A DNA stretch of 64,000 nt from Arenicellales bacterium (GTDB lineage: Bacteria > Pseudomonadota > Gammaproteobacteria > Arenicellales > Poriferihabitantaceae): NCBI GenBank assembly GCA_965116595.1, contig OZ220708.1, positions 1,460,596-1,524,595 on the forward strand, read 5' to 3'. The notes under the pieces were generated by a model that was not told the origin of the DNA, made no database searches, and was given only the letters and a program-made list of their open reading frames with translations. A program made the position numbers and the translations under genes. Shown piece after piece: positions 1 to 64,000 of this stretch. Numbering within the stretch: the stretch's first letter is position 1; every line of letters starts with the position of its first letter.

Positions 1-2
1 CC

Positions 3-563
3 ATGACCACGTTGGCCCTGCTGGGAACGGCGGCGCTCATCAGCATCTCTATCGGTATTCCCGTAGGCATGTTCTGCGCTCGCCGACAGCGGGTATATGC
101 CGTCCTGCGGCCGATCATGGATTTCATGCAGACCATGCCGGCTTTTGTATTCATGATTCCTGTGATCGCTTTCTTCGGCACCGGCAAGCCCGCGGCAATT
201 GTTACCACCATGATTTTTGGAGGTACTCCTGTGGTTCGCCTCACGGTGCTGGGATTGCGGGGCGTACCGGAACATATCCGTGAGGCTGCGATCGCCTACG
301 GCGCGTCAAAATGGTATCTGCTGCGCAAAGTCGACCTGCCCTTGGCGGCGCCCTCAATACTCGCCGGCGTCAACCAGACCATCATGCTGAGCTTGGCCAT
401 GGTGGTGGTGGCGTCTCTGATCGGGGCCAAGGGGCTCGGTGAGGACGTGCTGGAAGCCCTGCAGTACGCTTCGGTCGGACAGGGTATTCTGGCCGGCTTC
501 TCGATCCTGTTCTGCGCCATGATCCTGGACCAGATCGTGCAGGGCCGCCGCAAGGGTCAATGA
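3..563 (+). CDS. ABC transporter permease, glycine betaine/proline type (ProW/OpuAB-like); 5' end cut by window edge
   Basis: Open frame from the window edge. Multi-pass hydrophobic protein with the conserved cytoplasmic loop 'REAAIAYGASKWYLLRKVDLPLAAP' typical of ProW/OpuAB permeases. Confidence 0.8.
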   Translation: MTTLALLGTAALISISIGIPVGMFCARRQRVYAVLRPIMDFMQTMPAFVFMIPVIAFFGTGKPAAIVTTMIFGGTPVVRLTVLGLRGVPEHIREAAIAYGASKWYLLRKVDLPLAAPSILAGVNQTIMLSLAMVVVASLIGAKGLGEDVLEALQYASVGQGILAGFSILFCAMILDQIVQGRRKGQ

Positions 564-602
564 GGCGGGGTGACGGGCAGGCACGGTGGCCTGCCCCTGT
601 GG

Positions 603-1517
603 TTAATAGACCGCGGTGAGCCAGTGCCTGTAATCCGCTTCCTCGCCGAGCAGGATACGACAAAACCATTCCTCCATTTGCCGGGTGATCGGCCCCTTCC
701 CGCCATCTCCGATCGGCCGATGGTCAATACTGCTGATGGCCGCCATTTGCACACCGGTGCCGCAGAAAAAAGCCTCATCGGCGATATATAGCTCGGAGCG
801 ATCAATTTCTCTTTCTTCCACCGGGATTTTGAGTCGGTCCCTGGCCAGTTCAATCAGTGATCTTCTGACGACCCCTTCAAGCAGGTTGGCTGTGACCGGC
901 GGTGTGATAATGGTCCCGTTCCTTACCATCATGAAATTCGCCGCAGAGGCTTCGGACACATGACCGTCCTGATTCAGCAGGATTGCCTCATCAAATCCGC
1001 TTAACATGGCATCACTTTTTGCCAGTGAACTGTTCACATAGGCGCCATTGACTTTCCCTCTGGCAGGGATTGCAGTATCGTCCACCCTCCGCCAACTGCT
1101 TACTGTAACGCTGACCCCCTGATCTTTGCCGAGATAATGGTCGACCGCCTGACTGGAAATGGCAACCTTGTCCTTCGCATCATGCAACCAGACCCGATAA
1201 AAGCCTTCGTCCTTGTAAGCGATAGGCCGGATATAGACATTTTCCCTCCAGCCTTCCCTTCTTAATAACGTCAGGGTAATTTCCTGGAGTTGCTCGTTAC
1301 TGTAATCGATTTCACCGTGCAGAAACCGGACACTGTTCAGGAACCGTTCGTAATGATCGGCCAGTCTGAAAACATGGAGTTGTTGTTGATCCTGATTCCA
1401 GTAGGCCCGGATACCCGCGAAACAACCGGTCCCGTAATGCAGGGTATGATTGGTGATACTCACCGTTGCCTGATCGATTGGAACGATTTCTCCTTCGAAG
1501 AAGGCCAATGTTGTCAT
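603..1517 (-). CDS. ilvE: Branched-chain amino acid aminotransferase (class IV PLP enzyme)
   Basis: 304 aa. N-terminus 'FFEGEIVPIDQATVSITNHTLHYGTGCFAGIRAY' and 'EASAANFMMVRNGTIITPP' match the IlvE pattern. Confidence 0.85.
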   Translation of the reverse strand: MTTLAFFEGEIVPIDQATVSITNHTLHYGTGCFAGIRAYWNQDQQQLHVFRLADHYERFLNSVRFLHGEIDYSNEQLQEITLTLLRREGWRENVYIRPIAYKDEGFYRVWLHDAKDKVAISSQAVDHYLGKDQGVSVTVSSWRRVDDTAIPARGKVNGAYVNSSLAKSDAMLSGFDEAILLNQDGHVSEASAANFMMVRNGTIITPPVTANLLEGVVRRSLIELARDRLKIPVEEREIDRSELYIADEAFFCGTGVQMAAISSIDHRPIGDGGKGPITRQMEEWFCRILLGEEADYRHWLTAVY

Positions 1518-1614
1518 AGTGATACCGCAGTTTGAATAAATGGCTGGATGCTGATTGCACCAGGCGAATTGCAGGTAAATTGTACTGGATATATCGGATT
1601 GGGTGGGAGGTTTT

Positions 1615-2514
1615 TTACCCGGTCAACCGGGTTCGCCGGGCTACAGACTCCCGATAAGTGAGATAAGTCACCGCACATAGAATAGTCAGCCCGCCCGTGA
1701 TAACCCATAAATCAGGGATTTCACCAAACAGAAGAAATCCGAATGCAACCGCCCATACCAGCTGCAGGAATGAGAAGGGCTGGGTCACGGTCAGTGAAGC
1801 GGCGGCAAAGGAGCGGGTCATGGCATAGTGTCCGCAAGTTGCAAACAGCGCGGTCAGAGCCAGCCAGAACAACTCAGGTGAGGTTGGATCGCGCCATTGC
1901 ATTATCCCTCCGGGCAGCAGCACGAGGGTGCATACGATGGACAGCATGACCAGGATATTGGTCGGACTTTCGTTGAAAGTCAGTTTCTTGGTAAACAGAT
2001 AAGAGACCGCGAAGCAAAGGGCGGCTACGACCATTGCCAGAGAACCCGCCTGGACCACCTCGAGTCCGGGACGCAGTATGACCAGCATGCCAATGAATCC
2101 GACCAGGATCGCGCCGATTCTGCGAGCATGGATACGTTCCCTGAAAATCAGTACGGCGCCGACCGCAGTGAATATGGGGGTGGTGTAACCGACCGCGGTG
2201 ATTTCGGCAATCGGAATCCTGGCCATCGCATAAAACCACAGCATCACGGCAACGCCGTGCGCCAGGCCGCGCAGCGAGTACAAGGTCAGTTTATTCCGGT
2301 TCAATTCCCGCCAGGGAAACCGGATGATCATCGGAATCAGGAAAATCAAACCGAATACATAGCGAATGAGCGCCGCTTCCACCGCCGGCATATCGGTGCC
2401 CAGATAGCGGACAATGACGGTCACGCCAACAAACAACAACCCCGAAAGCACCATCCACAGGATGCCGGCGAGATAATTCTGATGGGGTTCCGAATTTTCC
2501 GGTGAAAGAGTCAA
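1615..2514 (-). CDS. DMT/EamA-family transporter
   Basis: 299 aa with about 10 hydrophobic spans in two repeated halves, typical of EamA-domain permeases. Confidence 0.75.
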   Translation of the reverse strand: MTLSPENSEPHQNYLAGILWMVLSGLLFVGVTVIVRYLGTDMPAVEAALIRYVFGLIFLIPMIIRFPWRELNRNKLTLYSLRGLAHGVAVMLWFYAMARIPIAEITAVGYTTPIFTAVGAVLIFRERIHARRIGAILVGFIGMLVILRPGLEVVQAGSLAMVVAALCFAVSYLFTKKLTFNESPTNILVMLSIVCTLVLLPGGIMQWRDPTSPELFWLALTALFATCGHYAMTRSFAAASLTVTQPFSFLQLVWAVAFGFLLFGEIPDLWVITGGLTILCAVTYLTYRESVARRTRLTG

Positions 2515-2518
2515 CGAG

Positions 2519-3817
2519 TCAGCGGGATTTGCGAAGCTCAGCCAGTTTCTGTTTTATTCTGCTTTCCAGGCCCCGATCAACCGGTTGATAAAAATTGATC
2601 GGCGGCAACCCTTCCGGGAAATAATTTTCTCCAGCCGCATAGCCATCAGGTTCATCATGGGCATATCGATAATCCTTTCCATAATCCAGTTCCTTCATCA
2701 GCCTGGTCGGGGCGTTTCTCAGGTGCAGCGGCACATCCAGTGACCCGGATTGCTTTGCTGACGACATGGCCTGATTGTACGCCTTGTAAACGGCGTTGCT
2801 TTTTGCCGCGACGCTCAGGTATACCACGGCCTGGGCCAGGGTCAGTTCTCCTTCCGGACTGCCTAGCCGCTCCTGGGTCTGCCAGGCATTCAATGCGATT
2901 TCAAGCGCTCTCGGGTCCGCATTGCCAATGTCTTCGGACGCCATGCGCACTATCCGCCGGGCAAGGTATGCAGGGTCGCATCCACCGTCGATCATCCTGC
3001 AAAACCAATACAACGCAGCATCAGGATCAGACCCGCGCACAGATTTGTGTAATGCCGAGATCTGGTCGTAGAATGCGTCGCCGCCTTTATCGAATCGGCG
3101 CAACGCACCCCCCGCCATAACCTCGGACAAAAGATCGCTGGTGATTTCTCCATTTTCTGCAAGGTCGGCCGAGATTTCGAGCCAGGTCAAAGCCCGGCGC
3201 GCATCGCCATCCGCCATTCGGGCCAGATGTTCAATATCTTTCCGGGCCATGGACAGTCCTGCTGATCCCAGCCCCTTTTCGACATCAGCCAGCGCCCGCT
3301 CGATAACAATCACGATTTCTTCCGCCGAAAGCGATTTAAGCACATAAACCCGGAGTCGGGATAACAGTGCATTATTCAATTCAAATGAGGGGTTCTCCGT
3401 GGTGGCGCCCACAAAAATGATGGTACCATCTTCAATATGGGGAAGGAAGGCATCCTGTTGCGCCTTGTTGAAACGGTGAACTTCATCGACAAACAGGACC
3501 GTTTTAACCTGGCTCATCTGTTGTCGAAGTTTTGCCTGTTCCACCGCTTCGCGGATATCCCTGACCCCGGACAACACCGCAGACAAGGAGACGAAGACAG
3601 CATCGCAATGCTCCGCCAGTAATTTGGCGAGTGTTGTTTTACCCGTGCCCGGCGGCCCCCAGAACACCATGGAATGCAACTGTCCGCTCTCGATCGCGCT
3701 ATACAGCGGTTTGTCATCGGCCAGAATATGTTTTTGCCCGGCGACTTCATGCAATGCGGTTGGCCTGATTCGGTCGGCAAGAGGCCGGTAAGAATCTTTC
3801 AGCGCCGTATCTTCCAT
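2519..3817 (-). CDS. rarA: Replication-associated recombination protein A (AAA+ ATPase)
   Basis: 432 aa. Walker A '[11 protein letters not shown]', Walker B '[11 protein letters not shown]', and a MgsA C-terminal block '[19 protein letters not shown]'. Confidence 0.9.
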
Positions 3818-3830
3818 TCGATGGTTAATC

Positions 3831-5003
3831 CTAATATCGTCTCAATTTGTCATTGACCGCTATCGGTGTCGGATATTTTGCAACGATCCAGTAAGCCGAA
3901 ACGATGAACGAAATAATGGTTGCGAGTTGGACTATATAAAATGTTTCCGGGGTGATGAGCTGATTTTGCCGGGCAACGAATACGATGAGCAATGAAAACT
4001 CGCTGAGTTGTCCAAGCCGCACGCCGGTTTCCCAGGCGAGTTTATTCGATTCCGCCTGGCTCACCAATAAAAACCGGAACACAATGGGCTTGATAATCAA
4101 TAAAACCGCCGCAATCAGAATGGCCGGCAGGATGACATCGGTTGCCGCGACCATATCGAACCCGGCGCCCAGCGCAAAGAAAAACAGTACCAGGAAAAAG
4201 TCGCGAAGCGGTTTCAGGCTTTCAGAGATATGCAGCGCCATCGGGCTGGTCGCGATGGCCACACCCGCGGCAAATGCTCCGATTTCATAAGAAAGACCCA
4301 TAAATTCGGCCAGTTGAGCCAGGCTGAGGCACCAGCCGATGGAGATTAAAAAAACATATTCCTGAATACGGTCAAATTTCTGAAACAGCTTGAAAATTAT
4401 GAAGCGATGCCCGGCCCAGGCCACCAGGCCCAGGATCGGCAGCGCAATGAATCCCTTGAGTATGTCGAAGGCCAGCGCTTCGCCACTCCCGCCGTAGCCC
4501 TGTATGACCAACATGGCGATAATCGCGATCATGTCCTGAAGCAGCAATACACTGATGATCACTTCGCCGATATGGCGATGATGCAACACGGTGGTCGGAA
4601 GCAGTTTCAGTCCGATGATGGTACTGGAAAAGGAGGCGCATATTCCTATAATCAGTGCATCGACACTGCCGAAGCCAAACGCCAGCGCGATACTTCCTGC
4701 AATCCCGCCAAATACCAATGTGCAGAAAACCGTGACCAGCGTGGTCTCGCGGAGGAGCTCAAACAGTTTTTGAGGGGACAGATTGAGTCCAAGCAGGAAC
4801 AGCAGAAATATAATGCCGATCCGAGCGATATCAGAAATAAGATCCGCGTCCGATACCAGGCCCAAGCCCCAGGGCCCCAGAATGGCGCCGATGACGAGGT
4901 AGGCAACCAGCATCGCCTGGCGCAGATACAGCGCGACCGTGGCCAGCAGGGCAGCGCCCCCGAAGATCAGAAAGATGGAAAATAAAATGGATTCGCTGTG
5001 CAC
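3831..5003 (-). CDS. Cation:proton antiporter (CPA2/Kef-type membrane domain)
   Basis: 390 aa polytopic membrane protein with Na+/H+ exchanger-family features and no C-terminal TrkA-N domain. Confidence 0.75.
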   Translation of the reverse strand: MHSESILFSIFLIFGGAALLATVALYLRQAMLVAYLVIGAILGPWGLGLVSDADLISDIARIGIIFLLFLLGLNLSPQKLFELLRETTLVTVFCTLVFGGIAGSIALAFGFGSVDALIIGICASFSSTIIGLKLLPTTVLHHRHIGEVIISVLLLQDMIAIIAMLVIQGYGGSGEALAFDILKGFIALPILGLVAWAGHRFIIFKLFQKFDRIQEYVFLISIGWCLSLAQLAEFMGLSYEIGAFAAGVAIATSPMALHISESLKPLRDFFLVLFFFALGAGFDMVAATDVILPAILIAAVLLIIKPIVFRFLLVSQAESNKLAWETGVRLGQLSEFSLLIVFVARQNQLITPETFYIVQLATIISFIVSAYWIVAKYPTPIAVNDKLRRY

Positions 5004-5076
5004 AGCCTATTTCGCCCGTTTCATTGTTTTCATACCCGCATTACAATATCACTATTTTCCGGTGACCGAGTAAATT

Positions 5077-5565
5077 TTGATGGCTGACAGATCCGATTTG
5101 ACCCATTTCAATCAGAAGGGGGAAGCGCACATGGTGGATGTGGGCGGGAAAGCCGTGACCAGTCGCGAGGCGATTGCGGAGGGTCGGATCGTGATGTCTC
5201 CGGAAACACTCGAAATGATCGAACAGGGCGCCAACGAGAAAGGGGATGTCCTTGCTATTGCGCGCATAGCAGGGATCATGGCTGCGAAAAAGACGGCGGA
5301 CCTGGTGCCCCTGTGCCATCCGATCATGCTCACTCGCGTGAGCATCGAGTTCGAATTTGACGCTCCTGCCGCCAGCATTGTCTGCCGGGCCGTGACCCGG
5401 ACCACTGAAAGAACAGGAGTGGAAATGGAAGCATTGACCGCAGTACAGGTGGCGTTGCTGACCATATACGATATGTGCAAGGCAACCGACCGGGGGATGG
5501 AAATGCACGCCATCAGATTGAACCATAAATCCGGGGGCAAATCCGGGGAGTGGGATCGGGAGTGA
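5077..5565 (+). CDS. moaC: Cyclic pyranopterin monophosphate synthase
   Basis: 162 aa. '[18 protein letters not shown]' and 'LVPLCHPI' are classical MoaC motifs. Confidence 0.9.
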
Positions 5566-5577
5566 GGCCGGATTGAC

Positions 5578-6837
5578 GTGAATAAACAGACCGATCCCGT
5601 ATCCTGCGATTTCGACCCGTCGGCGATCACGGTGGATCAGGCCAGGTCGCATATCCATGAAGCGGTGGTTGCGGTACAGGAAGTCGAGACCCTGGGGCTG
5701 CATTCATCACTTGGCCGGGTCATAGCCACCGATATCGTCAGTACTTTCGACGTGCCCAACCACACCAATTCCGCGATGGATGGGTACGCGGTCAACAGTC
5801 TCGACCTGGTTGAAAGCGGTTCCAGAGAGCTTGAAATGATCGGTGCGTCATTCGCCGGCGCTCCATTTCATGGGGCGGTCAGTCCAGGAGAATGTGTCCG
5901 CATCATGACCGGCGCCGTGATGCCGGCTGGCACGGATACGGTCGTGATGCAGGAAAGAGTCGAGGTCAATCGGCAGCAGGTGACGATTTTCCCGGGCGAA
6001 AAGTGTTGTAATAATGTTCGCTATGCCGGGGAAGATATTAAAGCCGGTGACGTAGTGATTCCATCCGGTACGCGAATCGGCGCCTCTCAACTTGGTTTGC
6101 TTGCCTCAACAAGCCAGGGCGAGATTCCCGTTTTTCGCAAACCGAAGATTGCCTGGTTTTCCAATGGAGATGAACTCAAGCCGGTTGGCGCCCCGCTGCA
6201 GCCAGGCGAAGTCCATGACTCGAACCGGTATACCCTGTACGCAATGTTGAGTGGTCTGGGTGTGGACCGGATTGACCTCGGAGTAGTCAAGGATGATCCG
6301 GATGCGATCAGGGAAACGATCACAGCAGCCTCGAAGCAGGCCGATGTCGTGATTTCGACGGCAGGCGCTTCGGTTGGCGACGCGGATTATATCAGGGAAA
6401 TACTGACCAGCCTTGGAGGGGTTCGATTCTGGAAGGTGGCCATCAAGCCCGGCAGACCCCTGTCGTTCGGCAAACTTGGCAGCAGTCTGTTTTTCGGATT
6501 ACCGGGAAACCCGGTTTCGGTGATGGTGACATTCCAGATATTCGTTGCGCCCGCTATCCGGCAGATTTCAGGGGAGAAATACAGCGTCCCTATGGTGCTG
6601 AAGATGAGAACAACGACAGATTTGCGCAAGCGCCGGGGGCGGATGGAATATCAACGAGGAATCCTGTCACTGAACGATCACGGTGAAACCATGGTCGCTT
6701 CAACCGGAGAACAGGGTTCGGGTATCCTGAGTTCGATGAGTCGGGCAAACTGCTTCATCATCCTGCCGGATGACTGCGATGGCGTAAAAGCAGGGGAGTG
6801 GGTGGCGGTACAGCCCTTTGACCAGAATAGTCAGTAA
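5578..6837 (+). CDS. moeA: Molybdopterin molybdenumtransferase
   Basis: 419 aa. 'NSAMDGYAV', 'TGAVMPAGTDTVVMQE' and 'LPGNPVS' MoeA motifs. Lies directly after moaC. Track start is a GTG. Confidence 0.9.
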   Translation: MNKQTDPVSCDFDPSAITVDQARSHIHEAVVAVQEVETLGLHSSLGRVIATDIVSTFDVPNHTNSAMDGYAVNSLDLVESGSRELEMIGASFAGAPFHGAVSPGECVRIMTGAVMPAGTDTVVMQERVEVNRQQVTIFPGEKCCNNVRYAGEDIKAGDVVIPSGTRIGASQLGLLASTSQGEIPVFRKPKIAWFSNGDELKPVGAPLQPGEVHDSNRYTLYAMLSGLGVDRIDLGVVKDDPDAIRETITAASKQADVVISTAGASVGDADYIREILTSLGGVRFWKVAIKPGRPLSFGKLGSSLFFGLPGNPVSVMVTFQIFVAPAIRQISGEKYSVPMVLKMRTTTDLRKRRGRMEYQRGILSLNDHGETMVASTGEQGSGILSSMSRANCFIILPDDCDGVKAGEWVAVQPFDQNSQ

Positions 6838-7592
6838 TGTTCAACGCTGATCAAACCGAAGAATTCAGCCGCCTGGGCTTTATCATTGAACGGGGGTTGG
6901 TCGACAGCGGCGTCTGCCGGAAAATGCTGGATGTCGTAGACAACTCATTGCATCCGCCCCTGGGGCCGCTTGAGTTTGAAACTGATGTGCAGTACCCCGG
7001 TTCCCCGGCAGGCCGCCTGTCTCCAGGCGGCGATACTACCCGCAGGCTGTTGCATGCCTTTACCAGGGATGCCGTGTTTCGAACCTGGGCCACCTCACCG
7101 AAGGTTGCCGGCCGGGTAAAACGGTTGCTGGCGTCGGATCGCATTGCAGTTTCCCAGAATCATCACAACTGCATCATGACCAAGCACCCGGGATTCAGCA
7201 GCGAAACATTGTGGCACCAGGATATTCGCTACTGGTTGTTCGACAAACCGGACCTGGTCAGTATCTGGCTGGCGCTTGGTGAGGAGCACGTTAACAATGG
7301 CGGTATCCGATTGATCCCCGGGTCTCACCGGCAACACCTGGACCGCGGTCGATTTGACGCCGCCCTGTTCCTGCGCCCCGACCTGGATGAAAACCGCGCC
7401 CTGATCGACAGCGCAGTTCCTGCCGAACTCTCCCAGGGAGATGTGCTTTTTTTCCATAGCAGAACCATCCATGCCGCGGGCCAGAACAATACCAACCAGG
7501 TGAAAACCTCCGTTATCTTCACCTATCGGGATGAAGGCAATCTGCCGCTCGCCGAATCACGCTCAGCCAGATACCCCGATATCCCCTGTTAG
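6837..7592 (+). CDS. Phytanoyl-CoA dioxygenase (PhyH) family Fe(II)/2OG oxygenase
   Basis: 251 aa. 'WHQDIRYW' (HxD iron ligands) and a distal 'FFHSRTIHAAGQN' His. Start overlaps the moeA stop. Confidence 0.7.
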   Translation: MFNADQTEEFSRLGFIIERGLVDSGVCRKMLDVVDNSLHPPLGPLEFETDVQYPGSPAGRLSPGGDTTRRLLHAFTRDAVFRTWATSPKVAGRVKRLLASDRIAVSQNHHNCIMTKHPGFSSETLWHQDIRYWLFDKPDLVSIWLALGEEHVNNGGIRLIPGSHRQHLDRGRFDAALFLRPDLDENRALIDSAVPAELSQGDVLFFHSRTIHAAGQNNTNQVKTSVIFTYRDEGNLPLAESRSARYPDIPC

Positions 7593-7629
7593 CGGGCCGG
7601 GCATTGCGGCCCGACCGGTTATTTACGAA

Positions 7630-7962
7630 TCAAAACTCCAGCGTGGATTCCCGGTCGTGATAATCCCGTTCCACTTTCGCAATCCGGACCTTGTAACGCG
7701 CATACCATTTCTTTTTGCCCATTATCTGCGCTCCCTGATGCACTGCATTTTCTTTCCAGTTCAGCATGGAAGCTTCATCCTTCCAGTAAGAGACGGCTAG
7801 ACCCAAGCCATCCCGGGCAGATTCAAAACCCAGGTAGCCGGGTTGTTTTGCGGCAAGTTCCTGCATCCGAACGGCCATCTCATCATAACCCTGCTTGTCG
7901 TCCGATTGCAGGCTGGAGAAAATAACAGCGTAGTAGGGTGGCTTTGGCGTATCGGCGATCAC
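7630..7962 (-). CDS. Antibiotic-biosynthesis-monooxygenase (ABM) domain protein
   Basis: 110 aa. 'YYAVIFSS...PGYLGFESAR...AVSYWKDEASMLNWK' fits the ABM ferredoxin-like fold pattern. Confidence 0.65.
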   Translation of the reverse strand: MIADTPKPPYYAVIFSSLQSDDKQGYDEMAVRMQELAAKQPGYLGFESARDGLGLAVSYWKDEASMLNWKENAVHQGAQIMGKKKWYARYKVRIAKVERDYHDRESTLEF

Positions 7963-7977
7963 TGCGATGCGGTCGGT

Positions 7978-8469
7978 TTATTTTCCACGAACCTGCGCCA
8001 GCAGGGCCCTGAAGCGAGCTGCGCTCGCTTCAGGGCAGACCTCAAACAGTTTGTAGAAACCCGGATAATTTGGTTTGTCTTCGGGCAGTTGTATCCAGAA
8101 TTGTTTGGTGGCGGTATAGATATGCGCCATGGGTTCCACGTCAGAGGTATCATCCAGTGTCCCCGCACGGACCATCTGATCAGGCATAGGCGATGCATGA
8201 TATTTACTGAACACAGCGGTCCCACACTTTTCGCAACAAAAAATCTCATGGGCCTTGCCACTCCCGGCGACATTCATAAAAGGCACAGGGGCCACACCCA
8301 ACTGAGCCACGTTAGCCTCTTCCATCCACAGATTAATCGCGAATGCAGACCCGGAAACGGTTTGACAATCCAGGCAATGACAAGCCTGGACATACATCGG
8401 ATTTTCTTCCAGTCGATAGCGCACCGCGCCACACAGACATCCCCCTTCTTTACCTTTCAGATTATTCAT
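7978..8469 (-). CDS. GFA (glutathione-dependent formaldehyde-activating / CENP-V-like) family protein
   Basis: 163 aa. Zinc-cysteine pattern 'GGCLCGAVRY ... CHCLDCQ ... CEKCG'. Confidence 0.8.
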   Translation of the reverse strand: MNNLKGKEGGCLCGAVRYRLEENPMYVQACHCLDCQTVSGSAFAINLWMEEANVAQLGVAPVPFMNVAGSGKAHEIFCCEKCGTAVFSKYHASPMPDQMVRAGTLDDTSDVEPMAHIYTATKQFWIQLPEDKPNYPGFYKLFEVCPEASAARFRALLAQVRGK

Positions 8470-8620
8470 GGATTCAAAAGATATCGTTTTATTCTGTAAT
8501 AAAGTTGCATATCAGTATTGCACGGTGATTCTATCAGGCAAACAGACTCAGCGATAACGAATAACGGTGATAATATATCTGCTCCCATCTCGCGTTCTCG
8601 CCGTGGCCTCCTGGCTTCGG

Positions 8621-9700
8621 TTATTCCTGAGTGGGGCTCATCTCCAAGAGCACTTCTCTGGCGCCCAGACAGCCGTATATCGGATATTCATCGCGAAGAT
8701 CGGTCAAATTCATATATGCGTGGAGAGAAAACTCATTCTCATCATCAGAACCAGTTTGGTTTTTAACGAATACTCCGTACCGCAGCCCATCCGTCAAGAT
8801 TATTCGCTGGCAATTTTCGTAACTTTTTGCATAGTATGCAGCTTGCGACAAAGCGGACAAAGATGCGGAATGTATCTTCTTGGCTTCAACGACAACGGAC
8901 AAATATTTCTTATCGCGACGAACACCGGAGAACAACGCAACATCAATATTGTTCCATTCGATGGCCATCTTTTGTGGGGTCCAGCCGAGAGCGCGAAGAA
9001 GCGGTACGACGAGATAGCTTACTGTCTCATGCTCAGAGGGAGCTTCTCCCGAACGATCATACCACTTTGCGATGCGGGTCAGTTCGCCCATTTCATCAAG
9101 TAAATTTGAAATTGAGTTGCTAGCCATTCCTGCATCGAATAGTTTTTCCGATATGCTTTCTAAGCTAATTTCGGCACTGTCGTTCTCCTCAGGGAGAGGA
9201 GGCAGAGAACGATCATAATCATTACTAGTTATATCTAAGGATTTTAACCATGATTTCACTTCTTCGGAATCAAGCTTCTGAGTCGTGTCGCCCAGCTTTA
9301 GCGTATACGTATCGAATGTTTTAGGTTTCCCACTGTTCCGGTCGGTATACTTCCAGAGCCAACGAACGCGCCACACATGGCCGATGTCCCATCCATCTAC
9401 ATCATTAAAGCATGGGTTCCACTGATATTCATCAACCATGTGACCCACCCCATAAACAGAATTTGTCCCCATTCGCAAGACAACGATATCGCCATTAGAC
9501 ATTTCTTCGCAAAATCGGCGTAGACCCGTGATCTTTCTTTCTGTCCATTTATCATGTCTGAGTTGTTTCTCGCAGTCTGGCCAAGCCCCCTCTTTTGCGG
9601 GACCATTCAGAACTACATCCCACTTCAGGCACAGATCCACGTAATTGCGATTAGTGTCACCGGCAGCATGCTGCCAGATTGTTTTGTTATCAATATTCAT
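8621..9700 (-). CDS. Putative restriction-endonuclease-like protein: unknown N-terminal domain + HsdR_N-like PD-(D/E)xK C-terminal domain
   Basis: 359 aa in an AT-rich islet. The C-terminus 'ETVSYLVVPLLRALGW...IDVALF...YLSVVVEAKK' fits the type I restriction HsdR N-terminal nuclease pattern (D...E-x-K). The N-terminal ~150 aa ('GDIVVLRMGTNSVYGVGHM...WDIGHVWRVRW') is unassigned. Confidence 0.5.
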   Translation of the reverse strand: MNIDNKTIWQHAAGDTNRNYVDLCLKWDVVLNGPAKEGAWPDCEKQLRHDKWTERKITGLRRFCEEMSNGDIVVLRMGTNSVYGVGHMVDEYQWNPCFNDVDGWDIGHVWRVRWLWKYTDRNSGKPKTFDTYTLKLGDTTQKLDSEEVKSWLKSLDITSNDYDRSLPPLPEENDSAEISLESISEKLFDAGMASNSISNLLDEMGELTRIAKWYDRSGEAPSEHETVSYLVVPLLRALGWTPQKMAIEWNNIDVALFSGVRRDKKYLSVVVEAKKIHSASLSALSQAAYYAKSYENCQRIILTDGLRYGVFVKNQTGSDDENEFSLHAYMNLTDLRDEYPIYGCLGAREVLLEMSPTQE

Positions 9701-9974
9701 GGCTTGGATGCCTCCAGGACAGGTTAGTTGACCAACTTATGACTGATTTCTACTTTGGAAGATGTACTTGTATTTGGGGCTCTGTTGTTCAGCAATGTAA
9801 CCAGACCCCTTGTTTATTTTTTGACTATCCCCCACTTACTAACGAATTAGACCGTGATTTCACCCTTTTCTATTTCCATTGTTGCCTTGTTTTTGTTCTA
9901 CACCTGTCCGGTTGTTAACGCTTCAAAGATTCGATGTTTCCTTAAACTGCTGCCCAATGCAGCAGAGTGATGCC

Positions 9975-10128
9975 ATTTTCTCCTTTCGAACGGTTCCTTT
10001 CTGCTGCCGCGACCGATAACGCTTTGGTGACTTTGGAACGCCTCTTCCAGATGGCGGTGTCTTCACGTTGCAGCGTCTCGAAATCCTGTTCAGTAATACA
10101 AGGTGTCGATGATTTATCTGTTACTTGA
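9975..10128 (-). pseudogene. Diverged 5' fragment of a greB/greA-family gene (no start codon, 3' part missing)
   Basis: The minus-strand translation 'STPCITEQDFETLQREDTAIWKRRSKVTKALSVAAAERNRS' aligns with GreB residues ~11-50 ('STPYITEQGFETLQREEIAIWKKRSGVTRALAAAAAEGDRS'). The nucleotide alignment to 13040-13165 is clearly visible by eye, at roughly three quarters identity. Confidence 0.65.
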
Positions 10129-10208
10129 TCGAGTCAAGCGAGAATCGGGCCTGTCAGTGCAATCACCAGTCCATCGCATTGAACCAGGTGATCACTACAC
10201 AGAATTTT

Positions 10209-10505
10209 TTAAGGGGTGATTAGTTCTTTTCGCGGGTCTTGTCGGCCTAATATTCGAATTATCTCCACCTCTGCCCCTTCAATTCGGTAATAAACCGTAT
10301 CGCTGCTATACGTGGCACGGCGATATCCGGCGCGGATTTCATCAACGCCAACATATACCAACGGGCTGTCTGCGATATCCTGAAAATACAGCAAAAGCCC
10401 GTCATAATATTTGTCGGCCTGTTGCAAGCCGAAAGTCAAAATACCGTATTCATAAATTCTATCAAGGTCGGCGAGCGCCGCATCACTTAAGCGGTAACTG
10501 CCCAT
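10209..10505 (-). CDS. parE: Type II toxin, ParE/RelE family
   Basis: 98 aa. 'YRLSDAALADLDRIYEYGILTFGLQQADKYYDGL...YYRIEGAEVEIIRILGRQD' is a typical ParE. It overlaps the upstream antitoxin gene. Confidence 0.85.
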   Translation of the reverse strand: MGSYRLSDAALADLDRIYEYGILTFGLQQADKYYDGLLLYFQDIADSPLVYVGVDEIRAGYRRATYSSDTVYYRIEGAEVEIIRILGRQDPRKELITP

Positions 10506-10743
10506 TGCCTTGCAGCCTCTTGATAACGGTTTGCTTTACATCTTCCGGTGTCCGGCCTGAGAATCCGCTTTCTTCGCCTATAATAAGTGCGGCACGGATT
10601 GTTTGGATTTTTTCTTGTTCTTTTCGAGCTTTGCGGATCAGGTCGTTTACTACCTCGCTACGGCTGGAAAATTCTTCGCTTTCGATTTGCGACTGAATCC
10701 ATTCGTCATTGGGTGGTGAAATAGAAATACTGGCCCTGGTCAT
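10483..10743 (-). CDS. parD: Type II antitoxin, ParD/CopG-like
   Basis: 86 aa. 'ISISPPNDEWIQSQIESEEFSSRSEVVNDLIRKARKEQEK' is a ParD pattern. 23-nt overlap with parE. Confidence 0.8.
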   Translation of the reverse strand: MTRASISISPPNDEWIQSQIESEEFSSRSEVVNDLIRKARKEQEKIQTIRAALIIGEESGFSGRTPEDVKQTVIKRLQGNGQLPLK

Positions 10744-10818
10744 GTCTTTTCTCCAAAAATGAGCGATGTTGTTATGATGTAATATAGCATCATTTTTACG
10801 TATCGGCGATCATTCGAT

Positions 10819-11805
10819 TTAATCTATATCAATGATCACGCAACCATCGAGTCCGCCCTTTTCAATAGACTCATGGGCACTGGCAATATCTCCAAGCGGC
10901 CAGGTCTCGGCGATTCGATGTCTCAGCAGGCCCTTTTCCAAGGCATGATAAATATCATCGACAGCCTGTTGTTTCGCCTGCTCGGGCATGTTGTAGACCA
11001 ATACCATGTTCAGTGAAATATTCTTGAACATCAATGGATAGAACGGGATTACCGGTTCTGGCGCAAGGGAGGATGAATAGGTGGATATCGTGCCGTTGTT
11101 GTTCAGCAACGCTGCGCTTGTCTTTGCATTGACCCCGAATTCCACGTCAACAATATGGTCCACTCCCGCTCCGCCGGTAACCCGGTGAATTTCGTCGATC
11201 AGATTATCCTGCCGATAATTCAATACTGTATCTGCGCCGGTCTGTCCGGCAATCCGGCAACGGGCATCGCTTCCCGCGGTCGCGATCACGTAAGCGCCGG
11301 CCAGTTTTGCCCATTGCGCCGCATAATAACCCACCCGCCCGGAAGCCCCTGTCACCAGGACGTGCCTGCCGGATAAATTGCCGGCATTATGCACACAGCG
11401 GTGGGCGGTCATCATCGGAATACCGATACAGGCGCCCACGTCGAAACCCGTATTGTCCGGCAGCGCCGGGGCCATCGCTAAAGGCAGCGTGACATACTGT
11501 GCGGCGGTACCGCAGTTGCGGGCGAATTGCGCCTGAAAAACCCAGACCCGCTGACCACAGTGCCGTTCAGGAACGCCCTCACCGACCGCGTCAATCACTC
11601 CGGCGCCATCACTATGAGGAATCACGAAACCATCCTCGAAGCCGGCTGGCTGCGCCCCGGCTCTTTTTTTCACATCGGAGGGATTCACCGCAGAAGTATG
11701 CAGCCGGACCCTCACTTCGCCTCTTTCCGGCTCTGGCACGGCACGGTCGCCATATTGCAGAACTTCGCGGGCCACGCCCTGCTTTTCATACCATGCCGCT
11801 TTCAT
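10819..11805 (-). CDS. NADPH:quinone reductase / zinc-type alcohol dehydrogenase superfamily (MDR)
   Basis: 328 aa. 'VRVRLHTSAVNPSD' and the nucleotide-binding 'VLVTGASGRVGYYAAQWAK'. Confidence 0.85.
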   Translation of the reverse strand: MKAAWYEKQGVAREVLQYGDRAVPEPERGEVRVRLHTSAVNPSDVKKRAGAQPAGFEDGFVIPHSDGAGVIDAVGEGVPERHCGQRVWVFQAQFARNCGTAAQYVTLPLAMAPALPDNTGFDVGACIGIPMMTAHRCVHNAGNLSGRHVLVTGASGRVGYYAAQWAKLAGAYVIATAGSDARCRIAGQTGADTVLNYRQDNLIDEIHRVTGGAGVDHIVDVEFGVNAKTSAALLNNNGTISTYSSSLAPEPVIPFYPLMFKNISLNMVLVYNMPEQAKQQAVDDIYHALEKGLLRHRIAETWPLGDIASAHESIEKGGLDGCVIIDID

Positions 11806-11829
11806 TTTCCCTGATTACCCATGATGATT

Positions 11830-12621
11830 TTAAAGTGCGGTATAGCCTCCATCGACGACCAGGGAGTGTCCGCTGACAAACCTTGACGCCGCGGCGCACA
11901 AAAAGATAACCGGCCCGACAAAATCCTCAGGCAGACCCCGCCTGCCCAACGGTGTCCACTTCAACAACTCGCGCTCCAGTTCAGGGGTCGTGCACAGTTC
12001 GGTTTTACCTCCCATCGGATGGGTCGTATATCCGGGATTGACCGTGTTCACCCGTATATCATACTGTCCCCATTCCGCCGCAAGTTGCCGACACATCATA
12101 TCCACACCGCCCTTGGAGGCGCCATAAGCGGTCAGTCCATCGAATGCAGCCAGGCTGCCGTTTGACGAAGTCATCACGATCGAACCGCCCCTGCCCTGTT
12201 TGATGAGTTGTGTTCCCGCTGCCTGGGCACAGTAGAAACAGCCCGTGAGATTGACATTGATAACCGTATGCCATTCTTCTTCGGCAATGTCTTCAGGCTT
12301 CGCCACCCGGTTCACGCCGTGGTTGATGACCACGCTTTCAATACTGCCGAATCGTTCAACCGCCGTATCGATCAAATCGTCACAGCGACTGCGGATCACA
12401 GCATCAAACACGCAGTGAATCGCGGTTCCCCCGTTTTGCCGTATTTCCGCCGCGGTTTCCTCAACCTTGCTCCGGGTCCGGCCCGCCACCACTACGTTGG
12501 CGCCCGCCGCGCCCAGGCCGAGCGCCATCGCCTTACCCAGGCCATAACCGCCGCCGGTGACGACAATACTCTGCCCGTCCAGGTCGAACAGGGGCTGTCC
12601 CCCGACAGAATCTTCAGACAT
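11830..12621 (-). CDS. SDR-family oxidoreductase
   Basis: 263 aa. 'VVTGGGYGLGKA' (TGxxxGxG) and the catalytic 'YGASKGG' (YxxxK). Confidence 0.85.
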   Translation of the reverse strand: MSEDSVGGQPLFDLDGQSIVVTGGGYGLGKAMALGLGAAGANVVVAGRTRSKVEETAAEIRQNGGTAIHCVFDAVIRSRCDDLIDTAVERFGSIESVVINHGVNRVAKPEDIAEEEWHTVINVNLTGCFYCAQAAGTQLIKQGRGGSIVMTSSNGSLAAFDGLTAYGASKGGVDMMCRQLAAEWGQYDIRVNTVNPGYTTHPMGGKTELCTTPELERELLKWTPLGRRGLPEDFVGPVIFLCAAASRFVSGHSLVVDGGYTAL

Positions 12622-12691
12622 GATTTTCTCCCGTAGTACGTTTATGCAAACCGGTATCGCACAGCGACTCTAGCATAATCGCACGGCCGGT

Positions 12692-13189
12692 TCAGCGATA
12701 ACGGATCGCGGTGATCCTGTAAGTTTCCTCGCTATCGCGCATTCTCAACACGACTTCATCGCCGACTTCCTTTTTTAACAGGGCCCGCGCCATCGGTGAG
12801 TCCACGCTGATGTGTCCTCTGCTGCTGTCACTATCGATCTCATCGCCGCCGACAATCCGGTATTCGACTGCTTCGCCATTGTCTTTTTCCAGGCTGACCC
12901 ATGCGCTGAAAAACACCCGATTCTCATCCCCGACTCCGGAAACGACGGTCAGGTTCGGCAATCGCTTCTGAAGATAGCGGATGCGGCGGTCAATTTCCGC
13001 CAATTGCCTTTTACGGTAAATATACTCTGCGTTTTCCGAACGGTCCCCTTCCGCCGCCGCTGCCGCCAACGCCCTGGTGACTCCGGAACGCTTCTTCCAG
13101 ATCGCGATTTCCTCGCGCTGCAATGTCTCGAACCCCTGTTCGGTAATATAGGGCGTCGATGGTTTTTGCGGGGGTCTGTACCGGCTCAT
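12692..13189 (-). CDS. greB: Transcription elongation (cleavage) factor GreB
   Basis: 165 aa. 'YITEQGFETLQRE...AAAEGDRSENAEYIYRKRQLAEIDRRIRYL' and a C-terminal 'ISVDSPMARALLKKEVGDEV'. Confidence 0.85.
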   Translation of the reverse strand: MSRYRPPQKPSTPYITEQGFETLQREEIAIWKKRSGVTRALAAAAAEGDRSENAEYIYRKRQLAEIDRRIRYLQKRLPNLTVVSGVGDENRVFFSAWVSLEKDNGEAVEYRIVGGDEIDSDSSRGHISVDSPMARALLKKEVGDEVVLRMRDSEETYRITAIRYR

Positions 13190-13192
13190 GTT

Positions 13193-14965
13193 TCAAAAAG
13201 CTTCTCGTTGCTGTAATTTCCACATTTGTCCGTATAATCCTGACCGGGTGACCAGATAATCATGGCTGCCGCGCTCTGCAATGCTTCCCTGGTCGAGCAC
13301 GATTATCTCGTCAGCGCCGACCACCGTTGACAACCGATGGGCAATCACCAGCGTCGTATTGTCAGCCGACACGCTTTTCAGGGCTTTTTGAATCGCAACC
13401 TCCGAACGGCTGTCCAATGAAGAAGTCGCCTCGTCGAAAATCAGAATCCTCGCTCCCTTGAGCGCGACCCGGGCAATGGCGACCCGTTGCTTCTCTCCGC
13501 CGGAAAGTTTCAGACCCCGTTCACCAACCAGGATATCGTAACCCTGGGGGTGGGAAGAAATAAAATCATGGATCTGGGCAACCCTGGCCGCTCCCGCGAT
13601 TTGTTCATCCGTCGATCCGGGGCGGCCATAATCGATATTGTACCGGATAGTCTCATTGAACAGCACCGTATCCTGCGGCACGACACCCATTACAGACCGC
13701 ACGCTTTCCTGAGTCAGTGATTTTATATCCTGACCGTCTATTGAAATCGATCCGGCATCCGGGTCATACAGCCGCAGCAATAATTTAGCCAGTGTCGATT
13801 TGCCTGATCCCGAAGGCCCGACCACGGCCAGGGTGCTGCCGCCGGGAATAGTGAAATTGATGTCTTTCAGCGTTTCCAGGTCCTGCTGGTATGAGAAACT
13901 GACCCGGTCAAATCTGATTTCTCCTCGCTTGAGCGACAGCGGCATCGCACCCGGTTGATCGGTAATCTCCGGATCCACATCGATCAAATCAAACATGCGC
14001 TCCATATCCACCAGGGCATGATTCAAATCCCGATAAACCGAGCCGAGAAAATTGAGCGGGATATAGAGTTGAATCAAAAATGCGTTGACCATGACGAAAT
14101 CGCCGATGGTCAAGTCGCCTTGTTTAACCCCGGAAGCGGCCATGATCATCAGAACGGTCAGCCCGATGGCAATGATCAGCCCTTGTCCCGCATTCAGGAA
14201 TGAGAGCGACAGGCTGTTCTTGAATGAGGCATCGGACCATCGCTGCAAGGCCCGGTCATAGCCTTCTCTTTCCAGCCTTTCGTTGGTGAACATCTTTACG
14301 GTTTCGTAGTTGATCAGCGAATCCAGCGCCCAGGTATTCGCCGAAGATTCGGATTCGTTCATCTGCACTCTGAACTTGGTGCGCCAACGGGTAATCCAGA
14401 AAGTGCAAAAACTGTAGATCACAATCACAATGAGAGTGATCACAACGTAGCGCGCATCCAGTTGCTGCCAGAGGATGCCCAGCACGACCGTGATTTCAAT
14501 GGCCACAGGCATGATGTTGAATACGACCATTCTCAGGAAATTGGTGACCGCCGTACTGCCCCGGTCAATATCCCTGGACAGCGCACCGATTTTTCGATCC
14601 AGGTGAAACGACAATGACAGGTTGTGTAGGTGTTCGAATACCCTGGAAGATATATTCATGGCTATCTTTATCCCGGTCCGGGAAAACACCACATTGCGAA
14701 TCTCATTGAACAGGATGGTGCTGAATCGCAGCAGGCCGTAAGCAATCAGCAAAGCGACAGGCACGGCGATAATCGGCTCTGCATCCAGGTCGTCGACGAT
14801 CCATTTCAACGTCACCGGCACCGTCACATTGGCCACGCGGGCCAGCACCAGAAACAACAGCGCCACGGCGACTCGCGTTCGATGCTTCCACAGGTACGGC
14901 AGCAATCGTCCCGATACACTCCAGTTGCCTTTTTGATCGGTGGAAACCTGTATGCGGGGAGTCAT
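13193..14965 (-). CDS. ABC transporter, fused permease/ATPase (ABCB, Atm1/HMT1-like exporter)
   Basis: 590 aa with a 6-TM N-terminal domain. Walker A 'GPSGSGKST', signature 'LSGGEKQRVAIAR', Walker B 'ILIFDEATS'. Confidence 0.85.
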   Translation of the reverse strand: MTPRIQVSTDQKGNWSVSGRLLPYLWKHRTRVAVALLFLVLARVANVTVPVTLKWIVDDLDAEPIIAVPVALLIAYGLLRFSTILFNEIRNVVFSRTGIKIAMNISSRVFEHLHNLSLSFHLDRKIGALSRDIDRGSTAVTNFLRMVVFNIMPVAIEITVVLGILWQQLDARYVVITLIVIVIYSFCTFWITRWRTKFRVQMNESESSANTWALDSLINYETVKMFTNERLEREGYDRALQRWSDASFKNSLSLSFLNAGQGLIIAIGLTVLMIMAASGVKQGDLTIGDFVMVNAFLIQLYIPLNFLGSVYRDLNHALVDMERMFDLIDVDPEITDQPGAMPLSLKRGEIRFDRVSFSYQQDLETLKDINFTIPGGSTLAVVGPSGSGKSTLAKLLLRLYDPDAGSISIDGQDIKSLTQESVRSVMGVVPQDTVLFNETIRYNIDYGRPGSTDEQIAGAARVAQIHDFISSHPQGYDILVGERGLKLSGGEKQRVAIARVALKGARILIFDEATSSLDSRSEVAIQKALKSVSADNTTLVIAHRLSTVVGADEIIVLDQGSIAERGSHDYLVTRSGLYGQMWKLQQREAF

Positions 14966-15040
14966 CGGGTATGGACGGGTATGGAAAGGGGTCAGGGATA
15001 TAAGATATAGTAACTGATAATTACAATAAGGTTTTCTGTT

Positions 15041-15238
15041 ATGTCAAATCCACCCGAAAACAGGTTGCGTTACCGATTGCTGACCGGTCCTGACGACGTT
15101 TCCTTTTGCCGCCGGGTCAGCGAAGCGCTGGAAACGGGCTATCGGCTTTACGGGTCTCCGGCGATGACCTTCGATGGCAATTCGGTGATCGTGTCCCAGG
15201 CCGTGATCTGGCCTGACCGGGAAACCGGGGACGAGTGA
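15041..15238 (+). CDS. DUF1737-like small protein
   Basis: 65 aa. '[32 protein letters not shown]' matches my recollection of the DUF1737 pattern. 4-nt overlap with trhO. Confidence 0.55.
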
Positions 15239-16182
15239 TACGGGTAATGACTTTGCCTGCAGACAACATTGTAGTTTGCACATTTTATAAGTTCACGCCG
15301 CTCGATCACTACGTCTCCCTTCAGCAGCCGATCCTGGATCAATTGTCCGGCAATCGTATCGCAGGCACTTTGTTGCTTGCGAAAGAAGGGATCAATGGCA
15401 CTATCGCCGGCGAGCGGGAAGCCATTGATCAATTTCTGGAGTGGCTGGGGGGGCAGGCCGGACTTTCGGGTATTGAACAAAAGAGATCCGAAACCGACCG
15501 GGCGCCATTCAAACGCACCCGGGTCAAGCTGAAAAAAGAAATCGTCACCATGGGGGTCGACGGCATCGATCCGTCGGTCCTGGCGGGGACCTATATTGAT
15601 CCTGAAGACTGGAATGCGCTGATCGAAGACCCTGAAACCCTTCTGGTGGACACCCGCAACGAATACGAGATCGAAGTGGGGCGCTTTGAAAACGCGGTTA
15701 ACCCCCATACCACAAATTTCAGGGAGTTTCCGCAATACGCATTGGAGAACCTGGACCCGGAAAAACACAAAAAGATCGCGATGTACTGCACCGGCGGCAT
15801 TCGCTGCGAAAAAGCCACGGCGTTCCTGAAACAAAACGGTTTTGAATCCGTATATCATCTTAAAGGCGGAATCCTGAAGTATCTTGAAACTGTCCCTGTG
15901 TCGGAGTCCAGGTGGCAAGGTGAATGCTTCGTGTTCGATGAGAGGGTCACTGTCGACCATGATTTGAACAAAGGCAGTTACCGCCAGTGTCATGGCTGCA
16001 GGATGCCGATCAGCGAACAGGACATGGCCAGCGAGCATTACCGGGCGGGCGTGAGTTGCCCCAAATGTCATGGCAAGCGCTCAGAACAGGACAAGGCCAG
16101 GTATGCAGAACGGGAGAGGCAGGTTCAATTGGCGGAAGACCGCGGAGAGGAACATCTGGGGCCAGGGGCTATGGGTGGGTGA
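15235..16182 (+). CDS. trhO: Rhodanese-domain tRNA uridine(34) hydroxylase (YceA/TrhO family)
   Basis: 315 aa. '[10 protein letters not shown]', '[16 protein letters not shown]', the rhodanese active-site loop '[12 protein letters not shown]', and a C-terminal Cys cluster. Confidence 0.85.
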
Positions 16183-16424
16183 TTTAATTGCATAAATTGG
16201 ATATTTCTGCTTGTTTGTATCATTCATTCCTGAATTATGATAGTATATTCCTGTCAGAGCTTATCTGACAAGCAGGAATCGACGGCACTCCCAGTCTTTT
16301 CTGGTATTCCGAAGGCCTTTCAGCCTGTGTCATCTTTATCCCATTGAAGATGTTTTTCCCGGATGGGTCAGCGCATCTGTGATTCTGTGGGTATTTATCA
16401 CTAAACAACAAACAGGAGTTTGTT

Positions 16425-16883
16425 ATGTCCAAAGAAAATAAAAACAGTTCTTTCTACGATCTTCACATCAGCGGGATCGGATTTCTCAACCGGATTCGTA
16501 TGGTGACGCCGAAGAACGGCAATCCATTCATGGCCGTCACTGTCGGACTTCAGGATGGCGAGGTCGTTGAAGGGGACTATTCGAAGGTGTCCACGTCTTA
16601 CCTCGATTGTCGTGTATTCGGTTCGCGGGCGTTCGATATTCTGAATGACCATGTCCTTGAAGGGGATGTCGATCAGGAGAATACAATGATACGGGCGGTA
16701 GTCAAAACAGGAGGCCTGGATGTTGATTCGTTCACCTATGCACAGGGGCCGAAGCAGGGCCAGACCGGGGTATCGCTGAGAAGTCGACTGCTCCAGGTCA
16801 AGCATCTCTACATTGGCGGCAATGAGGTTGATCTATCCGGTTATCAGGATGCAAACAAGCAGGCGGGTGACGGGCGCGGGTAA
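16425..16883 (+). CDS. DUF3577-type ICE-associated protein (putative ssDNA-binding/replication-associated)
   Basis: 152 aa. 'FYDLHISGIGFLNRIRMVTPKNGNPFMAVTV...YLDCRVFGS...GQTGVSLRSRLLQV' matches the DUF3577 family seen in PAPI-1/SPI-7/ICEclc-type elements (from memory). Confidence 0.65.
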   Translation: MSKENKNSSFYDLHISGIGFLNRIRMVTPKNGNPFMAVTVGLQDGEVVEGDYSKVSTSYLDCRVFGSRAFDILNDHVLEGDVDQENTMIRAVVKTGGLDVDSFTYAQGPKQGQTGVSLRSRLLQVKHLYIGGNEVDLSGYQDANKQAGDGRG

Positions 16884-16889
16884 ACTTTG

Positions 16890-16915
16890 CCGTGCGGGGC
16901 TACGGCCCTGCACGG
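16890..16915. terminator. GC-rich hairpin between the convergent DUF3577 gene and trbB (possible bidirectional terminator)
   Basis: 'ccgtgcggggc-tacg-gccctgcacgg' forms an 11-bp stem (one G-U pair) with a 4-nt loop. There is no clean U tract, so its function is uncertain. Confidence 0.35.
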
Positions 16916-17871
16916 TCCTCCATCCGGACCTGTGCCATCGACATGACATATCGTTGACCGCTCTGCGGATGACGGGAAACATAGACCAACAGGTCCACCG
17001 CCTCTGTGATGACATCCCGAATAATTCCGACCTGACTCGGCGCCTGTGCGTTTTCGGCGCAGAGCTGCTCCAGCCGTTTCAACGCGGGGGCTTTTGCAAT
17101 GCTGTTTGAATCCGCCGCATCCGCATGTATCGTACACACGCCGCCCGCATGCCCGGTATTCCAGGCCTTCATCAACTCCCAGGCTTCACCGGAACGCACT
17201 TCGCCAATCAATATCCGGTCAGGCCGCTGGCGCAGCGCGGAACGCAGCAATTCGACCATTGGCGTATCTTTGGTTGCGCGGCTGACCACCTTGTTTCTGG
17301 CATGGCACTGTAATTCTGTGAGGTCTTCAAGGATGTACAGCCGCTCATGCGGAAACTGTTCGACGATGCGATGAATGACTGCATTCGCAAGCGTGGTTTT
17401 GCCGGATCCGGTTGAACCGGCGATAATGATATTGCGGTAATCTGCAACGGCTTCATGGATGATTATTTTCTGCTGCTCTGTCATGCAGCCTGCGGCCGCA
17501 TATTCATCGAGGGTGATCAACCGGGATGCTTTTTTCCGGATGGAAAATGTCGGGCCGCCGACCGCGACCGGGGGAATGTTCGCTTCGAACCTCGATCCAT
17601 CCGGCAACTCGCAACTCAGGACCGGATTGTCCGGTGTGATGGTGACCTGGCGCCAGCCGGCAATCGCATTGATTGCCGTCATGGTGTCATTCTCGTCCAG
17701 ATATCCGGCCTCGGTCATGGGCTGACCAAGACGTTCAATCCAGATGACGCCGTCCGCATTACGAAGGATGTCAGTCACGTTATTGTCAGATAACGCCTGT
17801 CCTACCACGCTGCCCAGCGCCCGGTCGATTTGAGCCAGTACGCGCCTGAACGGCCTGTTCACCAAAGTCAA
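16900..17871 (-). CDS. trbB: T4SS ATPase VirB11/TrbB
   Basis: 323 aa. Walker A 'GSTGSGKTTLANA', 'ILIGEVRSGEAWELMKAWNTGHAGGVCTIHA' (VirB11 His box). Confidence 0.85.
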   Translation of the reverse strand: MTLVNRPFRRVLAQIDRALGSVVGQALSDNNVTDILRNADGVIWIERLGQPMTEAGYLDENDTMTAINAIAGWRQVTITPDNPVLSCELPDGSRFEANIPPVAVGGPTFSIRKKASRLITLDEYAAAGCMTEQQKIIIHEAVADYRNIIIAGSTGSGKTTLANAVIHRIVEQFPHERLYILEDLTELQCHARNKVVSRATKDTPMVELLRSALRQRPDRILIGEVRSGEAWELMKAWNTGHAGGVCTIHADAADSNSIAKAPALKRLEQLCAENAQAPSQVGIIRDVITEAVDLLVYVSRHPQSGQRYVMSMAQVRMEDRAGP

Positions 17872-17880
17872 TACACCTCA

Positions 17881-17925
17881 CCGCGGGCAACCACGGGGGG
17901 ATTGCCCCTACGAATAAGGGGCGGG
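17881..17925. repeat. REP-like GC-rich palindromic element (family copy)
   Basis: 'ccgcgggcaaccacggggggattgcccctacgaataaggggcggg'. Related copies are at 23001-23130, 46515-46598 and 47889-47940. Confidence 0.6.
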
Positions 17926-18029
17926 AATTCATCATCGTCCGCCATCTATATGTCCCGTTACATAAAATACTATCATATTTATACCATATTCAAGGAGAAT
18001 CGTGTACTGTACCCTGTTTATACTATTAT

Positions 18030-19895
18030 ATGAAAAATCAGAGCAAAGAAAACGCGGATTACGGCTTGCGGGGCAGCCGCGATCCGGTCAACGCAGACAA
18101 GTCGAAATTCCGGCTGCAGGATGTTCTTGCCACGGCCGCGATGGGGGTCATTTGTTCAATCTTCATCACCCGGGAGTTTGCCGAACTGATGAGTTACCGC
18201 GAGGCATTGGGACCGCGTTTGTACGGCAATGTCTATCTACCCTGGTATTGGGTGGCCTGGAGTATTGAATTCGACCTGTTAAAGCATCCTTCGATCAAGG
18301 AAGTCCTGTCCCGATACGGCGGTTACCTGGCGCTGTGCTTCGGCGCTTATATCCTGTTCACACAGTATCTGCGCAGCGAAGGGCAGGAGACGCATCGCTC
18401 GCTGCACGGTTCGGCAAAATTCGCTGCCCTGAAGGATATCCGGAAGATGGAGTTACTGGACAACGACGGGGTGGTGCTGGGCGCCTGGCGGGGGCGAAGC
18501 GGAAAACGATATATCCTGCGCCATGACGGACCTGAACACGTATTGATGGTAGCCCCGACCGGGAGCGGGAAGGGAGTCAGCGTAGTGACCCCGACGTTGT
18601 TGACCTGGCCCCACAGTTGCGTCGTTTACGACCTGAAGAAGGAAAACTGGGCGCTTTCGTCACGATGGCGGAAGCAGCACGCCAACAATGTCGTATTACG
18701 GTTCGAGCCCGCGTGCAACGATGGCTCCGGCGCCAGCTACAATCCACTGGCCGAAGTCCGTCTGGGCACTGACCACGACATCCAGGATGTGCAAAACATC
18801 GCTGCAATCATTATGGATTACGGCGCAAACACCGACAGGGGCGGCAGTGGGTATTTCAACGAAGCGGCATACTCATTATTGACCGCGCATCTCCTGCATG
18901 TGTGCTACGAGTGTAAATTAAAAGATGAACTGGCGTCATTGACGGATGTCGCTGAAGCGCTTAGCGACCCGGACGCAGATTTCACGGAGATACTGGAGAG
19001 GATGGGCAACACAATGCATATCAATGGGGAACCTCACCCGCTATGCCGTGCAGAAGCGTCATCATTGCTCAATATGCTCGATGCGGGCGCCGGTCGGCAG
19101 TTCGTCGGAGTTCTGGATACGGTCAGGGCCAAACTGACACTGTATCGGGATCCGATCATCAGAAAAAACATCGCCCGGTCCGACTTTCGGATAGTCGACC
19201 TGATGAACCATGAAAACCCCTTGACCCTGTATGTCTGTGTAGGAAGTTCGGATAAAACCCGATTGCGCCCGTTGACCCGGTTATTGTTTTCCCAGATCGT
19301 CCGTACACTGACCGGTGAGGTTGAATACGATCATGGTGTCAGTTCACCCTCATACAAGCATGAGTTATTGCTGTTGATCGATGAGTTTCCATCACTCGGC
19401 CGCATGGCAATCATGAATGAAGCAATCGCATTCCTGCGTGGTTACGGCATCAAATGCCTGTTCATTATCCAGGATTTCACCCAACTGCGGGACAGCGAAG
19501 CATACGGCAGTAATGAGTCGATTACCGCAAATTGCGGCGTCAGAATTGCTTTTGCTCCGAACACCCTTGCCACCGCGAAGGAGTTGTCAGAGATGACTGG
19601 AACGGCAACCATCGCAAAACCGGAGTCGTCCCGGGCTTCGACCCCGGGAATCCTGCATTCGCCAAAGCAGAGTATCTCGATCAGGGAAATCTCCCGCGCC
19701 CTTCTGACGCCGGATGAAGTCATGCGCATTCGAAGCATACGCAAGGTCGGGCAAAAATTGATTGCGGGGGATTCTCTCGTGTTCCTGACCGGCGAGCCGG
19801 TGATATACGGCAGGCAGATTCTGCATTTTGAAGATCCGGTAATCGGACCACGCAGCAGGCTCGGGGCGCTGGACAAATCAGATGTTATCAATTAA
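18030..19895 (+). CDS. traG: T4SS coupling protein VirD4/TraG
   Basis: 621 aa with N-terminal TM segments. Walker A 'VAPTGSGKGVSVVTPTLL' and 'LLLIDEFPSLG' (Walker B). Confidence 0.9.
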   Translation: MKNQSKENADYGLRGSRDPVNADKSKFRLQDVLATAAMGVICSIFITREFAELMSYREALGPRLYGNVYLPWYWVAWSIEFDLLKHPSIKEVLSRYGGYLALCFGAYILFTQYLRSEGQETHRSLHGSAKFAALKDIRKMELLDNDGVVLGAWRGRSGKRYILRHDGPEHVLMVAPTGSGKGVSVVTPTLLTWPHSCVVYDLKKENWALSSRWRKQHANNVVLRFEPACNDGSGASYNPLAEVRLGTDHDIQDVQNIAAIIMDYGANTDRGGSGYFNEAAYSLLTAHLLHVCYECKLKDELASLTDVAEALSDPDADFTEILERMGNTMHINGEPHPLCRAEASSLLNMLDAGAGRQFVGVLDTVRAKLTLYRDPIIRKNIARSDFRIVDLMNHENPLTLYVCVGSSDKTRLRPLTRLLFSQIVRTLTGEVEYDHGVSSPSYKHELLLLIDEFPSLGRMAIMNEAIAFLRGYGIKCLFIIQDFTQLRDSEAYGSNESITANCGVRIAFAPNTLATAKELSEMTGTATIAKPESSRASTPGILHSPKQSISIREISRALLTPDEVMRIRSIRKVGQKLIAGDSLVFLTGEPVIYGRQILHFEDPVIGPRSRLGALDKSDVIN

Positions 19896-20385
19896 AGCCC
19901 TGTGCCTCTGGTTTGCGCCGGTACTCGCGGGCGGCCTGATCACCTGCCATGCACTTGACTACCGCGTCAACCTGACACCCTCCGTGGACGGATTGATCTG
20001 GAAAATAAATACCGGCGCCGGGCCCATTCGTGGCGACTTGGCGCTGGTCTGCCTGCCGGAGGATTTTGTAACACGGCATCGACTGGATCATCATGTCGCT
20101 CATACTGTTACCAATACCTGCGGCGGAATTACGCCGTTGCTGAAGCGTGTGGTCGGCATGTCCGGGGATCACATTGAAATCAATGACGGCGGGATCATGA
20201 TCAATTACACCCTGTTGCCGCACACTGCAAGGGTCATCGCCCCCGCAATCGCGATGGACCGCCGATATGTCCTGCCAGCCAACCAATACATTCTCGCAGG
20301 AGATACCGCTAATAGTCTCGACAGCCGTTACTTCGGCGCGATTGACGCATCATGGGTTGCGGGTACTGCCCGAAACGTTTTTTGA
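19882..20385 (+). CDS. traF: Conjugative transfer signal peptidase TraF (S26 family)
   Basis: 167 aa. Signal anchor, then 'GDTANSLDSRYFGAIDASWVAG', typical of S26/TraF peptidases. Overlaps the traG stop. Confidence 0.7.
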   Translation: MLSIKALCLWFAPVLAGGLITCHALDYRVNLTPSVDGLIWKINTGAGPIRGDLALVCLPEDFVTRHRLDHHVAHTVTNTCGGITPLLKRVVGMSGDHIEINDGGIMINYTLLPHTARVIAPAIAMDRRYVLPANQYILAGDTANSLDSRYFGAIDASWVAGTARNVF

Positions 20386-21524
20386 TCGGGTATGGCCTGG
20401 GCGGCCTGGCTGCCGGTCTTGGCTTTTATTCGGCTTCGACGGTCTGGGCGCTTTGCCTGTTTCCGGTGGGACTTCGATATGCCCCATCGATACCTCACAC
20501 CGTGGGTATCGCGATCACATTCAACCTGGTCGCAGGCTTCGGATTGCTGCCCGGCATCCATACGTTATCAAACGACCTGGTTACCGCATTGTCTGCCTGG
20601 GTCATACCCGCGCTGTTACTCTCTGTTCCGTTTGCGCTGGTCCGAACCATGCCATGGACTGGCGTGATGGCGGCGCTGGTGCTGATGACATTGCCGCCGC
20701 TCGGCATCATCGGGCTGCCAAGCCCCCTGATCGTAGCCGGCGCCATCCTGCCCGGCGCCGGTTTTGCCGGGTTGGCCTCGATTCTCGTGTTGTTCCAACT
20801 GCTTTACTCCCTGTCCGTTCCAAAACAGGCGGGAGCAGGCTTGATGCTCGCACTGATCGGAATCTCATCATGCGGCGGTATCGGCGGTGCCGACAGCACG
20901 GTATCCCATCAGGCCCCCCGTTTTACCGGAATCGATATGCGGCTGAATAAATCCTTGAGCGCGGACCCGGATTATATCGCTGATTATCAATCCCAAAGCC
21001 GGATCCCGGCGATCCTGAATAACACGAAACCATCCGCCCCGATACCGTTATTTCCTGAAGCAATGGCAGGACGGTTGACTGGCACGGCACAGGCCAGGCT
21101 GCGCTCATTCGCTGCCGCCGCCAACCGTGATTTCATTGCCGGGGGAGAAGAATTCACGGATTCGGGTCAATACAACAATATCCTGGCGCACGTTTCGGCG
21201 GGGAATATCGATATTCTCTATCGACAACGCATGCCTGCGCCCTGGTTCATGTGGCGCGGAGGCATGGACGGATTCTTCAAAGCCGATTTGACCCGCCCCG
21301 GTACATTCGTATTCGATGGCATCAATGCGGGGGCATTGATCTGCTACGAAATTGCGCTCCCGTTGCTCATATTCCAGACGCACTGGAATGAGCCGGACAT
21401 GGTCCTGGTTGCCAGCAATCTGTGGTGGGGCAGTGAGACCAGGCTTCCGGATATCGTGCGACTGCACATCGCCGCCTGGTCAAGACTCTTTGGTGTGCCC
21501 TATATCTCGGCGATGAATGTTTGA
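20352..21524 (+). CDS. Membrane protein with C-terminal Lnt-like carbon-nitrogen hydrolase/acyltransferase domain (TraB-like position)
   Basis: 390 aa with about 6 N-terminal TM segments. 'GALICYEIALP' and 'VASNLWWGSE...AAWSRLFGVPYISAMN' resemble the catalytic-Cys and C-terminal blocks of apolipoprotein N-acyltransferase. Confidence 0.5.
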   Translation: MGCGYCPKRFLIGYGLGGLAAGLGFYSASTVWALCLFPVGLRYAPSIPHTVGIAITFNLVAGFGLLPGIHTLSNDLVTALSAWVIPALLLSVPFALVRTMPWTGVMAALVLMTLPPLGIIGLPSPLIVAGAILPGAGFAGLASILVLFQLLYSLSVPKQAGAGLMLALIGISSCGGIGGADSTVSHQAPRFTGIDMRLNKSLSADPDYIADYQSQSRIPAILNNTKPSAPIPLFPEAMAGRLTGTAQARLRSFAAAANRDFIAGGEEFTDSGQYNNILAHVSAGNIDILYRQRMPAPWFMWRGGMDGFFKADLTRPGTFVFDGINAGALICYEIALPLLIFQTHWNEPDMVLVASNLWWGSETRLPDIVRLHIAAWSRLFGVPYISAMNV

Positions 21525-21593
21525 TAAGCCGATAGAACCCGATCAAGAGTTGATGGTGCGCTCGATCTGTGATTAGATTGACATGGTTCTTCG

Positions 21594-22439
21594 ATGATCC
21601 ACCAGGGGGAAAATAAAATGTGTGATATCAACGGTTGCGGCAGCCACCAGGAAATGTTGCCGATCCAGGTTACCGATACCGAGCGCCGCCTGTTTCTCAA
21701 GGGACTGTTAACCCTGCCACTGGCCACAGTCCTGGCATATCCCGAGCTCAGCCGTGCAGCGGCAAGCGGTACCGAAACCATCAGCCTCACCACCCGGGGC
21801 GGTCAGACAGTCTCTGCCGCCATTGCCTGGCCGGATGCGCCGAAGGCGCCGGCCGTGCTCCTCATTCATGAATGGTGGGGGCTGAATGACCATATCAAGT
21901 CCGTGGCCGCGGAACTGGCCCAACTCGGTTATGTGGCCCTGGCTGTGGACCTCTACAAGGGTAAAGCGGCCACCACCCCGGACGACGCCCGGGCGCTTAT
22001 GCAAAAAGTGGATGGCGCCTCGGCCACCGATACCCTGGCCAGTTGGGTTGGCTTCCTGAAAAACCATGAAGCCACCAACGGCAAGGTGGGCACCGTCGGC
22101 TGGTGTTTCGGCGGCGGTTGGTCACTCAACGCCTCACTGGCGGCGCCGGTGGACGCCACCGTGATCTACTACGGCAATGTCAAGAAGGACGCCTCCGACC
22201 TGGCTTCCCTGCAAAGTCCAGTACTCGGACACTTCGCAACCCGTGACGGCTGGATCGACAAGAGCATGGTGAATGGCTTCGAGGCCGCGATGGAGGCCGC
22301 TGGCAAATCGGACCTGACCGTACACTGGTACAAGGCGGATCATGCATTCGCCAACCCTACCAGCGCCCGTTATGACGCAGAAGAGGCCGCACTCTCCTGG
22401 GAACGCACCACGGCTTTTTTCAGGCAGCACCTGTCCTGA
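21594..22439 (+). CDS. Dienelactone hydrolase family protein with Tat signal
   Basis: 281 aa. Twin-arginine 'ERRLFLKGLLTLPLATVLA', 'LLIHEWWGLNDHI', nucleophile elbow 'GWCFGGG', and a C-terminal 'ADHAF'. Confidence 0.85.
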   Translation: MIHQGENKMCDINGCGSHQEMLPIQVTDTERRLFLKGLLTLPLATVLAYPELSRAAASGTETISLTTRGGQTVSAAIAWPDAPKAPAVLLIHEWWGLNDHIKSVAAELAQLGYVALAVDLYKGKAATTPDDARALMQKVDGASATDTLASWVGFLKNHEATNGKVGTVGWCFGGGWSLNASLAAPVDATVIYYGNVKKDASDLASLQSPVLGHFATRDGWIDKSMVNGFEAAMEAAGKSDLTVHWYKADHAFANPTSARYDAEEAALSWERTTAFFRQHLS

Positions 22440-22465
22440 GAACCGGAACCTCGTCTTGACGCAGC

Positions 22466-22534
22466 GGCGCTCCCGTCACGCCGGAACGCGCGGGCGCTCC
22501 CGTCACGCCGAAACGCGCGGGCACGCCCCCGTCA
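22466..22534. repeat. Short tandem direct repeat (27-nt unit x2 plus partial third)
   Basis: 'ggcgctcccgtcacgccggaacgcgcg' / 'ggcgctcccgtcacgccgaaacgcgcg' / 'ggcacgcccccgtca', directly after the hydrolase stop. Confidence 0.7.
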
Positions 22535-22636
22535 AAACGTTATGATAAAAGCGTTTTTGAACCGACCGGTGTCAACAGCCGTAAAATGATAGCGAATCCG
22601 TTTGCATCCGGTGGTTTTAGATGATACTGTAAACCG

Positions 22637-22990
22637 ATGAAAAAAGAATTCGCTACAATCACCACATTGCGGCTCGATCGCCAGCATAAGGATAAACTTG
22701 AAAGGATCATCAATGCACAGATGCGGGTCACGGCCAGAACGCAGGCTGGCGCTATCCGACAGATGATCGGGAAATGGGAAGCCCTGATTACCGAAATAGA
22801 CAGGCTGGAATCCGATAACCGGGCATTACGCACGGAAAATCAGGATTTAACAGAGATGATCGAATCGCATGTGACCACCGTCCATGCCATGCAGGCCGTA
22901 TTTGAACGCAAGCGCCGGCTCCCGGATGAGGTTGACCCGGCGGGGGAGATTCTCTCAGATGATCCGGGCAAAGGTCGGGAGAACGATTGA
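22637..22990 (+). CDS. Hypothetical coiled-coil protein
   Basis: 117 aa ORF with heptad-like 'ITEIDRLESDNRALRTENQDLTEMIE'. No recognisable family. Confidence 0.35.
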   Translation: MKKEFATITTLRLDRQHKDKLERIINAQMRVTARTQAGAIRQMIGKWEALITEIDRLESDNRALRTENQDLTEMIESHVTTVHAMQAVFERKRRLPDEVDPAGEILSDDPGKGREND

Positions 22991-23000
22991 CCTTCAAGCC

Positions 23001-23130
23001 GCCGCCGTGGGCAGCCACAGGGGGATTGCCCCTATGATCAAGGGAGCGGGGATTGATCATCAACCGTATCCGCCATCATCCACCGCCGCGGGCAACCACG
23101 GGAGTGTCTCGGAAGGCCCTTATGCGGATG
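23001..23130. repeat. Two REP-like GC-rich elements (family copies)
   Basis: 'gccgccgtgggcagccacagggggattgcccctatgatcaagggagcgggg' and 'ccgccgcgggcaaccacgggagtgtctcggaaggcccttatgcgg'. Same family as 17881-17925. Confidence 0.55.
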
Positions 23131-23142
23131 GCAAGCGGAAAA

Positions 23143-23292
23143 TCAGATCCAATTATCAAGGCGTAGACCCTCTACGCGCTCGAACTCTTGCAAGTGATTC
23201 GTCACCAGCGTCAAGCCTGCACATCTCGCATGGCTGGCAATATGCAAGTCGTTAACGTCAATGGATGTGCCTTTGCGTTCCAGCACCGCCCG
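23143..23292 (-). pseudogene. C-terminal remnant of a VapC/PIN-domain toxin
   Basis: The minus-strand translation 'RAVLERKGTSIDVNDLHIASHARCAGLTLVTNHLQEFERVEGLRLDNWI*' is a typical VapC C-terminus. It is bounded upstream by an in-frame stop, and the N-terminal PIN part is absent. Confidence 0.65.
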
Positions 23293-23382
23293 TCAACCGT
23301 AGATCCCACGTTAACGGAGGCAGACCTGCTTTGCCAACTGATTCGATACTGCCTAGGCCAACCTCTGGAGGCCATTTGTCAA

Positions 23383-23631
23383 CTAACTAAGACGTCGTAT
23401 GAACCATCGACCATACTTTCGATTGGGGCGCTGCTCCTGGCCTTGAATGAGCTCTCTTCGAAGTAGATTTCTTAATGGCCGACCAGGTCTGTGGGGGTCA
23501 TCGCGCAGCAACCCGGCTTCATCAAGCCAACAGGCCGCATCAACCGCACTGACTTCTATCCACCCTCCATCCCTTAAGGCGTGTTTGCAGGTGGCAATTG
23601 ATGGCATGGTAATTGGACATGGGTAACTCAA
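23383..23631 (-). CDS. Hypothetical small protein (possible wHTH), last gene of the Dam/DGQHR operon
   Basis: 82 aa, 55 nt downstream of the 456-aa gene on the same strand. Basic C-terminus 'RPLRNLLRRELIQGQEQRPNRKYGRWFIRRL'. Confidence 0.4.
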   Translation of the reverse strand: MSYPCPITMPSIATCKHALRDGGWIEVSAVDAACWLDEAGLLRDDPHRPGRPLRNLLRRELIQGQEQRPNRKYGRWFIRRLS

Positions 23632-23686
23632 TGTGAAGGCTTATTGATCAAGAAGACATTACGGAATCGGAAGTGGAAATGCGACT

Positions 23687-25057
23687 TCAAACACCCCAAA
23701 GAAATATACGTTCCGATGTTGTCAGAAACGCCGCCGGAGCGGCAGATTCAGAATTAGCAAACCACAAAGAGTGATGACAATCAGGGTCGTTTGGTGGCTG
23801 AGTCGATTGTTGTACATCTACTAAAGCCTCGCTGACATCCTGCCAGAGGTCGGCAAAATTATCAGGGGCATTATTCTTGGGCCAAAGACGTCTGCGAATG
23901 GCAGTATCCATCCACCAAAATTCTAAATCTTTGTGCAAATCAGTTCCGCTTTCGTTTAACAAGTTTGAAAGCGACCCTGTCGCGACACGGAGCAAAAGCG
24001 TGGCTCTGGCCAAAACCTGTTGTGAATGATTGAGATGTGTCGGTTGGTCAGTACGACCTGCTGCCAACAGCAGTTCAGGTTTATTTTCGTCAGTTTCAAA
24101 TTCAAGAAACATCTTTAGTCTTCTTGCTTCCGAATCAGGCAACGATTGAGTATTTACCAGATTGGAAATTTGATGCCTGTACTTGCGTCTCGCTTGTTTC
24201 GGGGATCGTCCAGTCATGTTTGTAAAGAGCATCTCAACGGCTAAGCGAAGAAGGTGAAGATCTAAGGATGAAAATCCGCCGTGAGCATCTGGGCTACATA
24301 TTTCCCAAAGTTCCGTTACAGTCTTCACTGTTTCTGCGATTGGTCGTGGACCGGACGAGACAAAGGCCGAAGGCCGATAGCTGACGAGATTTCTCGCGTT
24401 TTTATCATCTGTCAAACGAGAAAGATCAAGCCCCCATGTTTTCAACCACTCGTCTGCCACAAATCCTGGGCTACCACCGAAATGGTCCAACCAGTCCTTA
24501 AGTGTAATGCCGGCAGGTCGTATTGCCTTGAAAAGCGTCGCAGAGCTTTTAGACAAACCAGCCCAACATTCCAGAGCTTGCCAAGTCAGTACATGCGTTC
24601 GTTCGCTGAGTAACGATCGACACTTTTGATTCTCCATGACGACGATGTGGTCGTGGTTAAAGATGCCAACACCTTCGCCTGCCATAATGGAAAAAGCCGC
24701 TCGCAATTCGGCGTAATACCCGAGATGGCGCGCAGTATCAGGGTCGCCGGACATTTCCGCCTCCAGAGCCCGCGCAAGAAATGACCAGCCGTCATAACAA
24801 TGCACAATCGCGGAACCAGCCACATATTCGATAAGTTCGGAATGTATGAATTGATCATGGTTTTTGCTATCCGCACTAATCTTCTTCGCTGCATCATGGA
24901 GATATCGATTAGACTTGGGTAGCCATTCACTGTCGTTGCGCCATTGTTTTTGAAGTCGGGACATCGCTTCTTGTATTTGCGACCGACTTGCTTCTATCAA
25001 GCCCCTCTCAATTTTATTCGCCTTCTCAATTTCTTTCTGTTGGTTTCTTGAAGTCAT
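23687..25057 (-). CDS. Hypothetical 456-aa protein, translationally coupled to the DGQHR protein
   Basis: Long uninterrupted ORF in AT-rich DNA. Its start overlaps the stop of the upstream gene by 1 nt at 25057. I can assign no motif. Confidence 0.6.
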   Translation of the reverse strand: MTSRNQQKEIEKANKIERGLIEASRSQIQEAMSRLQKQWRNDSEWLPKSNRYLHDAAKKISADSKNHDQFIHSELIEYVAGSAIVHCYDGWSFLARALEAEMSGDPDTARHLGYYAELRAAFSIMAGEGVGIFNHDHIVVMENQKCRSLLSERTHVLTWQALECWAGLSKSSATLFKAIRPAGITLKDWLDHFGGSPGFVADEWLKTWGLDLSRLTDDKNARNLVSYRPSAFVSSGPRPIAETVKTVTELWEICSPDAHGGFSSLDLHLLRLAVEMLFTNMTGRSPKQARRKYRHQISNLVNTQSLPDSEARRLKMFLEFETDENKPELLLAAGRTDQPTHLNHSQQVLARATLLLRVATGSLSNLLNESGTDLHKDLEFWWMDTAIRRRLWPKNNAPDNFADLWQDVSEALVDVQQSTQPPNDPDCHHSLWFANSESAAPAAFLTTSERIFLWGV

Positions 25058-26598
25058 CAGACGTAATTTAGTGCCTGCTGTACACTCTCTGCGGTTTCCT
25101 TCAACAAGCTGTCGTCACAGTTTGTTATATGGCTTAGCACATGTTTGCGCAGTTCCTTGTATCCACCGCTGCCCCTGAACGAGGCCTTCAATGTTCTTAC
25201 GTCGTCATTCAGGCCCGATGCATTGGATGCGCGCCAATCGTATGTGGCCAATACAGCGGCAAGCCTGGTCATGAATTCGGAAACCTCAGAATTTGCTCTC
25301 AATGAATTGATAGCTGATGCGATGCGCGGATCGTGCTCATCATCATTCTCTTCTTCCTGATTGTCCGCTCCCCAAAAGGAAATAAGGTTTAAGTCATCTG
25401 CATTCTGGAAGAAAAAGTCGTTGACGATCTGTAAAAGCGTACGAATTCCCTGGTCTTGGTTTAAGAGGTTGTTGGGACCAAAAAAGGCAGGGTCAGGTTG
25501 GTTTTCACTTCTCTTGCCTCTTAAAGATTGAGCCCACTCACCCTCTGTATCTTTTATGGCTTGTTGAATATCTTGTCCCATAAAGATCAAAAAGGCTGCC
25601 TGTTCCGAAAGACCCCAGGCCAAAACCATCTTGTCGTCTCCCACCTTGGATCCGAAAATGCCTCCGATACGTATTCTCTGTCCCTCCCAACTCTTCACGA
25701 AGGAATATATAAGAGATCGGACCCAGGAAGATTGGTTTACCATTAATCCTTTGCTGCCGGTCTCCCCGAGCATGTTGATGCGGTGATACCAAGGGCTCTC
25801 AGGGTATGACCATAGTTTGTCAACCAATTCTTGTGATCGGATTTCCCGGTAGATGGCATGTCCTTCGAACTTCTCCAACCATTTTTCTGTTCTGAGAAGG
25901 GGATACAAATCAAAGGCTAAACTCGCATTTATTTTTTTCGGTTTTATGTTAATCGTGTAAAACAAATAAGCCTGCCAGCTAAGGTCGAGACCTATGAAAG
26001 CGACAACTGGCAACTCATACTCCCCGTGCAAATCAGCATCATCGAACGCCCATAGCCGATGTTGACCGTCAATGACTTCGATGGGATGAAGTGTCTCAGG
26101 CTTCCAGCTCTCATCGGTAAATCCTTGAGGGAGAAATAACGTAGCGATATCATTCTCACCATCCTGAATTTCGATCAGGTCGGAGCCAACAATCTGTTTC
26201 TGACCTCTGTTATCTCCCGAAACGAGTATGTTCACGACAATGGACGTAGGTAGCCACCCCGGCTGCCTGAGATCATTAAATTCTCTGGTTTTCCTCTTGG
26301 CTTGGCTTAAGCTGGACCATGGGTAGCCGTACCTGACGAACTCTCCGATTTCTCTGGAACGTTGTTTGTTCAGTTGTCTTTGGATTCCAAGATCGTCTGT
26401 CGAATTAGCTCTGTCTGTGGTACGGGCGTATACGCCACTCAGTTTTCGCAGGGATCTCGCCGACAATTTGAACTGATAAAACCAGTGTGGAGGCTCGCTC
26501 CGATGTTCGGTCGGATCCCAGTGGATATCGTCCCATTCGGAAGCCCACTGTTTTACCTTCAGCGCATGAATTTGCCTCGGTGGGTTTATTGCAACCAT
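25057..26598 (-). CDS. DGQHR-domain protein (DndB-like, ParB/Srx superfamily)
   Basis: 513 aa. The literal motif 'IEVIDGQHRLWAF', preceded by 'REIGEFVRYG...LPTSIVVNI' as in DndB-like proteins. Strong SD 'aaggag' 7 nt upstream of the ATG. Confidence 0.8.
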   Translation of the reverse strand: MVAINPPRQIHALKVKQWASEWDDIHWDPTEHRSEPPHWFYQFKLSARSLRKLSGVYARTTDRANSTDDLGIQRQLNKQRSREIGEFVRYGYPWSSLSQAKRKTREFNDLRQPGWLPTSIVVNILVSGDNRGQKQIVGSDLIEIQDGENDIATLFLPQGFTDESWKPETLHPIEVIDGQHRLWAFDDADLHGEYELPVVAFIGLDLSWQAYLFYTINIKPKKINASLAFDLYPLLRTEKWLEKFEGHAIYREIRSQELVDKLWSYPESPWYHRINMLGETGSKGLMVNQSSWVRSLIYSFVKSWEGQRIRIGGIFGSKVGDDKMVLAWGLSEQAAFLIFMGQDIQQAIKDTEGEWAQSLRGKRSENQPDPAFFGPNNLLNQDQGIRTLLQIVNDFFFQNADDLNLISFWGADNQEEENDDEHDPRIASAINSLRANSEVSEFMTRLAAVLATYDWRASNASGLNDDVRTLKASFRGSGGYKELRKHVLSHITNCDDSLLKETAESVQQALNYV

Positions 26599-26680
26599 CT
26601 AATTTCTCCTTGTAAAAATAGTTGGATTCAGTATCTGGACATCTCATCTGGCTCCACCAATGCCGGACAACGAATGCGTA

Positions 26681-27487
26681 TTAGTCGGTAACAAGCAACT
26701 CAGTTGTTTGTGATCGGTGAATTGATCGTGCAGCAATCACGCTATGTCGTTCCAAGCTCTGGTGTTTTCCAAATCCCGCATACAACTCCCTCACACTTTC
26801 GTGGTCGGCGTTTGTCATTGCAAATGATGCCCCACGCTCTATAGCACGTTTTAGAGCATTGCACAGTCGAATCTGATCCTTCCAGGCAAAGATATTCTGG
26901 TTATACTGCACGAAGCCGTTCATATTGTGTCGTACGGTGTAAGGCGGGTCAACAAAAACAAAGTCACCCTCTTCCATCTCATTGATAGCTTCCTCGAAAT
27001 CAATACATTCAATTCGGGTATTGGCTAATGAACGTGACCAAACCTGAAAGTCATCATCCTCGAATATGACGGTCTGCTTCTTTCCTATTGGGACATTGAA
27101 TTGACCTTTGAGATTCTCCCGGTAGAGACCATTCCAGCAAGTCCGGTTGAGATACAGGAATTGTGCAGCTCTTGCGGCAGGCTTTCTAAAGTTCTGCTTC
27201 CGCAACTCGTAGTAGTAGTCCTTGGAATGACATAGAGCGTGCTTTCTAAGCAAATCTTCAAATTTCCCCGGTTCATCGCGGATAACGACATACAGTTCAA
27301 TCAGTCGTTTGTTCGAGTCGCTCAGAATGGCATTCTTGGGCTGGGTTTTGAAGAATACTGCTCCACCACCCAGAAACGGTTCAAAATATCGCCCCATGAA
27401 GTCAGGCAAGGTAAATTGTCCGCTCTGTAAAAGCCAACGCTTTCCACCGGCCCATTTCAAGAATGGTTTTAATGGCTTCGTCATCAT
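26681..27487 (-). CDS. Dam-like N6-adenine DNA methyltransferase (D12 class)
   Basis: 268 aa. 'FLKWAGGKRWLL', AdoMet motif 'FEPFLGGGAVFF', catalytic 'FVDPPYTV'. Confidence 0.85.
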   Translation of the reverse strand: MMTKPLKPFLKWAGGKRWLLQSGQFTLPDFMGRYFEPFLGGGAVFFKTQPKNAILSDSNKRLIELYVVIRDEPGKFEDLLRKHALCHSKDYYYELRKQNFRKPAARAAQFLYLNRTCWNGLYRENLKGQFNVPIGKKQTVIFEDDDFQVWSRSLANTRIECIDFEEAINEMEEGDFVFVDPPYTVRHNMNGFVQYNQNIFAWKDQIRLCNALKRAIERGASFAMTNADHESVRELYAGFGKHQSLERHSVIAARSIHRSQTTELLVTD

Positions 27488-27569
27488 TGCTCTTGATCAA
27501 TGCCCCCATTTTTAAAAAGGAGAATTACCCGCATGTATCTTTGGTATTCAGGTTTCATGAGCTTACCGG

Positions 27570-28181
27570 TTATGGCGCGACTCCTATCAGGACAAGTGGC
27601 ACGGCCGGCACCCCACGACCTTGCCGTATTACATTCAGAAGGTCGCGCTCATAATATGGTACGCCGCTGGACATTTCCTGTTCCAACGTCTTCATTGGCA
27701 GGATTTCAATTCCAACATCAATGATATCGGAAATATAGAAACTGAGGTGCTTGACGAACAGGTCATGCGCCACGAATGCATACTTTCCGAACTGAACTTC
27801 AACGGCCACCCGGTCCTTCACGAAATCAGTTTGGTTATAGGACATGATCGGTGTATGTCCGGCAGCCTTGATCGCTTCCCTTTGTTCCTGTTCCGAAAGG
27901 TTATAGATGCCGCGAAGTACTTTTTCGTCAGCAGTAACCCAGAATTGGTTACGACGCTCCATCCATCCGGTGTGCCCGAAACCATCTGCGAAGGCTTTGT
28001 TCATATCCTTTGGGGAAAAGAACAGCCTGCCTCCCGTTCTTTGCTCTTTGGAAACTTTGGTTTTGCACGCATAAGCATCCACAGTGGAAATTACATCAAG
28101 CACCTCGTCCCATAGTTCTTTCTTGTGAACGATCAGGTATTCCTCACCATTCAGGTGGGAATATCGTGCTGCAATTTTCAT
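27570..28181 (-). CDS. Type II restriction endonuclease, BglII/BstYI family
   Basis: 203 aa. 'DFVKDRVAVEVQFGKYAF' has the same D-x8-E-x-Q spacing as the BglII block 'DFGKRDTLVEVQFSNYPF'. It also has 'VGIEILP' and a C-terminal 'PLVLIGV'. Confidence 0.8.
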   Translation of the reverse strand: MKIAARYSHLNGEEYLIVHKKELWDEVLDVISTVDAYACKTKVSKEQRTGGRLFFSPKDMNKAFADGFGHTGWMERRNQFWVTADEKVLRGIYNLSEQEQREAIKAAGHTPIMSYNQTDFVKDRVAVEVQFGKYAFVAHDLFVKHLSFYISDIIDVGIEILPMKTLEQEMSSGVPYYERDLLNVIRQGRGVPAVPLVLIGVAP

Positions 28182-29062
28182 CAGTGCCCGCCTTTTGGCA
28201 AAGAGGGGTCGTAAATCGGCTTTCCCATCGGTCTTGTCTTCAGGCTTCCATCGAGCAACTGATCAATCCGGTTATGGGCAATCGAAATGTATTCTTCCAC
28301 AATATCGCACCCATACGCGCCGCGTCCGTGCTTCAGGGCGGCAATCGCCGCAGACCCGACACCAATATATGGATCGAACACCGCATCCCCTTCATCGGTC
28401 ATCGACAGAATCAAGCGTTCCACCAGTTCTACCGGGAACTGGCATGGGTGGATCGTCTTTTCAGGGTGATTGCTCTTCACGTTCGGAAACATCCAGACAT
28501 CACTCGGATTCTTCCCGTTAGGGTTGCAAGACAGCTTGCCGGCATTTGGTCCCTTGAAGTGTCTTTTCCCAGGATACTTCGACGGAACCCGAATCGGGTC
28601 AAGATTCCATGTGTAGTTGTCGCTCTTTGTCCACCAGTTGATCGTTTCGTAGCGACCAGACAGACGCCTGGTGCAGTGCAGCCCATGACCGAAATGCCAT
28701 ACTATGCGGTTGCGAAGCTTCAGACCGTGAGATGCGAAAACGGGATAGAGCAGCACATCCAGCGGCACAATCTCTCCGTTGTCCACATGGTTCCCTACCT
28801 GCCAACAAATTGACCCCTGATCGTGCAGAAGACGTACGCACTCGGCAATCACTCTTGTCTGCCCGTCGATATATTCATCCGTGGACAGACGCTTCTTCTC
28901 ATAGGTTTTGCCAAGATTGTATGGCGGCGAAGTGACTATCAGCTTGAACAGGCCATCCGGCAGGTTGGACATGAATTGCAGATTGTCACGGCATTCCATG
29001 ACGATTTCGGTCAAATCGGATTGGACAGCCAAAGCAGAGACAGTTTTTGGCATTCTACTCAT
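28181..29062 (-). CDS. DNA methyltransferase, beta-class N4-cytosine/N6-adenine (cognate of the BglII-like enzyme)
   Basis: 293 aa. The catalytic motif 'IVTSPPYNLGK' precedes the AdoMet motif 'VFDPYIGVGSAAIAA' (beta order). 1-nt overlap with the endonuclease gene. Confidence 0.85.
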   Translation of the reverse strand: MSRMPKTVSALAVQSDLTEIVMECRDNLQFMSNLPDGLFKLIVTSPPYNLGKTYEKKRLSTDEYIDGQTRVIAECVRLLHDQGSICWQVGNHVDNGEIVPLDVLLYPVFASHGLKLRNRIVWHFGHGLHCTRRLSGRYETINWWTKSDNYTWNLDPIRVPSKYPGKRHFKGPNAGKLSCNPNGKNPSDVWMFPNVKSNHPEKTIHPCQFPVELVERLILSMTDEGDAVFDPYIGVGSAAIAALKHGRGAYGCDIVEEYISIAHNRIDQLLDGSLKTRPMGKPIYDPSLPKGGH

Positions 29063-29289
29063 CTCCCCGTATTGTTGTCTGATATTTGCCCGGTCTCATA
29101 CCTGATTTCTTCAATGTCAAACAGGGAGTCCTGCACTGTCACCCGGTTCTCCTCTATATAGTCTCGCATGAATTCGCGCAACACTTGTGCCGCAGGCCTG
29201 TCCTGAGCGCGACAAACCGTCAGAAAGCGTTCGTGCAAACTGCTCTCGATACGAATCCGGAATCCTGCGTCTTTCCTCGGCATACTCAT
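29059..29289 (-). CDS. Ribbon-helix-helix (CopG/Arc-like) protein, possible controller of the R-M operon
   Basis: 'FRIRIESSLHERFLTVCRAQDRPAAQVLREFMRDYI' is an RHH pattern. 4-nt overlap with the methylase gene. The ATG at 29289 or 29283 is preferred over the GTG in the track. Confidence 0.55.
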   Translation of the reverse strand: MSMPRKDAGFRIRIESSLHERFLTVCRAQDRPAAQVLREFMRDYIEENRVTVQDSLFDIEEIRYETGQISDNNTGR

Positions 29290-29290
29290 A

Positions 29291-29311
29291 GTGTACACGA
29301 TGGATGTACAT
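29291..29311. promoter_or_regulatory. Twin 8-bp palindromes upstream of the RHH gene (candidate operator)
   Basis: 'GTGTACAC' (29291-29298) and 'ATGTACAT' (29304-29311) are each self-complementary and are separated by 5 nt. Confidence 0.3.
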
Positions 29312-29455
29312 TTGTGTATCCAAAATGTTCTTCAATTTCCCCAGTAGATCGACTCGGATGAATTTACGGTAGGTGTGTACGTCTTCAGACCAAGTTGGGT
29401 TGATTATTCAACAGTTACGTTGTATTAATTATGCGTTCTTTTCCCCATTCAAGTT

Positions 29456-30433
29456 CTATAGATGCCTCACGGTATATTTGTCTCCCAACAGCCGTATCAA
29501 TGCCTCTGACACGCAATGCCGGTGACACTGACCGGGCAGATGCTCATAACAGGTCAGCGCCACCCGCTTGCCCCTCACCACCCAATCGGAGATAATTCCG
29601 AGCGCTTCAGTCTGCCGGGGCAAAACATCCTGTTCATACTGCTCGAATAACCGGTCGTAGGATGCCTGTGTGGAAAGGTCTTTCCTCAGCCTGGAATCAA
29701 TACCTAGTTCAGGGATGTGCTCGTAGCGGACGCCCACGCCTTGGCAGCCCCTGGCCAGAGTGTTTTTCGAAAAGCCATACTTCCGGCTCAGGGCATTACG
29801 CCGCACATCGCAGAGTAAGGACACCCCATCTTCCAGCAGAATATTGAGATAAGCCTCCAGCGTGCGGCCTTCGTAACCGATGGTGACAATCCCCGGTTTG
29901 TCTTTCGGGGGGCGGGCTATCCAGATTTTTCTTATTGCCTTTGCATCGTCGCTTAGAACTTTTTCGACAATCTGGCTTTGAATACCGTAATAGGGATAGC
30001 GGCGATAGGTTTCTGCAATCAGGGCATTACCACGCAGGCGGCGGTATTGCTTAACGAAACTACGGATTGCGTCAGAGCTGGTACTTGTCGTCTCCGCAAT
30101 CTCATGGCCAGCAGCCGTCAATTCCCACGTTTCGTTGTCATCCGTTAACGGGTTTCGCTCCATCAACTTGCGGCGATCGGCGTAAGAAGTGAACGAAAAA
30201 GCCCCAAAACGGTAAGGAATAAATTCGTAACTCGGTTCTGCCTCAAATTCCCGGCAATAGAGGAACAGGAGTTTCTGGAAATCCAGATTGTTCACTTTGC
30301 CACCCAGTTCATTCAATAGGGCGACAAGAACTTTCTGGCGATTGAACAGGGAGTGATTAGTCTTCATTTCCATATTGTAACTTTTAACGAAGGCATGTTC
30401 GGCCAGGGCCTGATCGTATCCCGTCAGTTCCAT
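29456..30433 (-). CDS. DUF488-domain protein with ~170-aa N-terminal extension
   Basis: The C-terminal half 'IVTIGYEGRTLEAYLNILLEDGVSLLCDVRRNALSRKYGFSKNTL...VALTCYEHLPGQCHRHCVSEAL' is the DUF488 pattern. The N-terminal part ('LDFQKLLFLYCRE...IPYRFGAFSF') is reminiscent of DUF4065/SocA-like antitoxin domains. The ATG at 30433 is preferred. Confidence 0.6.
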   Translation of the reverse strand: MELTGYDQALAEHAFVKSYNMEMKTNHSLFNRQKVLVALLNELGGKVNNLDFQKLLFLYCREFEAEPSYEFIPYRFGAFSFTSYADRRKLMERNPLTDDNETWELTAAGHEIAETTSTSSDAIRSFVKQYRRLRGNALIAETYRRYPYYGIQSQIVEKVLSDDAKAIRKIWIARPPKDKPGIVTIGYEGRTLEAYLNILLEDGVSLLCDVRRNALSRKYGFSKNTLARGCQGVGVRYEHIPELGIDSRLRKDLSTQASYDRLFEQYEQDVLPRQTEALGIISDWVVRGKRVALTCYEHLPGQCHRHCVSEALIRLLGDKYTVRHL

Positions 30434-30768
30434 GCGGACCAAACCACCTTATTAAAAGTCGGCCATAACAATAGGGCTATTCATCCACAAATCCGTTAAT
30501 ATGCACAGGTCGCACAAAATCCGAATATTTCATCACGAATCCGAATTGTAGCCAGTAAAACCACTTCCAATTCGCGGCCTACCTAGACTACAATCTCCTC
30601 GCCTTGATACAGACCGCCCTCAAGGGAAGAGCCATTTCAAAAGGAACCAATGCAGGCTTATGCGCCCGACTCAAGCCCTGATCGGAAACGCAGTCCCCTG
30701 AATTTACAGATTCCGAGCTATTAAAACGGATATAGTACAGATCATCCATATAGAAAATAAGAAAACAG

Positions 30769-30921
30769 ATGACCGATCAGGACAGCTTCCATAAAAACCT
30801 CACTTTTTCGCAACGCCATGGTTACGAACCTCTTCCCAGTTCGATTCGGCTGGGGGAGCTATCGAATATTGTATATAGGTCATTTTCACTGAAATACGCA
30901 TCCCGACGAACACAGCCCTAA
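30769..30921 (+). CDS. 50-codon ORF abutting the druH-like start (possible N-terminal remnant of an Abi-type gene)
   Basis: 'MTDQDSFHKNLTFSQRHGYEPLPSSIRLGELSNIVYRSFSLKYASRRTQP'. Its TAA is immediately followed by the ATG at 30922. The 'FSQRHGYEP' opening resembles AbiJ-N-terminal-type proteins (from memory). It is too short for the ORF track. Confidence 0.3.
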   Translation: MTDQDSFHKNLTFSQRHGYEPLPSSIRLGELSNIVYRSFSLKYASRRTQP

Positions 30922-33900
30922 ATGTCACAGCAGATCGCCCCTTGGATTGAGGGATTCCTCGAACATCGTAATCTGGACGGTCCTGACGGACGCGCGCTCT
31001 ATGCGTACCGGTGTTCAAAAGAGGAATTCGACTCGCTTGCGAGCTTGCTCACGCATTGCCCTTCATACAACCGAACGGCCAACACTCCGGCCAGGGCCTT
31101 TGTCCTTTACGCGTCGGAGTGGTGGCAGCGTGAATACGACGGCGGTACCTGGGCTTGGGAGCCTCTCCTTGAGACTATCGGTTGGGAAGCCGTCCATTAT
31201 CCAGACTTATACGAGCCCGTGAAGCAGGCATGGACCTGGTGGAAAGTCGACCTCGTACGCCTCCCGACATCGATTCGATACCTCGGTACATTCGCCTGTC
31301 ATGGTGGCCTGCCCCTCGCCCTTCTGGGCGATACCCACAGCAGCGTCACGCGGTACCTCCGCGCGGTTCTCAAGCACATTGCCGACTTCCGACAGTTCGT
31401 CGACGATCCCATCGTTCTTGCTCAAGACCAACAACATCTCCTTCGGCCACCAACGTTGCGCCGTGACTACGTGTTTCGACTCGGTGCTGATTTGGTCGAA
31501 GCGGTACTCGAACTTCAAGACGACGCGCAGGGCGACGACCCCATTGGTACTCTCAACAATGCGCGTCCTGACTGGGAACGGACGATGCCGCTCGCGCTTG
31601 ACGACCAGCGTGCACAGGAATTGTTGACAAGCCTGCTTCGTGAAGCCGTTCGGAACCAAGCAGAGCCTGTAGTTGAATTCCGCGTTGAACGATTTCTGCG
31701 CCAAACGGGTAAGGGATGGCGATTGGGCGCAAGGATAAGGCTACCCGCGACCGTTTCGGCCGATTCACTTGCGCGTCAACTGAGGGTTCGTGTGAACGAT
31801 ATTCCAGCGCGGCTCCAAGTGCGCACGTATGGTGATGACTCACGGGCGATAGGCCTCTACGCCCAACAGGGTGACCAATTCGTGCTTCTTCGGGACGCAC
31901 GGTCTTCTACGGAATTGTGGGATATAGAAGCTGTCGGAGAGATTCGTGTCGAGTTCCATTCGGGAGGTGTAGTGGGCGAACCGATGCTTCCCGGACGCGG
32001 TAGTATCTTGGGCGAACTTCCATGGTCCTTTAGCGGAACCGACGACAATTCGTTCATCGGCGAGGGCAGCGTCGCAAGCCGCGCATCACGGATCTTCGTC
32101 TTGGTTCCCGATGGATATACGCCAGACCAAGGACAGGTGCTGACCTCTTCGGGGGGAGGTGAATTCGAAGTGTCCGACAAATCGACTTCGTTGCCGGTGC
32201 GGATTCTAGGCAGAGATCTTTGGGTGATCTCCAAGGAAACTACTATAGAAACAGAAAGTGGACGCTGTGTGATTCGTACGACTTCGGGGCACACGGCCAA
32301 CGAGGAATACAGATTATCGGGTTCGCGATTCTACGAGTTGGAATGCGCTTGGCCGTTGTTTCGGGGTCAGCCACGACTATACCTCGAAAGGTCAGAGCAG
32401 CCACCACGTCGCATTCCGGCCAAGGACGTGGAGTGGCGGCAGGGAGGAGGTGAGTGGCTTCCGGAACCTACAGGTCCTGGGTTGTGGGCAGCGCGGCACC
32501 TACGGTCAGGTGAGCTTCGTTTCTTCGGCCGAATGGGTATTCTTCCCAGCCGGTTCTCGTTCTCAATCAAACCCGGTTCGGACATCAGCCAAGGAGACTT
32601 CATATTGAACGACGCGGACTCCGTACGAGTGGCGGGAAGCAACGCAGACACCGTAGTATCAGCGGAAACAGCAGGCAACGCAGTTCGAGTGAAGGTGAAA
32701 GCCATGGATGCCAACAGCCCGCCCGTGCATGTGCGTCTACAATTGCATTGGCCTGGTTCTCAAAAGCTAAACGTTGAGGCACCCTTTCCCGGATTTGGGG
32801 GGCGGTTCATCCGCGAAGGCAGTCTCATCAACCATGACCTTGCCGTAGACGATCTGTATGGTATCCGCGCGATAGCGCTCTCGCCGCACGAAACGCAAGA
32901 ATTTTGGGTGGAAGGAGAACTCAAAGCACCCGATGCGGGTCGAATATTTCGTATTGCGTACTTCCGTGAGAAATTGCGCAATTCCGGGGTGACGCACGAA
33001 CTCCCGATTAGCGAAGTACGCCGAATGATCGACTTACTGCTTTCCGCGTCTTCATCTACAGATGCGCATGTTATCCTTCAGATCGTGGACCGACACAGAA
33101 ATGTACACGTAACGGTTCGGGTAAGACGATTCTCGGTGACGCTCAAATGCAACCCCGAGTTGAAACTGGTTTCCGTCTCTCCATCTCTCGACGGACGGAG
33201 CACACCCACATTTGAAGCGTATCCGCTCATCCGCCCAGGAGGTGATCCCATTACGCTTGAGTCTGTTGGTCCCGCCGAGGCTCCGTACGGGGCACTTCTG
33301 CCACAATGCCTGGATCGAGCCGAACCTTGGCTCATCGTGATGCGTCACGACGACCAGATTCGAGCACGTCCTTGCAGGATAGGTAATTCAAGTTCCCCAT
33401 CCACGCATGTTGGTTCCAACGGCGGCAATACTCAGTCGCTCGCCGAAGCATTGGCTGTCGAAGACGAGGAACTACGAATTCGGGACCTCGAAGCCGCAAT
33501 TGACAGGATACTTGGCAAGGAGGGTACGAAAAGCAACGAGGCAGAGTGGTCTTTTCTGACCAATTCTATTCTAGGAGTGGAAGGTTTGCCGGCGAGCGTC
33601 CTTGACCTCTTCAGAGTGTTGGTGAAGAAGCCAAAGTTCCTGGTCCGAAGCCTGTTTAGACTCGAGAGGGGTCCTCGCAAGCAAATTTGGCGCCTGGAAG
33701 ACGAGCTTCCGTTCAGTTGGCTCCTCGTAAGGCGTGAGGTCTGGTGGACTGAGGCCCTCAGAACAATCCAATGGTTACGAGAGCGACTCACGGGCGTCGT
33801 AGACAATCCCAGCCAAATTGCCCAGGAACATGTGGCATTGATCCTCGCGGAAGGCGCCGAACGACTTCCAGCTCTCCAGACAATAGCTACCGACGTCGCT

Positions 33901-34281
33901 CTGCGATTGGAAGGTGCGGGACTGAGTCAGGAGTTTGTTGAGGCTGTGCAGGGAGAACGAGACAACAAAACTCCCGGACAGATCAGTCTCAGAAGCAGCC
34001 TGGACGACTGGCCCAAAGGGTACGACCGCAAAGAGTGGGAGGACGAACTCGGCACGTTTCCGAAGAGCCTGTGTCAACACGCGGACGAACATCGTGCTCG
34101 GCAACCAATTTTTGACACTCCCGTGGCTGCCGCGTGGTGCTGTTTCAAAGGGGAGTCGACCGAGCGCACGACTTTTCTCGTTAAGCGCATCCGCGCGCAT
34201 GATCGTGAATGGTTTGATTTGGCGTACAGTACGACGTGGTTCAGACTCGCGCACATACAAGACAAAATGACGGAAAGGTAA
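30922..34281 (+). CDS. druH: Large uncharacterised protein, DruH-like partner of the DUF1998 helicase (Druantia type III-like)
   Basis: 1119-aa uninterrupted ORF with no recognisable catalytic motif. Its stop overlaps the ATG of the giant helicase gene by 1 nt (taATG). The assignment rests on size and gene context only. Confidence 0.5.
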   Translation: MSQQIAPWIEGFLEHRNLDGPDGRALYAYRCSKEEFDSLASLLTHCPSYNRTANTPARAFVLYASEWWQREYDGGTWAWEPLLETIGWEAVHYPDLYEPVKQAWTWWKVDLVRLPTSIRYLGTFACHGGLPLALLGDTHSSVTRYLRAVLKHIADFRQFVDDPIVLAQDQQHLLRPPTLRRDYVFRLGADLVEAVLELQDDAQGDDPIGTLNNARPDWERTMPLALDDQRAQELLTSLLREAVRNQAEPVVEFRVERFLRQTGKGWRLGARIRLPATVSADSLARQLRVRVNDIPARLQVRTYGDDSRAIGLYAQQGDQFVLLRDARSSTELWDIEAVGEIRVEFHSGGVVGEPMLPGRGSILGELPWSFSGTDDNSFIGEGSVASRASRIFVLVPDGYTPDQGQVLTSSGGGEFEVSDKSTSLPVRILGRDLWVISKETTIETESGRCVIRTTSGHTANEEYRLSGSRFYELECAWPLFRGQPRLYLERSEQPPRRIPAKDVEWRQGGGEWLPEPTGPGLWAARHLRSGELRFFGRMGILPSRFSFSIKPGSDISQGDFILNDADSVRVAGSNADTVVSAETAGNAVRVKVKAMDANSPPVHVRLQLHWPGSQKLNVEAPFPGFGGRFIREGSLINHDLAVDDLYGIRAIALSPHETQEFWVEGELKAPDAGRIFRIAYFREKLRNSGVTHELPISEVRRMIDLLLSASSSTDAHVILQIVDRHRNVHVTVRVRRFSVTLKCNPELKLVSVSPSLDGRSTPTFEAYPLIRPGGDPITLESVGPAEAPYGALLPQCLDRAEPWLIVMRHDDQIRARPCRIGNSSSPSTHVGSNGGNTQSLAEALAVEDEELRIRDLEAAIDRILGKEGTKSNEAEWSFLTNSILGVEGLPASVLDLFRVLVKKPKFLVRSLFRLERGPRKQIWRLEDELPFSWLLVRREVWWTEALRTIQWLRERLTGVVDNPSQIAQEHVALILAEGAERLPALQTIATDVALRLEGAGLSQEFVEAVQGERDNKTPGQISLRSSLDDWPKGYDRKEWEDELGTFPKSLCQHADEHRARQPIFDTPVAAAWCCFKGESTERTTFLVKRIRAHDREWFDLAYSTTWFRLAHIQDKMTER

Positions 34282-37200
34282 TGACTTCCACGGTCAGCAT
34301 TTCGAGCCTCATTCAGGACCTATCCACCCGTTCGGGCCGGGCCATTCTCTCCCAGCTTGGGCTTCGCTCTCCCGCGCTTCGCGAGTACTTAGGGAAGCTG
34401 TATGCACGGAGACCAGGAGAGCCTGGATCCCTTCTCTCGGATCCCGTCGTGGAAGCCGCATTTGGTTGGAAGGTCGCAGAGATGGATATGCTTGGTTTGT
34501 CCAGAGCCGGACTTCTACGAGAAGAACTTGTGCGAGCGATGAACGAACCAGCGGGCGAACTCCGCAAGGACTACAGATTTCCCGCCAACCGGAAACCATT
34601 CCAGCATCAACTCGAATGCTGGCAGCATCTCCTCGATGAGGTGCCTCGGTCGGTCCTGGTCTCAAGCGGTACGGGCTCTGGAAAGACAGAGTGCTTTCTG
34701 GTGCCAATTTTAGAGGATCTTGCCCGAGAGAGCCAGCACCGGACCCCTTACGGGCGTTCGTGCACTGTTCCTCTACCCGCTGAACGCTCTCATCAATAGT
34801 CAGCGCGACCGGCTTCGCGCCTGGTGCAACGGTTTCGGCAACGACATCCGATTCTGTCTCTACAACGGAGAGACGGAAGAGACGGTCTCAGCAGACCGAC
34901 AGATTAGAGCGGGCGCCGAACAGATCGCGCGCAAGGTCTTGCGCGATAGTCCCGCACCAATCCTCGTCACAAACTCGACGATGCTGGAATACATGCTCGT
35001 CAGGACGGAAGACCGGCCGATTCTTGAACAATCCCGCCGGAAGCTTCGGTGGATCGTTCTTGACGAGGCGCATACCTACATCGGCTCTCAGGCGGCAGAG
35101 ATTGCCCTCCTTCTGAGGCGCGTTCTGCACCGCTTCGAAATGGATCCGATGGACGTACGGTTCGTGGCCACGTCAGCAACGATCGGGGGTGAGAACGCTA
35201 GGGAGGATTTACAACGCTTCTTGGCGGATGTCTCTGGTGCGAGTCCAGACCGTGTCCATGTCGTGACCGGTGATCGCTTCGTTCCGGAACTCCCGCCTCC
35301 AGCCGGGGAGCTGCTACTCGAAAGCCTGGAGGGGCTGGAATCTGAGCCGCTGTATACCGCCCTTTGCCATCACCCAGGTGCAAGGGCTCTCCGAAAACGG
35401 TTGGAAGCGGGACCTGCCACACTTAAGGTGTTGGGGGAAACGGCAGGGGTCGACAGCAAGGCGCTCACCTCGCTCCTTGAGAAGGCATCGACGGCACGCC
35501 GGGAAGACGAAGTATTTCTGCCCGTTCGCATGCACTTGTTTCATCGCACGCAACGGGGCTTGTGGGCGTGCGCGAATGCAAAGTGTAGCGGTCGGGACCC
35601 GAGCATTGCAGACCGATGGAACTTCGGCGCCATATTCCCGAGCCGTAGGACTCACTGCAACCACTGCAACTACCCTGTGTTCGAACTTATTGCATGCCGT
35701 GAATGCGGACAGGATTATCTCTCGGCCCAAGAGGAGTACTCAGCCGAGGCTGATGAACAAAAGCTGGTCCCATACATTGAAGTCGAGGACATTGATGAAT
35801 TTCAACTTGAAGTTGACCTCGATGATTCAGAAGAGGGAGAAGACGAGGCTACAGACCTATTTCGCTTCCGCCGACTTGTCTGCAGCTCCACTCTCACCGC
35901 AAGCGACCTCCAGGAAGTTTGCATCGACCAAGACAATTTAATTCGAAGAGACGGAGAAGGAGTCTCCATTCTTCATCTCTCCGATTGGGTCCGGGGCAAA
36001 TTCCTGCGTTCGCTGCGGTGCGACCAACAGCCCGCGTCGGCTGTTCCGTGAGCTTCGGATCGGTGCTCCATTTGCATTGTCCACAATCGTTCCGACGGCG
36101 CTCGAACACACGCCTTCTATGAAAGGTGGAGAAGCCCTACCAAGCCAAGGGAGACGGCTTCTCGGATTCAGCGATTCTCGACAAGGCTCCGCACGTCTGG
36201 CGGTCAGGCTTCAACAGGAGGCAGAACGGAACCGAATCAGGAGCATCCTTTACCACGCGCTCGCTTCTGGAAGAAAGATTTCGGACACGACAGAACTGGA
36301 GAAGCAGGTAGCCAAACTAAATGCACTCAACGACCCCACATTGCGCGGGATTCTGGTAGAGAAGCAAGCAGAGCTCTCCAGAGCTCTCGGAGAGAGTGGA
36401 CACGGGACGCTCTCGTGGAAGGACGCCATCGACGCACTGAAGGGTGACTCCAGCCTTCAGCATATGCGCAAGTACTTCCGCGAGACTGCTTACAGCAACA
36501 GAACCCCGGAAGAATTCGCACGTTTCTGCCTGTACCGCGAGTTCTTTCGCCGTCCGAAGCGGATGAACTCGGCTGAGACCATGGGCCTCATCTGCCTCCG
36601 GTACCCGGACCTGGAGGGCAAGCCGGTGCCAAGGGAGTGGACGCTCGACAAAGAAGATTGGACTGCTTTCCTCAAACTCATCGTCGACTTCTTCATCCGC
36701 GACGTGAGTGCTGTAAACGACGACGACGACTACCTATGGTGGATGGGGATACCCGTAAGGAAACGGTATGTGCAAGGACCCGGGTTCCGAGGGAAACCAA
36801 CCAGCCGTCAGAGACTCTGGCCTGCGGTTCGGCCCAGGACGAGACTCTCACGACTTCCACGCCTCTTGCAGGCAGCTGCTGGGTGGGACGACACACAGGC
36901 CACTATCGACAGGATCAACGAAGCGTTTGAATGCGCGTGGGAAGCCTTGAGACCACATCTCCAGCAGGCAGGGGACGGGTTTCTGCTCAAGCTGGATGAG
37001 GTCGCAGTACTAAGCGAACTCTCTTCCGGAGAGATCTGTCCCTACACTTCGCGTGTACTTGATACGACCCTGAGAGGCATCTCGCCTTACCTACCGGCAC
37101 GCGGAGCGCCGGAGCCGTGCATAAAGTTTTCACCACCACTGGTTCCCAAGCCCTACTGGCGCGACGAGTCAGGTAGAGTGAGCGACCGGGACGAAATTAC

Positions 37201-40200
37201 CGTCTGGTTGGAAACGGACAAGAAAGTCAAGAAGGTACGTAAGCTCGGGGTTTGGTCGAACCTCAATGACAGAGCTGCGGCTAATACACCCTACTTCGAA
37301 GCAGCGGAACACTCTGCGCAGATCGACGGGGGACGCCTCCGCGATCTCGAAACGCGGTTCAAGGACGGCAAGCTTAACGTACTCAGCTGCTCAACAACCA
37401 TGGAGATGGGGGTCGATATCGGAGGGCTCTCAGCAGTCATCATGAACAACACGCCCCCGAGCTCGGCAAACTATCTCCAGCGTGCCGGCCGCGCTGGGCG
37501 TCGCGGCGAAGGCGTTTCCTTTGCGGTCACTCTCTGCCCGAGCTCCCCACATGGTGAACAGGTGTTCGAGAATCCACTATGGCCCTTCACGTCGTCAATT
37601 GGCGCGCCGAAGGTGGGCTTGGACAGCGAGCGCCTAGTACAAAGACATGTGAATGCGCTTTGCCTGGGTACATTCCTCGACACGTACGACGTCCGGCGAC
37701 TCAGGACACGCTGGTTTTACGAAAGTGATGAAACAGGTACAAGTCCGGGGAGACAGTTCGTCGAGTGGTGCCGTCTCGAGGCAGAGGAAAACGATAGGCT
37801 TGTCTCGGGCATCAGGAATCTGGTTCATGGCACCACCGCAGATATGCGCTCGGTGTCCGGGCTTCTTGAACGCACCGCGAATGCACTGGACACAGCCATG
37901 GATGCGTGGCTATGTGAAGTCGAAGCCTTGCGAAAGGATGCGGAGCAGTTCGAAGCAGATGAAAAGACCCGTCCTCCCGCGCTCCTCGCGATCGAGCGCC
38001 AACTGCGGCGCCTTGAGGAGGAGTATCTCCTGAGTGAACTCGCGAACCGCCAGTTCCTTCCCGGCTATGGATTCCCCACTGGTGTCGTTAGCTTCATTCC
38101 GACGACGCTGGATGATCTCAGGCAGAGGAACAAGGATCGGGAGAGCCGAGAAGAAGCACTGGGCAAGAGGTTAGGCTACCCATCGCGCCAGTTGGAAATG
38201 GCAATTCGAGAGTACGCGCCAGGCGCTGAAATTGTGATGGACGGTCGCGTGTACCGCTCTTCAGGAGTCACACTAAATTGGCACATCCCGCCGGGGGTCG
38301 ATAACACGAACGAGGTACAGGCCCTTCGACATGTGTGGAGATGCCGAAAGTGTGGTATCACAGGTGATGCCATCGGGGAATCGCCAGAGAGGTGCCCGCA
38401 CTGTGAAGGCTCACTTGATAAGGTGAAATACCTCAAGCCAGCGGGATTTGCAGTCGATATTCGGGACCACCCGCACAACAATGTTGTCTCCCCCATGTTC
38501 ATACCGGTAGACCCGCCCTGGATCAGCTGTCCGACTCCTGATTGGACATCCTTTGCCAATCCGCAGATAGGTAGATTTCGGTACACCGACTCTGGGCACT
38601 TGTTTCATGGAAGTCGGGGTGTGACAGGCCACGGTTACGCCGTATGCCTCAGGTGCGGCCGGGCTACCTCGGAAGTGGGCCCCATGTTTGAAACCAAAGT
38701 ACCGGAAGCGGTTCAGGAAGGCCACACCCGCCTCAGAGGCGGAAAGAAGCGCGACGGCACCGATCTTTGCAATGAAACCGGTTTCGCGATCCAGCGGGGA
38801 CTCTCGCTCGGTGGGAGTCGCACAACTGATGTCTTCGAACTTCAGCTAGCAGGTCTGGTGGATTCCGGAGTTGCTCTCTCGGTAGGTATCGCTCTGCGGC
38901 GCGCGTTTTGCCAGCGCCTCGGGATTGAAGAACAGGAAGTGGGGGTTAGTGTGCGTCCCGCCAAGGGAGCAGACGAGTCTGTCCTTCAGTCCATTTTTCT
39001 CTACGATTCCGCAACTGGCGGAAACGGCTACGTCGCCGGGTTGTGTGATCACGTTGCCCAAGCACTACGGGAGTGTGTACTGGTCCTTGACTGTGCCAAG
39101 AACTGCGACGCTGCCTGCCACAGCTGCCTCCTCACCTTTGACACCCAGTACGATTCGGCCAAATTGGATCGACGCAAGGGTCTCGCGTTTCTCACAATAG
39201 AGCGCCTCGATGGGCTCGTGCTTCAAGAACATAACCGGATTCTAGGGGAGAACTCTCGGATACTCACACGCCCGTTGTACCGGCATTTGGCGGAGGTCTC
39301 GGCAGAGCCCGGCGTAGAGGAAGTCCGGATCTGGTTCGGTGACGAAGCCGACGTTTGGGATGTGGAAAACTTCCCCCTCTATCGACATTTTCTGCGTTGG
39401 GTAGATAACGGGCAACGCGTTCGCTTGTTTGTGACACCGGATACCTGGACTCGACTCAGCGATGGGAGCCGCCACGCTCTAGGTGGCTTGGTTACTGGGG
39501 GACAGGGAAACATAACAGTACATCGGGCAGAAGGGCCTACCACAGAATACGGCTGCGGGGCCCTAGTGGCCGCTGTGGGAGGACCAGAGAAATGTGTCAA
39601 TTGGGCCGTTCCTTGTAGACACTGGCCAGCAATGAACGAGGTGTGGGGACAACTCCCCGCGGGAGAAGTCTGCGTCTATGCACCACTTGACGAGCGACTG
39701 CCAGAGGTTCTAACTGCTGAGGTGACGAACAAAGAACTTCGCCCGCGACCCGAAGGTACCGAGGCAATCCTTCCGGTCCGGGATGAACTGAACGGCCGCA
39801 TAGAAGGGTTTGGTTCGCGATTCTGGACCCACGTGCTAGGCAAGTGCGGGGCACTTGAGAACGAATTCAAGCGACAAGGTACTCTGACGCGGGTGAGTTA
39901 TACCGACCGGTATATCGCAACACCCTGGGCCGTATTGCTGTTTCGGGAAATCCTGCTCGAACTGGTACGCGTTGGTCTCGTCGATACGGGTACCACGTTG
40001 CAGGTCCTCTCGAAGGACTTGAACAAACACTATCGTGTTGGGCGACCGGGCGGCTATATCACTGACTCGTTTCTGGACGAAGCAACGCGAAAGAGACTAT
40101 TCGAGACCGCATTCGAATCCGGACGAGGGAGCTTGTGCTGGAGTGGTCCGATCGAGTTCGAGACTGGACCCGCACCTCACTTCCGGGAGCTTGCGCTAGA

Positions 40201-40405
40201 GTGGGAGGACGGCGCCGCATGGTCACTGAAGCTTGATCAGGGGGTAGGCTACTGGCGTTGTCGTCCATCCGCCGAGTTCCCGTTTAACCGGGTTCCAGAT
40301 GAGCAGTTACGACGCATGAACGAAATCGCGAAGTGCCACCGCGTGGTGTCCCAAGGCATCTTCCCAACCTACATCTATGTTGCGAAGGGTACTGCCACGC
40401 AGTAG
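34281..40405 (+). pseudogene. druE: Giant DEAD/DEAH helicase fused to DUF1998 (DruE-like), split over three reading frames
   Basis: The segments are 34281-~34745, ~34745-~35990 and ~35990-40405. Motif I is 'SSGTGSGKTECFLVPIL', Ia is 'ALFLYPLNALINSQ', and II is 'IVLDEAHTY'. There are Zn-ribbons ('CSGRDP...CNHCNYP...CRECG', 'CVRCG'). Helicase-C is 'VLSCSTTMEMGVDIGGLSAVIMNNTPPSSANYLQRAGRAGRRG'. The DUF1998 cysteines are 'CRKCG...CPHCEG', 'CLRCGRA' and 'CAKNCDAACHSCLLTFDTQY'. Two +1 frame changes lie at a C4 run (34744-34747) and near a G4 run (~35992). Confidence 0.7.
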
Positions 40406-40429
40406 TGGAAAAACCGGAAAAGGGAGGAG

Positions 40430-40565
40430 GGTGGTAATCATCCTGACGGATCGGGGTACAGAGTACTGTGGACATGCTGAAAGCCACGATCACCTACTAT
40501 ACCTGGTCATCAACGACATTGATCACAGCAAAACCAAGGCCAAATTGCCCCAAACCAACGGCTGA
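40430..40565 (+). pseudogene. IS481-family transposase internal fragment
   Basis: 'VVIILTDRGTEYCGHAESHDHLLYLVINDIDHSKTKAKLPQTNG*' is an rve-domain segment truncated on both sides. Confidence 0.6.
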
Positions 40566-40712
40566 ATCCCCCCGAGTATTCCGGATACTCGGTTGTTTGA
40601 GTCGAGCCATCATGGCTGACTCTTCAAGCTGTCGATAATACATCATTTCATATTCAGCCGACGGCACATCGCCGATCGGTTCAAGTAGACGGCGATTGTT
40701 AAACCAGTCCAC
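40566..40712 (-). pseudogene. IS3-family transposase C-terminal fragment
   Basis: Minus-strand 'VDWFNNRRLLEPIGDVPSAEYEMMYYRQLEES' is a typical OrfB C-terminus. No upstream catalytic domain is present. Confidence 0.55.
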
Positions 40713-40983
40713 CCTCATCACGGATCTGGAGCATTGGTTCATGGCATTCGGTGAAGCGCGAAACATTATCATCCATGAGGGTGGGTTGCCAGAGCTCACT
40801 TACTCTGGTCCTTGTGTCTACAACGGCCTCTTCTTCTTCACCGGTGAGTTCTTGCTTCGGGGTGTTATCAAGGTGCTGCTGTCGGAACTCGGCTATGACA
40901 ACGCATGGCGCAGTGAGCTTTGGAGAACCATTGATGCGGCTTGGGAGAGTGGGGGTCTCTACCCGGATATTGCACGAACCTGA
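40713..40983 (+). pseudogene. C-terminal fragment of a HEPN-type (RNxxxH) protein, 5' part displaced by IS remnants
   Basis: 'DLEHWFMAFGEARNIIIHEGGLPEL...' contains an R-N-x3-H motif. The open frame begins exactly at the IS3-fragment boundary and has no credible start. Confidence 0.4.
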
Positions 40984-41091
40984 TAGAATGACTGATCCGT
41001 TCTCTCAAAGACTTGATCGAAATGGTGGTCCGGCTCGAATTACTGAACATCAGCCTAAATAGTATTCACGAATCCATCAATACCTCGTCAA

Positions 41092-41345
41092 GCAACCGGT
41101 AAGCTTGTATTTCACCTGTTCGGTGCCCTGACCGAGTCCGAGTGAAACCTGATTCGGGAACAAACCCGCGCCGCAGGCCTTCAGGCTGCACGTACACGAG
41201 GACGCAAGCGTGGACGGCCAAAGGCCTTGGATCGGGGCAAGCGAAAATTAGCAGTTAAACTCTACAATAAAAATTGGTGCACCATAGGACAGATCTGCGA
41301 GATGATGAGTATCTCCAAGCCAACCTTGTACAAGGACATTAATAG
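41092..41345 (+). pseudogene. Serine recombinase/resolvase 3' fragment with in-frame TGA
   Basis: 'ATGKLVFHLFGALTESE*NLIREQTRAAGLQAARTRGRKRGRPKALD...ICEMMSISKPTLYKDI'. The stop at 41143-41145 replaces the Arg of the conserved FER block. The N-terminal catalytic Ser domain is absent. Confidence 0.7.
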
Positions 41346-41497
41346 TGACAAGGGTAGTGGTACAATCCGGCGTGTTCGAGACCCGCAAGGATAACGGGTC
41401 ACGAGGACTCGCTCACTTCCTCTGCGATGGTGTACCTTCCCACTTTAATAGGATCCCGCAGTGTTGGTATTTACAAATCTCAGGAAGCACTGAAACA

Positions 41498-42457
41498 ATG
41501 CAAACTTACAACGAAACCGACGCCCGCATTTTTGAAATTTTCTGTCCAGACACCATAAACAGGCTATCAGAAATCAAATCTGGCAACAGAAGGTTTGCCT
41601 ACTACACCTCAGCGGATACAGCGATGAAAATCATCCAGAAAAAGGAAATCTGGCTTCGAAACGCTACTGTCATGAATGATTTCTCGGAGATCTCTTACGG
41701 ACTTTCCCTTGTTAAGAAGGCCTTATCTGGTCGTTATGGCAAATTTTTCAGCGAGGTCGCGAATTCTGTGTTTCCCGGTGTCATGGACAAAATCAGTCCG
41801 AAGTTGATCGAGTTGGAATGGCATTGGAAGTTCGAAACTTACCTCTCGTGTTTGTCGTTACATGAGCCCTGTGAAGATCGAATTGGCAGGTTGTCTATGT
41901 GGCGCGAGTACGGAGGCGTCGCTCTCATAATCAACAACACCCCTCTGACCGCTGTTAGCGATAGGCTTGGTGTCTACTCGACCCCTGTACACTATCTTGA
42001 CCAGACTGGTGCTGAAACACGCCTGAGAACAGTGGCGCAGGCAATTTTAGATAATTTCGATTTCATACGCGATCTTGGAGAAGATGCATTCATTGATTGC
42101 GCGATCAACATGGTATTCTTAGCCGCCATCGGAACCAAGCATCCAGGATTTTCAGAAGAGAAGGAGTGGCGGATATATTTCAGGTCAGCCGAATATCCAA
42201 ACTCAATACTTAAAAGTAAAGTCGTTGTCATTGATAACGTTCCCCAAGAGATTTGGGCTTTGCCGTTGCAGCACGACCCGGACAACGATCTTCATCACGC
42301 CGACATCCCCAGTCTGCTGGACAGGATAATCGTCGGACCGACACCTTATCCGTACGTAAGTTCTCGCGCTTTTATGAAACTCCTGGAAGAAGCTGGCGTC
42401 GATGACGCTCCCCACAAAGTCGTTGTGTCCGATATTCCGTTGCGCAAGCGTGGGTAA
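41498..42457 (+). CDS. DUF2971-family protein
   Basis: 'RRFAYYTSADTAMKIIQKKEIWLRNATVMNDFSEI' is the DUF2971 N-terminal signature. The ATG at 41498 with 'caggaag' upstream is preferred over the longer track ORF, which reads through the resolvase tail. Confidence 0.65.
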   Translation: MQTYNETDARIFEIFCPDTINRLSEIKSGNRRFAYYTSADTAMKIIQKKEIWLRNATVMNDFSEISYGLSLVKKALSGRYGKFFSEVANSVFPGVMDKISPKLIELEWHWKFETYLSCLSLHEPCEDRIGRLSMWREYGGVALIINNTPLTAVSDRLGVYSTPVHYLDQTGAETRLRTVAQAILDNFDFIRDLGEDAFIDCAINMVFLAAIGTKHPGFSEEKEWRIYFRSAEYPNSILKSKVVVIDNVPQEIWALPLQHDPDNDLHHADIPSLLDRIIVGPTPYPYVSSRAFMKLLEEAGVDDAPHKVVVSDIPLRKRG

Positions 42458-42501
42458 AGTATCATCAATATGAGCATAGCTCAGGCCTCTACTTTACCGA
42501 C

Positions 42502-42750
42502 ATGGAGTGTTTCATGAATCCGGCCGCAGAATCGGAATACGCTAATGTTATCGGGAAAGCTGTTACAGTAGCTCGTGTAGCGACTGGTGAGGTCGAAGAA
42601 CAATTTTTCCACTACGGAAAGGACAAGGCGGCGTCGAACTGGGACGCCGAGGTGGCAAGTCAAGGGCCGAAAGGCTCACCAGAGAGCAACGATTTGAAAT
42701 TGCTCGGAAGGCTGCGAAAATACACTGGACTAAAAATGATACAAAATTAA
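42502..42750 (+). CDS. Hypothetical small protein
   Basis: 82-aa ORF with no recognisable motif. Coding status is uncertain. Confidence 0.25.
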   Translation: MECFMNPAAESEYANVIGKAVTVARVATGEVEEQFFHYGKDKAASNWDAEVASQGPKGSPESNDLKLLGRLRKYTGLKMIQN

Positions 42751-42788
42751 GGGCCAACATGGTATATTCATGTTAGCCCTTGGAATTG

Positions 42789-42874
42789 CGGAGGTGGTGG
42801 GATTCGAACCCACGAGACCATACCAGTCCGGCGGTTTTAAAGACCGCTGCATTTAACCTCTCTGCCACACCTCC
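42789..42874 (-). tRNA. Type II (long variable arm) Ser-like tRNA with anticodon UUA, a predicted ochre suppressor; no encoded CCA
   Basis: The reverse complement reads GGAGGTG-TG-GCA-GAGAGGTTAAA-TGC-A-GCGGT-CTTTAAA-ACCGC-CGGACTGGTATGGTCTC-GTGGG-TTCGAAT-CCCAC-CACCTCC-G. It has a 7/3/5/5 cloverleaf, U8, A14, G18G19, U33, a TTCGAAT T-loop and a G73 discriminator. It is co-linear with E. coli tRNA-Ser(UGA), whose anticodon loop is CTTGAAA. Here position 35 is T, giving 5'-UUA-3'. Confidence 0.8.
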
Positions 42875-42889
42875 AAGTGTGCTCACCAT

Positions 42890-42975
42890 GGGCTGGCCCT
42901 GCTACCGCTGTCATGGTTCGGGCCAGCCCTTATCTATAATCGCCCCGGTCGCGGGTGAACGTGCGCGCCGGGGCG
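42890..42975. repeat. Two GC-rich perfect hairpins just upstream (5') of the tRNA
   Basis: 'gggctggccc'-20 nt-'gggccagccc' (42890-42929) and 'cgccccgg'-19 nt-'ccggggcg' (42941-42975). Confidence 0.6.
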
Positions 42976-43141
42976 ATGGCTCTTCTGGTCATAAAGTCCT
43001 CTAAAATTCAAGATATGACGTATTGTGCTCAATAAATGAGCCGTAGTCAATAGCAAACTATGCAAACCAGATAAATATTAGTTGACAATGATATCACGTA
43101 TATTGTACGTTAAAAAAAGATAACTGAAAGGAGTATATACT

Positions 43142-43885
43142 ATGAACAAGCGAACCCGTTCACCGAACTATCCGGCAATAAGTCTACCAGAGGCCCTTGA
43201 ACGACTGAAGGGACTGTGGGACTCTATCGAAAACCACGCGGCTGATCGCGAGGTGGTGGTTAAAGGTATGGGGTACACCACTGTACATGGAGCCTCAATC
43301 ACAGCCTTGTCGGCATTGTGTAAATACGGACTTGTGAAGCGGGAAGGTCGGGACTACAGGATTACAGAGCGCGGTCAGATGTACTTACATCCGAAAAATC
43401 ACACAGAACGGAAAGAGGCGATTCAATCTGCAGCTATTGAGCCAAAGCTGTTCGTACTGTTGAACGAACAATTTCCCGGAGGAACATCGAATGACGAATT
43501 GATACGTAACTATTTAATTCGTGAAAAATACTCACAATCAGCTGTTACGAGTGCTATACGCTCATATCGTGAAACACAGGCACTTTTGGAAAGTGAATGT
43601 GGCGATTATGATACTGACTCTGATGTATCATCTAAGGATTCTACCCCTATGGAGCAACCTGCAATTCGTATGGGACAAATGGCTCCTGCCAGTTCAGGAC
43701 AGTTTCGAGTATCCATGACGGACGAATTCTACGTTGATGTAACTGCGTCTAGGCTTAATCGGTCGGGAGTTGAGCGACTATTGGCATGGTTGAAGGCAAA
43801 TCAAGAACTCGTCCCGGATGAATCCCCCCAAGAGGTCAAAGAGGATAATTCTAATATGAACCAAACTGAGGCGAAGCCCAAATGA
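43142..43885 (+). CDS. Hypothetical 247-aa protein (possible N-terminal wHTH), first gene of a two-gene module
   Basis: Good SD 'aaaggag' 8 nt upstream. Its stop overlaps the next gene's ATG (ATGA). No family recognised. Confidence 0.5.
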   Translation: MNKRTRSPNYPAISLPEALERLKGLWDSIENHAADREVVVKGMGYTTVHGASITALSALCKYGLVKREGRDYRITERGQMYLHPKNHTERKEAIQSAAIEPKLFVLLNEQFPGGTSNDELIRNYLIREKYSQSAVTSAIRSYRETQALLESECGDYDTDSDVSSKDSTPMEQPAIRMGQMAPASSGQFRVSMTDEFYVDVTASRLNRSGVERLLAWLKANQELVPDESPQEVKEDNSNMNQTEAKPK

Positions 43886-44326
43886 CCGAAATGCCCCATG
43901 ACGTGCAGTGTATTGCACTAAGACAATTAGAAACTGCTCTCCATTTGTATTTTGAAGGAGAAGATTACTACTCAGTTATCACATTGGCGGGTGCTTCAGA
44001 GGAACTCCTTGGTAAACTTTCAAGAAAAGATGGAAATGACACTGCCTTGGAGGCGATTAAGAAAAACGTTTCAGCGGTAGACAAAGCATACTTCAGGGAA
44101 GATCTAACAGAAAAGAAAATTTTTTAAGCGGGCAAATAAAATACGAAACTTTTTGAAACACGGGTCTCAAGGTAAACTGAATGCTATCAAGTTTGATGCA
44201 CAAACCGAAGCAAAGGACATGCTGAATCGAGCTGTTGATAACTACTATAATCTGACAGGAGAACTCACTCCTACAATGAAAAAATTTCAAGACGAGAACG
44301 TATCGGATAATGCTCACAAGTTCTAA
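43882..44326 (+). pseudogene. Small HEPN-like (RNxxxH) protein interrupted by a +1 frame change in an A4T6 run
   Basis: Frame 1 gives 'MTEMPHDVQCIALRQLETALHLYFEGEDYYSVITLAGASEELLGKL...EDLTEKKIF*'. The sequence continues coherently in frame 2 as 'KRANKIRNFLKHGSQGKLNAIKFDAQTEAKDMLNRAVDNYYNLTGEL...'. The R-N-F-L-K-H motif lies just after the break at 44120-44127. Confidence 0.55.
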
Positions 44327-44408
44327 AGTTTATACGTGTCTTGCCTCCTAAACTTGATCCAGATTTGGGTTTAAAGTTTTCAAAACGGGTTGGAATCAGG
44401 GGGTCAAC

Positions 44409-44636
44409 ATGCGCAAAGTCACCCTTCATGAGGAAATCCGGGATATTCTTATTGCCAATGGCAATGTCTGGATGGCAACGCACGAGATTGCCGCACAAGT
44501 AAACCTGCGAGGCAGATACAGAAAGAAAGACGGCAGTGAGATGACCGACTATCAGATACACGGCCGTACTCGAAAGCGCTCTCATTTATTTGACCGGGAA
44601 GGTCGCTTAGTGCGGTGCAAGGAGCAATACCTGTAA
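44409..44636 (+). CDS. Hypothetical small wHTH-like protein
   Basis: 75 aa. 'LHEEIRDILIANGNVWMATHEIAAQVN' resembles the N-terminal wHTH (Mrr_N/HARE-like) of restriction-associated proteins. Confidence 0.35.
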   Translation: MRKVTLHEEIRDILIANGNVWMATHEIAAQVNLRGRYRKKDGSEMTDYQIHGRTRKRSHLFDREGRLVRCKEQYL

Positions 44637-44871
44637 CCCGTTTGTCCGAATATTCTTGCCAATACGGAACTATTTCAGGATTCGCGTCGTGATTCATTTC
44701 GGCGCGGTATAGTTGGTTTTGGAGTTGAATGGCGGATGCAAATAAAATCAGGTCGGCGGACTGGGAATTCATGATTCCTCTAGTTTCCTGCCTGGTTCTG
44801 TAGCCGCATTTTTAGCCACAGGTGCAGGTTTGCGGCGCTTGTCCCGTAATTTTTGGACAACCATGTAATGA

Positions 44872-44901
44872 AACAGCTTAACAACTAGTTGTTAAGCTGT
44901 T
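44872..44901. repeat. 30-bp perfect palindrome
   Basis: 'aacagcttaacaac-ta-gttgttaagctgtt' has 14-bp arms and a 2-nt centre. Confidence 0.8.
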
Positions 44902-45101
44902 AAATTTGAAGTCCGGGCATGGCCGTTGCTTACGCGCCAGTTAGTCCTTCAGAAGCTTGTTTAGGGTCTTGAACATTTTCTCGAACCGTTCTTTCGTATC
45001 TTCCGAGATGTTGTTGTACCGGGCTAGATTTGAAACGAGATACGTTGCAGGACGAAGATGGCTGAATTTCCGTTTTCTCCACTTCGTCCTCGGTCTCCTT
45101 A

Positions 45102-46476
45102 TTGAGATTCGGACACGCCGTGACCGGCCAGATACTCGATGGTATATCGGGTCGGATCGAATCCCTCGGACAGGAGCATCGCCCCGGACTGCAAGGACGC
45201 CTGCTCGGAGTACCGATGGGGGCCAGCGCAGACTCCGAAGCGAAGCTGGAAGCCGGGAGCGGATGGCAATGGGACGAAGGCCGCGGCCTGACCCAGACCG
45301 ACCTGCTGACGGGTTCCGCCTTCACCGTATCGGACTGGATCGGCGGTCGCTCCTCCGGTTTCTGGGGTTCGGGTTCCGTATCCGGCTATGCCGGAGAGAC
45401 CGACGGCATTGCCGTAGACGGAGAAGTGAGCGGTGTACTGATCGGCCAGGATATGAGCGGACAACTGCCGCAAGGACAACGCTGGCTGGCCGGCGCCCTG
45501 GTATCGCGCAATATTGGCAAAGACGACTGGCGTCGGGGAGGGGGAGAGCGGAGAAGTCGAACACAGCCTGACCACACTGGTTCCGTACAGCGCGCTGGAC
45601 GTATCGGATGCTACTCGCCTGTGGGGCGCATTGGGCTGGGGGAGTGGAGATCTGGAGATTCGCAGCGCCACAGACGAGCGGCGCATGGACACCGCCTGGC
45701 GCATGCTGGCGGCGGGATTCCACAAAGACCTGGAAACTCTGCCTGGTCTTGAATCCGAACCGTTACTCGATGACGTAGACTTCTCATTGAACGCAGACCT
45801 GCGCCGCACCCGTACCGAATGGAAGCAGGCCGGGCAAGACACACAAGGTCTGGTCACGCGCGCGCGGGTGGGAATCAAGGGCAGTATTGTGCGGGAACTG
45901 GACAACGGCGGCACACTCCGTCCTTCCCTGGAGATGGGTTTGAGAAGAGACGGCGGAGACGCCGAACGAGGCCGGGGAGTAGAGATTAGCGCTGGTCTCA
46001 ACTGGAGCGACCCGCGGGGCATTGGAATCCAACTGCAAGGTCGTACTGTCACCCTGCATTCCGAAGAAGAATATAAAGACCAGTCTGTCTCGGTATCCAT
46101 CGACTGGGACCCGAGGCCGGCCAGCGCGTTGGGATTCTCGGCCACATTGGGGATGGAGCAGGGCGCCACGGCCTCGTTGCTGCATTCGCAAGAAAGATTC
46201 CCGACCGGCTTGACCGACACGAACTCCGAACCGCACTGGCGGGGGCAGGTATCTTATGGGTTGCGTACCGCGAACCCCAAGTTGGTGGGCAGTCCGTACC
46301 TGAGTCTGTCTGGAGGCGGACAGAACAAACAGGTACGGTTGGGTTATCGGGTATTGCCGAGGCCAAGGGATGAAGCGAAGATCGGCATGGAGCTGGACCT
46401 GTACCTGCGTATGGAACGGGATGTCGGGGCAGAACAGGACATGGGAGCCGGAGCGGGATTGCGGGTGTTGTGGTGA
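45102..46476 (+). pseudogene. Autotransporter beta-barrel (translocator) domain remnant, passenger missing and frameshifted
   Basis: '...GSAFTVSDWIGGRSSGFWGSGSVSGYAGETDGIAVDGEVSGVLIGQD...' (frame 0) continues as '...GEVEHSLTTLVPYSALDVSDATRLWGALGWGSGDLEI...GAGAGLRVLW*' (frame 1). The terminal aromatic residue is typical of OM beta-barrels. The +1 change sits in G runs at 45535-45544. Confidence 0.65.
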
Positions 46477-46514
46477 TACCCGAAACCCTGTTATTCCCGC
46501 AGGAATGACGGTTT

Positions 46515-46598
46515 GCGGGCGGGCACGGTGACCGTCCCCTACACATTGGTAATTGCGGCCTCCATATCATCGTAGGGGCGGGTCGCTGTGCCCGCCCG
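46515..46598. repeat. Inverted pair of REP-like elements
   Basis: 'gcgggcgggcacggtgaccgtcccctac' (46515-46542) and its inverted relative 'gtaggggcgggtcgctgtgcccgcccg' (46572-46598). Confidence 0.65.
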
Positions 46599-46599
46599 T

Positions 46600-47890
46600 A
46601 TTATTTTCGTCCATCATCGTCCCCCCCACCGAATCAGCCGGTGTCCCGGCTTCTTCGACTCCCCCTCGAGGGGGGAGTATCTGTGTTTTAAGTCCAGTTT
46701 TTTTCTGTTTTTTTATTGGATTGGGTTCGGAGTTTCCACCCACGGTGTTCCTCGTCGAACAATCGCATGCAAGAGCAATAACATCTTGCGCATGACGGCA
46801 ACCAGGGCGACCTTGCCCGGCTTGCCGCGATCTCGCAAGCCACGGTAAAAGCGCCGCAAGTCCGGATCATGACGAACCGCCGACAGTGCCGACATGTACA
46901 GTGCGCACCGCACCGCCTGACGGCCTCCGTGAATGCTGCGTTTGCCTTGATGCTGACCACTGTCCCGTGCCCACGGCGCCACGCCCGCCAGGGCGCTCAA
47001 GGACTTGCCACAACCGTTCCCCAATTCCGGCAAATAGGCCAACAATACGCCTGCCGTAACTTCTCCGATGCCTTTGACACTTCGCAATAAAGAAGCCCGT
47101 TCGGCCAGATCGCCTTTTTTCAGCATTTCCCGCATGACAGTATCTATCCGCGCAATCTCCCGATCCAGCCAGACCTTATGACGAACACACGATTCCCTCA
47201 TCCAATCGGGCGGATTCTTCTCCAACCGATTCTTCTCTCCAACCCGTTGCTCCACCAACTGCCTGCGGCGATCCAGATGATCGCGCAGGCAACGCACAGA
47301 ACGCGATACAGCCTGACTCCCGGATAACTCCAACCTCTCTCCATACCGACACAGCAAACGAGCGTCCAACGCATCCGTCTTGGCATGAAGACCCAGCGCA
47401 TGGGCAAAGGCGCGTACCCGCGATGGCTGTACCCGAACCGCCTCCACATCCGACTCCAGCAAAACATCCAGTAACAATCGCTCGTATCCGCCACTGGCTT
47501 CCAGTACCACCTGTTCTATCTCCTGTTCTTCGACCCAGGCCAATACCTGGTTCACCCCCAACGGCGTATTCTCAAAGACCTGAATCGAACCGGGTGACCG
47601 GAATATATCCAAACGACTCTTGCCTATATCTATACCCGCTACTCTTTGAATAGATTGTTTCATTTCAAACCCCCTGTACGCTACAATCAAATCCTGCTCC
47701 CCACTTGTATTCGGGACTGGTTTTCCCAGGTATCTGTTCGGAGCAGAGAATCGGCGTGAGGGGTTTCCTACTCCCCCCGGTGCAAAAACAAAATACGTTC
47801 TTCACCTGTGATGGCACGAAGCGTCCCTCACGCCTCCCCGATACTTTGGCCTCAATATCAGGGAATTTCAATCATACAAGTGTTATTCGA
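46600..47890 (-). mobile_element. IS110-family insertion sequence (boundaries approximate), flanked by REP-like palindromes
   Basis: A single DEDD-type transposase gene with about 110 nt and 230 nt of non-coding ends. REP-like copies lie on both sides. The exact ends are not determinable by eye. Confidence 0.55.
46713..47663 (-). CDS. IS110-family transposase
   Basis: 'VAGIDIGKSRLDI...VVLEASGGYE' (DEDD N-terminal domain) and the C-terminal 'LRSVKGIGEVTAGVLLAYLPELG...LAGVAPWARDSGQHQGKRSIHGGR'. The ATG at 47663 (MKQSIQ) is preferred. Confidence 0.85.
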   Translation of the reverse strand: MKQSIQRVAGIDIGKSRLDIFRSPGSIQVFENTPLGVNQVLAWVEEQEIEQVVLEASGGYERLLLDVLLESDVEAVRVQPSRVRAFAHALGLHAKTDALDARLLCRYGERLELSGSQAVSRSVRCLRDHLDRRRQLVEQRVGEKNRLEKNPPDWMRESCVRHKVWLDREIARIDTVMREMLKKGDLAERASLLRSVKGIGEVTAGVLLAYLPELGNGCGKSLSALAGVAPWARDSGQHQGKRSIHGGRQAVRCALYMSALSAVRHDPDLRRFYRGLRDRGKPGKVALVAVMRKMLLLLHAIVRRGTPWVETPNPIQ

Positions 47891-47940
47891 CGGGGGCGGG
47901 TTGTGGATTCCTGCGGGCGGGTACAGGGACCCGCCCCTAC
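47889..47940. repeat. REP-like elements (partial inverted copy + full copy)
   Basis: 'acgggggcgggttgtgg' followed by 'gcgggcgggtacagggacccgcccctac' (47913-47940). Confidence 0.55.
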
Positions 47941-48154
47941 GATCCCGTGGCGGGGATCCACTTACCCCCGTATCCATCCCGACACCGCGGAAAACCCCCC
48001 GTGGTTGTCCTGTCATCATATTGATAGTAATTAATATCAAGAATAAATAGGAATTAATTATATAAGTGTATTTATATCCAATATATTGATTATTCGTGTT
48101 GTTATAATAGTAAATAATAAAATTAATTCGATATTCTCCAGGATAAATACAATC

Positions 48155-48499
48155 ATGACGCACAAACTTCAATCATCCCGACCGGAAATCAGGCCGTATC
48201 TCGGCCTGATAATAATCAGTGCAGCACTTGTCTGCGTCTCAACTGATGCTTTCGCCACCATCACTACCGGGACGGCGTTCGACAGCCCGCTGGCAATACT
48301 GCGCACGGTATTCACCGGGCCGATTGCCTATACAGCGGCCCTGCTCGGTATCGTCGTTGCCGGCGCCATGCTGGTCTTCGGCGGTGAGATCGGCGACTTT
48401 GCGAAGCGGCTGATCATGCTGGTCCTGGTCATTGCAATCATTGTCCTGGCCAACAATGTGTTGTTGGAGTTCTTCGGCGCCAGCGGTGCGACTGTTTAA
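48155..48499 (+). CDS. trbC: T4SS pilin TrbC/VirB2
   Basis: 114 aa from the ATG at 48155. A signal-like N-terminus is followed by two hydrophobic helices, 'LRTVFTGPIAYTAALLGIVVAGAMLVFGGE...'. It is the first gene of the trb block. Confidence 0.7.
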   Translation: MTHKLQSSRPEIRPYLGLIIISAALVCVSTDAFATITTGTAFDSPLAILRTVFTGPIAYTAALLGIVVAGAMLVFGGEIGDFAKRLIMLVLVIAIIVLANNVLLEFFGASGATV

Positions 48500-48532
48500 T
48501 AGCTTGTACAACGATGTCCGACTGATACAACC

Positions 48533-48865
48533 ATGACCAGGGATAGACATTCTTCGCAGGAATTGCGACAGACGCCACTCTATCGCGCAACCACCCGGCC
48601 GCTGACGGTGCTCGGCGCTGACCGTGAGTTGACGTTGATCCTGATGATTTTCAGCGGCGCGCTGGTATTCACCAGCCTGTCGATCGAGGCAACTGTTATC
48701 GGCGCATTCACCTGGTTTGCAGGGTTGTATCTGCTGCGTCAACTGGCGAAGCGTGATGAGCAGATGTCGCGGGTGTTCCTGCGTTACTGGGTGCGTCACA
48801 GATCGGTATTCTACCCGGCCGCGGCGCGGCCATCGAGTGACGGCTGGTTACCGGCCCGGCGATGA
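48533..48865 (+). CDS. trbD: T4SS protein TrbD/VirB3
   Basis: 110 aa. 'PLYRATTRPLTVLGADRELTLILMIFSGALVF' is a VirB3 pattern. Confidence 0.75.
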   Translation: MTRDRHSSQELRQTPLYRATTRPLTVLGADRELTLILMIFSGALVFTSLSIEATVIGAFTWFAGLYLLRQLAKRDEQMSRVFLRYWVRHRSVFYPAAARPSSDGWLPARR

Positions 48866-51285
48866 ATCTCAAATACCTGAAATCAAGGAACCGGGCACTG
48901 CCTGATTTGATGAACTATGCCACGCTGGTCGAGCCGGGCGTGGTGCTTGGCAAGGACGGGTCGCTGATTGCAGGGTGGTATTTCAGGGGCCAGGACCTGA
49001 CGGCGCAAACCAATGTCCAGCGCAATGCACTGAACACCCGATTGAATGACAAGTTCAAGCGGCTCGGTGATGGCTGGACACTGCATGTGGATGCGGTCCG
49101 GCGCTCGACCGCCGGCTATCCATCGCCGGAAATGGTGCACTTCCCCGACCCGGTGAGTCAGCGGATAGACAGCGAGCGGCGCAGCCAGTTTGAGCGCGAC
49201 GGAGATCATTTCGAAACCATCCATGCGATGGTATTGCATTACCTGCCGCCGGCGGTTGCACAGTCCCGGCTCGAACAGATGATGTATTCCAGGGACACTC
49301 AACGAATGGATGGCGGCAGTATTGCGACCAGGGTGTTGTCCGATTTTCGCGGGTGGGTCATTGAATTCGCCGAATCCCTGTCGGACATTGCAGAAATCAC
49401 ACCGATGACCGGGTATACGGTATCGGCAAAAACCGGGGAGGAAGCGATTCGGGATGACCTGGTGGAATTTCTGGGGATGTGCATCATCGGTCAATACTAT
49501 CCCGTCAATCTGCGCAGGGAAGCGCCATTCCTCGATGCTGTGCTGGGTTGGTATGATTTTACAGGCGGGCTTGAGCCGAAAATCGACAACAGGCATTTGC
49601 GCATTGTCGCCATCACCGGATATCCGCTATCGACCCATCCGGGCATATTGTCCGCCCTGGAAAACCTGGAGACGGAATATCGCTGGTCGAACCGATTCAT
49701 CTACATGGACCATGAAACGGCGAAAAAGGAATTGAACCGGTATCGCAGGCAATGGCAGCAGAAGCAACGGGGTTTTACCGATCAATTCCTGGGAACCCGG
49801 ACAGGCGCCACCGACCGCGACGCAGTGAACATGGTCGATGAGACCGAAAGCGCCCTCGCCGATGCGTCCAGCCTGGAAACCACGTTTGGCTATTTGACCA
49901 ATGTGATCGTTCTGACCTCAAGCTCTCTTGACCGGATCGAGGAGGACGCGAAATACCTGATCACCACCATTCGCAACCTGGGTTTCGGCGCGCGTCTTGA
50001 AACCGTCAACAGCATCGAGGCCTGGCTTGGTTCGCTGCCTGGTCACAGTTATACCAATATCCGCAGGCCGATGGTCAACACGATGAATCTGTCAGACCTG
50101 CTGCCGCTGTCTTCGATCTGGACCGGCAACCGGCATAATCCGTGCGACCGGTATCCGTCCGGTTCGCCTGCCCTGATTTACGCCAATGCCGCGGGCGCCA
50201 CGCCTTTCAGGTTGAACCTGCATGTCGGCGATGTGGGCCACACATTGATAATCGGCCCGACCGGAACCGGCAAATCGACACTGCTTGCGATGATCGCAGC
50301 GCAATTTCGCAAGTACCGGAACGCAAAAGTGTTTTGTTTCGATAAGGGGTATTCGCTCTACTGCCTGACCGAGGCGGTCGGCGGCGCGCACTATGACATC
50401 GGCGACCGTGATTCGAACCTGGCTTTTTGTCCACTGGCCGAGTCGGATATCACCTGGGCGGAAGGTTGGGTGCGCGACTGTTGTGAACTGCAACTGGGGG
50501 CTCCTTTGACGCCCGAACAGAAGAAGCAATTGCATGTCACCATGGGGCACCTGGCTCAGTCAAGGGAAAAGAGCCTGACCGCTTTGCATACCCAGTTGCA
50601 GAACCAGGTATTGCGCGACGCGCTGGCGCATTACACGCTGCACGGCAATGCAGGGCATCTGCTCGATGGCGAATCGGATGATCTCGCGTTCACGGACTTT
50701 ACCTGCTTCGAACTCGAGGCGCTGTGGCCGTATGCCGACAGTGAAAGGCTGCCGGTGCTGTCATACCTGTTTCACCGCATCGAGCGGCAACTGACCGGGT
50801 CGCCGGCGGTCATCATCCTCGATGAGGCCTGGGTGATGTTGGGGCATCCGATATTCCGCGCGAAAATCGTCGAGTGGCTGAAAGTGCTGCGCAAGGCCAA
50901 TTGCGCGGTCGTGATGGCGACCCAGTCATTAACCGATGCCGTCAATTCCGGCATTCTCGACATCATCATCGAGTCGACCGCCACCCGGATTTTTCTGCCC
51001 AATACCGCTGCCGACTCCGAAGTCTCGCGGCCCATCTACCGGATGATCGGACTGAATCATGTGCAGATCGACATGATTTCCAGGGCTGTGCCTAAAAGGC
51101 AATACTACGCCATGTCGGCGGAAGGCAACCGGCTGTTTGACATGGCGCTGGGATCGGTAGCGCTGTCATTTGCGGCGCAGTCGGGCGCCAATGTCAAAAA
51201 GGAAGTGCGATTAATGAAGCACAAGTACGGAGCGCAGTGGATAGATTACTGGTCCGCAAACCGGGCAGGGAGCGGACATGACTAG
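48862..51285 (+). CDS. trbE: T4SS ATPase TrbE/VirB4
   Basis: 807 aa. Walker A 'GPTGTGKST' and Walker B 'VIILDEAW'. Confidence 0.9.
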   Translation: MNLKYLKSRNRALPDLMNYATLVEPGVVLGKDGSLIAGWYFRGQDLTAQTNVQRNALNTRLNDKFKRLGDGWTLHVDAVRRSTAGYPSPEMVHFPDPVSQRIDSERRSQFERDGDHFETIHAMVLHYLPPAVAQSRLEQMMYSRDTQRMDGGSIATRVLSDFRGWVIEFAESLSDIAEITPMTGYTVSAKTGEEAIRDDLVEFLGMCIIGQYYPVNLRREAPFLDAVLGWYDFTGGLEPKIDNRHLRIVAITGYPLSTHPGILSALENLETEYRWSNRFIYMDHETAKKELNRYRRQWQQKQRGFTDQFLGTRTGATDRDAVNMVDETESALADASSLETTFGYLTNVIVLTSSSLDRIEEDAKYLITTIRNLGFGARLETVNSIEAWLGSLPGHSYTNIRRPMVNTMNLSDLLPLSSIWTGNRHNPCDRYPSGSPALIYANAAGATPFRLNLHVGDVGHTLIIGPTGTGKSTLLAMIAAQFRKYRNAKVFCFDKGYSLYCLTEAVGGAHYDIGDRDSNLAFCPLAESDITWAEGWVRDCCELQLGAPLTPEQKKQLHVTMGHLAQSREKSLTALHTQLQNQVLRDALAHYTLHGNAGHLLDGESDDLAFTDFTCFELEALWPYADSERLPVLSYLFHRIERQLTGSPAVIILDEAWVMLGHPIFRAKIVEWLKVLRKANCAVVMATQSLTDAVNSGILDIIIESTATRIFLPNTAADSEVSRPIYRMIGLNHVQIDMISRAVPKRQYYAMSAEGNRLFDMALGSVALSFAAQSGANVKKEVRLMKHKYGAQWIDYWSANRAGSGHD

Positions 51286-52090
51286 AGCCCGGTTCCGTAC
51301 TGCCTTCGCCAACTTCGGCAATGCAGCCGGAAGGATTCTGTACATCAGCTGCGGAGCGTTATCGTTTGCCGCCGCGGCAATGGCGGGCGGCGTTGTCACC
51401 GGCGGCGCGACCGAATTCACGCAGTTGCTGAATAATGCCGAACTGGCAACCCAGGTACAGCAACAAATGCGCACCTGGCAGACGCTGGCCGATGAGCTTC
51501 GGATCCTGCGCGGCAATGAACGCATGCTGACCGGGCATCACTTCGCGGATGCTCCGTCAAAAGCCCTGGTACGTCTGCACCGGGCGATGCAGAACGACCA
51601 CATCATCAGCTATCAGGCGGGCAGCATCAACGACGAATTCGCATTGAAATATCCCGGCTACAGGACTTATCTGACCGAGGCGTACGGTATCAAAAACGGC
51701 GGCAATGCCGGTTATGCGGCTTGGGACGCACAGAATCAGGCAAACCTGGCGGCGGCGCTGAACACGGTCAACCTGAATCGGGACCAGGTCCTGGCCGAAG
51801 GCCAGATGCTCGACCTGATTGACCGCCAGGCCAAAACCGTGAAAAGCCGCAAGGCGCTGATGCAACTCGGTAATGATCTGGCCCTGACCCAGGTGCGCCA
51901 GGCCCGGCGCATGGAGAACCTGCTGCAAACCCAGATCGTATTGCAGTCGAACTACCTCGCCGCCGAACAGGCCAGGAGCAACCGCGGGCAATCACGCAGG
52001 GAGTGGATGTACGAGTCTGATCGAAGACTCCGCGAGCAACTCGAGGATCAGCGCAGGAAGCAGGATCCGGACACGGACCTGTACCGGTAA
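51278..52090 (+). CDS. trbJ: T4SS protein TrbJ (VirB5-like)
   Basis: 270 aa. Signal peptide, 'TEFTQLLNNAELATQVQQQM', and a coiled-coil. Its position between trbE and trbL fits. Confidence 0.65.
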   Translation: MTRARFRTAFANFGNAAGRILYISCGALSFAAAAMAGGVVTGGATEFTQLLNNAELATQVQQQMRTWQTLADELRILRGNERMLTGHHFADAPSKALVRLHRAMQNDHIISYQAGSINDEFALKYPGYRTYLTEAYGIKNGGNAGYAAWDAQNQANLAAALNTVNLNRDQVLAEGQMLDLIDRQAKTVKSRKALMQLGNDLALTQVRQARRMENLLQTQIVLQSNYLAAEQARSNRGQSRREWMYESDRRLREQLEDQRRKQDPDTDLYR

Positions 52091-52095
52091 ACGCC

Positions 52096-53331
52096 ATGTT
52101 GAAAAGCGCGCTCATCATGCTGGTCCTGCTGTGCTGGATGCCGTCGGCGGCATGGTCCGACCATTACGACCAGTGCGCCGGGTTAAGCTCGGATACCGGA
52201 GATGACGCGGAGTGTTTCCAAAATGCGGATCGGGCGCTGGAGAACTTCGTGGCCGCCAACCCAGACTTGTTTTCCGCTGAAAGGATCGTTCAGAACTTTA
52301 TCGATAACACGAAGATATGGAGCGGTGAAATCGTCAGGATCGCCACTGCCCTGTTCTGGTCGCTGGCGCTGTTTGAATTCATTCTGACCTTTTCGATGAT
52401 GGCGGTCCGGGGTTCCGATCTGAATGAATTTACGGTTGAGTTCCTGAAGCGCGTATTGATTTTAAGCTTCGGCCTGTTCCTGTTGGAGAACCATGTGGCG
52501 TTCGAACAGATCATCCAGGGCTTCAGGGATTCATCCTCGCTTGTGCGCGAGGGGCAAACCGGTAGGGAGTACGCGCTCCAGGACCTGATGGGTATTCCCC
52601 TCGAGGTCGTCGGGAATATGCTCGAATCGGTCAAGCCGTTGAATTTCGTCACCGACGCCCCGGAAATCCTGATGATCCTGTTCACGGCGGTGATCGTACT
52701 GTGGGCGCTGTCAGTGGCTGCGGTGCAACTGGTGCTGGTGCTGTGCGAGTTGTACATCGTATTGGCTGTCGGCCTGCTGTCACTGGGGCTGTTCAGCCTG
52801 CAAATCACGCGCGAATACCCGATGCGATTTTTCGGAGGGGTGATCAGCACGGGCTTCAAGCTGTTTGCGTTGGAATTGATCATTGCGCTGGGCATCCGCA
52901 TGGTCGAAGGATGGGCAACCATGCCGGTCATGCACCGGGTCGGACCGTACATGCTGATGGCCGGGGCCGCGATCATGTACAAGGAGATCGCCGTTCGCAT
53001 ACCCAACTACATCCAGGGCCTGTTGACTGCTTCTCCGGGCTCCGGAGTCAGCGCCGCGGGCGCCGTCACTGCTGCCGGCACGGTCGCCGGAGCGCACGCC
53101 GCCGGTGCGGCCGCCGCCGGCAGAAGCGTCGCGGGCGGGGTCGTGTCCGTACGTGAAGCCATCGGACTGGCCCGTAGCCAGGGCGCCGCCGGGCCTGGGG
53201 AAATGAGCCGCAGTGTCGCCCGCAGCCTGGTTGGTTCATGGGCCGACAACATGGCTGACAAAAGCCCGGTGGCCCGGCAACTGCGAAAAAACCGGATGAG
53301 GAGCGAGCTTGGGAAACAGGACCACGAATGA
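52096..53331 (+). CDS. trbL: T4SS inner-membrane protein TrbL/VirB6
   Basis: 411 aa, polytopic, with a Gly/Ala-rich C-terminal tail as in TrbL. Confidence 0.75.
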   Translation: MLKSALIMLVLLCWMPSAAWSDHYDQCAGLSSDTGDDAECFQNADRALENFVAANPDLFSAERIVQNFIDNTKIWSGEIVRIATALFWSLALFEFILTFSMMAVRGSDLNEFTVEFLKRVLILSFGLFLLENHVAFEQIIQGFRDSSSLVREGQTGREYALQDLMGIPLEVVGNMLESVKPLNFVTDAPEILMILFTAVIVLWALSVAAVQLVLVLCELYIVLAVGLLSLGLFSLQITREYPMRFFGGVISTGFKLFALELIIALGIRMVEGWATMPVMHRVGPYMLMAGAAIMYKEIAVRIPNYIQGLLTASPGSGVSAAGAVTAAGTVAGAHAAGAAAAGRSVAGGVVSVREAIGLARSQGAAGPGEMSRSVARSLVGSWADNMADKSPVARQLRKNRMRSELGKQDHE

Positions 53332-53987
53332 CAATGACTGACCTTTATACGCAAAACAGGATGGCGTACAGCTCCGTACTCGAAAATGCGGCGAAAACGA
53401 GCGCTGGCTGGCGGCTGTGCACACTGATTGCGTTGTTGATATCACTGTGCGCCGTTGCAGGCATGGTCTACATTGGCTCCCAGACCCGGATCCGCCCGGT
53501 ACTGGTAGTGATGGACGAGAGCTACATGCCGGTCGGCCTGTACCAGCCGGGCGCCGGGCTGGCAGTCAACGATGAGCGTGTGACCAAAGCCTCGCTGGCC
53601 CGGTTCGTCTCGACCTGGCGAATCGTCTCGATCGATGCGACGTTTCAGAAGCAAAGAGTGAACGACCTCGCAAAGTTCATCGACAACAACTCGCCCGCAT
53701 TCGCCAAGCTGCGTGATTACATCGTATCCGACGCCACCAACCCGCTGAAGCGGGCCATCTATGAGACGGTCAGCATCCGCATTTCGAACGTCCTGCCTGT
53801 CTCGCCTGTGACGTGGCAGGTCGACTGGGTCGAAACGGTGACGCAACGGAGCAACGGCCAGGCTGAATCGAAGCGCTGGCAGGCTAACATTACGTTTGCT
53901 TTCATGGACGATGTGCCGGCGGAAATCCTGCTGACCAATCCGACCGGATTGCTGGTGTCCGACATCAACTGGGCGGAATCGATATGA
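53328..53987 (+). CDS. trbF: T4SS protein TrbF/VirB8
   Basis: 219 aa. A single N-terminal TM segment and a VirB8-like periplasmic domain ('RWQANITFAF...NPTGLLVSD'). Confidence 0.75.
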   Translation: MTMTDLYTQNRMAYSSVLENAAKTSAGWRLCTLIALLISLCAVAGMVYIGSQTRIRPVLVVMDESYMPVGLYQPGAGLAVNDERVTKASLARFVSTWRIVSIDATFQKQRVNDLAKFIDNNSPAFAKLRDYIVSDATNPLKRAIYETVSIRISNVLPVSPVTWQVDWVETVTQRSNGQAESKRWQANITFAFMDDVPAEILLTNPTGLLVSDINWAESI

Positions 53988-54973
53988 GCCGCCGCCTGTC
54001 TTCCGGCGCATTCGGTGCATGGATGCTCTGCATGACGCTTCACGCCGCGCCCGCAGGGGCACAGCTTTTACCCGCAGAAGCGCTGCCTGTCCTGTTGACG
54101 ACCCGCGAAGTGGAAGCGGTTCGGCTGTCTCGCGGTTGGCAGAATCGTTACTCGCCCGCCATGCTCGGCGACAACGGCAGGGTGGTTTACCACTTCGGCG
54201 AGTCGAGCGCTCCGGTGATAACGGCGCCTGGCAATGTCACGCATATCGAGCTCGAGCCGGGCGAGATTCTGGTCGAAGACGGTATTTTCATTGGCGACAG
54301 CGTGAACTGGTGCATCATTCCGGTGGCGCAGGGAAAGGGAGAAGACATCATCACGCACATTGTCGTCAAACCGACCTACGAAAATCTCGAAACCACGATG
54401 ATTGCGATCACCAACCGGCGCAGTTACTACTTCCATCTGAAGTCAACCGAAGACCAGTTCATGGCTTCGGTCGGCTTTGAATACCCTGAAATCGAAGCCA
54501 GGCGATGGCATGAGTATGAGCAGGCCGTCCATGCCAAAAAAGAAGCTGAAGCCAGACAGCGCGAGGAACGCTCGACAGAAGCGGCGCCGGCGCCAGAAGT
54601 GATGCCGGAAATCGCCGATCTCGACTTCGGCTATACGGTTTCAGGCGATAACCCGCCCTGGAAGCCGGTACAGGTCTACAACGATGGTCAGCGGGTGTAT
54701 ATCCGGATGCCGAAATCGATGCGGCAGTCGGATGCTCCTGTGTTTGTCGAGACCGGACCGGGTAATGCCGAGCAAATCGTCAACTATCGTCTGCGCCGGG
54801 GCACGTTCATTATCGACAAGCTGTTCACCCGGGGAATGCTGGTTACAGGCACAGGCCGAAACCGGCGCAAGGTCATTATCACTTACACCGGGGGAGAATT
54901 GCAGGTCCAATCGACATCATTGCCAGACGAAGCCATCCACCGTCCGACAGCAAAATCCGGGGGTTCCAGGTGA
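53984..54973 (+). CDS. trbG: T4SS outer-membrane complex protein TrbG/VirB9
   Basis: 329 aa. Signal peptide, then 'PWKPVQVYNDGQRVYIRMP', a VirB9 C-terminal pattern. Confidence 0.8.
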   Translation: MSRRLSSGAFGAWMLCMTLHAAPAGAQLLPAEALPVLLTTREVEAVRLSRGWQNRYSPAMLGDNGRVVYHFGESSAPVITAPGNVTHIELEPGEILVEDGIFIGDSVNWCIIPVAQGKGEDIITHIVVKPTYENLETTMIAITNRRSYYFHLKSTEDQFMASVGFEYPEIEARRWHEYEQAVHAKKEAEARQREERSTEAAPAPEVMPEIADLDFGYTVSGDNPPWKPVQVYNDGQRVYIRMPKSMRQSDAPVFVETGPGNAEQIVNYRLRRGTFIIDKLFTRGMLVTGTGRNRRKVIITYTGGELQVQSTSLPDEAIHRPTAKSGGSR

Positions 54974-56196
54974 TTGATTCTGTACTCGATGCGGCTGTCA
55001 GGCCGGGCGCATACGGCGGTCGGCTGGGAGGGCGTCATCTGGGCGCGATACCGATGGTCATCGCCGGGATTTTCGTTGTACTGCTGATCGGCGGCATATT
55101 ATGGGGCGCATCGTCCCGTTTCCAGCCGGGCGAAGAAGAGGCAATCAACAGCGCCAGGGTGAGTACCGGCGCCCGGCCATCGTACCAACTGCCGAAGTTA
55201 CTCGACGGGAACGACCTCGATATTGAAGGCTATATTCCCGAAAAACCCGATTCAGCCGAGCACGATCCCGACGTCATGGTCGCTCCGCCGATCTCCGACG
55301 CACTCAGGGCGCAACGCGAATACCTGCAACAGCAAAGGATGCGCGAACTGCAAAACCGCACCCTGGGGCGGGAAAGCTCACCATCGGTTTCAACATCCGA
55401 ACTCAAGGTATCCAAGGAAACAGAAACAGCCGAATCACCGTTGACCGGATCATCGTTGAATACGGATATATCGCCAGGTCCGGCACGGAGCCCGACCCTG
55501 GAAGCATTGCTGGCGGAAGCCGGGAGCCGTCCGCAGGACGATCCGGGCGGGCAGGCAGGAAAAATCCGCTTTCTGAAGGAGCCGGATCAAAAGGCATGGT
55601 TGCCGCATACGCGACAGGCTGACCTCGGCCGATTCACACTGAAGACCGGCGCCGTGATACCGGGCGTGCTGATCAGCGGCTTGAATTCCGACCTGCCCGG
55701 CAATGCCATCGCGCAAGTAAGCCAGAACGTGTATGACAGCGCCACGGGTCAGCATCTGCTGATTCCGCAGGGGGCAAAGTTGTACGGGACGTATGACAGC
55801 CGGGTGAGCTACGGTCAGAACCGTGCGCTGGTGGTCTGGGAGCGGATCATATTCCCGGACGCCGGCACGCTGGAACTCGACCGCATGCAGGGCGCCGATG
55901 TCAGCGGATACAGCGGCTTCAGGGATAAAGTGAACAACCATTACCTGCGCACATTCGGCCAGACATTCCTGCTTTCCGCGATCCAGGCGCTGCCGGCACA
56001 GATATCGGATACACCGACTGGCGCCGGGGCAGACGATGAATTCAGCAAAACCACCGCGGCCAACGCCTCCGCCATGGGCGGGAAGCTGATCGACAGGAAC
56101 CTGTCGATACAGCCCACGATTCGTATTCGACCCGGTTACCCATTCCTGATCATGGTCAACAGGGACATCCTTTTCCCAGGAGCTTACGGGACATGA
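54970..56196 (+). CDS. trbI: T4SS protein TrbI/VirB10
   Basis: 408 aa. TM segment, Pro-rich linker, and 'IQPTIRIRPGYPFLIMVNRDILFP', a VirB10 C-terminus. Confidence 0.85.
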   Translation: MIDSVLDAAVRPGAYGGRLGGRHLGAIPMVIAGIFVVLLIGGILWGASSRFQPGEEEAINSARVSTGARPSYQLPKLLDGNDLDIEGYIPEKPDSAEHDPDVMVAPPISDALRAQREYLQQQRMRELQNRTLGRESSPSVSTSELKVSKETETAESPLTGSSLNTDISPGPARSPTLEALLAEAGSRPQDDPGGQAGKIRFLKEPDQKAWLPHTRQADLGRFTLKTGAVIPGVLISGLNSDLPGNAIAQVSQNVYDSATGQHLLIPQGAKLYGTYDSRVSYGQNRALVVWERIIFPDAGTLELDRMQGADVSGYSGFRDKVNNHYLRTFGQTFLLSAIQALPAQISDTPTGAGADDEFSKTTAANASAMGGKLIDRNLSIQPTIRIRPGYPFLIMVNRDILFPGAYGT

Positions 56197-56915
56197 GAAT
56201 CATCGCATTTGCAGTCTTCTGCATCCTGTCGCAAATCGGGCTTAGTGCAGCGGCCGCCTGGACGTTTGCGCTCGGCGAGATGCGCCAGGCCACAACCGCC
56301 GCCCCGCGGGAATATGTCGTCGAGGTGGACGTGGTTGCGGATGGGTACTCGACATTCAGAGCAAATATCGTGGGCGGCCCGGACGCAATGCGCCTGATCC
56401 GAAGATGGGAATCAGTCGAGCGCGAGCAGGGCGTTGACGTGGTCATTACCCTGCAACAGCCCATTGCAACACCCAGAATTATCACCCTGACCGCCCAGTA
56501 CCAGGGGCGGGAGAGAACGGGGAAATACTGGCTGCAGCCGGTTATGGCAGCGCCGAAGGAAAAGGCCATTGTGTCCGCAATAGCGGAAAACCCGGTAAGG
56601 GATGCGGAGCCTGGAAAGACCCTGGAACCGGAAAAAATCGAGCCGGTATGCCCGTACCTGGTCGTGAAGAAAGGCTCCTTGATGGCGAACGTGGAGAGGT
56701 TATCGAAGCTCTGCGGGTATGAAATGGGCGCCTGGTATCCGGGAAACAGCGAGGATCTGGTCGACTGGATCGTCAATCGCGAGAGGTACACCGAAAACGG
56801 CGAGGGTGTAACCGGCATGTTGGCGATGCTGGAAAAAGAATTCAACCTGACCGGTGTGATTCGAAGCGAAGGGAAAGGGAAATACATCGATTATTACGAG
56901 TCCGGGGGGCAATGA
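56193..56915 (+). CDS. pilL: PilL/TcpQ-like type IVb pilus protein
   Basis: 240 aa. Signal peptide, and a C-terminal 'GSLMANVERLSKLCGYEMGAW' TcpQ-like block. It precedes the secretin gene. Confidence 0.5.
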   Translation: MRIIAFAVFCILSQIGLSAAAAWTFALGEMRQATTAAPREYVVEVDVVADGYSTFRANIVGGPDAMRLIRRWESVEREQGVDVVITLQQPIATPRIITLTAQYQGRERTGKYWLQPVMAAPKEKAIVSAIAENPVRDAEPGKTLEPEKIEPVCPYLVVKKGSLMANVERLSKLCGYEMGAWYPGNSEDLVDWIVNRERYTENGEGVTGMLAMLEKEFNLTGVIRSEGKGKYIDYYESGGQ

Positions 56916-56919
56916 CGCA

Positions 56920-58371
56920 GTGGGAACATACAAGATAATTGCGGCGGCGCTTGCCGCGGTACTGCTGCTGAACGGCTGCGCCTCGCGTCCGCCGGTGTCG
57001 CCGGAGACGAAAGCGATCAGCGAGGAAATCGAGGCGCTCAGGAATGATCAGGAGCAGCCGGGCGCCCCGGAACCGGAACGCATCACGATTCCCCGGGTGA
57101 GTGCATGGCTGGACAAACGCATCACCGCGAGATTCAACAATCTCGATGCACGCTCCGCGATTGACCTTGTGGTGCAGAAGCGGCCGGTGCGCTACAACAC
57201 GGGGGATTCAGCGGCGCAGCAAACCGTGAAATGGTCGCCTTCGGCGTTGACTATCCGGGATCATCTCGATTCGATTACCGCGCAGGCGGACTGGAGTTAC
57301 CGCGTCGAGAAAGGCGTGGTCCAGGTATACGATATCGAAACCCGTCATTTCGCGCTGGCGGCCCAGCCGGGGGCCACGCAAGCGGATATGAAGATGCGGA
57401 ATCTTTCGGCATCGGGCAGCGGCGGGTCAGACAACACGGTCAGCGTGACCCTGGACCCGTATACGACGGAGCTGGTCGGGTTGGTGCAGTCGGTTCTCGG
57501 CCTGGAAGCCGAATCGACAGGACCGCAGCAAACGGACCCGCGTACCGCTGTCGCGATATTGCCGGCGGCGAATCAGCTGGTCGTGACGGCCAGACCAAGC
57601 GCGATGCGCCGGGTTGAAGACGTCATCCGGCGATACAATTTCTCGACCAGCGCTATCGTGCGCGTGCATATCTCGATCATGGAAGTCGATATATCCGACT
57701 CGGAAAAGCACAGCTTGTTGCTAGATATCGTACGCCGGAGCGACCATTTCTCCACCGGGCTTGAAATCATCGGCGATATCACCGGCAGCGCCGGGGCTTT
57801 GGCCGGCGCGGTCACCCGGCCGGACAGCCCGTACCGCGGCAGCGGGTTGATCTACAACTGGCTGAAGAAGTTCGGCGATACCAGTATCGCCTACGATGAC
57901 ACGATCGAGATACTGAACAACCACGTGGCTAGCATCGACGCGACGCGGACGGAAAGCTATGTGTCGAAAATCACATTCACCGTGACGGGTAGCGGCGAGT
58001 CTGAATCGAGGACCCCGGAGGTGGAGTTCTCGGAGCTGCGGACCGGGCTTGCGATTCATCTGCAACCGACCGTGCGGGACAACCAGATCACGCTGCGGAT
58101 GGCGTTATCGCGCTCCAGCCTGGTTGACCGGATCCCGTTCAATTACTCCGGCATCGAAGGGGAGAACTTTGTCACGGATGACTTCAACCGGGTCTTGTCG
58201 GTGTCATTGCAGGACGGCGAACCCAAGCTGTTGATGTCCTTCTCCGAAGCGGTGGTCAGTGATCAAAAGGAGAAGATTCCATTTCTCGGCATACTGGGAA
58301 ACAGCAGTGACACGCAGGACCGGTCCCGCGAGACGATCATGATGATTACCGCAAGCGTGGTTCCGGGCTGA
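56920..58371 (+). CDS. pilN: Type IVb pilus secretin lipoprotein (PilN-like)
   Basis: 483 aa. Lipobox 'LLLNGC' and a secretin C-terminus 'IPFLGILGNSSDTQDRSRETIMMITASVV'. Confidence 0.75.
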   Translation: MGTYKIIAAALAAVLLLNGCASRPPVSPETKAISEEIEALRNDQEQPGAPEPERITIPRVSAWLDKRITARFNNLDARSAIDLVVQKRPVRYNTGDSAAQQTVKWSPSALTIRDHLDSITAQADWSYRVEKGVVQVYDIETRHFALAAQPGATQADMKMRNLSASGSGGSDNTVSVTLDPYTTELVGLVQSVLGLEAESTGPQQTDPRTAVAILPAANQLVVTARPSAMRRVEDVIRRYNFSTSAIVRVHISIMEVDISDSEKHSLLLDIVRRSDHFSTGLEIIGDITGSAGALAGAVTRPDSPYRGSGLIYNWLKKFGDTSIAYDDTIEILNNHVASIDATRTESYVSKITFTVTGSGESESRTPEVEFSELRTGLAIHLQPTVRDNQITLRMALSRSSLVDRIPFNYSGIEGENFVTDDFNRVLSVSLQDGEPKLLMSFSEAVVSDQKEKIPFLGILGNSSDTQDRSRETIMMITASVVPG

Positions 58372-59567
58372 TGTCTTATTCATCCCCGGTCGAGGTCGAC
58401 GGCAGGAAGATGACCGTGGTTTACGACGCCGCGCAATTGCCTATATCGACCAGAGCCAGCCAGCGGCAGAAGTCGCGGGAAGTCCGCCGCCACCTGGCCC
58501 GGACGCGCACGAAGTACTGTTTCGCAGCATCCAGCGCCGGCGAGGGCATCGAAGTCTGGTGGTCCGCCGAAGAGCGGGGCGTGTCGATTGCGGCGAGCCT
58601 GGAGCGCTGGCATTCGACGGCTTTGGAGGAGAGCGACGACACCCCGGATGACTGCGTGGTCATCCTGTCGTTCGACAAAAACCTGTACCTGGCCGAATTT
58701 GCCGACGGGCTGGTTAAAAAAGAACGGGTCGTCGACGGCAACGGCGCGCAGGAACACCTGGATCGTTACCGGGCCGAAAACCGGGTAATGCACGGTTTTG
58801 CGGCGGGCCGCGGTACGGGCCTGGCGGAACGATATGTCGAGCTCAAGCCGCTGCCGTTCGAGCCCGGGGAGTACCGTTTCGAGCGGGCGCTCGCGGCGTT
58901 TTTGCGCCACCGGCTGTGGCATCCGATGGCGGTGGCGCCGGTACTGGCCGTGGCCGCGATGGCGGCGCTGAGCCAGGTTGACGTGATCACGCTGTGGGAC
59001 CGGGTCATGCAGGGCGACCGGGTCGATTCAGACGAACCGCAAAAACCGGATATCCCGATTGTCAGCCATGCTGGCGGAATCATGCTGCGCGAGCTGGTCA
59101 GGTTCATGCGAGACCTGGACGTATTGTACGGCGACGGCTTGCAGCGACTGGAATTCACGCCCCCATCGAGCATCGTATTGAGCGGACGATCACCGGAATA
59201 TCCATCGGGGGCAAAGGTCTTTGCCGACCAGCGCCGGGGCTGGCTCAGGTGGAACTCGGCGGGCTGGGTGATCAATATGGACATCGCCATACCGGACATG
59301 GTGGAGAAAACGCCGATACAGACCGAGGCGCTGCTGGAGAACATGTCGCGGGGCTGGCCGGCCCTGGGCCTGGTCGAGGGTCCGATCCCCGGCCATATCA
59401 ACACCACGCGGTTCAGCGTGGACCAGGGTGACATCAACACATTCGACTTGATGGATATCGCGCAGCGCCTCGACGGCTATCCGGCGGTGATCAGCTACCT
59501 GTCCTGCAAATACGCGGATTACCGCCTGTCCGATTGTGAAATATCCATCGAAACCAAAACATTATGA
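58371..59567 (+). CDS. pilO: PilO-like type IVb pilus assembly protein
   Basis: 398 aa. Assigned by its position in a pilL-N-O-P-Q-R-S-V order. No strong motif. Confidence 0.45.
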   Translation: MSYSSPVEVDGRKMTVVYDAAQLPISTRASQRQKSREVRRHLARTRTKYCFAASSAGEGIEVWWSAEERGVSIAASLERWHSTALEESDDTPDDCVVILSFDKNLYLAEFADGLVKKERVVDGNGAQEHLDRYRAENRVMHGFAAGRGTGLAERYVELKPLPFEPGEYRFERALAAFLRHRLWHPMAVAPVLAVAAMAALSQVDVITLWDRVMQGDRVDSDEPQKPDIPIVSHAGGIMLRELVRFMRDLDVLYGDGLQRLEFTPPSSIVLSGRSPEYPSGAKVFADQRRGWLRWNSAGWVINMDIAIPDMVEKTPIQTEALLENMSRGWPALGLVEGPIPGHINTTRFSVDQGDINTFDLMDIAQRLDGYPAVISYLSCKYADYRLSDCEISIETKTL

Positions 59568-59576
59568 GGGATTGAC

Positions 59577-60305
59577 ATGAAAATGACCGCAGAAGCCCTG
59601 GCGCTGTTGTGCATCGGGATGCTCGCAAATCCAATGGCCGGGTCGGCCCGGACAGGGGACCCGGAAACATCCGGGCAGGGGCAACCGACCGCTCCGCCGC
59701 CGGCAGCTTCGACACCGGCCGCTCCGCCGCCGCCAGCGACCCCGGAGGATTACACGGCGTATATCCGTCCGCTGGACAAGCTGCGGACTGAATTGTCCGA
59801 GCAGCAGGCATTGCTGGAAACGGTGGTCGATATCACCGCCAAAATCGCTGAACTGCGCAACCAGGACAGCCGATCCGACTTCCTGGTCCTGTTCGACGAG
59901 GATTTGAGCCAGGCAGAGAGAATCAAGGCGGTATTGTCGGATACCGGTCATGCCCGGTCAGACGAACTGGCGGTTATCCGGGAAGAGATCGAATTCCTGA
60001 AGCAAATGTACATACAGACGCTGCAGGTACGGGAAACCGGCGCGATCATCACTACAGATGCTGCGGGGCCCTGGGCGCCCGGACTCTCGAGCATCCGCTA
60101 TGTACAGGCCGCGGACGGCGGAACGGCCGGGTTCGTATCGTTCATCACCGGCGCGGGCGTCCCGGTCGTCCTGAAAGCGGACGAGTCCATCACCATCGCC
60201 GGGAAAACGATTTTACTGGATTCGGTCAAGTCCGCATCCGGCGGGCGTATCGGCATCCATTTCGTGATCGACGGCAAACCTTCGACCGTTTATTACCCGC
60301 AATGA
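59577..60305 (+). CDS. pilP: PilP-like type IVb pilus protein
   Basis: 242 aa. Signal peptide and a Pro-rich linker. The assignment is positional. Confidence 0.45.
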   Translation: MKMTAEALALLCIGMLANPMAGSARTGDPETSGQGQPTAPPPAASTPAAPPPPATPEDYTAYIRPLDKLRTELSEQQALLETVVDITAKIAELRNQDSRSDFLVLFDEDLSQAERIKAVLSDTGHARSDELAVIREEIEFLKQMYIQTLQVRETGAIITTDAAGPWAPGLSSIRYVQAADGGTAGFVSFITGAGVPVVLKADESITIAGKTILLDSVKSASGGRIGIHFVIDGKPSTVYYPQ

Positions 60306-61849
60306 AAAGATTCCTGTCAAGAAGCACGCCCACGCCGACTCCCGAAGCCGCATCCGGCGCCTGGACGACGGACAACCAGATCAACGATTACATCGAGTCC
60401 AACCAACTCGACGCGATGGTGCGTCCAACCGGAGAAATCGCCGCCGCGGGGAACGTGGACCGCCGCCTGCTTCGCGGCCTGCGGATGATCGTCAAGAGCC
60501 GACTTTCGGTCGAAAGCACGGTGACGATGGTGTCGCCCATCGAGCTGCGGCAGTTGAGAGATAAAAGCGCCATCCCAAAAACCGGGGTTCAGCGATCATC
60601 CGCGATCCAGGCCGGCAATGCGACGGTTGAATATGTGCTGGCAAAAGCGGTCGAAGCGGGGGCCAGCGATATCTACCTGGATATCCGCAGGGAGGCCGCG
60701 ATCCTGTCGTTCCGCATATTCGGCGTGATTGCGCGTATCGAGGAATTCGACGTGGAAATCGCCAGGGGCGTGGCGCGCGGCTTATGGAACCGTTCCGGGC
60801 GCTCGCAGTGGGTGGAATCGGATCCGGTCGACACGGCCTTCACTTATGTCCACGAAGGACATGAGTACCGCATCCGGGGGAGTTCGCTGAAAGACACGCG
60901 AGGCAATACCATCGTGTGCCGGGTGCGCGATCCAGGCTACATACTGCCGCTCGACCAAAGCGGTTACAGCGACCACCAGGTTTCGTTGATTCAGCGCATC
61001 TGCATGGCGCCGGGCGGACTGATCCTGATCACCGGGGAAACCAATTCCGGCAAATCGACGACGATGGCGGCGTTGATGGATGCTTCGTCCCGCAATCAGC
61101 GCATGATCGAGATCGCGGACCCGTGCGAGGTCGAGTTCGATCACTGCACGCACGTCGAACTGGATCATTACCGCGATGACGCCGATGAAGCCTTCAAAAA
61201 CATACTGGCGGCGACCGTGAGGCAGAACCCGGATGCGCTGGTGCTGGGAGAAATCCGGGACGGGATCACCGCCCGGGCCGCCCAGAACATGGCGATCCAG
61301 GGCAAGCGGGTGTATTCGACGCTGCACACGCAATCCTGTGTGGCCGCGATCCCCCGCCTGGCCAGCTTCGGGGTTGATCACCACCTGTTGTCGCTGCGGG
61401 AATTCATCGCAGGCATCGTCAACCAGAACCTGGCGCCGCTGGTCTGTCAGCGCTGTTGCCGGAACCGGCATGACGACGCCGACAAGGATCGCCGCTACCG
61501 TGCCCTGTTTGGCCCGGACCTCCGGTATATCAACCCGGACGGCTGCGACGAATGCGTGTCCGGCGTGTCCGGCCAGACACTGGTCGCGGAAGTCTACCCG
61601 TTCTTCCTGGATCGCAAGGATGCCCACAAGTTCATCTCCAACCATGAACTGTTCCGCCTGGAATCCTACATGAGAAGGGAGTTCGACATCGAATCGAAAC
61701 AGGATCACGCCAGGGGCAAGGTGCGCCTCGGATTGATCGACCCTGAAAAGACCGAAGAGATCATCGGTGAATGGACTATGGATCATACGCCGGAATCGAT
61801 GGACTCGATGGTTGCGGACCATTCGGCGGGAGAGCGTGGATGCGCCTGA
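60302..61849 (+). CDS. pilQ: Type IV pilus assembly ATPase (GspE/PilB family, PilQ of IVb systems)
   Basis: 515 aa. Walker A 'GETNSGKST', 'LVLGEIRD', and tetracysteine 'CQRCC...CDEC'. Confidence 0.85.
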   Translation: MKRFLSRSTPTPTPEAASGAWTTDNQINDYIESNQLDAMVRPTGEIAAAGNVDRRLLRGLRMIVKSRLSVESTVTMVSPIELRQLRDKSAIPKTGVQRSSAIQAGNATVEYVLAKAVEAGASDIYLDIRREAAILSFRIFGVIARIEEFDVEIARGVARGLWNRSGRSQWVESDPVDTAFTYVHEGHEYRIRGSSLKDTRGNTIVCRVRDPGYILPLDQSGYSDHQVSLIQRICMAPGGLILITGETNSGKSTTMAALMDASSRNQRMIEIADPCEVEFDHCTHVELDHYRDDADEAFKNILAATVRQNPDALVLGEIRDGITARAAQNMAIQGKRVYSTLHTQSCVAAIPRLASFGVDHHLLSLREFIAGIVNQNLAPLVCQRCCRNRHDDADKDRRYRALFGPDLRYINPDGCDECVSGVSGQTLVAEVYPFFLDRKDAHKFISNHELFRLESYMRREFDIESKQDHARGKVRLGLIDPEKTEEIIGEWTMDHTPESMDSMVADHSAGERGCA

Positions 61850-62871
61850 CTGATATCCGCAACTGGATCAACCAGACCCTGGTATTCCCGCGCCAGCACC
61901 GCCTGCTGTTTTATTCGGTCATCGGCGCCCAACTGCGTGCAGGAGTGACGCTTATCTCTGCCTGCGAAACGCTGGCAAAACTGAACGATTTGTTGCCGGC
62001 CCTATGCAGGATCGCAAAAGCCGGCGCCCAGGCGGGCTATGAAGGCCGCTCCGTGATCGACGGCCTGGCGGATACCGGGATGCTGCCGGAAGTGGATATC
62101 GGCGTGTTCCGGGTCGCCGAATCGTGCGGCGCCCTGGTCGAAGCGATCGAGGCGGTCGAATCACGCGCAGCGGACAAGCTGGGATTCGCCGACCGGGTCG
62201 TCATACCCAATCTCTACTACGCATTCCTGTTCACCATCCTGATCTTCTTTGCAGTTGAAGCGGAGGACTTCGCGGAGGGCCTTTTTATCGGCGGCGCATC
62301 GGACAACATGGCGATCAGGCTGAGCGTTTGGCTGAACACCTGGGGCGCCGTGACCGGCGCCGGCGTCATCGCGCTGGTATCCGTGGTCGCCCACGGGAAA
62401 ATGTCCTGGACCGGGCATGCGCGGCGCGCGCTGCTGTTTTTTGATACCGAGGCCCGCTACCAGGTCGGCATCCGTTTCTGTTCGCTGGCTGAAATGTTGT
62501 CCAGGAACGGAGCCAGCCATATTGAAATACTCGAAGCAGCCGAAGCAGTGATGCGCGGTCGATTCACGCAACATCACATCCGCTCCGCCAAAACCGCGAT
62601 GAATGCACACGGCAGGGCCTTTGAGGACGCGATCGGCGGCGGCCTGCTGAGCGTCGAGCATGCCGAACTGCTGTCCGGCATGACGCCGGGCGGGCGGCGC
62701 GACCTCTATGCGCAGGCGTTCCGGACGGTAGGGCTGGTGCAAAAAAGAATACTCGAAACCCTCTATATGGCGGCGGAAGGGATGTTCCGGGCATTCCTGC
62801 TCCTGTCGATCATGCTGCTGCTGATCACGATGGGCAAGGGCCTGTACACGATGCTCACCAATATAACCTGA
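61840..62871 (+). CDS. pilR: Type IV pilus platform protein (GspF-like, PilR of IVb systems)
   Basis: Polytopic protein after the ATPase gene. The ATG at 61840 (MRLTDIRNW) is preferred. Confidence 0.65.
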   Translation: MRLTDIRNWINQTLVFPRQHRLLFYSVIGAQLRAGVTLISACETLAKLNDLLPALCRIAKAGAQAGYEGRSVIDGLADTGMLPEVDIGVFRVAESCGALVEAIEAVESRAADKLGFADRVVIPNLYYAFLFTILIFFAVEAEDFAEGLFIGGASDNMAIRLSVWLNTWGAVTGAGVIALVSVVAHGKMSWTGHARRALLFFDTEARYQVGIRFCSLAEMLSRNGASHIEILEAAEAVMRGRFTQHHIRSAKTAMNAHGRAFEDAIGGGLLSVEHAELLSGMTPGGRRDLYAQAFRTVGLVQKRILETLYMAAEGMFRAFLLLSIMLLLITMGKGLYTMLTNIT

Positions 62872-62899
62872 AAAATTCACAAACCACGAGGAAATAAAA

Positions 62900-63352
62900 A
62901 TGAAAGAACTGTTGAGAACGAGAAAAGAAGAAGGGCTGACTCTCCCTGAAATGCTGGTGTGGCTGGGTGTGTTCGCGGTGGTCGGCTCGTTCGTTGCGGT
63001 GCAGGGCGGGGGCATCCTGTCCGGCACCCGCCTGGAGCAGGCGAACCAGGAAGTGCAAAGCGTGATACTGGCCGCGCAAACCTGGCGCAGCCTGAAGGGC
63101 AATTACACCGGCATCACCATCAAGGAACTGGAGGAGAACGGCTACAACATCAATTTCTCGCTGAATGGCAACAACGGGGTCAATCTGTACGATGAGAACG
63201 TGGCAATCGCATCGTCCGCAGCGCAGGACGCCGAGATTACATACGTCACTACGTCGGAAAAAGACTGCAATCAACTGAAGGACCGGGTTGAAAAGTTGCC
63301 GAACATCACCGGCGGGGCCTGCGCCACTGTCACACTGACGTTTGACCTGTAG
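62900..63352 (+). CDS. pilS: Type IVb prepilin (PilS-like)
   Basis: 150 aa. A long basic leader, then 'GLTLPEMLVWLGVFAVVGSFVAV'. SD 'gagg' upstream. Confidence 0.7.
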   Translation: MKELLRTRKEEGLTLPEMLVWLGVFAVVGSFVAVQGGGILSGTRLEQANQEVQSVILAAQTWRSLKGNYTGITIKELEENGYNINFSLNGNNGVNLYDENVAIASSAAQDAEITYVTTSEKDCNQLKDRVEKLPNITGGACATVTLTFDL

Positions 63353-63363
63353 GCGGGAAGCCG

Positions 63364-63810
63364 ATGAATCCCGCCGAGATCATCCTCATCCTCTTTATCC
63401 TGTTCGTCCTGGCGCTTGCCGGGACGCGCAGCCTGCAATCGCGTGATGAGGCGGAACTGTCACGCGACGTCGAGGCGGCGCGCGACCTGGCCCTGGCGTA
63501 TGCCAACCTCGAGTGTTCGAGCCCGGCCGGAGCGGTCACACTGGCAACCGCGGCCGCGGCGCTGGGCGCGACTGTCCGGATCCGGCGCCCGAACCGCTGG
63601 CGCATTGCGCTGACGCCGCGTCCAGGGCTGACCGGGCCCGCGGTCTCGCTCCAGTACCGGGTCGGAGCCGATACCTGGCAGTGGGTTCATCTGCTGAATA
63701 CCTACCCGGCCACAGCCCAAACGGGCCATGTCCGCCTGCACGTTCATCGCCGACCCGGGACCGCGAATCGGCGCGGGTTCCAGGGGTTGCTGGAGAGTGC
63801 GCTATGCTGA
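63364..63810 (+). CDS. Hypothetical membrane-anchored protein in the pilus cluster
   Basis: 148 aa with an N-terminal TM segment 'IILILFILFVLALAG'. No family recognised. Confidence 0.35.
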   Translation: MNPAEIILILFILFVLALAGTRSLQSRDEAELSRDVEAARDLALAYANLECSSPAGAVTLATAAAALGATVRIRRPNRWRIALTPRPGLTGPAVSLQYRVGADTWQWVHLLNTYPATAQTGHVRLHVHRRPGTANRRGFQGLLESALC

Positions 63811-64000
63811 TCGACAGGGGAATCATGAAAACCAGGGATTATGAAAGCGGCTTCACGCTGCTGGAGCTCACCATTGCCCTGGCGGTCATAGCGGCGCTGG
63901 CGGGCGGCTGGTATCAATGGAAACAATCCGTGCTGAGGGAATCCATCGCGCAGAGGACCGCGGATGGCATCGTGCTGATCGAGGAAGCCCTGTACAGCTA
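63804..64000 (+). CDS. pilV: Prepilin-type minor pilin (PilV-like), 3' end cut by window edge
   Basis: 'ESGFTLLELTIALAVIAALAGG' is a classical type IV prepilin cleavage/methylation motif. Confidence 0.65.
   Translation, partial: MLIDRGIMKTRDYESGFTLLELTIALAVIAALAGGWYQWKQSVLRESIAQRTADGIVLIEEALYS

Follow-up and report, generated by a model that had tools for sequence, protein, structure and literature searches.

Does the run of four co-directional open reading frames (ORFs) found in the 64,000-nucleotide stretch of DNA analysed here (the window) constitute an undescribed, methylation-linked defence operon? This had been proposed in an earlier note on the same DNA. One part of the proposal stands: the genes for a methylase, a DGQHR protein and a 456-aa protein (referred to as X, the partner of DGQHR) form a conserved three-gene unit. 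The other part, the inclusion of an 82-aa ORF, does not. The triad has the appearance of an undescribed immune system akin to restriction-modification, and its three genes are most likely the functional unit of a methylation-linked discrimination between self and non-self.

Genetic organization of the locus

The ORF listing places all four reading frames on the minus strand, as described in the earlier note. A DNA adenine methylase gene of the Dam family (268 aa, containing 'DPPY') at 26681-27487 is followed by a spacer of 82 nt (26599-26680), the DGQHR gene (513 aa, containing 'IEVIDGQHRLWAF') at 25057-26598, X at 23687-25057 and the 82-aa ORF, a mechanical call, at 23383-23631. The spacer carries an 'aaggag' Shine-Dalgarno sequence 8 nt 5' of the ATG of the 513-aa ORF, and no terminator-like site was found between the genes. 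The 1-nt overlap described for DGQHR and X was confirmed at 25057 ('gtcTGATGact'), where the end of the former and the start of the latter have one A in common. Judging from this TGATG junction, DGQHR and X are translationally coupled.

Gaps of 82 nt flank the Dam gene on both sides. Directly upstream, also on the minus strand, lies the expected BglII-type type II restriction-modification (R-M) module. It encodes a BglII-family endonuclease (203 aa, 27570-28181; Pfam Endonuc-BglII 2.9e-34, PADLOC REase_II 5.9e-84), an N4/N6 methyltransferase (293 aa, 28181-29062; N6_N4_Mtase 2.8e-50) and a small, controller-like RHH protein (79 aa, 29059-29298). The setting is AT-rich as reported, with a GC content of 45.5-51.7% over 23-31 kb versus 55-60% in the flanks. 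Its assignment to a conjugative element agrees with a VirB11-like ATPase, an IncP-TraG-like coupling protein and a TraF peptidase at 16.9-20.4 kb. The stated absence of dnd, dpd and ssp partners also held for the neighbours scanned with Pfam, NCBIfam and PADLOC profiles, among which dndACDE, dptFGH and dpdA/C were not found around the DGQHR gene of the window.

Short-read-derived contigs of four public metagenome runs reproduce DGQHR, X and Dam (24124-26965); they are identical to the window in three runs and differ at two bases, within Dam, in the fourth. The intact state of the three genes is therefore no artefact of assembly.

The 82-aa ORF starts with TTG, has no Shine-Dalgarno sequence and has no homologue in 55 distant loci; just two relatives exist among 5.8 billion protein clusters. 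It is frameshifted in the sister loci L059 and L060 and in a co-existing variant of the metagenome runs (1-nt deletion at 23571). On this comparative evidence it is an orphan and a doubtful gene, outside of the conserved system.

Components of the cassette

The 268-aa protein matches the D12/Dam methylase models (Pfam PF02086, 4.6e-51; TIGR00571, 248.6 bits) and is an alpha-group N6-adenine DNA methyltransferase of the D12 class. Among PDB entries it comes closest to two GATC methylases, DpnM (3.2e-54) and E. coli Dam. It is the modification component of the cassette and, by this homology, probably GATC-specific, making Gm6ATC.

The 513-aa protein has a DGQHR domain (TIGR03187, 70.8 bits against a cutoff of 58.85). 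It barely passes the threshold of the Pfam DndB model, of which it covers the first half only (29.8 versus 29.1 bits, residues 40-228). Its DndB and DpdB matches are weak (TIGR04172, 67.9 versus 450; NF041060, 23.2 versus 300; PADLOC DpdB, 1.7e-05). Residues ~37-290 correspond to a ParB-like NTP-binding domain of the ParB/Srx superfamily, DndB-like, in which D177-G-Q-H-R181 is invariant, and residues ~325-513 to a helical domain with invariant R484 and H490. In the alignment A2 of 45 sequences, the mean column identity is 58%. The hhalign alignment to a DndB+HEPN protein is restricted to residues 37-283; family-specific features are the C-terminal domain and an insert of 25 residues ('GYPWSDLS...RQPGW'). 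The AF2 model (pLDDT 79, pTM 0.75) found no PDB match by fold, nor was one found by sequence; SspE (6jiv) ranked 25th in the fold search with an E-value of 1.1. The protein is proposed to be an NTP-gated sensor or switch, by analogy with the systems discussed below, and may possibly be a nickase. Its N-terminus, rich in invariant Trp (W18, W22, W27), gives no more than a hint of m6A reading.

The X family comprises 1,193 representatives at 50% identity clustering, all of ~445 aa and single-domain. Its invariant polar residues include H86, D89, E101, H111, E117, R119, H155, D211, D218, R222, N223, S226, Y227 and R351. X is confidently modelled as an all-alpha protein (AF2 pLDDT 88.9, pTM 0.91), for which Foldseek returned no PDB or BFVD match (best E 0.38-0.45). 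Its sequence matched nothing in Pfam, NCBIfam, PADLOC or PDB. The statement of the earlier note that no motif could be placed on the 456-aa and 82-aa proteins thus agrees with the lack of a Pfam, NCBIfam or PADLOC match for either. Profile and fold searches recognised no nuclease fold, HNH, PD-(D/E)xK, HEPN or HD, in DGQHR or X, which counts against a defence role. X is proposed to be an effector or a co-subunit acting beside DGQHR.

Conservation and genomic distribution

The check suggested in the earlier note, whether the DGQHR/456-aa pair is conserved as neighbours together with a methylase across genomes, revealed such a co-occurrence. Of the 49 informative loci, those whose contig extends upstream of X, 48 have X directly preceded by DGQHR. 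An m6A-type methylase adjoins the pair in ~46 of 51 loci (about 90%). The two genes overlap at stop and start or are separated by no more than 4 nt in the window and in L001, L002, L004, L056, L057, L058 and L061. More than 12 bacterial phyla contain the cassette, as do a single archaeon (a Methanoregula MAG) and two plasmids, one each from Zymomonas and Rhizobium, while a phage search found no phage copies. Across phyla, identity reaches 55-65% for DGQHR and 40-60% for X. This unusual conservation is more in keeping with recognition of a generic mark than with a sequence-specific endonuclease; the pair would then be too conserved to hold a sequence specificity of its own. The unit falls outside the named systems, as anticipated: PADLOC v2, Pfam and NCBIfam gave no match and no published description was found in the literature.

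The methylase partner is swappable and includes short Dam, long D12 and other classes. A D12 adenine methylase is the neighbour of DGQHR-X in 43 of the 51 informative loci, and its gene often shares 4 nt with that of X; non-D12 m6A-type methylases stand in at L028, L036 and L043. In five or six loci the pair is intact but has no methylase nearer than 8 kb, which counts against a defence role. The commonest order elsewhere is DGQHR-X-MTase; the window instead has a short Dam upstream, as does the Reyranella locus L049. The window Dam is 48-55% identical to Dam-type partners of DGQHR-X in Zymomonas, Reyranella, Nitrospina, Rhodobacteraceae and Rhodospirillaceae loci. In a neighbour-joining tree of X, short Dam-type partners occupy at least four separate positions among long-D12 partners. 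This scatter shows that the methylase was replaced repeatedly around a conserved DGQHR-X core, the upstream short Dam of the window being, on the tree, one among several swapped-in methylases.

Defence genes are often neighbours, as the earlier note had supposed. The cassette of the window, carried on the conjugative element, neighbours BglII R-M, PDC-M19A and Druantia III. In Nitrosomonas the triad lies inside a type I R-M operon, with hsdMS on one side and hsdR on the other. The Zymomonas cassette adjoins a DarT/DarG-like pair (DarTG) and that of L004 neighbours a NotI R-M system. Type I, III and IIG components are present among 107 flanking ORFs. Nevertheless, several loci lie amid ordinary metabolic genes, which counts against a defence role, and the link to defence neighbourhoods is anecdotal, drawn from individual loci.

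The BglII-type block accompanies Dam-DGQHR-X in close relatives only (L058-L060); distant loci have no such block next to the triad. In L059 and L060 X is frameshifted and DGQHR split while the BglII R-M genes are intact, as is Dam in L060; in L058 X is truncated. Breakage of DGQHR-X with retention of the methylase is the order of loss expected if the non-methylase genes were the costly 'restriction' side.

Related systems and proposed function

SspE (SspABCD-SspE), DndI (DndBCDE-DndI) and the type IV enzymes GmrSD and BrxU share with the cassette an N-terminal ParB/Srx domain that contains the motif D-G-Q-[QH]-R. As in the cassette, the ParB/Srx-domain gene of SspE and DndI adjoins genes that chemically mark host DNA. 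In these two proteins, the NTPase of the ParB-like DUF262 domain senses the host phosphorothioate mark and controls a nickase, thereby gating DNA damage (PMC11662687); a similar model is proposed for the cassette. In contrast, all four enzymes fuse DUF262 (DGQQR) and a DUF1524 HNH domain in one chain, whereas the cassette has a DGQHR/DndB-type domain without HNH, a separate novel-fold partner and base methylation in place of phosphorothioate. Sequence and fold searches returned no link between the cassette proteins and SspE, DndI, GmrSD or BrxU. DndB (Dnd phosphorothioation) and DpdB (7-deazaguanine Dpd) share the DGQHR domain and the association with a DNA-modifying enzyme, but their equivalog models score far below cutoff and the cassette has its own obligate partner X. 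The orthodox type II systems with Dam-family methylases (DpnII, MboI) are similar in having a stand-alone Dam methylase, nearest to M.DpnII, beside putative restriction genes, in their horizontal mobility, in the retention of the methylase after partner loss and in their location in defence islands. They differ in that the putative restriction side of the cassette consists of two large proteins, highly conserved between phyla, with no known endonuclease fold. Moreover, methylase class and position vary around one pair, unlike in cognate endonuclease-methyltransferase pairs.

A methylation-linked defence cassette with DGQHR-X as its non-methylase, restriction-side unit is the reading towards which the comparative evidence leans slightly. 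In the proposed mechanism, the adenine methylase (here Dam-type, probably producing Gm6ATC) would mark the host DNA. Translational coupling would fix the DGQHR:X stoichiometry and both proteins would act as one complex. The ParB/Srx-type DGQHR domain would be an NTP-binding switch on DNA whose state is set by the host N6-methyladenine mark; binding of ATP and GTP is known for a DndB-like protein (bioRxiv 10.1101/2025.10.10.680097). Unmarked DNA of an invading phage or plasmid would be damaged or blocked by the complex. The activity may come from X, with its novel helical fold rich in invariant His, Asp, Glu and Arg, or from nicking of the ParB/Srx type, since some such proteins can nick DNA under ATP control (cited in PMC12839542). 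This specific NTP-gated, m6A-reading mechanism is doubtful, less likely than the general defence claim.

Alternative interpretations

The lack of a recognised nuclease domain in DGQHR and X would also suit a module that assists or regulates the methylase and is devoted to epigenetic control. In it DGQHR, by analogy with DndB, would bind DNA and NTP and so govern how the adjacent methylase is expressed or how active it is, and X would be a co-factor. The characterised DGQHR proteins, the regulator DndB and the ATPase DpdB, indeed act in modification or regulation and not in restriction, which counts against a defence role. DndB, the founding member, is a transcriptional regulator of its modification operon (PMC4507180; PMC11662687) and ParB-fold proteins are frequently fused to methyltransferases (bioRxiv 10.1101/2025.10.10.680097). 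However, ~960 residues of highly conserved protein are far above the need of known R-M controllers, and a dedicated regulator would not be expected to serve non-homologous methylases or to have at times none adjacent. The embedding in type I R-M and defence islands and the loss of DGQHR-X while the methylase stays also make a regulatory role rather improbable. The three genes could instead jointly build a complex DNA modification, as DpdA-DpdB-DpdC do, and merely shield their mobile element from other restriction systems. DpdB is a DGQHR ATPase required for base insertion by DpdA (summarised in PMC12839542); the weak DpdB similarity and the conjugative location of the window copy concur. Yet interchangeable methylase classes are hard to fit in a dedicated multi-step pathway, X has no similarity to known modification enzymes, many copies are chromosomal and phages, the main users of anti-restriction hypermodification, carry none in our search. 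Such a pathway seems very unlikely.

Equally unlikely would be a locus that is not one operon, where Dam serves the BglII system (AGATCT contains GATC) and DGQHR-X is methyltransferase-independent. The inheritance of RHH-M.BglII-R.BglII-Dam-DGQHR-X as a single block in L058-L060, the unusual upstream Dam with its two 82-nt gaps and the pairs lacking a methylase are in its favour. Nonetheless, the BglII system has its own N4/N6 methylase, and the related Dam types flank DGQHR-X in five distant loci without BglII family annotation, among which L049 shows the same upstream placement. Finally, there is only a slim chance that the cassette serves chiefly for selfish addiction, killing cells upon methylase loss and having little or no anti-phage role. 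Its patchy spread by horizontal transfer, which extends to plasmids and a conjugative element, and the broken state of the putatively toxic genes in the sister strains are consistent with addiction. Addiction is compatible with defence, as classical R-M systems do both, and the embedding of the cassette in R-M and defence loci suggests selection for defence.

Gene organization of the locus

Four minus-strand open reading frames (ORFs) occupy exactly the positions at which the earlier note had placed a candidate undescribed, methylation-linked defence operon of four genes (23383-27487). They are an 82-aa ORF starting with TTG (23383-23631), the gene of a 456-aa protein, here called X (23687-25057), the gene of a 513-aa DGQHR protein (25057-26598) and that of a 268-aa D12/Dam methylase (26681-27487). 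Family scans agreed with the methylase and DGQHR assignments and returned no match for the 456-aa and 82-aa proteins, on which the note had likewise placed no motif. The 513-aa gene is preceded by the predicted Shine-Dalgarno (SD) sequence ('aaggag', 8 nt before the ATG), and the last base of its TGA is the first base of the X start codon ('TGATG'). The described setting also stood: the GC content of 45-52% across 23-31 kb marks an AT-rich patch, genes for a P-type conjugation apparatus occupy 16.9-20.4 kb and family scans confirmed a BglII-type restriction-modification (R-M) system directly upstream. The X and DGQHR genes were found with zero differences in contigs from four public metagenome runs. 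The four runs are of unlisted type; contigs from them cover the region evenly, as metagenome DNA would, and carry no transcript information. Searches of E. coli genomes and PLSDB plasmids returned no near-identical DNA.

The 82-aa ORF had been counted as a fourth component, which was not borne out. A counterpart was found in no distant locus, only two relatives occur in a 5.8-billion-cluster database, the TTG start lacks an SD sequence, and the frame is disrupted in the closest relatives as well as in a coexisting strain variant. It was therefore rejected, and the cassette is treated below as a triad of methylase, DGQHR protein and X. Two variant alleles were seen in the metagenome runs. At 22997-23098, a coexisting variant present in all four runs has 100 nt exchanged for a different 36-nt stretch, and at 23520-23600 a second allele differs by a 1-nt deletion and five substitutions. 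The two alleles point to strain heterogeneity directly downstream of the cassette.

A stable DGQHR-X pair with an exchanged methylase

The conservation of the cassette was followed in three metagenomic contigs, 51 GTDB loci (one genome per species) and two plasmids, from Zymomonas mobilis CP4 and Rhizobium tumorigenes. All ORFs of these loci were scored by script with profiles of X, the DGQHR protein and D12 methylases. The proposed co-occurrence of the pair held: the DGQHR gene lies directly upstream of X in 48 of the 49 loci whose contig reaches far enough, the one exception (L053) having degraded copies. Wherever the two genes were called independently, they overlap or are separated by at most 4 nt.

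The association with a methylase was upheld as well, a D12-class adenine methylase being adjacent to the pair in 43/51 informative loci. It is usually a protein of ~375-400 aa encoded downstream of X, often with a 4-nt overlap. The short Dam type of the window is found in Nitrospina, Rhodospirillaceae, Rhodobacteraceae, Reyranella (where it lies upstream, as in the window) and Zymomonas, and these partners are 48-55% identical to the window enzyme. Three loci carry another methylase class (a gamma N6_Mtase with HSDR_N, a beta N6_N4 enzyme and an Eco57I/MmeI-like fusion) and five have the pair with no methylase nearby. When X sequences were placed in a neighbour-joining tree, the short-Dam partners were scattered among the long-D12 partners, in four or more separate positions. 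The methylase has therefore been exchanged repeatedly around a stable DGQHR-X core.

Hosts belong to Binatia, Poribacteria, Planctomycetota, Verrucomicrobiota, Chloroflexota, Nitrospinota, Gemmatimonadota, Actinomycetota, Acidobacteriota, Bacteroidota, Armatimonadota and several proteobacterial classes, and include one Methanoregula metagenome-assembled genome (MAG). None of the phage records encodes X or this DGQHR protein. The cassette is directly testable since there are cultured carriers, namely Zymomonas mobilis CP4, Rhizobium tumorigenes 932, Curvibacter cyanobacteriorum HBC61, Limnohabitans sp. T6-5 and Nitrosomonas.

The three proteins

The window methylase has a DPPY motif and matches D12/Dam profiles over its full length, which identifies it as a site-specific DNA methyltransferase. 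Its nearest matches are the GATC enzymes M.DpnII and E. coli Dam, and it keeps the DNA-contacting segment 'NGL.R.N..G.FNVP.G'; its product is therefore likely Gm6ATC. A PADLOC match of its gene to PD-Lambda-5_B (3.2e-10) is far weaker than those to generic type II methyltransferases, and the same scan gave no match to PD-Lambda-5_A. A published ZM4 methylome (PMC8432527) was dropped as a source for the methylase motif: the plasmid deposited as 'ZM4 pZZM405' belongs to Zymomonas mobilis CP4, the GenBank strain attribution being wrong (PMC5930841).

The 513-aa protein falls within the DGQHR domain family of the ParB/Srx superfamily (TIGR03187, 70.8 bits against a cutoff of 58.85, residues 40-291). 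Its N-terminal, ParB/Srx-like domain (residues ~37-290) contains the D-G-Q-H-R motif itself (D177-R181, invariant in 45 homologues), accompanied by an insert specific to the family and an N-terminal strand rich in Trp (W18, W22, W27). The C-terminal domain is helical, with invariant 'NxDQGxR', 'DWR' and 'FRGSGGY..LR....H' motifs. A whole-chain Foldseek search gave insignificant armadillo-like matches only, with SspE at rank 25 (E 1.1). In the C-terminal helix, the invariant R484-x5-H490 recalls in its spacing the HEPN motif (Rx4-6H) noted in DndB (Makarova et al., PMC3632139). HEPN was kept for this domain as a lead only: no HEPN Pfam match appeared even at E<=10, no HEPN fold was matched, and a relative combining DndB with HEPN_Swt1 aligns with the DGQHR protein over the ParB-like part only. 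This relative is a second, longer DGQHR/DndB-like protein of 765 aa, encoded after the methylase of the triad in an Actinomycetota MAG (L027, 6950-9247), with a weak C-terminal match to Swt1-like HEPN.

X belongs to a large family. A word-indexed search returned 357 relatives, and an exhaustive profile search found 1,193 cluster representatives (clustered at 50% identity), of which 810 reach E<=1e-30. The best 150 of the 1,193 matches are mostly of ~445 aa, each with a single matching stretch and free of domain fusions. AlphaFold2 (48 homologues) produced a confident all-helical model (pLDDT 88.9, pTM 0.91), for which Foldseek found no significant match in the PDB (best E 0.45) or BFVD (best E 0.38). 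Searching PDB sequences with the family profile, and scanning 48 members against Pfam at E<=5, likewise returned nothing. Fourteen residues are invariant in the alignment (H86, D89, E101, H111, E117, R119, H155, D211, D218, R222, N223, S226, Y227 and R351), and so many invariant polar positions hint at an enzyme or a precise binding surface. The invariant His, Asp and Glu residues and the motif 'R222-N-x-x-S-Y227' had suggested an HD domain, an S1/P1 nuclease or HEPN. These ideas were dropped in view of the empty Foldseek, PDB-profile and Pfam searches. RefSeq labels X 'hypothetical protein'.

The most conserved motif blocks of X (~221-273) and of the DGQHR protein (~447-491) are alike in order and spacing, 'LASYRP..PG..GGF..L.RHLL' in X corresponding to 'LATYDWRAS..PG..GGY.ELR.HVL' in the DGQHR C-terminus. 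This likeness could hint at a common ancestral domain; as an hhalign comparison it is not significant (P=0.009, probability 4%; reversed control 0.18), and a domain common to both proteins was not retained.

Comparison with known systems

Judged by its profile matches, the 513-aa protein belongs to the DGQHR domain family and is distinct from DndB, DpdB and the GmrSD/SspE type. The Pfam DndB profile scores 29.8 bits (cutoff 29.1) over positions 13-159 of 338 only, and TIGR04172 (DGQHR_dnd_1) reaches 67.9 against a cutoff of 450. The Dnd system is encoded with dndCDE (plus dndA/iscS) and usually dndFGH, whereas the cassette lacks these partners: in line with the earlier note, none was found among the window neighbours scanned, nor among the called genes of ten other loci (L001, L002, L004 and L056-L062). 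The match to DpdB is weak (NF041060, 23.2 bits against a cutoff of 300; PADLOC DpdB, 1.7e-05 over 110 residues), and no neighbour resembling TGT (DpdA) was found. GmrSD, SspE and DndI carry a C-terminal DUF1524 His-Me/HNH nuclease, in contrast with the DGQHR protein and X. Pfam and PADLOC gave no DUF1524-type match in X, in the 513-aa protein or in the C-terminal domain of the latter taken alone, and neither protein has a significant fold match. The cassette shares a methyltransferase with type II R-M systems and differs from them in the cognate endonuclease, as family scans and fold searches detected no nuclease family or fold in the DGQHR protein or X.

The claim that the locus fits no named system also stood against the catalogues searched. 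The PADLOC-DB v2.0.0 HMMs do not match X, and the DGQHR protein has only its weak DpdB match there. Neither X as a family nor the cassette as a system is listed in PADLOC v2.0.0, Pfam (2025) or NCBIfam (June 2026), and full-text literature searches yielded no description of the triad.

Genomic neighbourhood and decay

On its conjugative element, the window cassette is part of a defence island. A Druantia type III system is separated from the BglII R-M system by a PDC-M19A candidate defence gene (29456-30442, minus strand; 328 aa with a C-terminal DUF488), matched by PADLOC over its full length (2.3e-103). In the Druantia system, DruH (30922-34281) is intact and the helicase DruE is split over two plus-strand ORFs (34720-36051 and 36077-40405) that match profile positions 149-563 and 610-2054 of 2055. 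A frameshift, a pseudogene or a faulty assembly could account for the split.

When 107 ORFs flanking the cassette in 45 loci were scanned with PADLOC, type I, III and IIG R-M components were found, a record of the presence of such genes with neither per-gene counts nor a background and thus not a statistical enrichment; other loci are surrounded by metabolic genes. In Nitrosomonas (L061/L062, 7001-11003), the triad, in the order DGQHR-X-methylase, is inserted in a type I R-M operon between hsdM-hsdS and hsdR. The DGQHR start overlaps the hsdS stop, and a segment with DUF1016, zeta-toxin-like and hsdR genes follows downstream. The contig collection has the Nitrosomonas protein in 301 blocks. 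On the Zymomonas mobilis CP4 plasmid (L056), a DUF4433 and macro-domain pair resembling DarT/DarG (9911-11634) lies ~1.9 kb downstream of the triad, whose accessions are WP_012954783/782/781, and in another locus (L004) the cassette abuts a NotI R-M system.

The closest relatives of the window locus (L058-L060) have the same block, RHH-M.BglII-R.BglII-Dam-DGQHR-X, in states of decay. In L059 and L060, X has a 1-nt deletion and the DGQHR gene is broken into two ORFs without any frameshifting indel; the BglII R-M system is intact in both, and Dam is intact in L060 and called at 238 aa in L059. A rearrangement at window position 24084 truncates X in L058. This decay is R-M-like because the non-methylase genes go first, as they do in R-M systems.

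Proposed mechanism and alternatives

We infer that the cassette is probably a three-gene, restriction-modification-like system in which the methylase would mark self DNA and a DGQHR-X complex would act on unmarked DNA, the effector being either X or the ParB-like domain itself. The very strong conservation of the pair and its tolerance of unrelated adenine methylases argue that it recognizes no specific sequence of its own. It would probably read the N6-methyladenine mark generically, or else have some different dependence on the methylase. SspE and DndI are the best precedent: the phosphorothioate mark of the host prompts their ParB-like DUF262 domain to bind and hydrolyse NTP, and this domain gates an HNH nickase fused to it (PMC11662687). 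Binding of ATP and GTP is described for DndB-like proteins (bioRxiv 10.1101/2025.10.10.680097), and ATP-controlled DNA nicking is attributed to some ParB/Srx proteins in work cited in PMC12839542. Directly observed are the gene anatomy, the co-occurrence, the exchange of methylases, the distribution and the pattern of decay; the mechanism beyond these is inference.

Other readings give the pair a different task. After the precedent of DndB, DGQHR-X could have a regulatory or accessory role for the methylase; the cassette could also be a Dpd-like module for multi-step modification. For the window alone, where the BglII genes are immediate neighbours, Dam could go with BglII and not with DGQHR-X. 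Against these three stand, jointly, the interchangeability of the methylases, the loci with the pair only, the lack of phage copies and the recurrence of related Dam enzymes beside the pair where BglII is missing. A cassette that is mainly a selfish addiction module is a further alternative to the proposed restriction of unmarked DNA.

In its most specific form, the restriction reading would describe a new class, in which a ParB-fold NTP switch, DGQHR, reads m6A as a generic, largely sequence-independent self mark, made by any adenine methylase that happens to be attached, and licenses X, as a nuclease or another effector with an all-helical fold not seen before, against unmarked DNA; we regard this as a tentative and rather unlikely possibility. 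More generally, the cassette would be a case of methylation-based self/non-self discrimination by a ParB-like protein, in which the effector or partner has a previously unseen fold. If the cassette restricts unmethylated DNA, a widespread immune system would be added to the catalogue, the X family extending over about 1,200 clusters at 50% identity in many phyla and one archaeon. The principle of mark sensing by ParB-like NTPases would be extended from phosphorothioate to ordinary adenine methylation, and a large protein family of unknown fold would gain a function. If the most specific form is true, prokaryotic immunity would include an m6A-sensing ParB-like protein together with a new effector fold. 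There would also be a bearing on DNA transfer into the carriers Zymomonas mobilis CP4, Nitrosomonas and Rhizobium tumorigenes. Dam-like methylases now annotated as orphans may have partners.

A tRNA gene in the element

A low-GC patch of the element contains an 87-nt tRNA gene (42788-42874, minus strand) with a long variable arm and the anticodon UUA in the loop CUUUAAA. It is called tRNA-Stop by ARAGORN and matches the Rfam tRNA model with 61 bits. A tRNA with this anticodon would read the UAA stop codon, as an ochre suppressor does.
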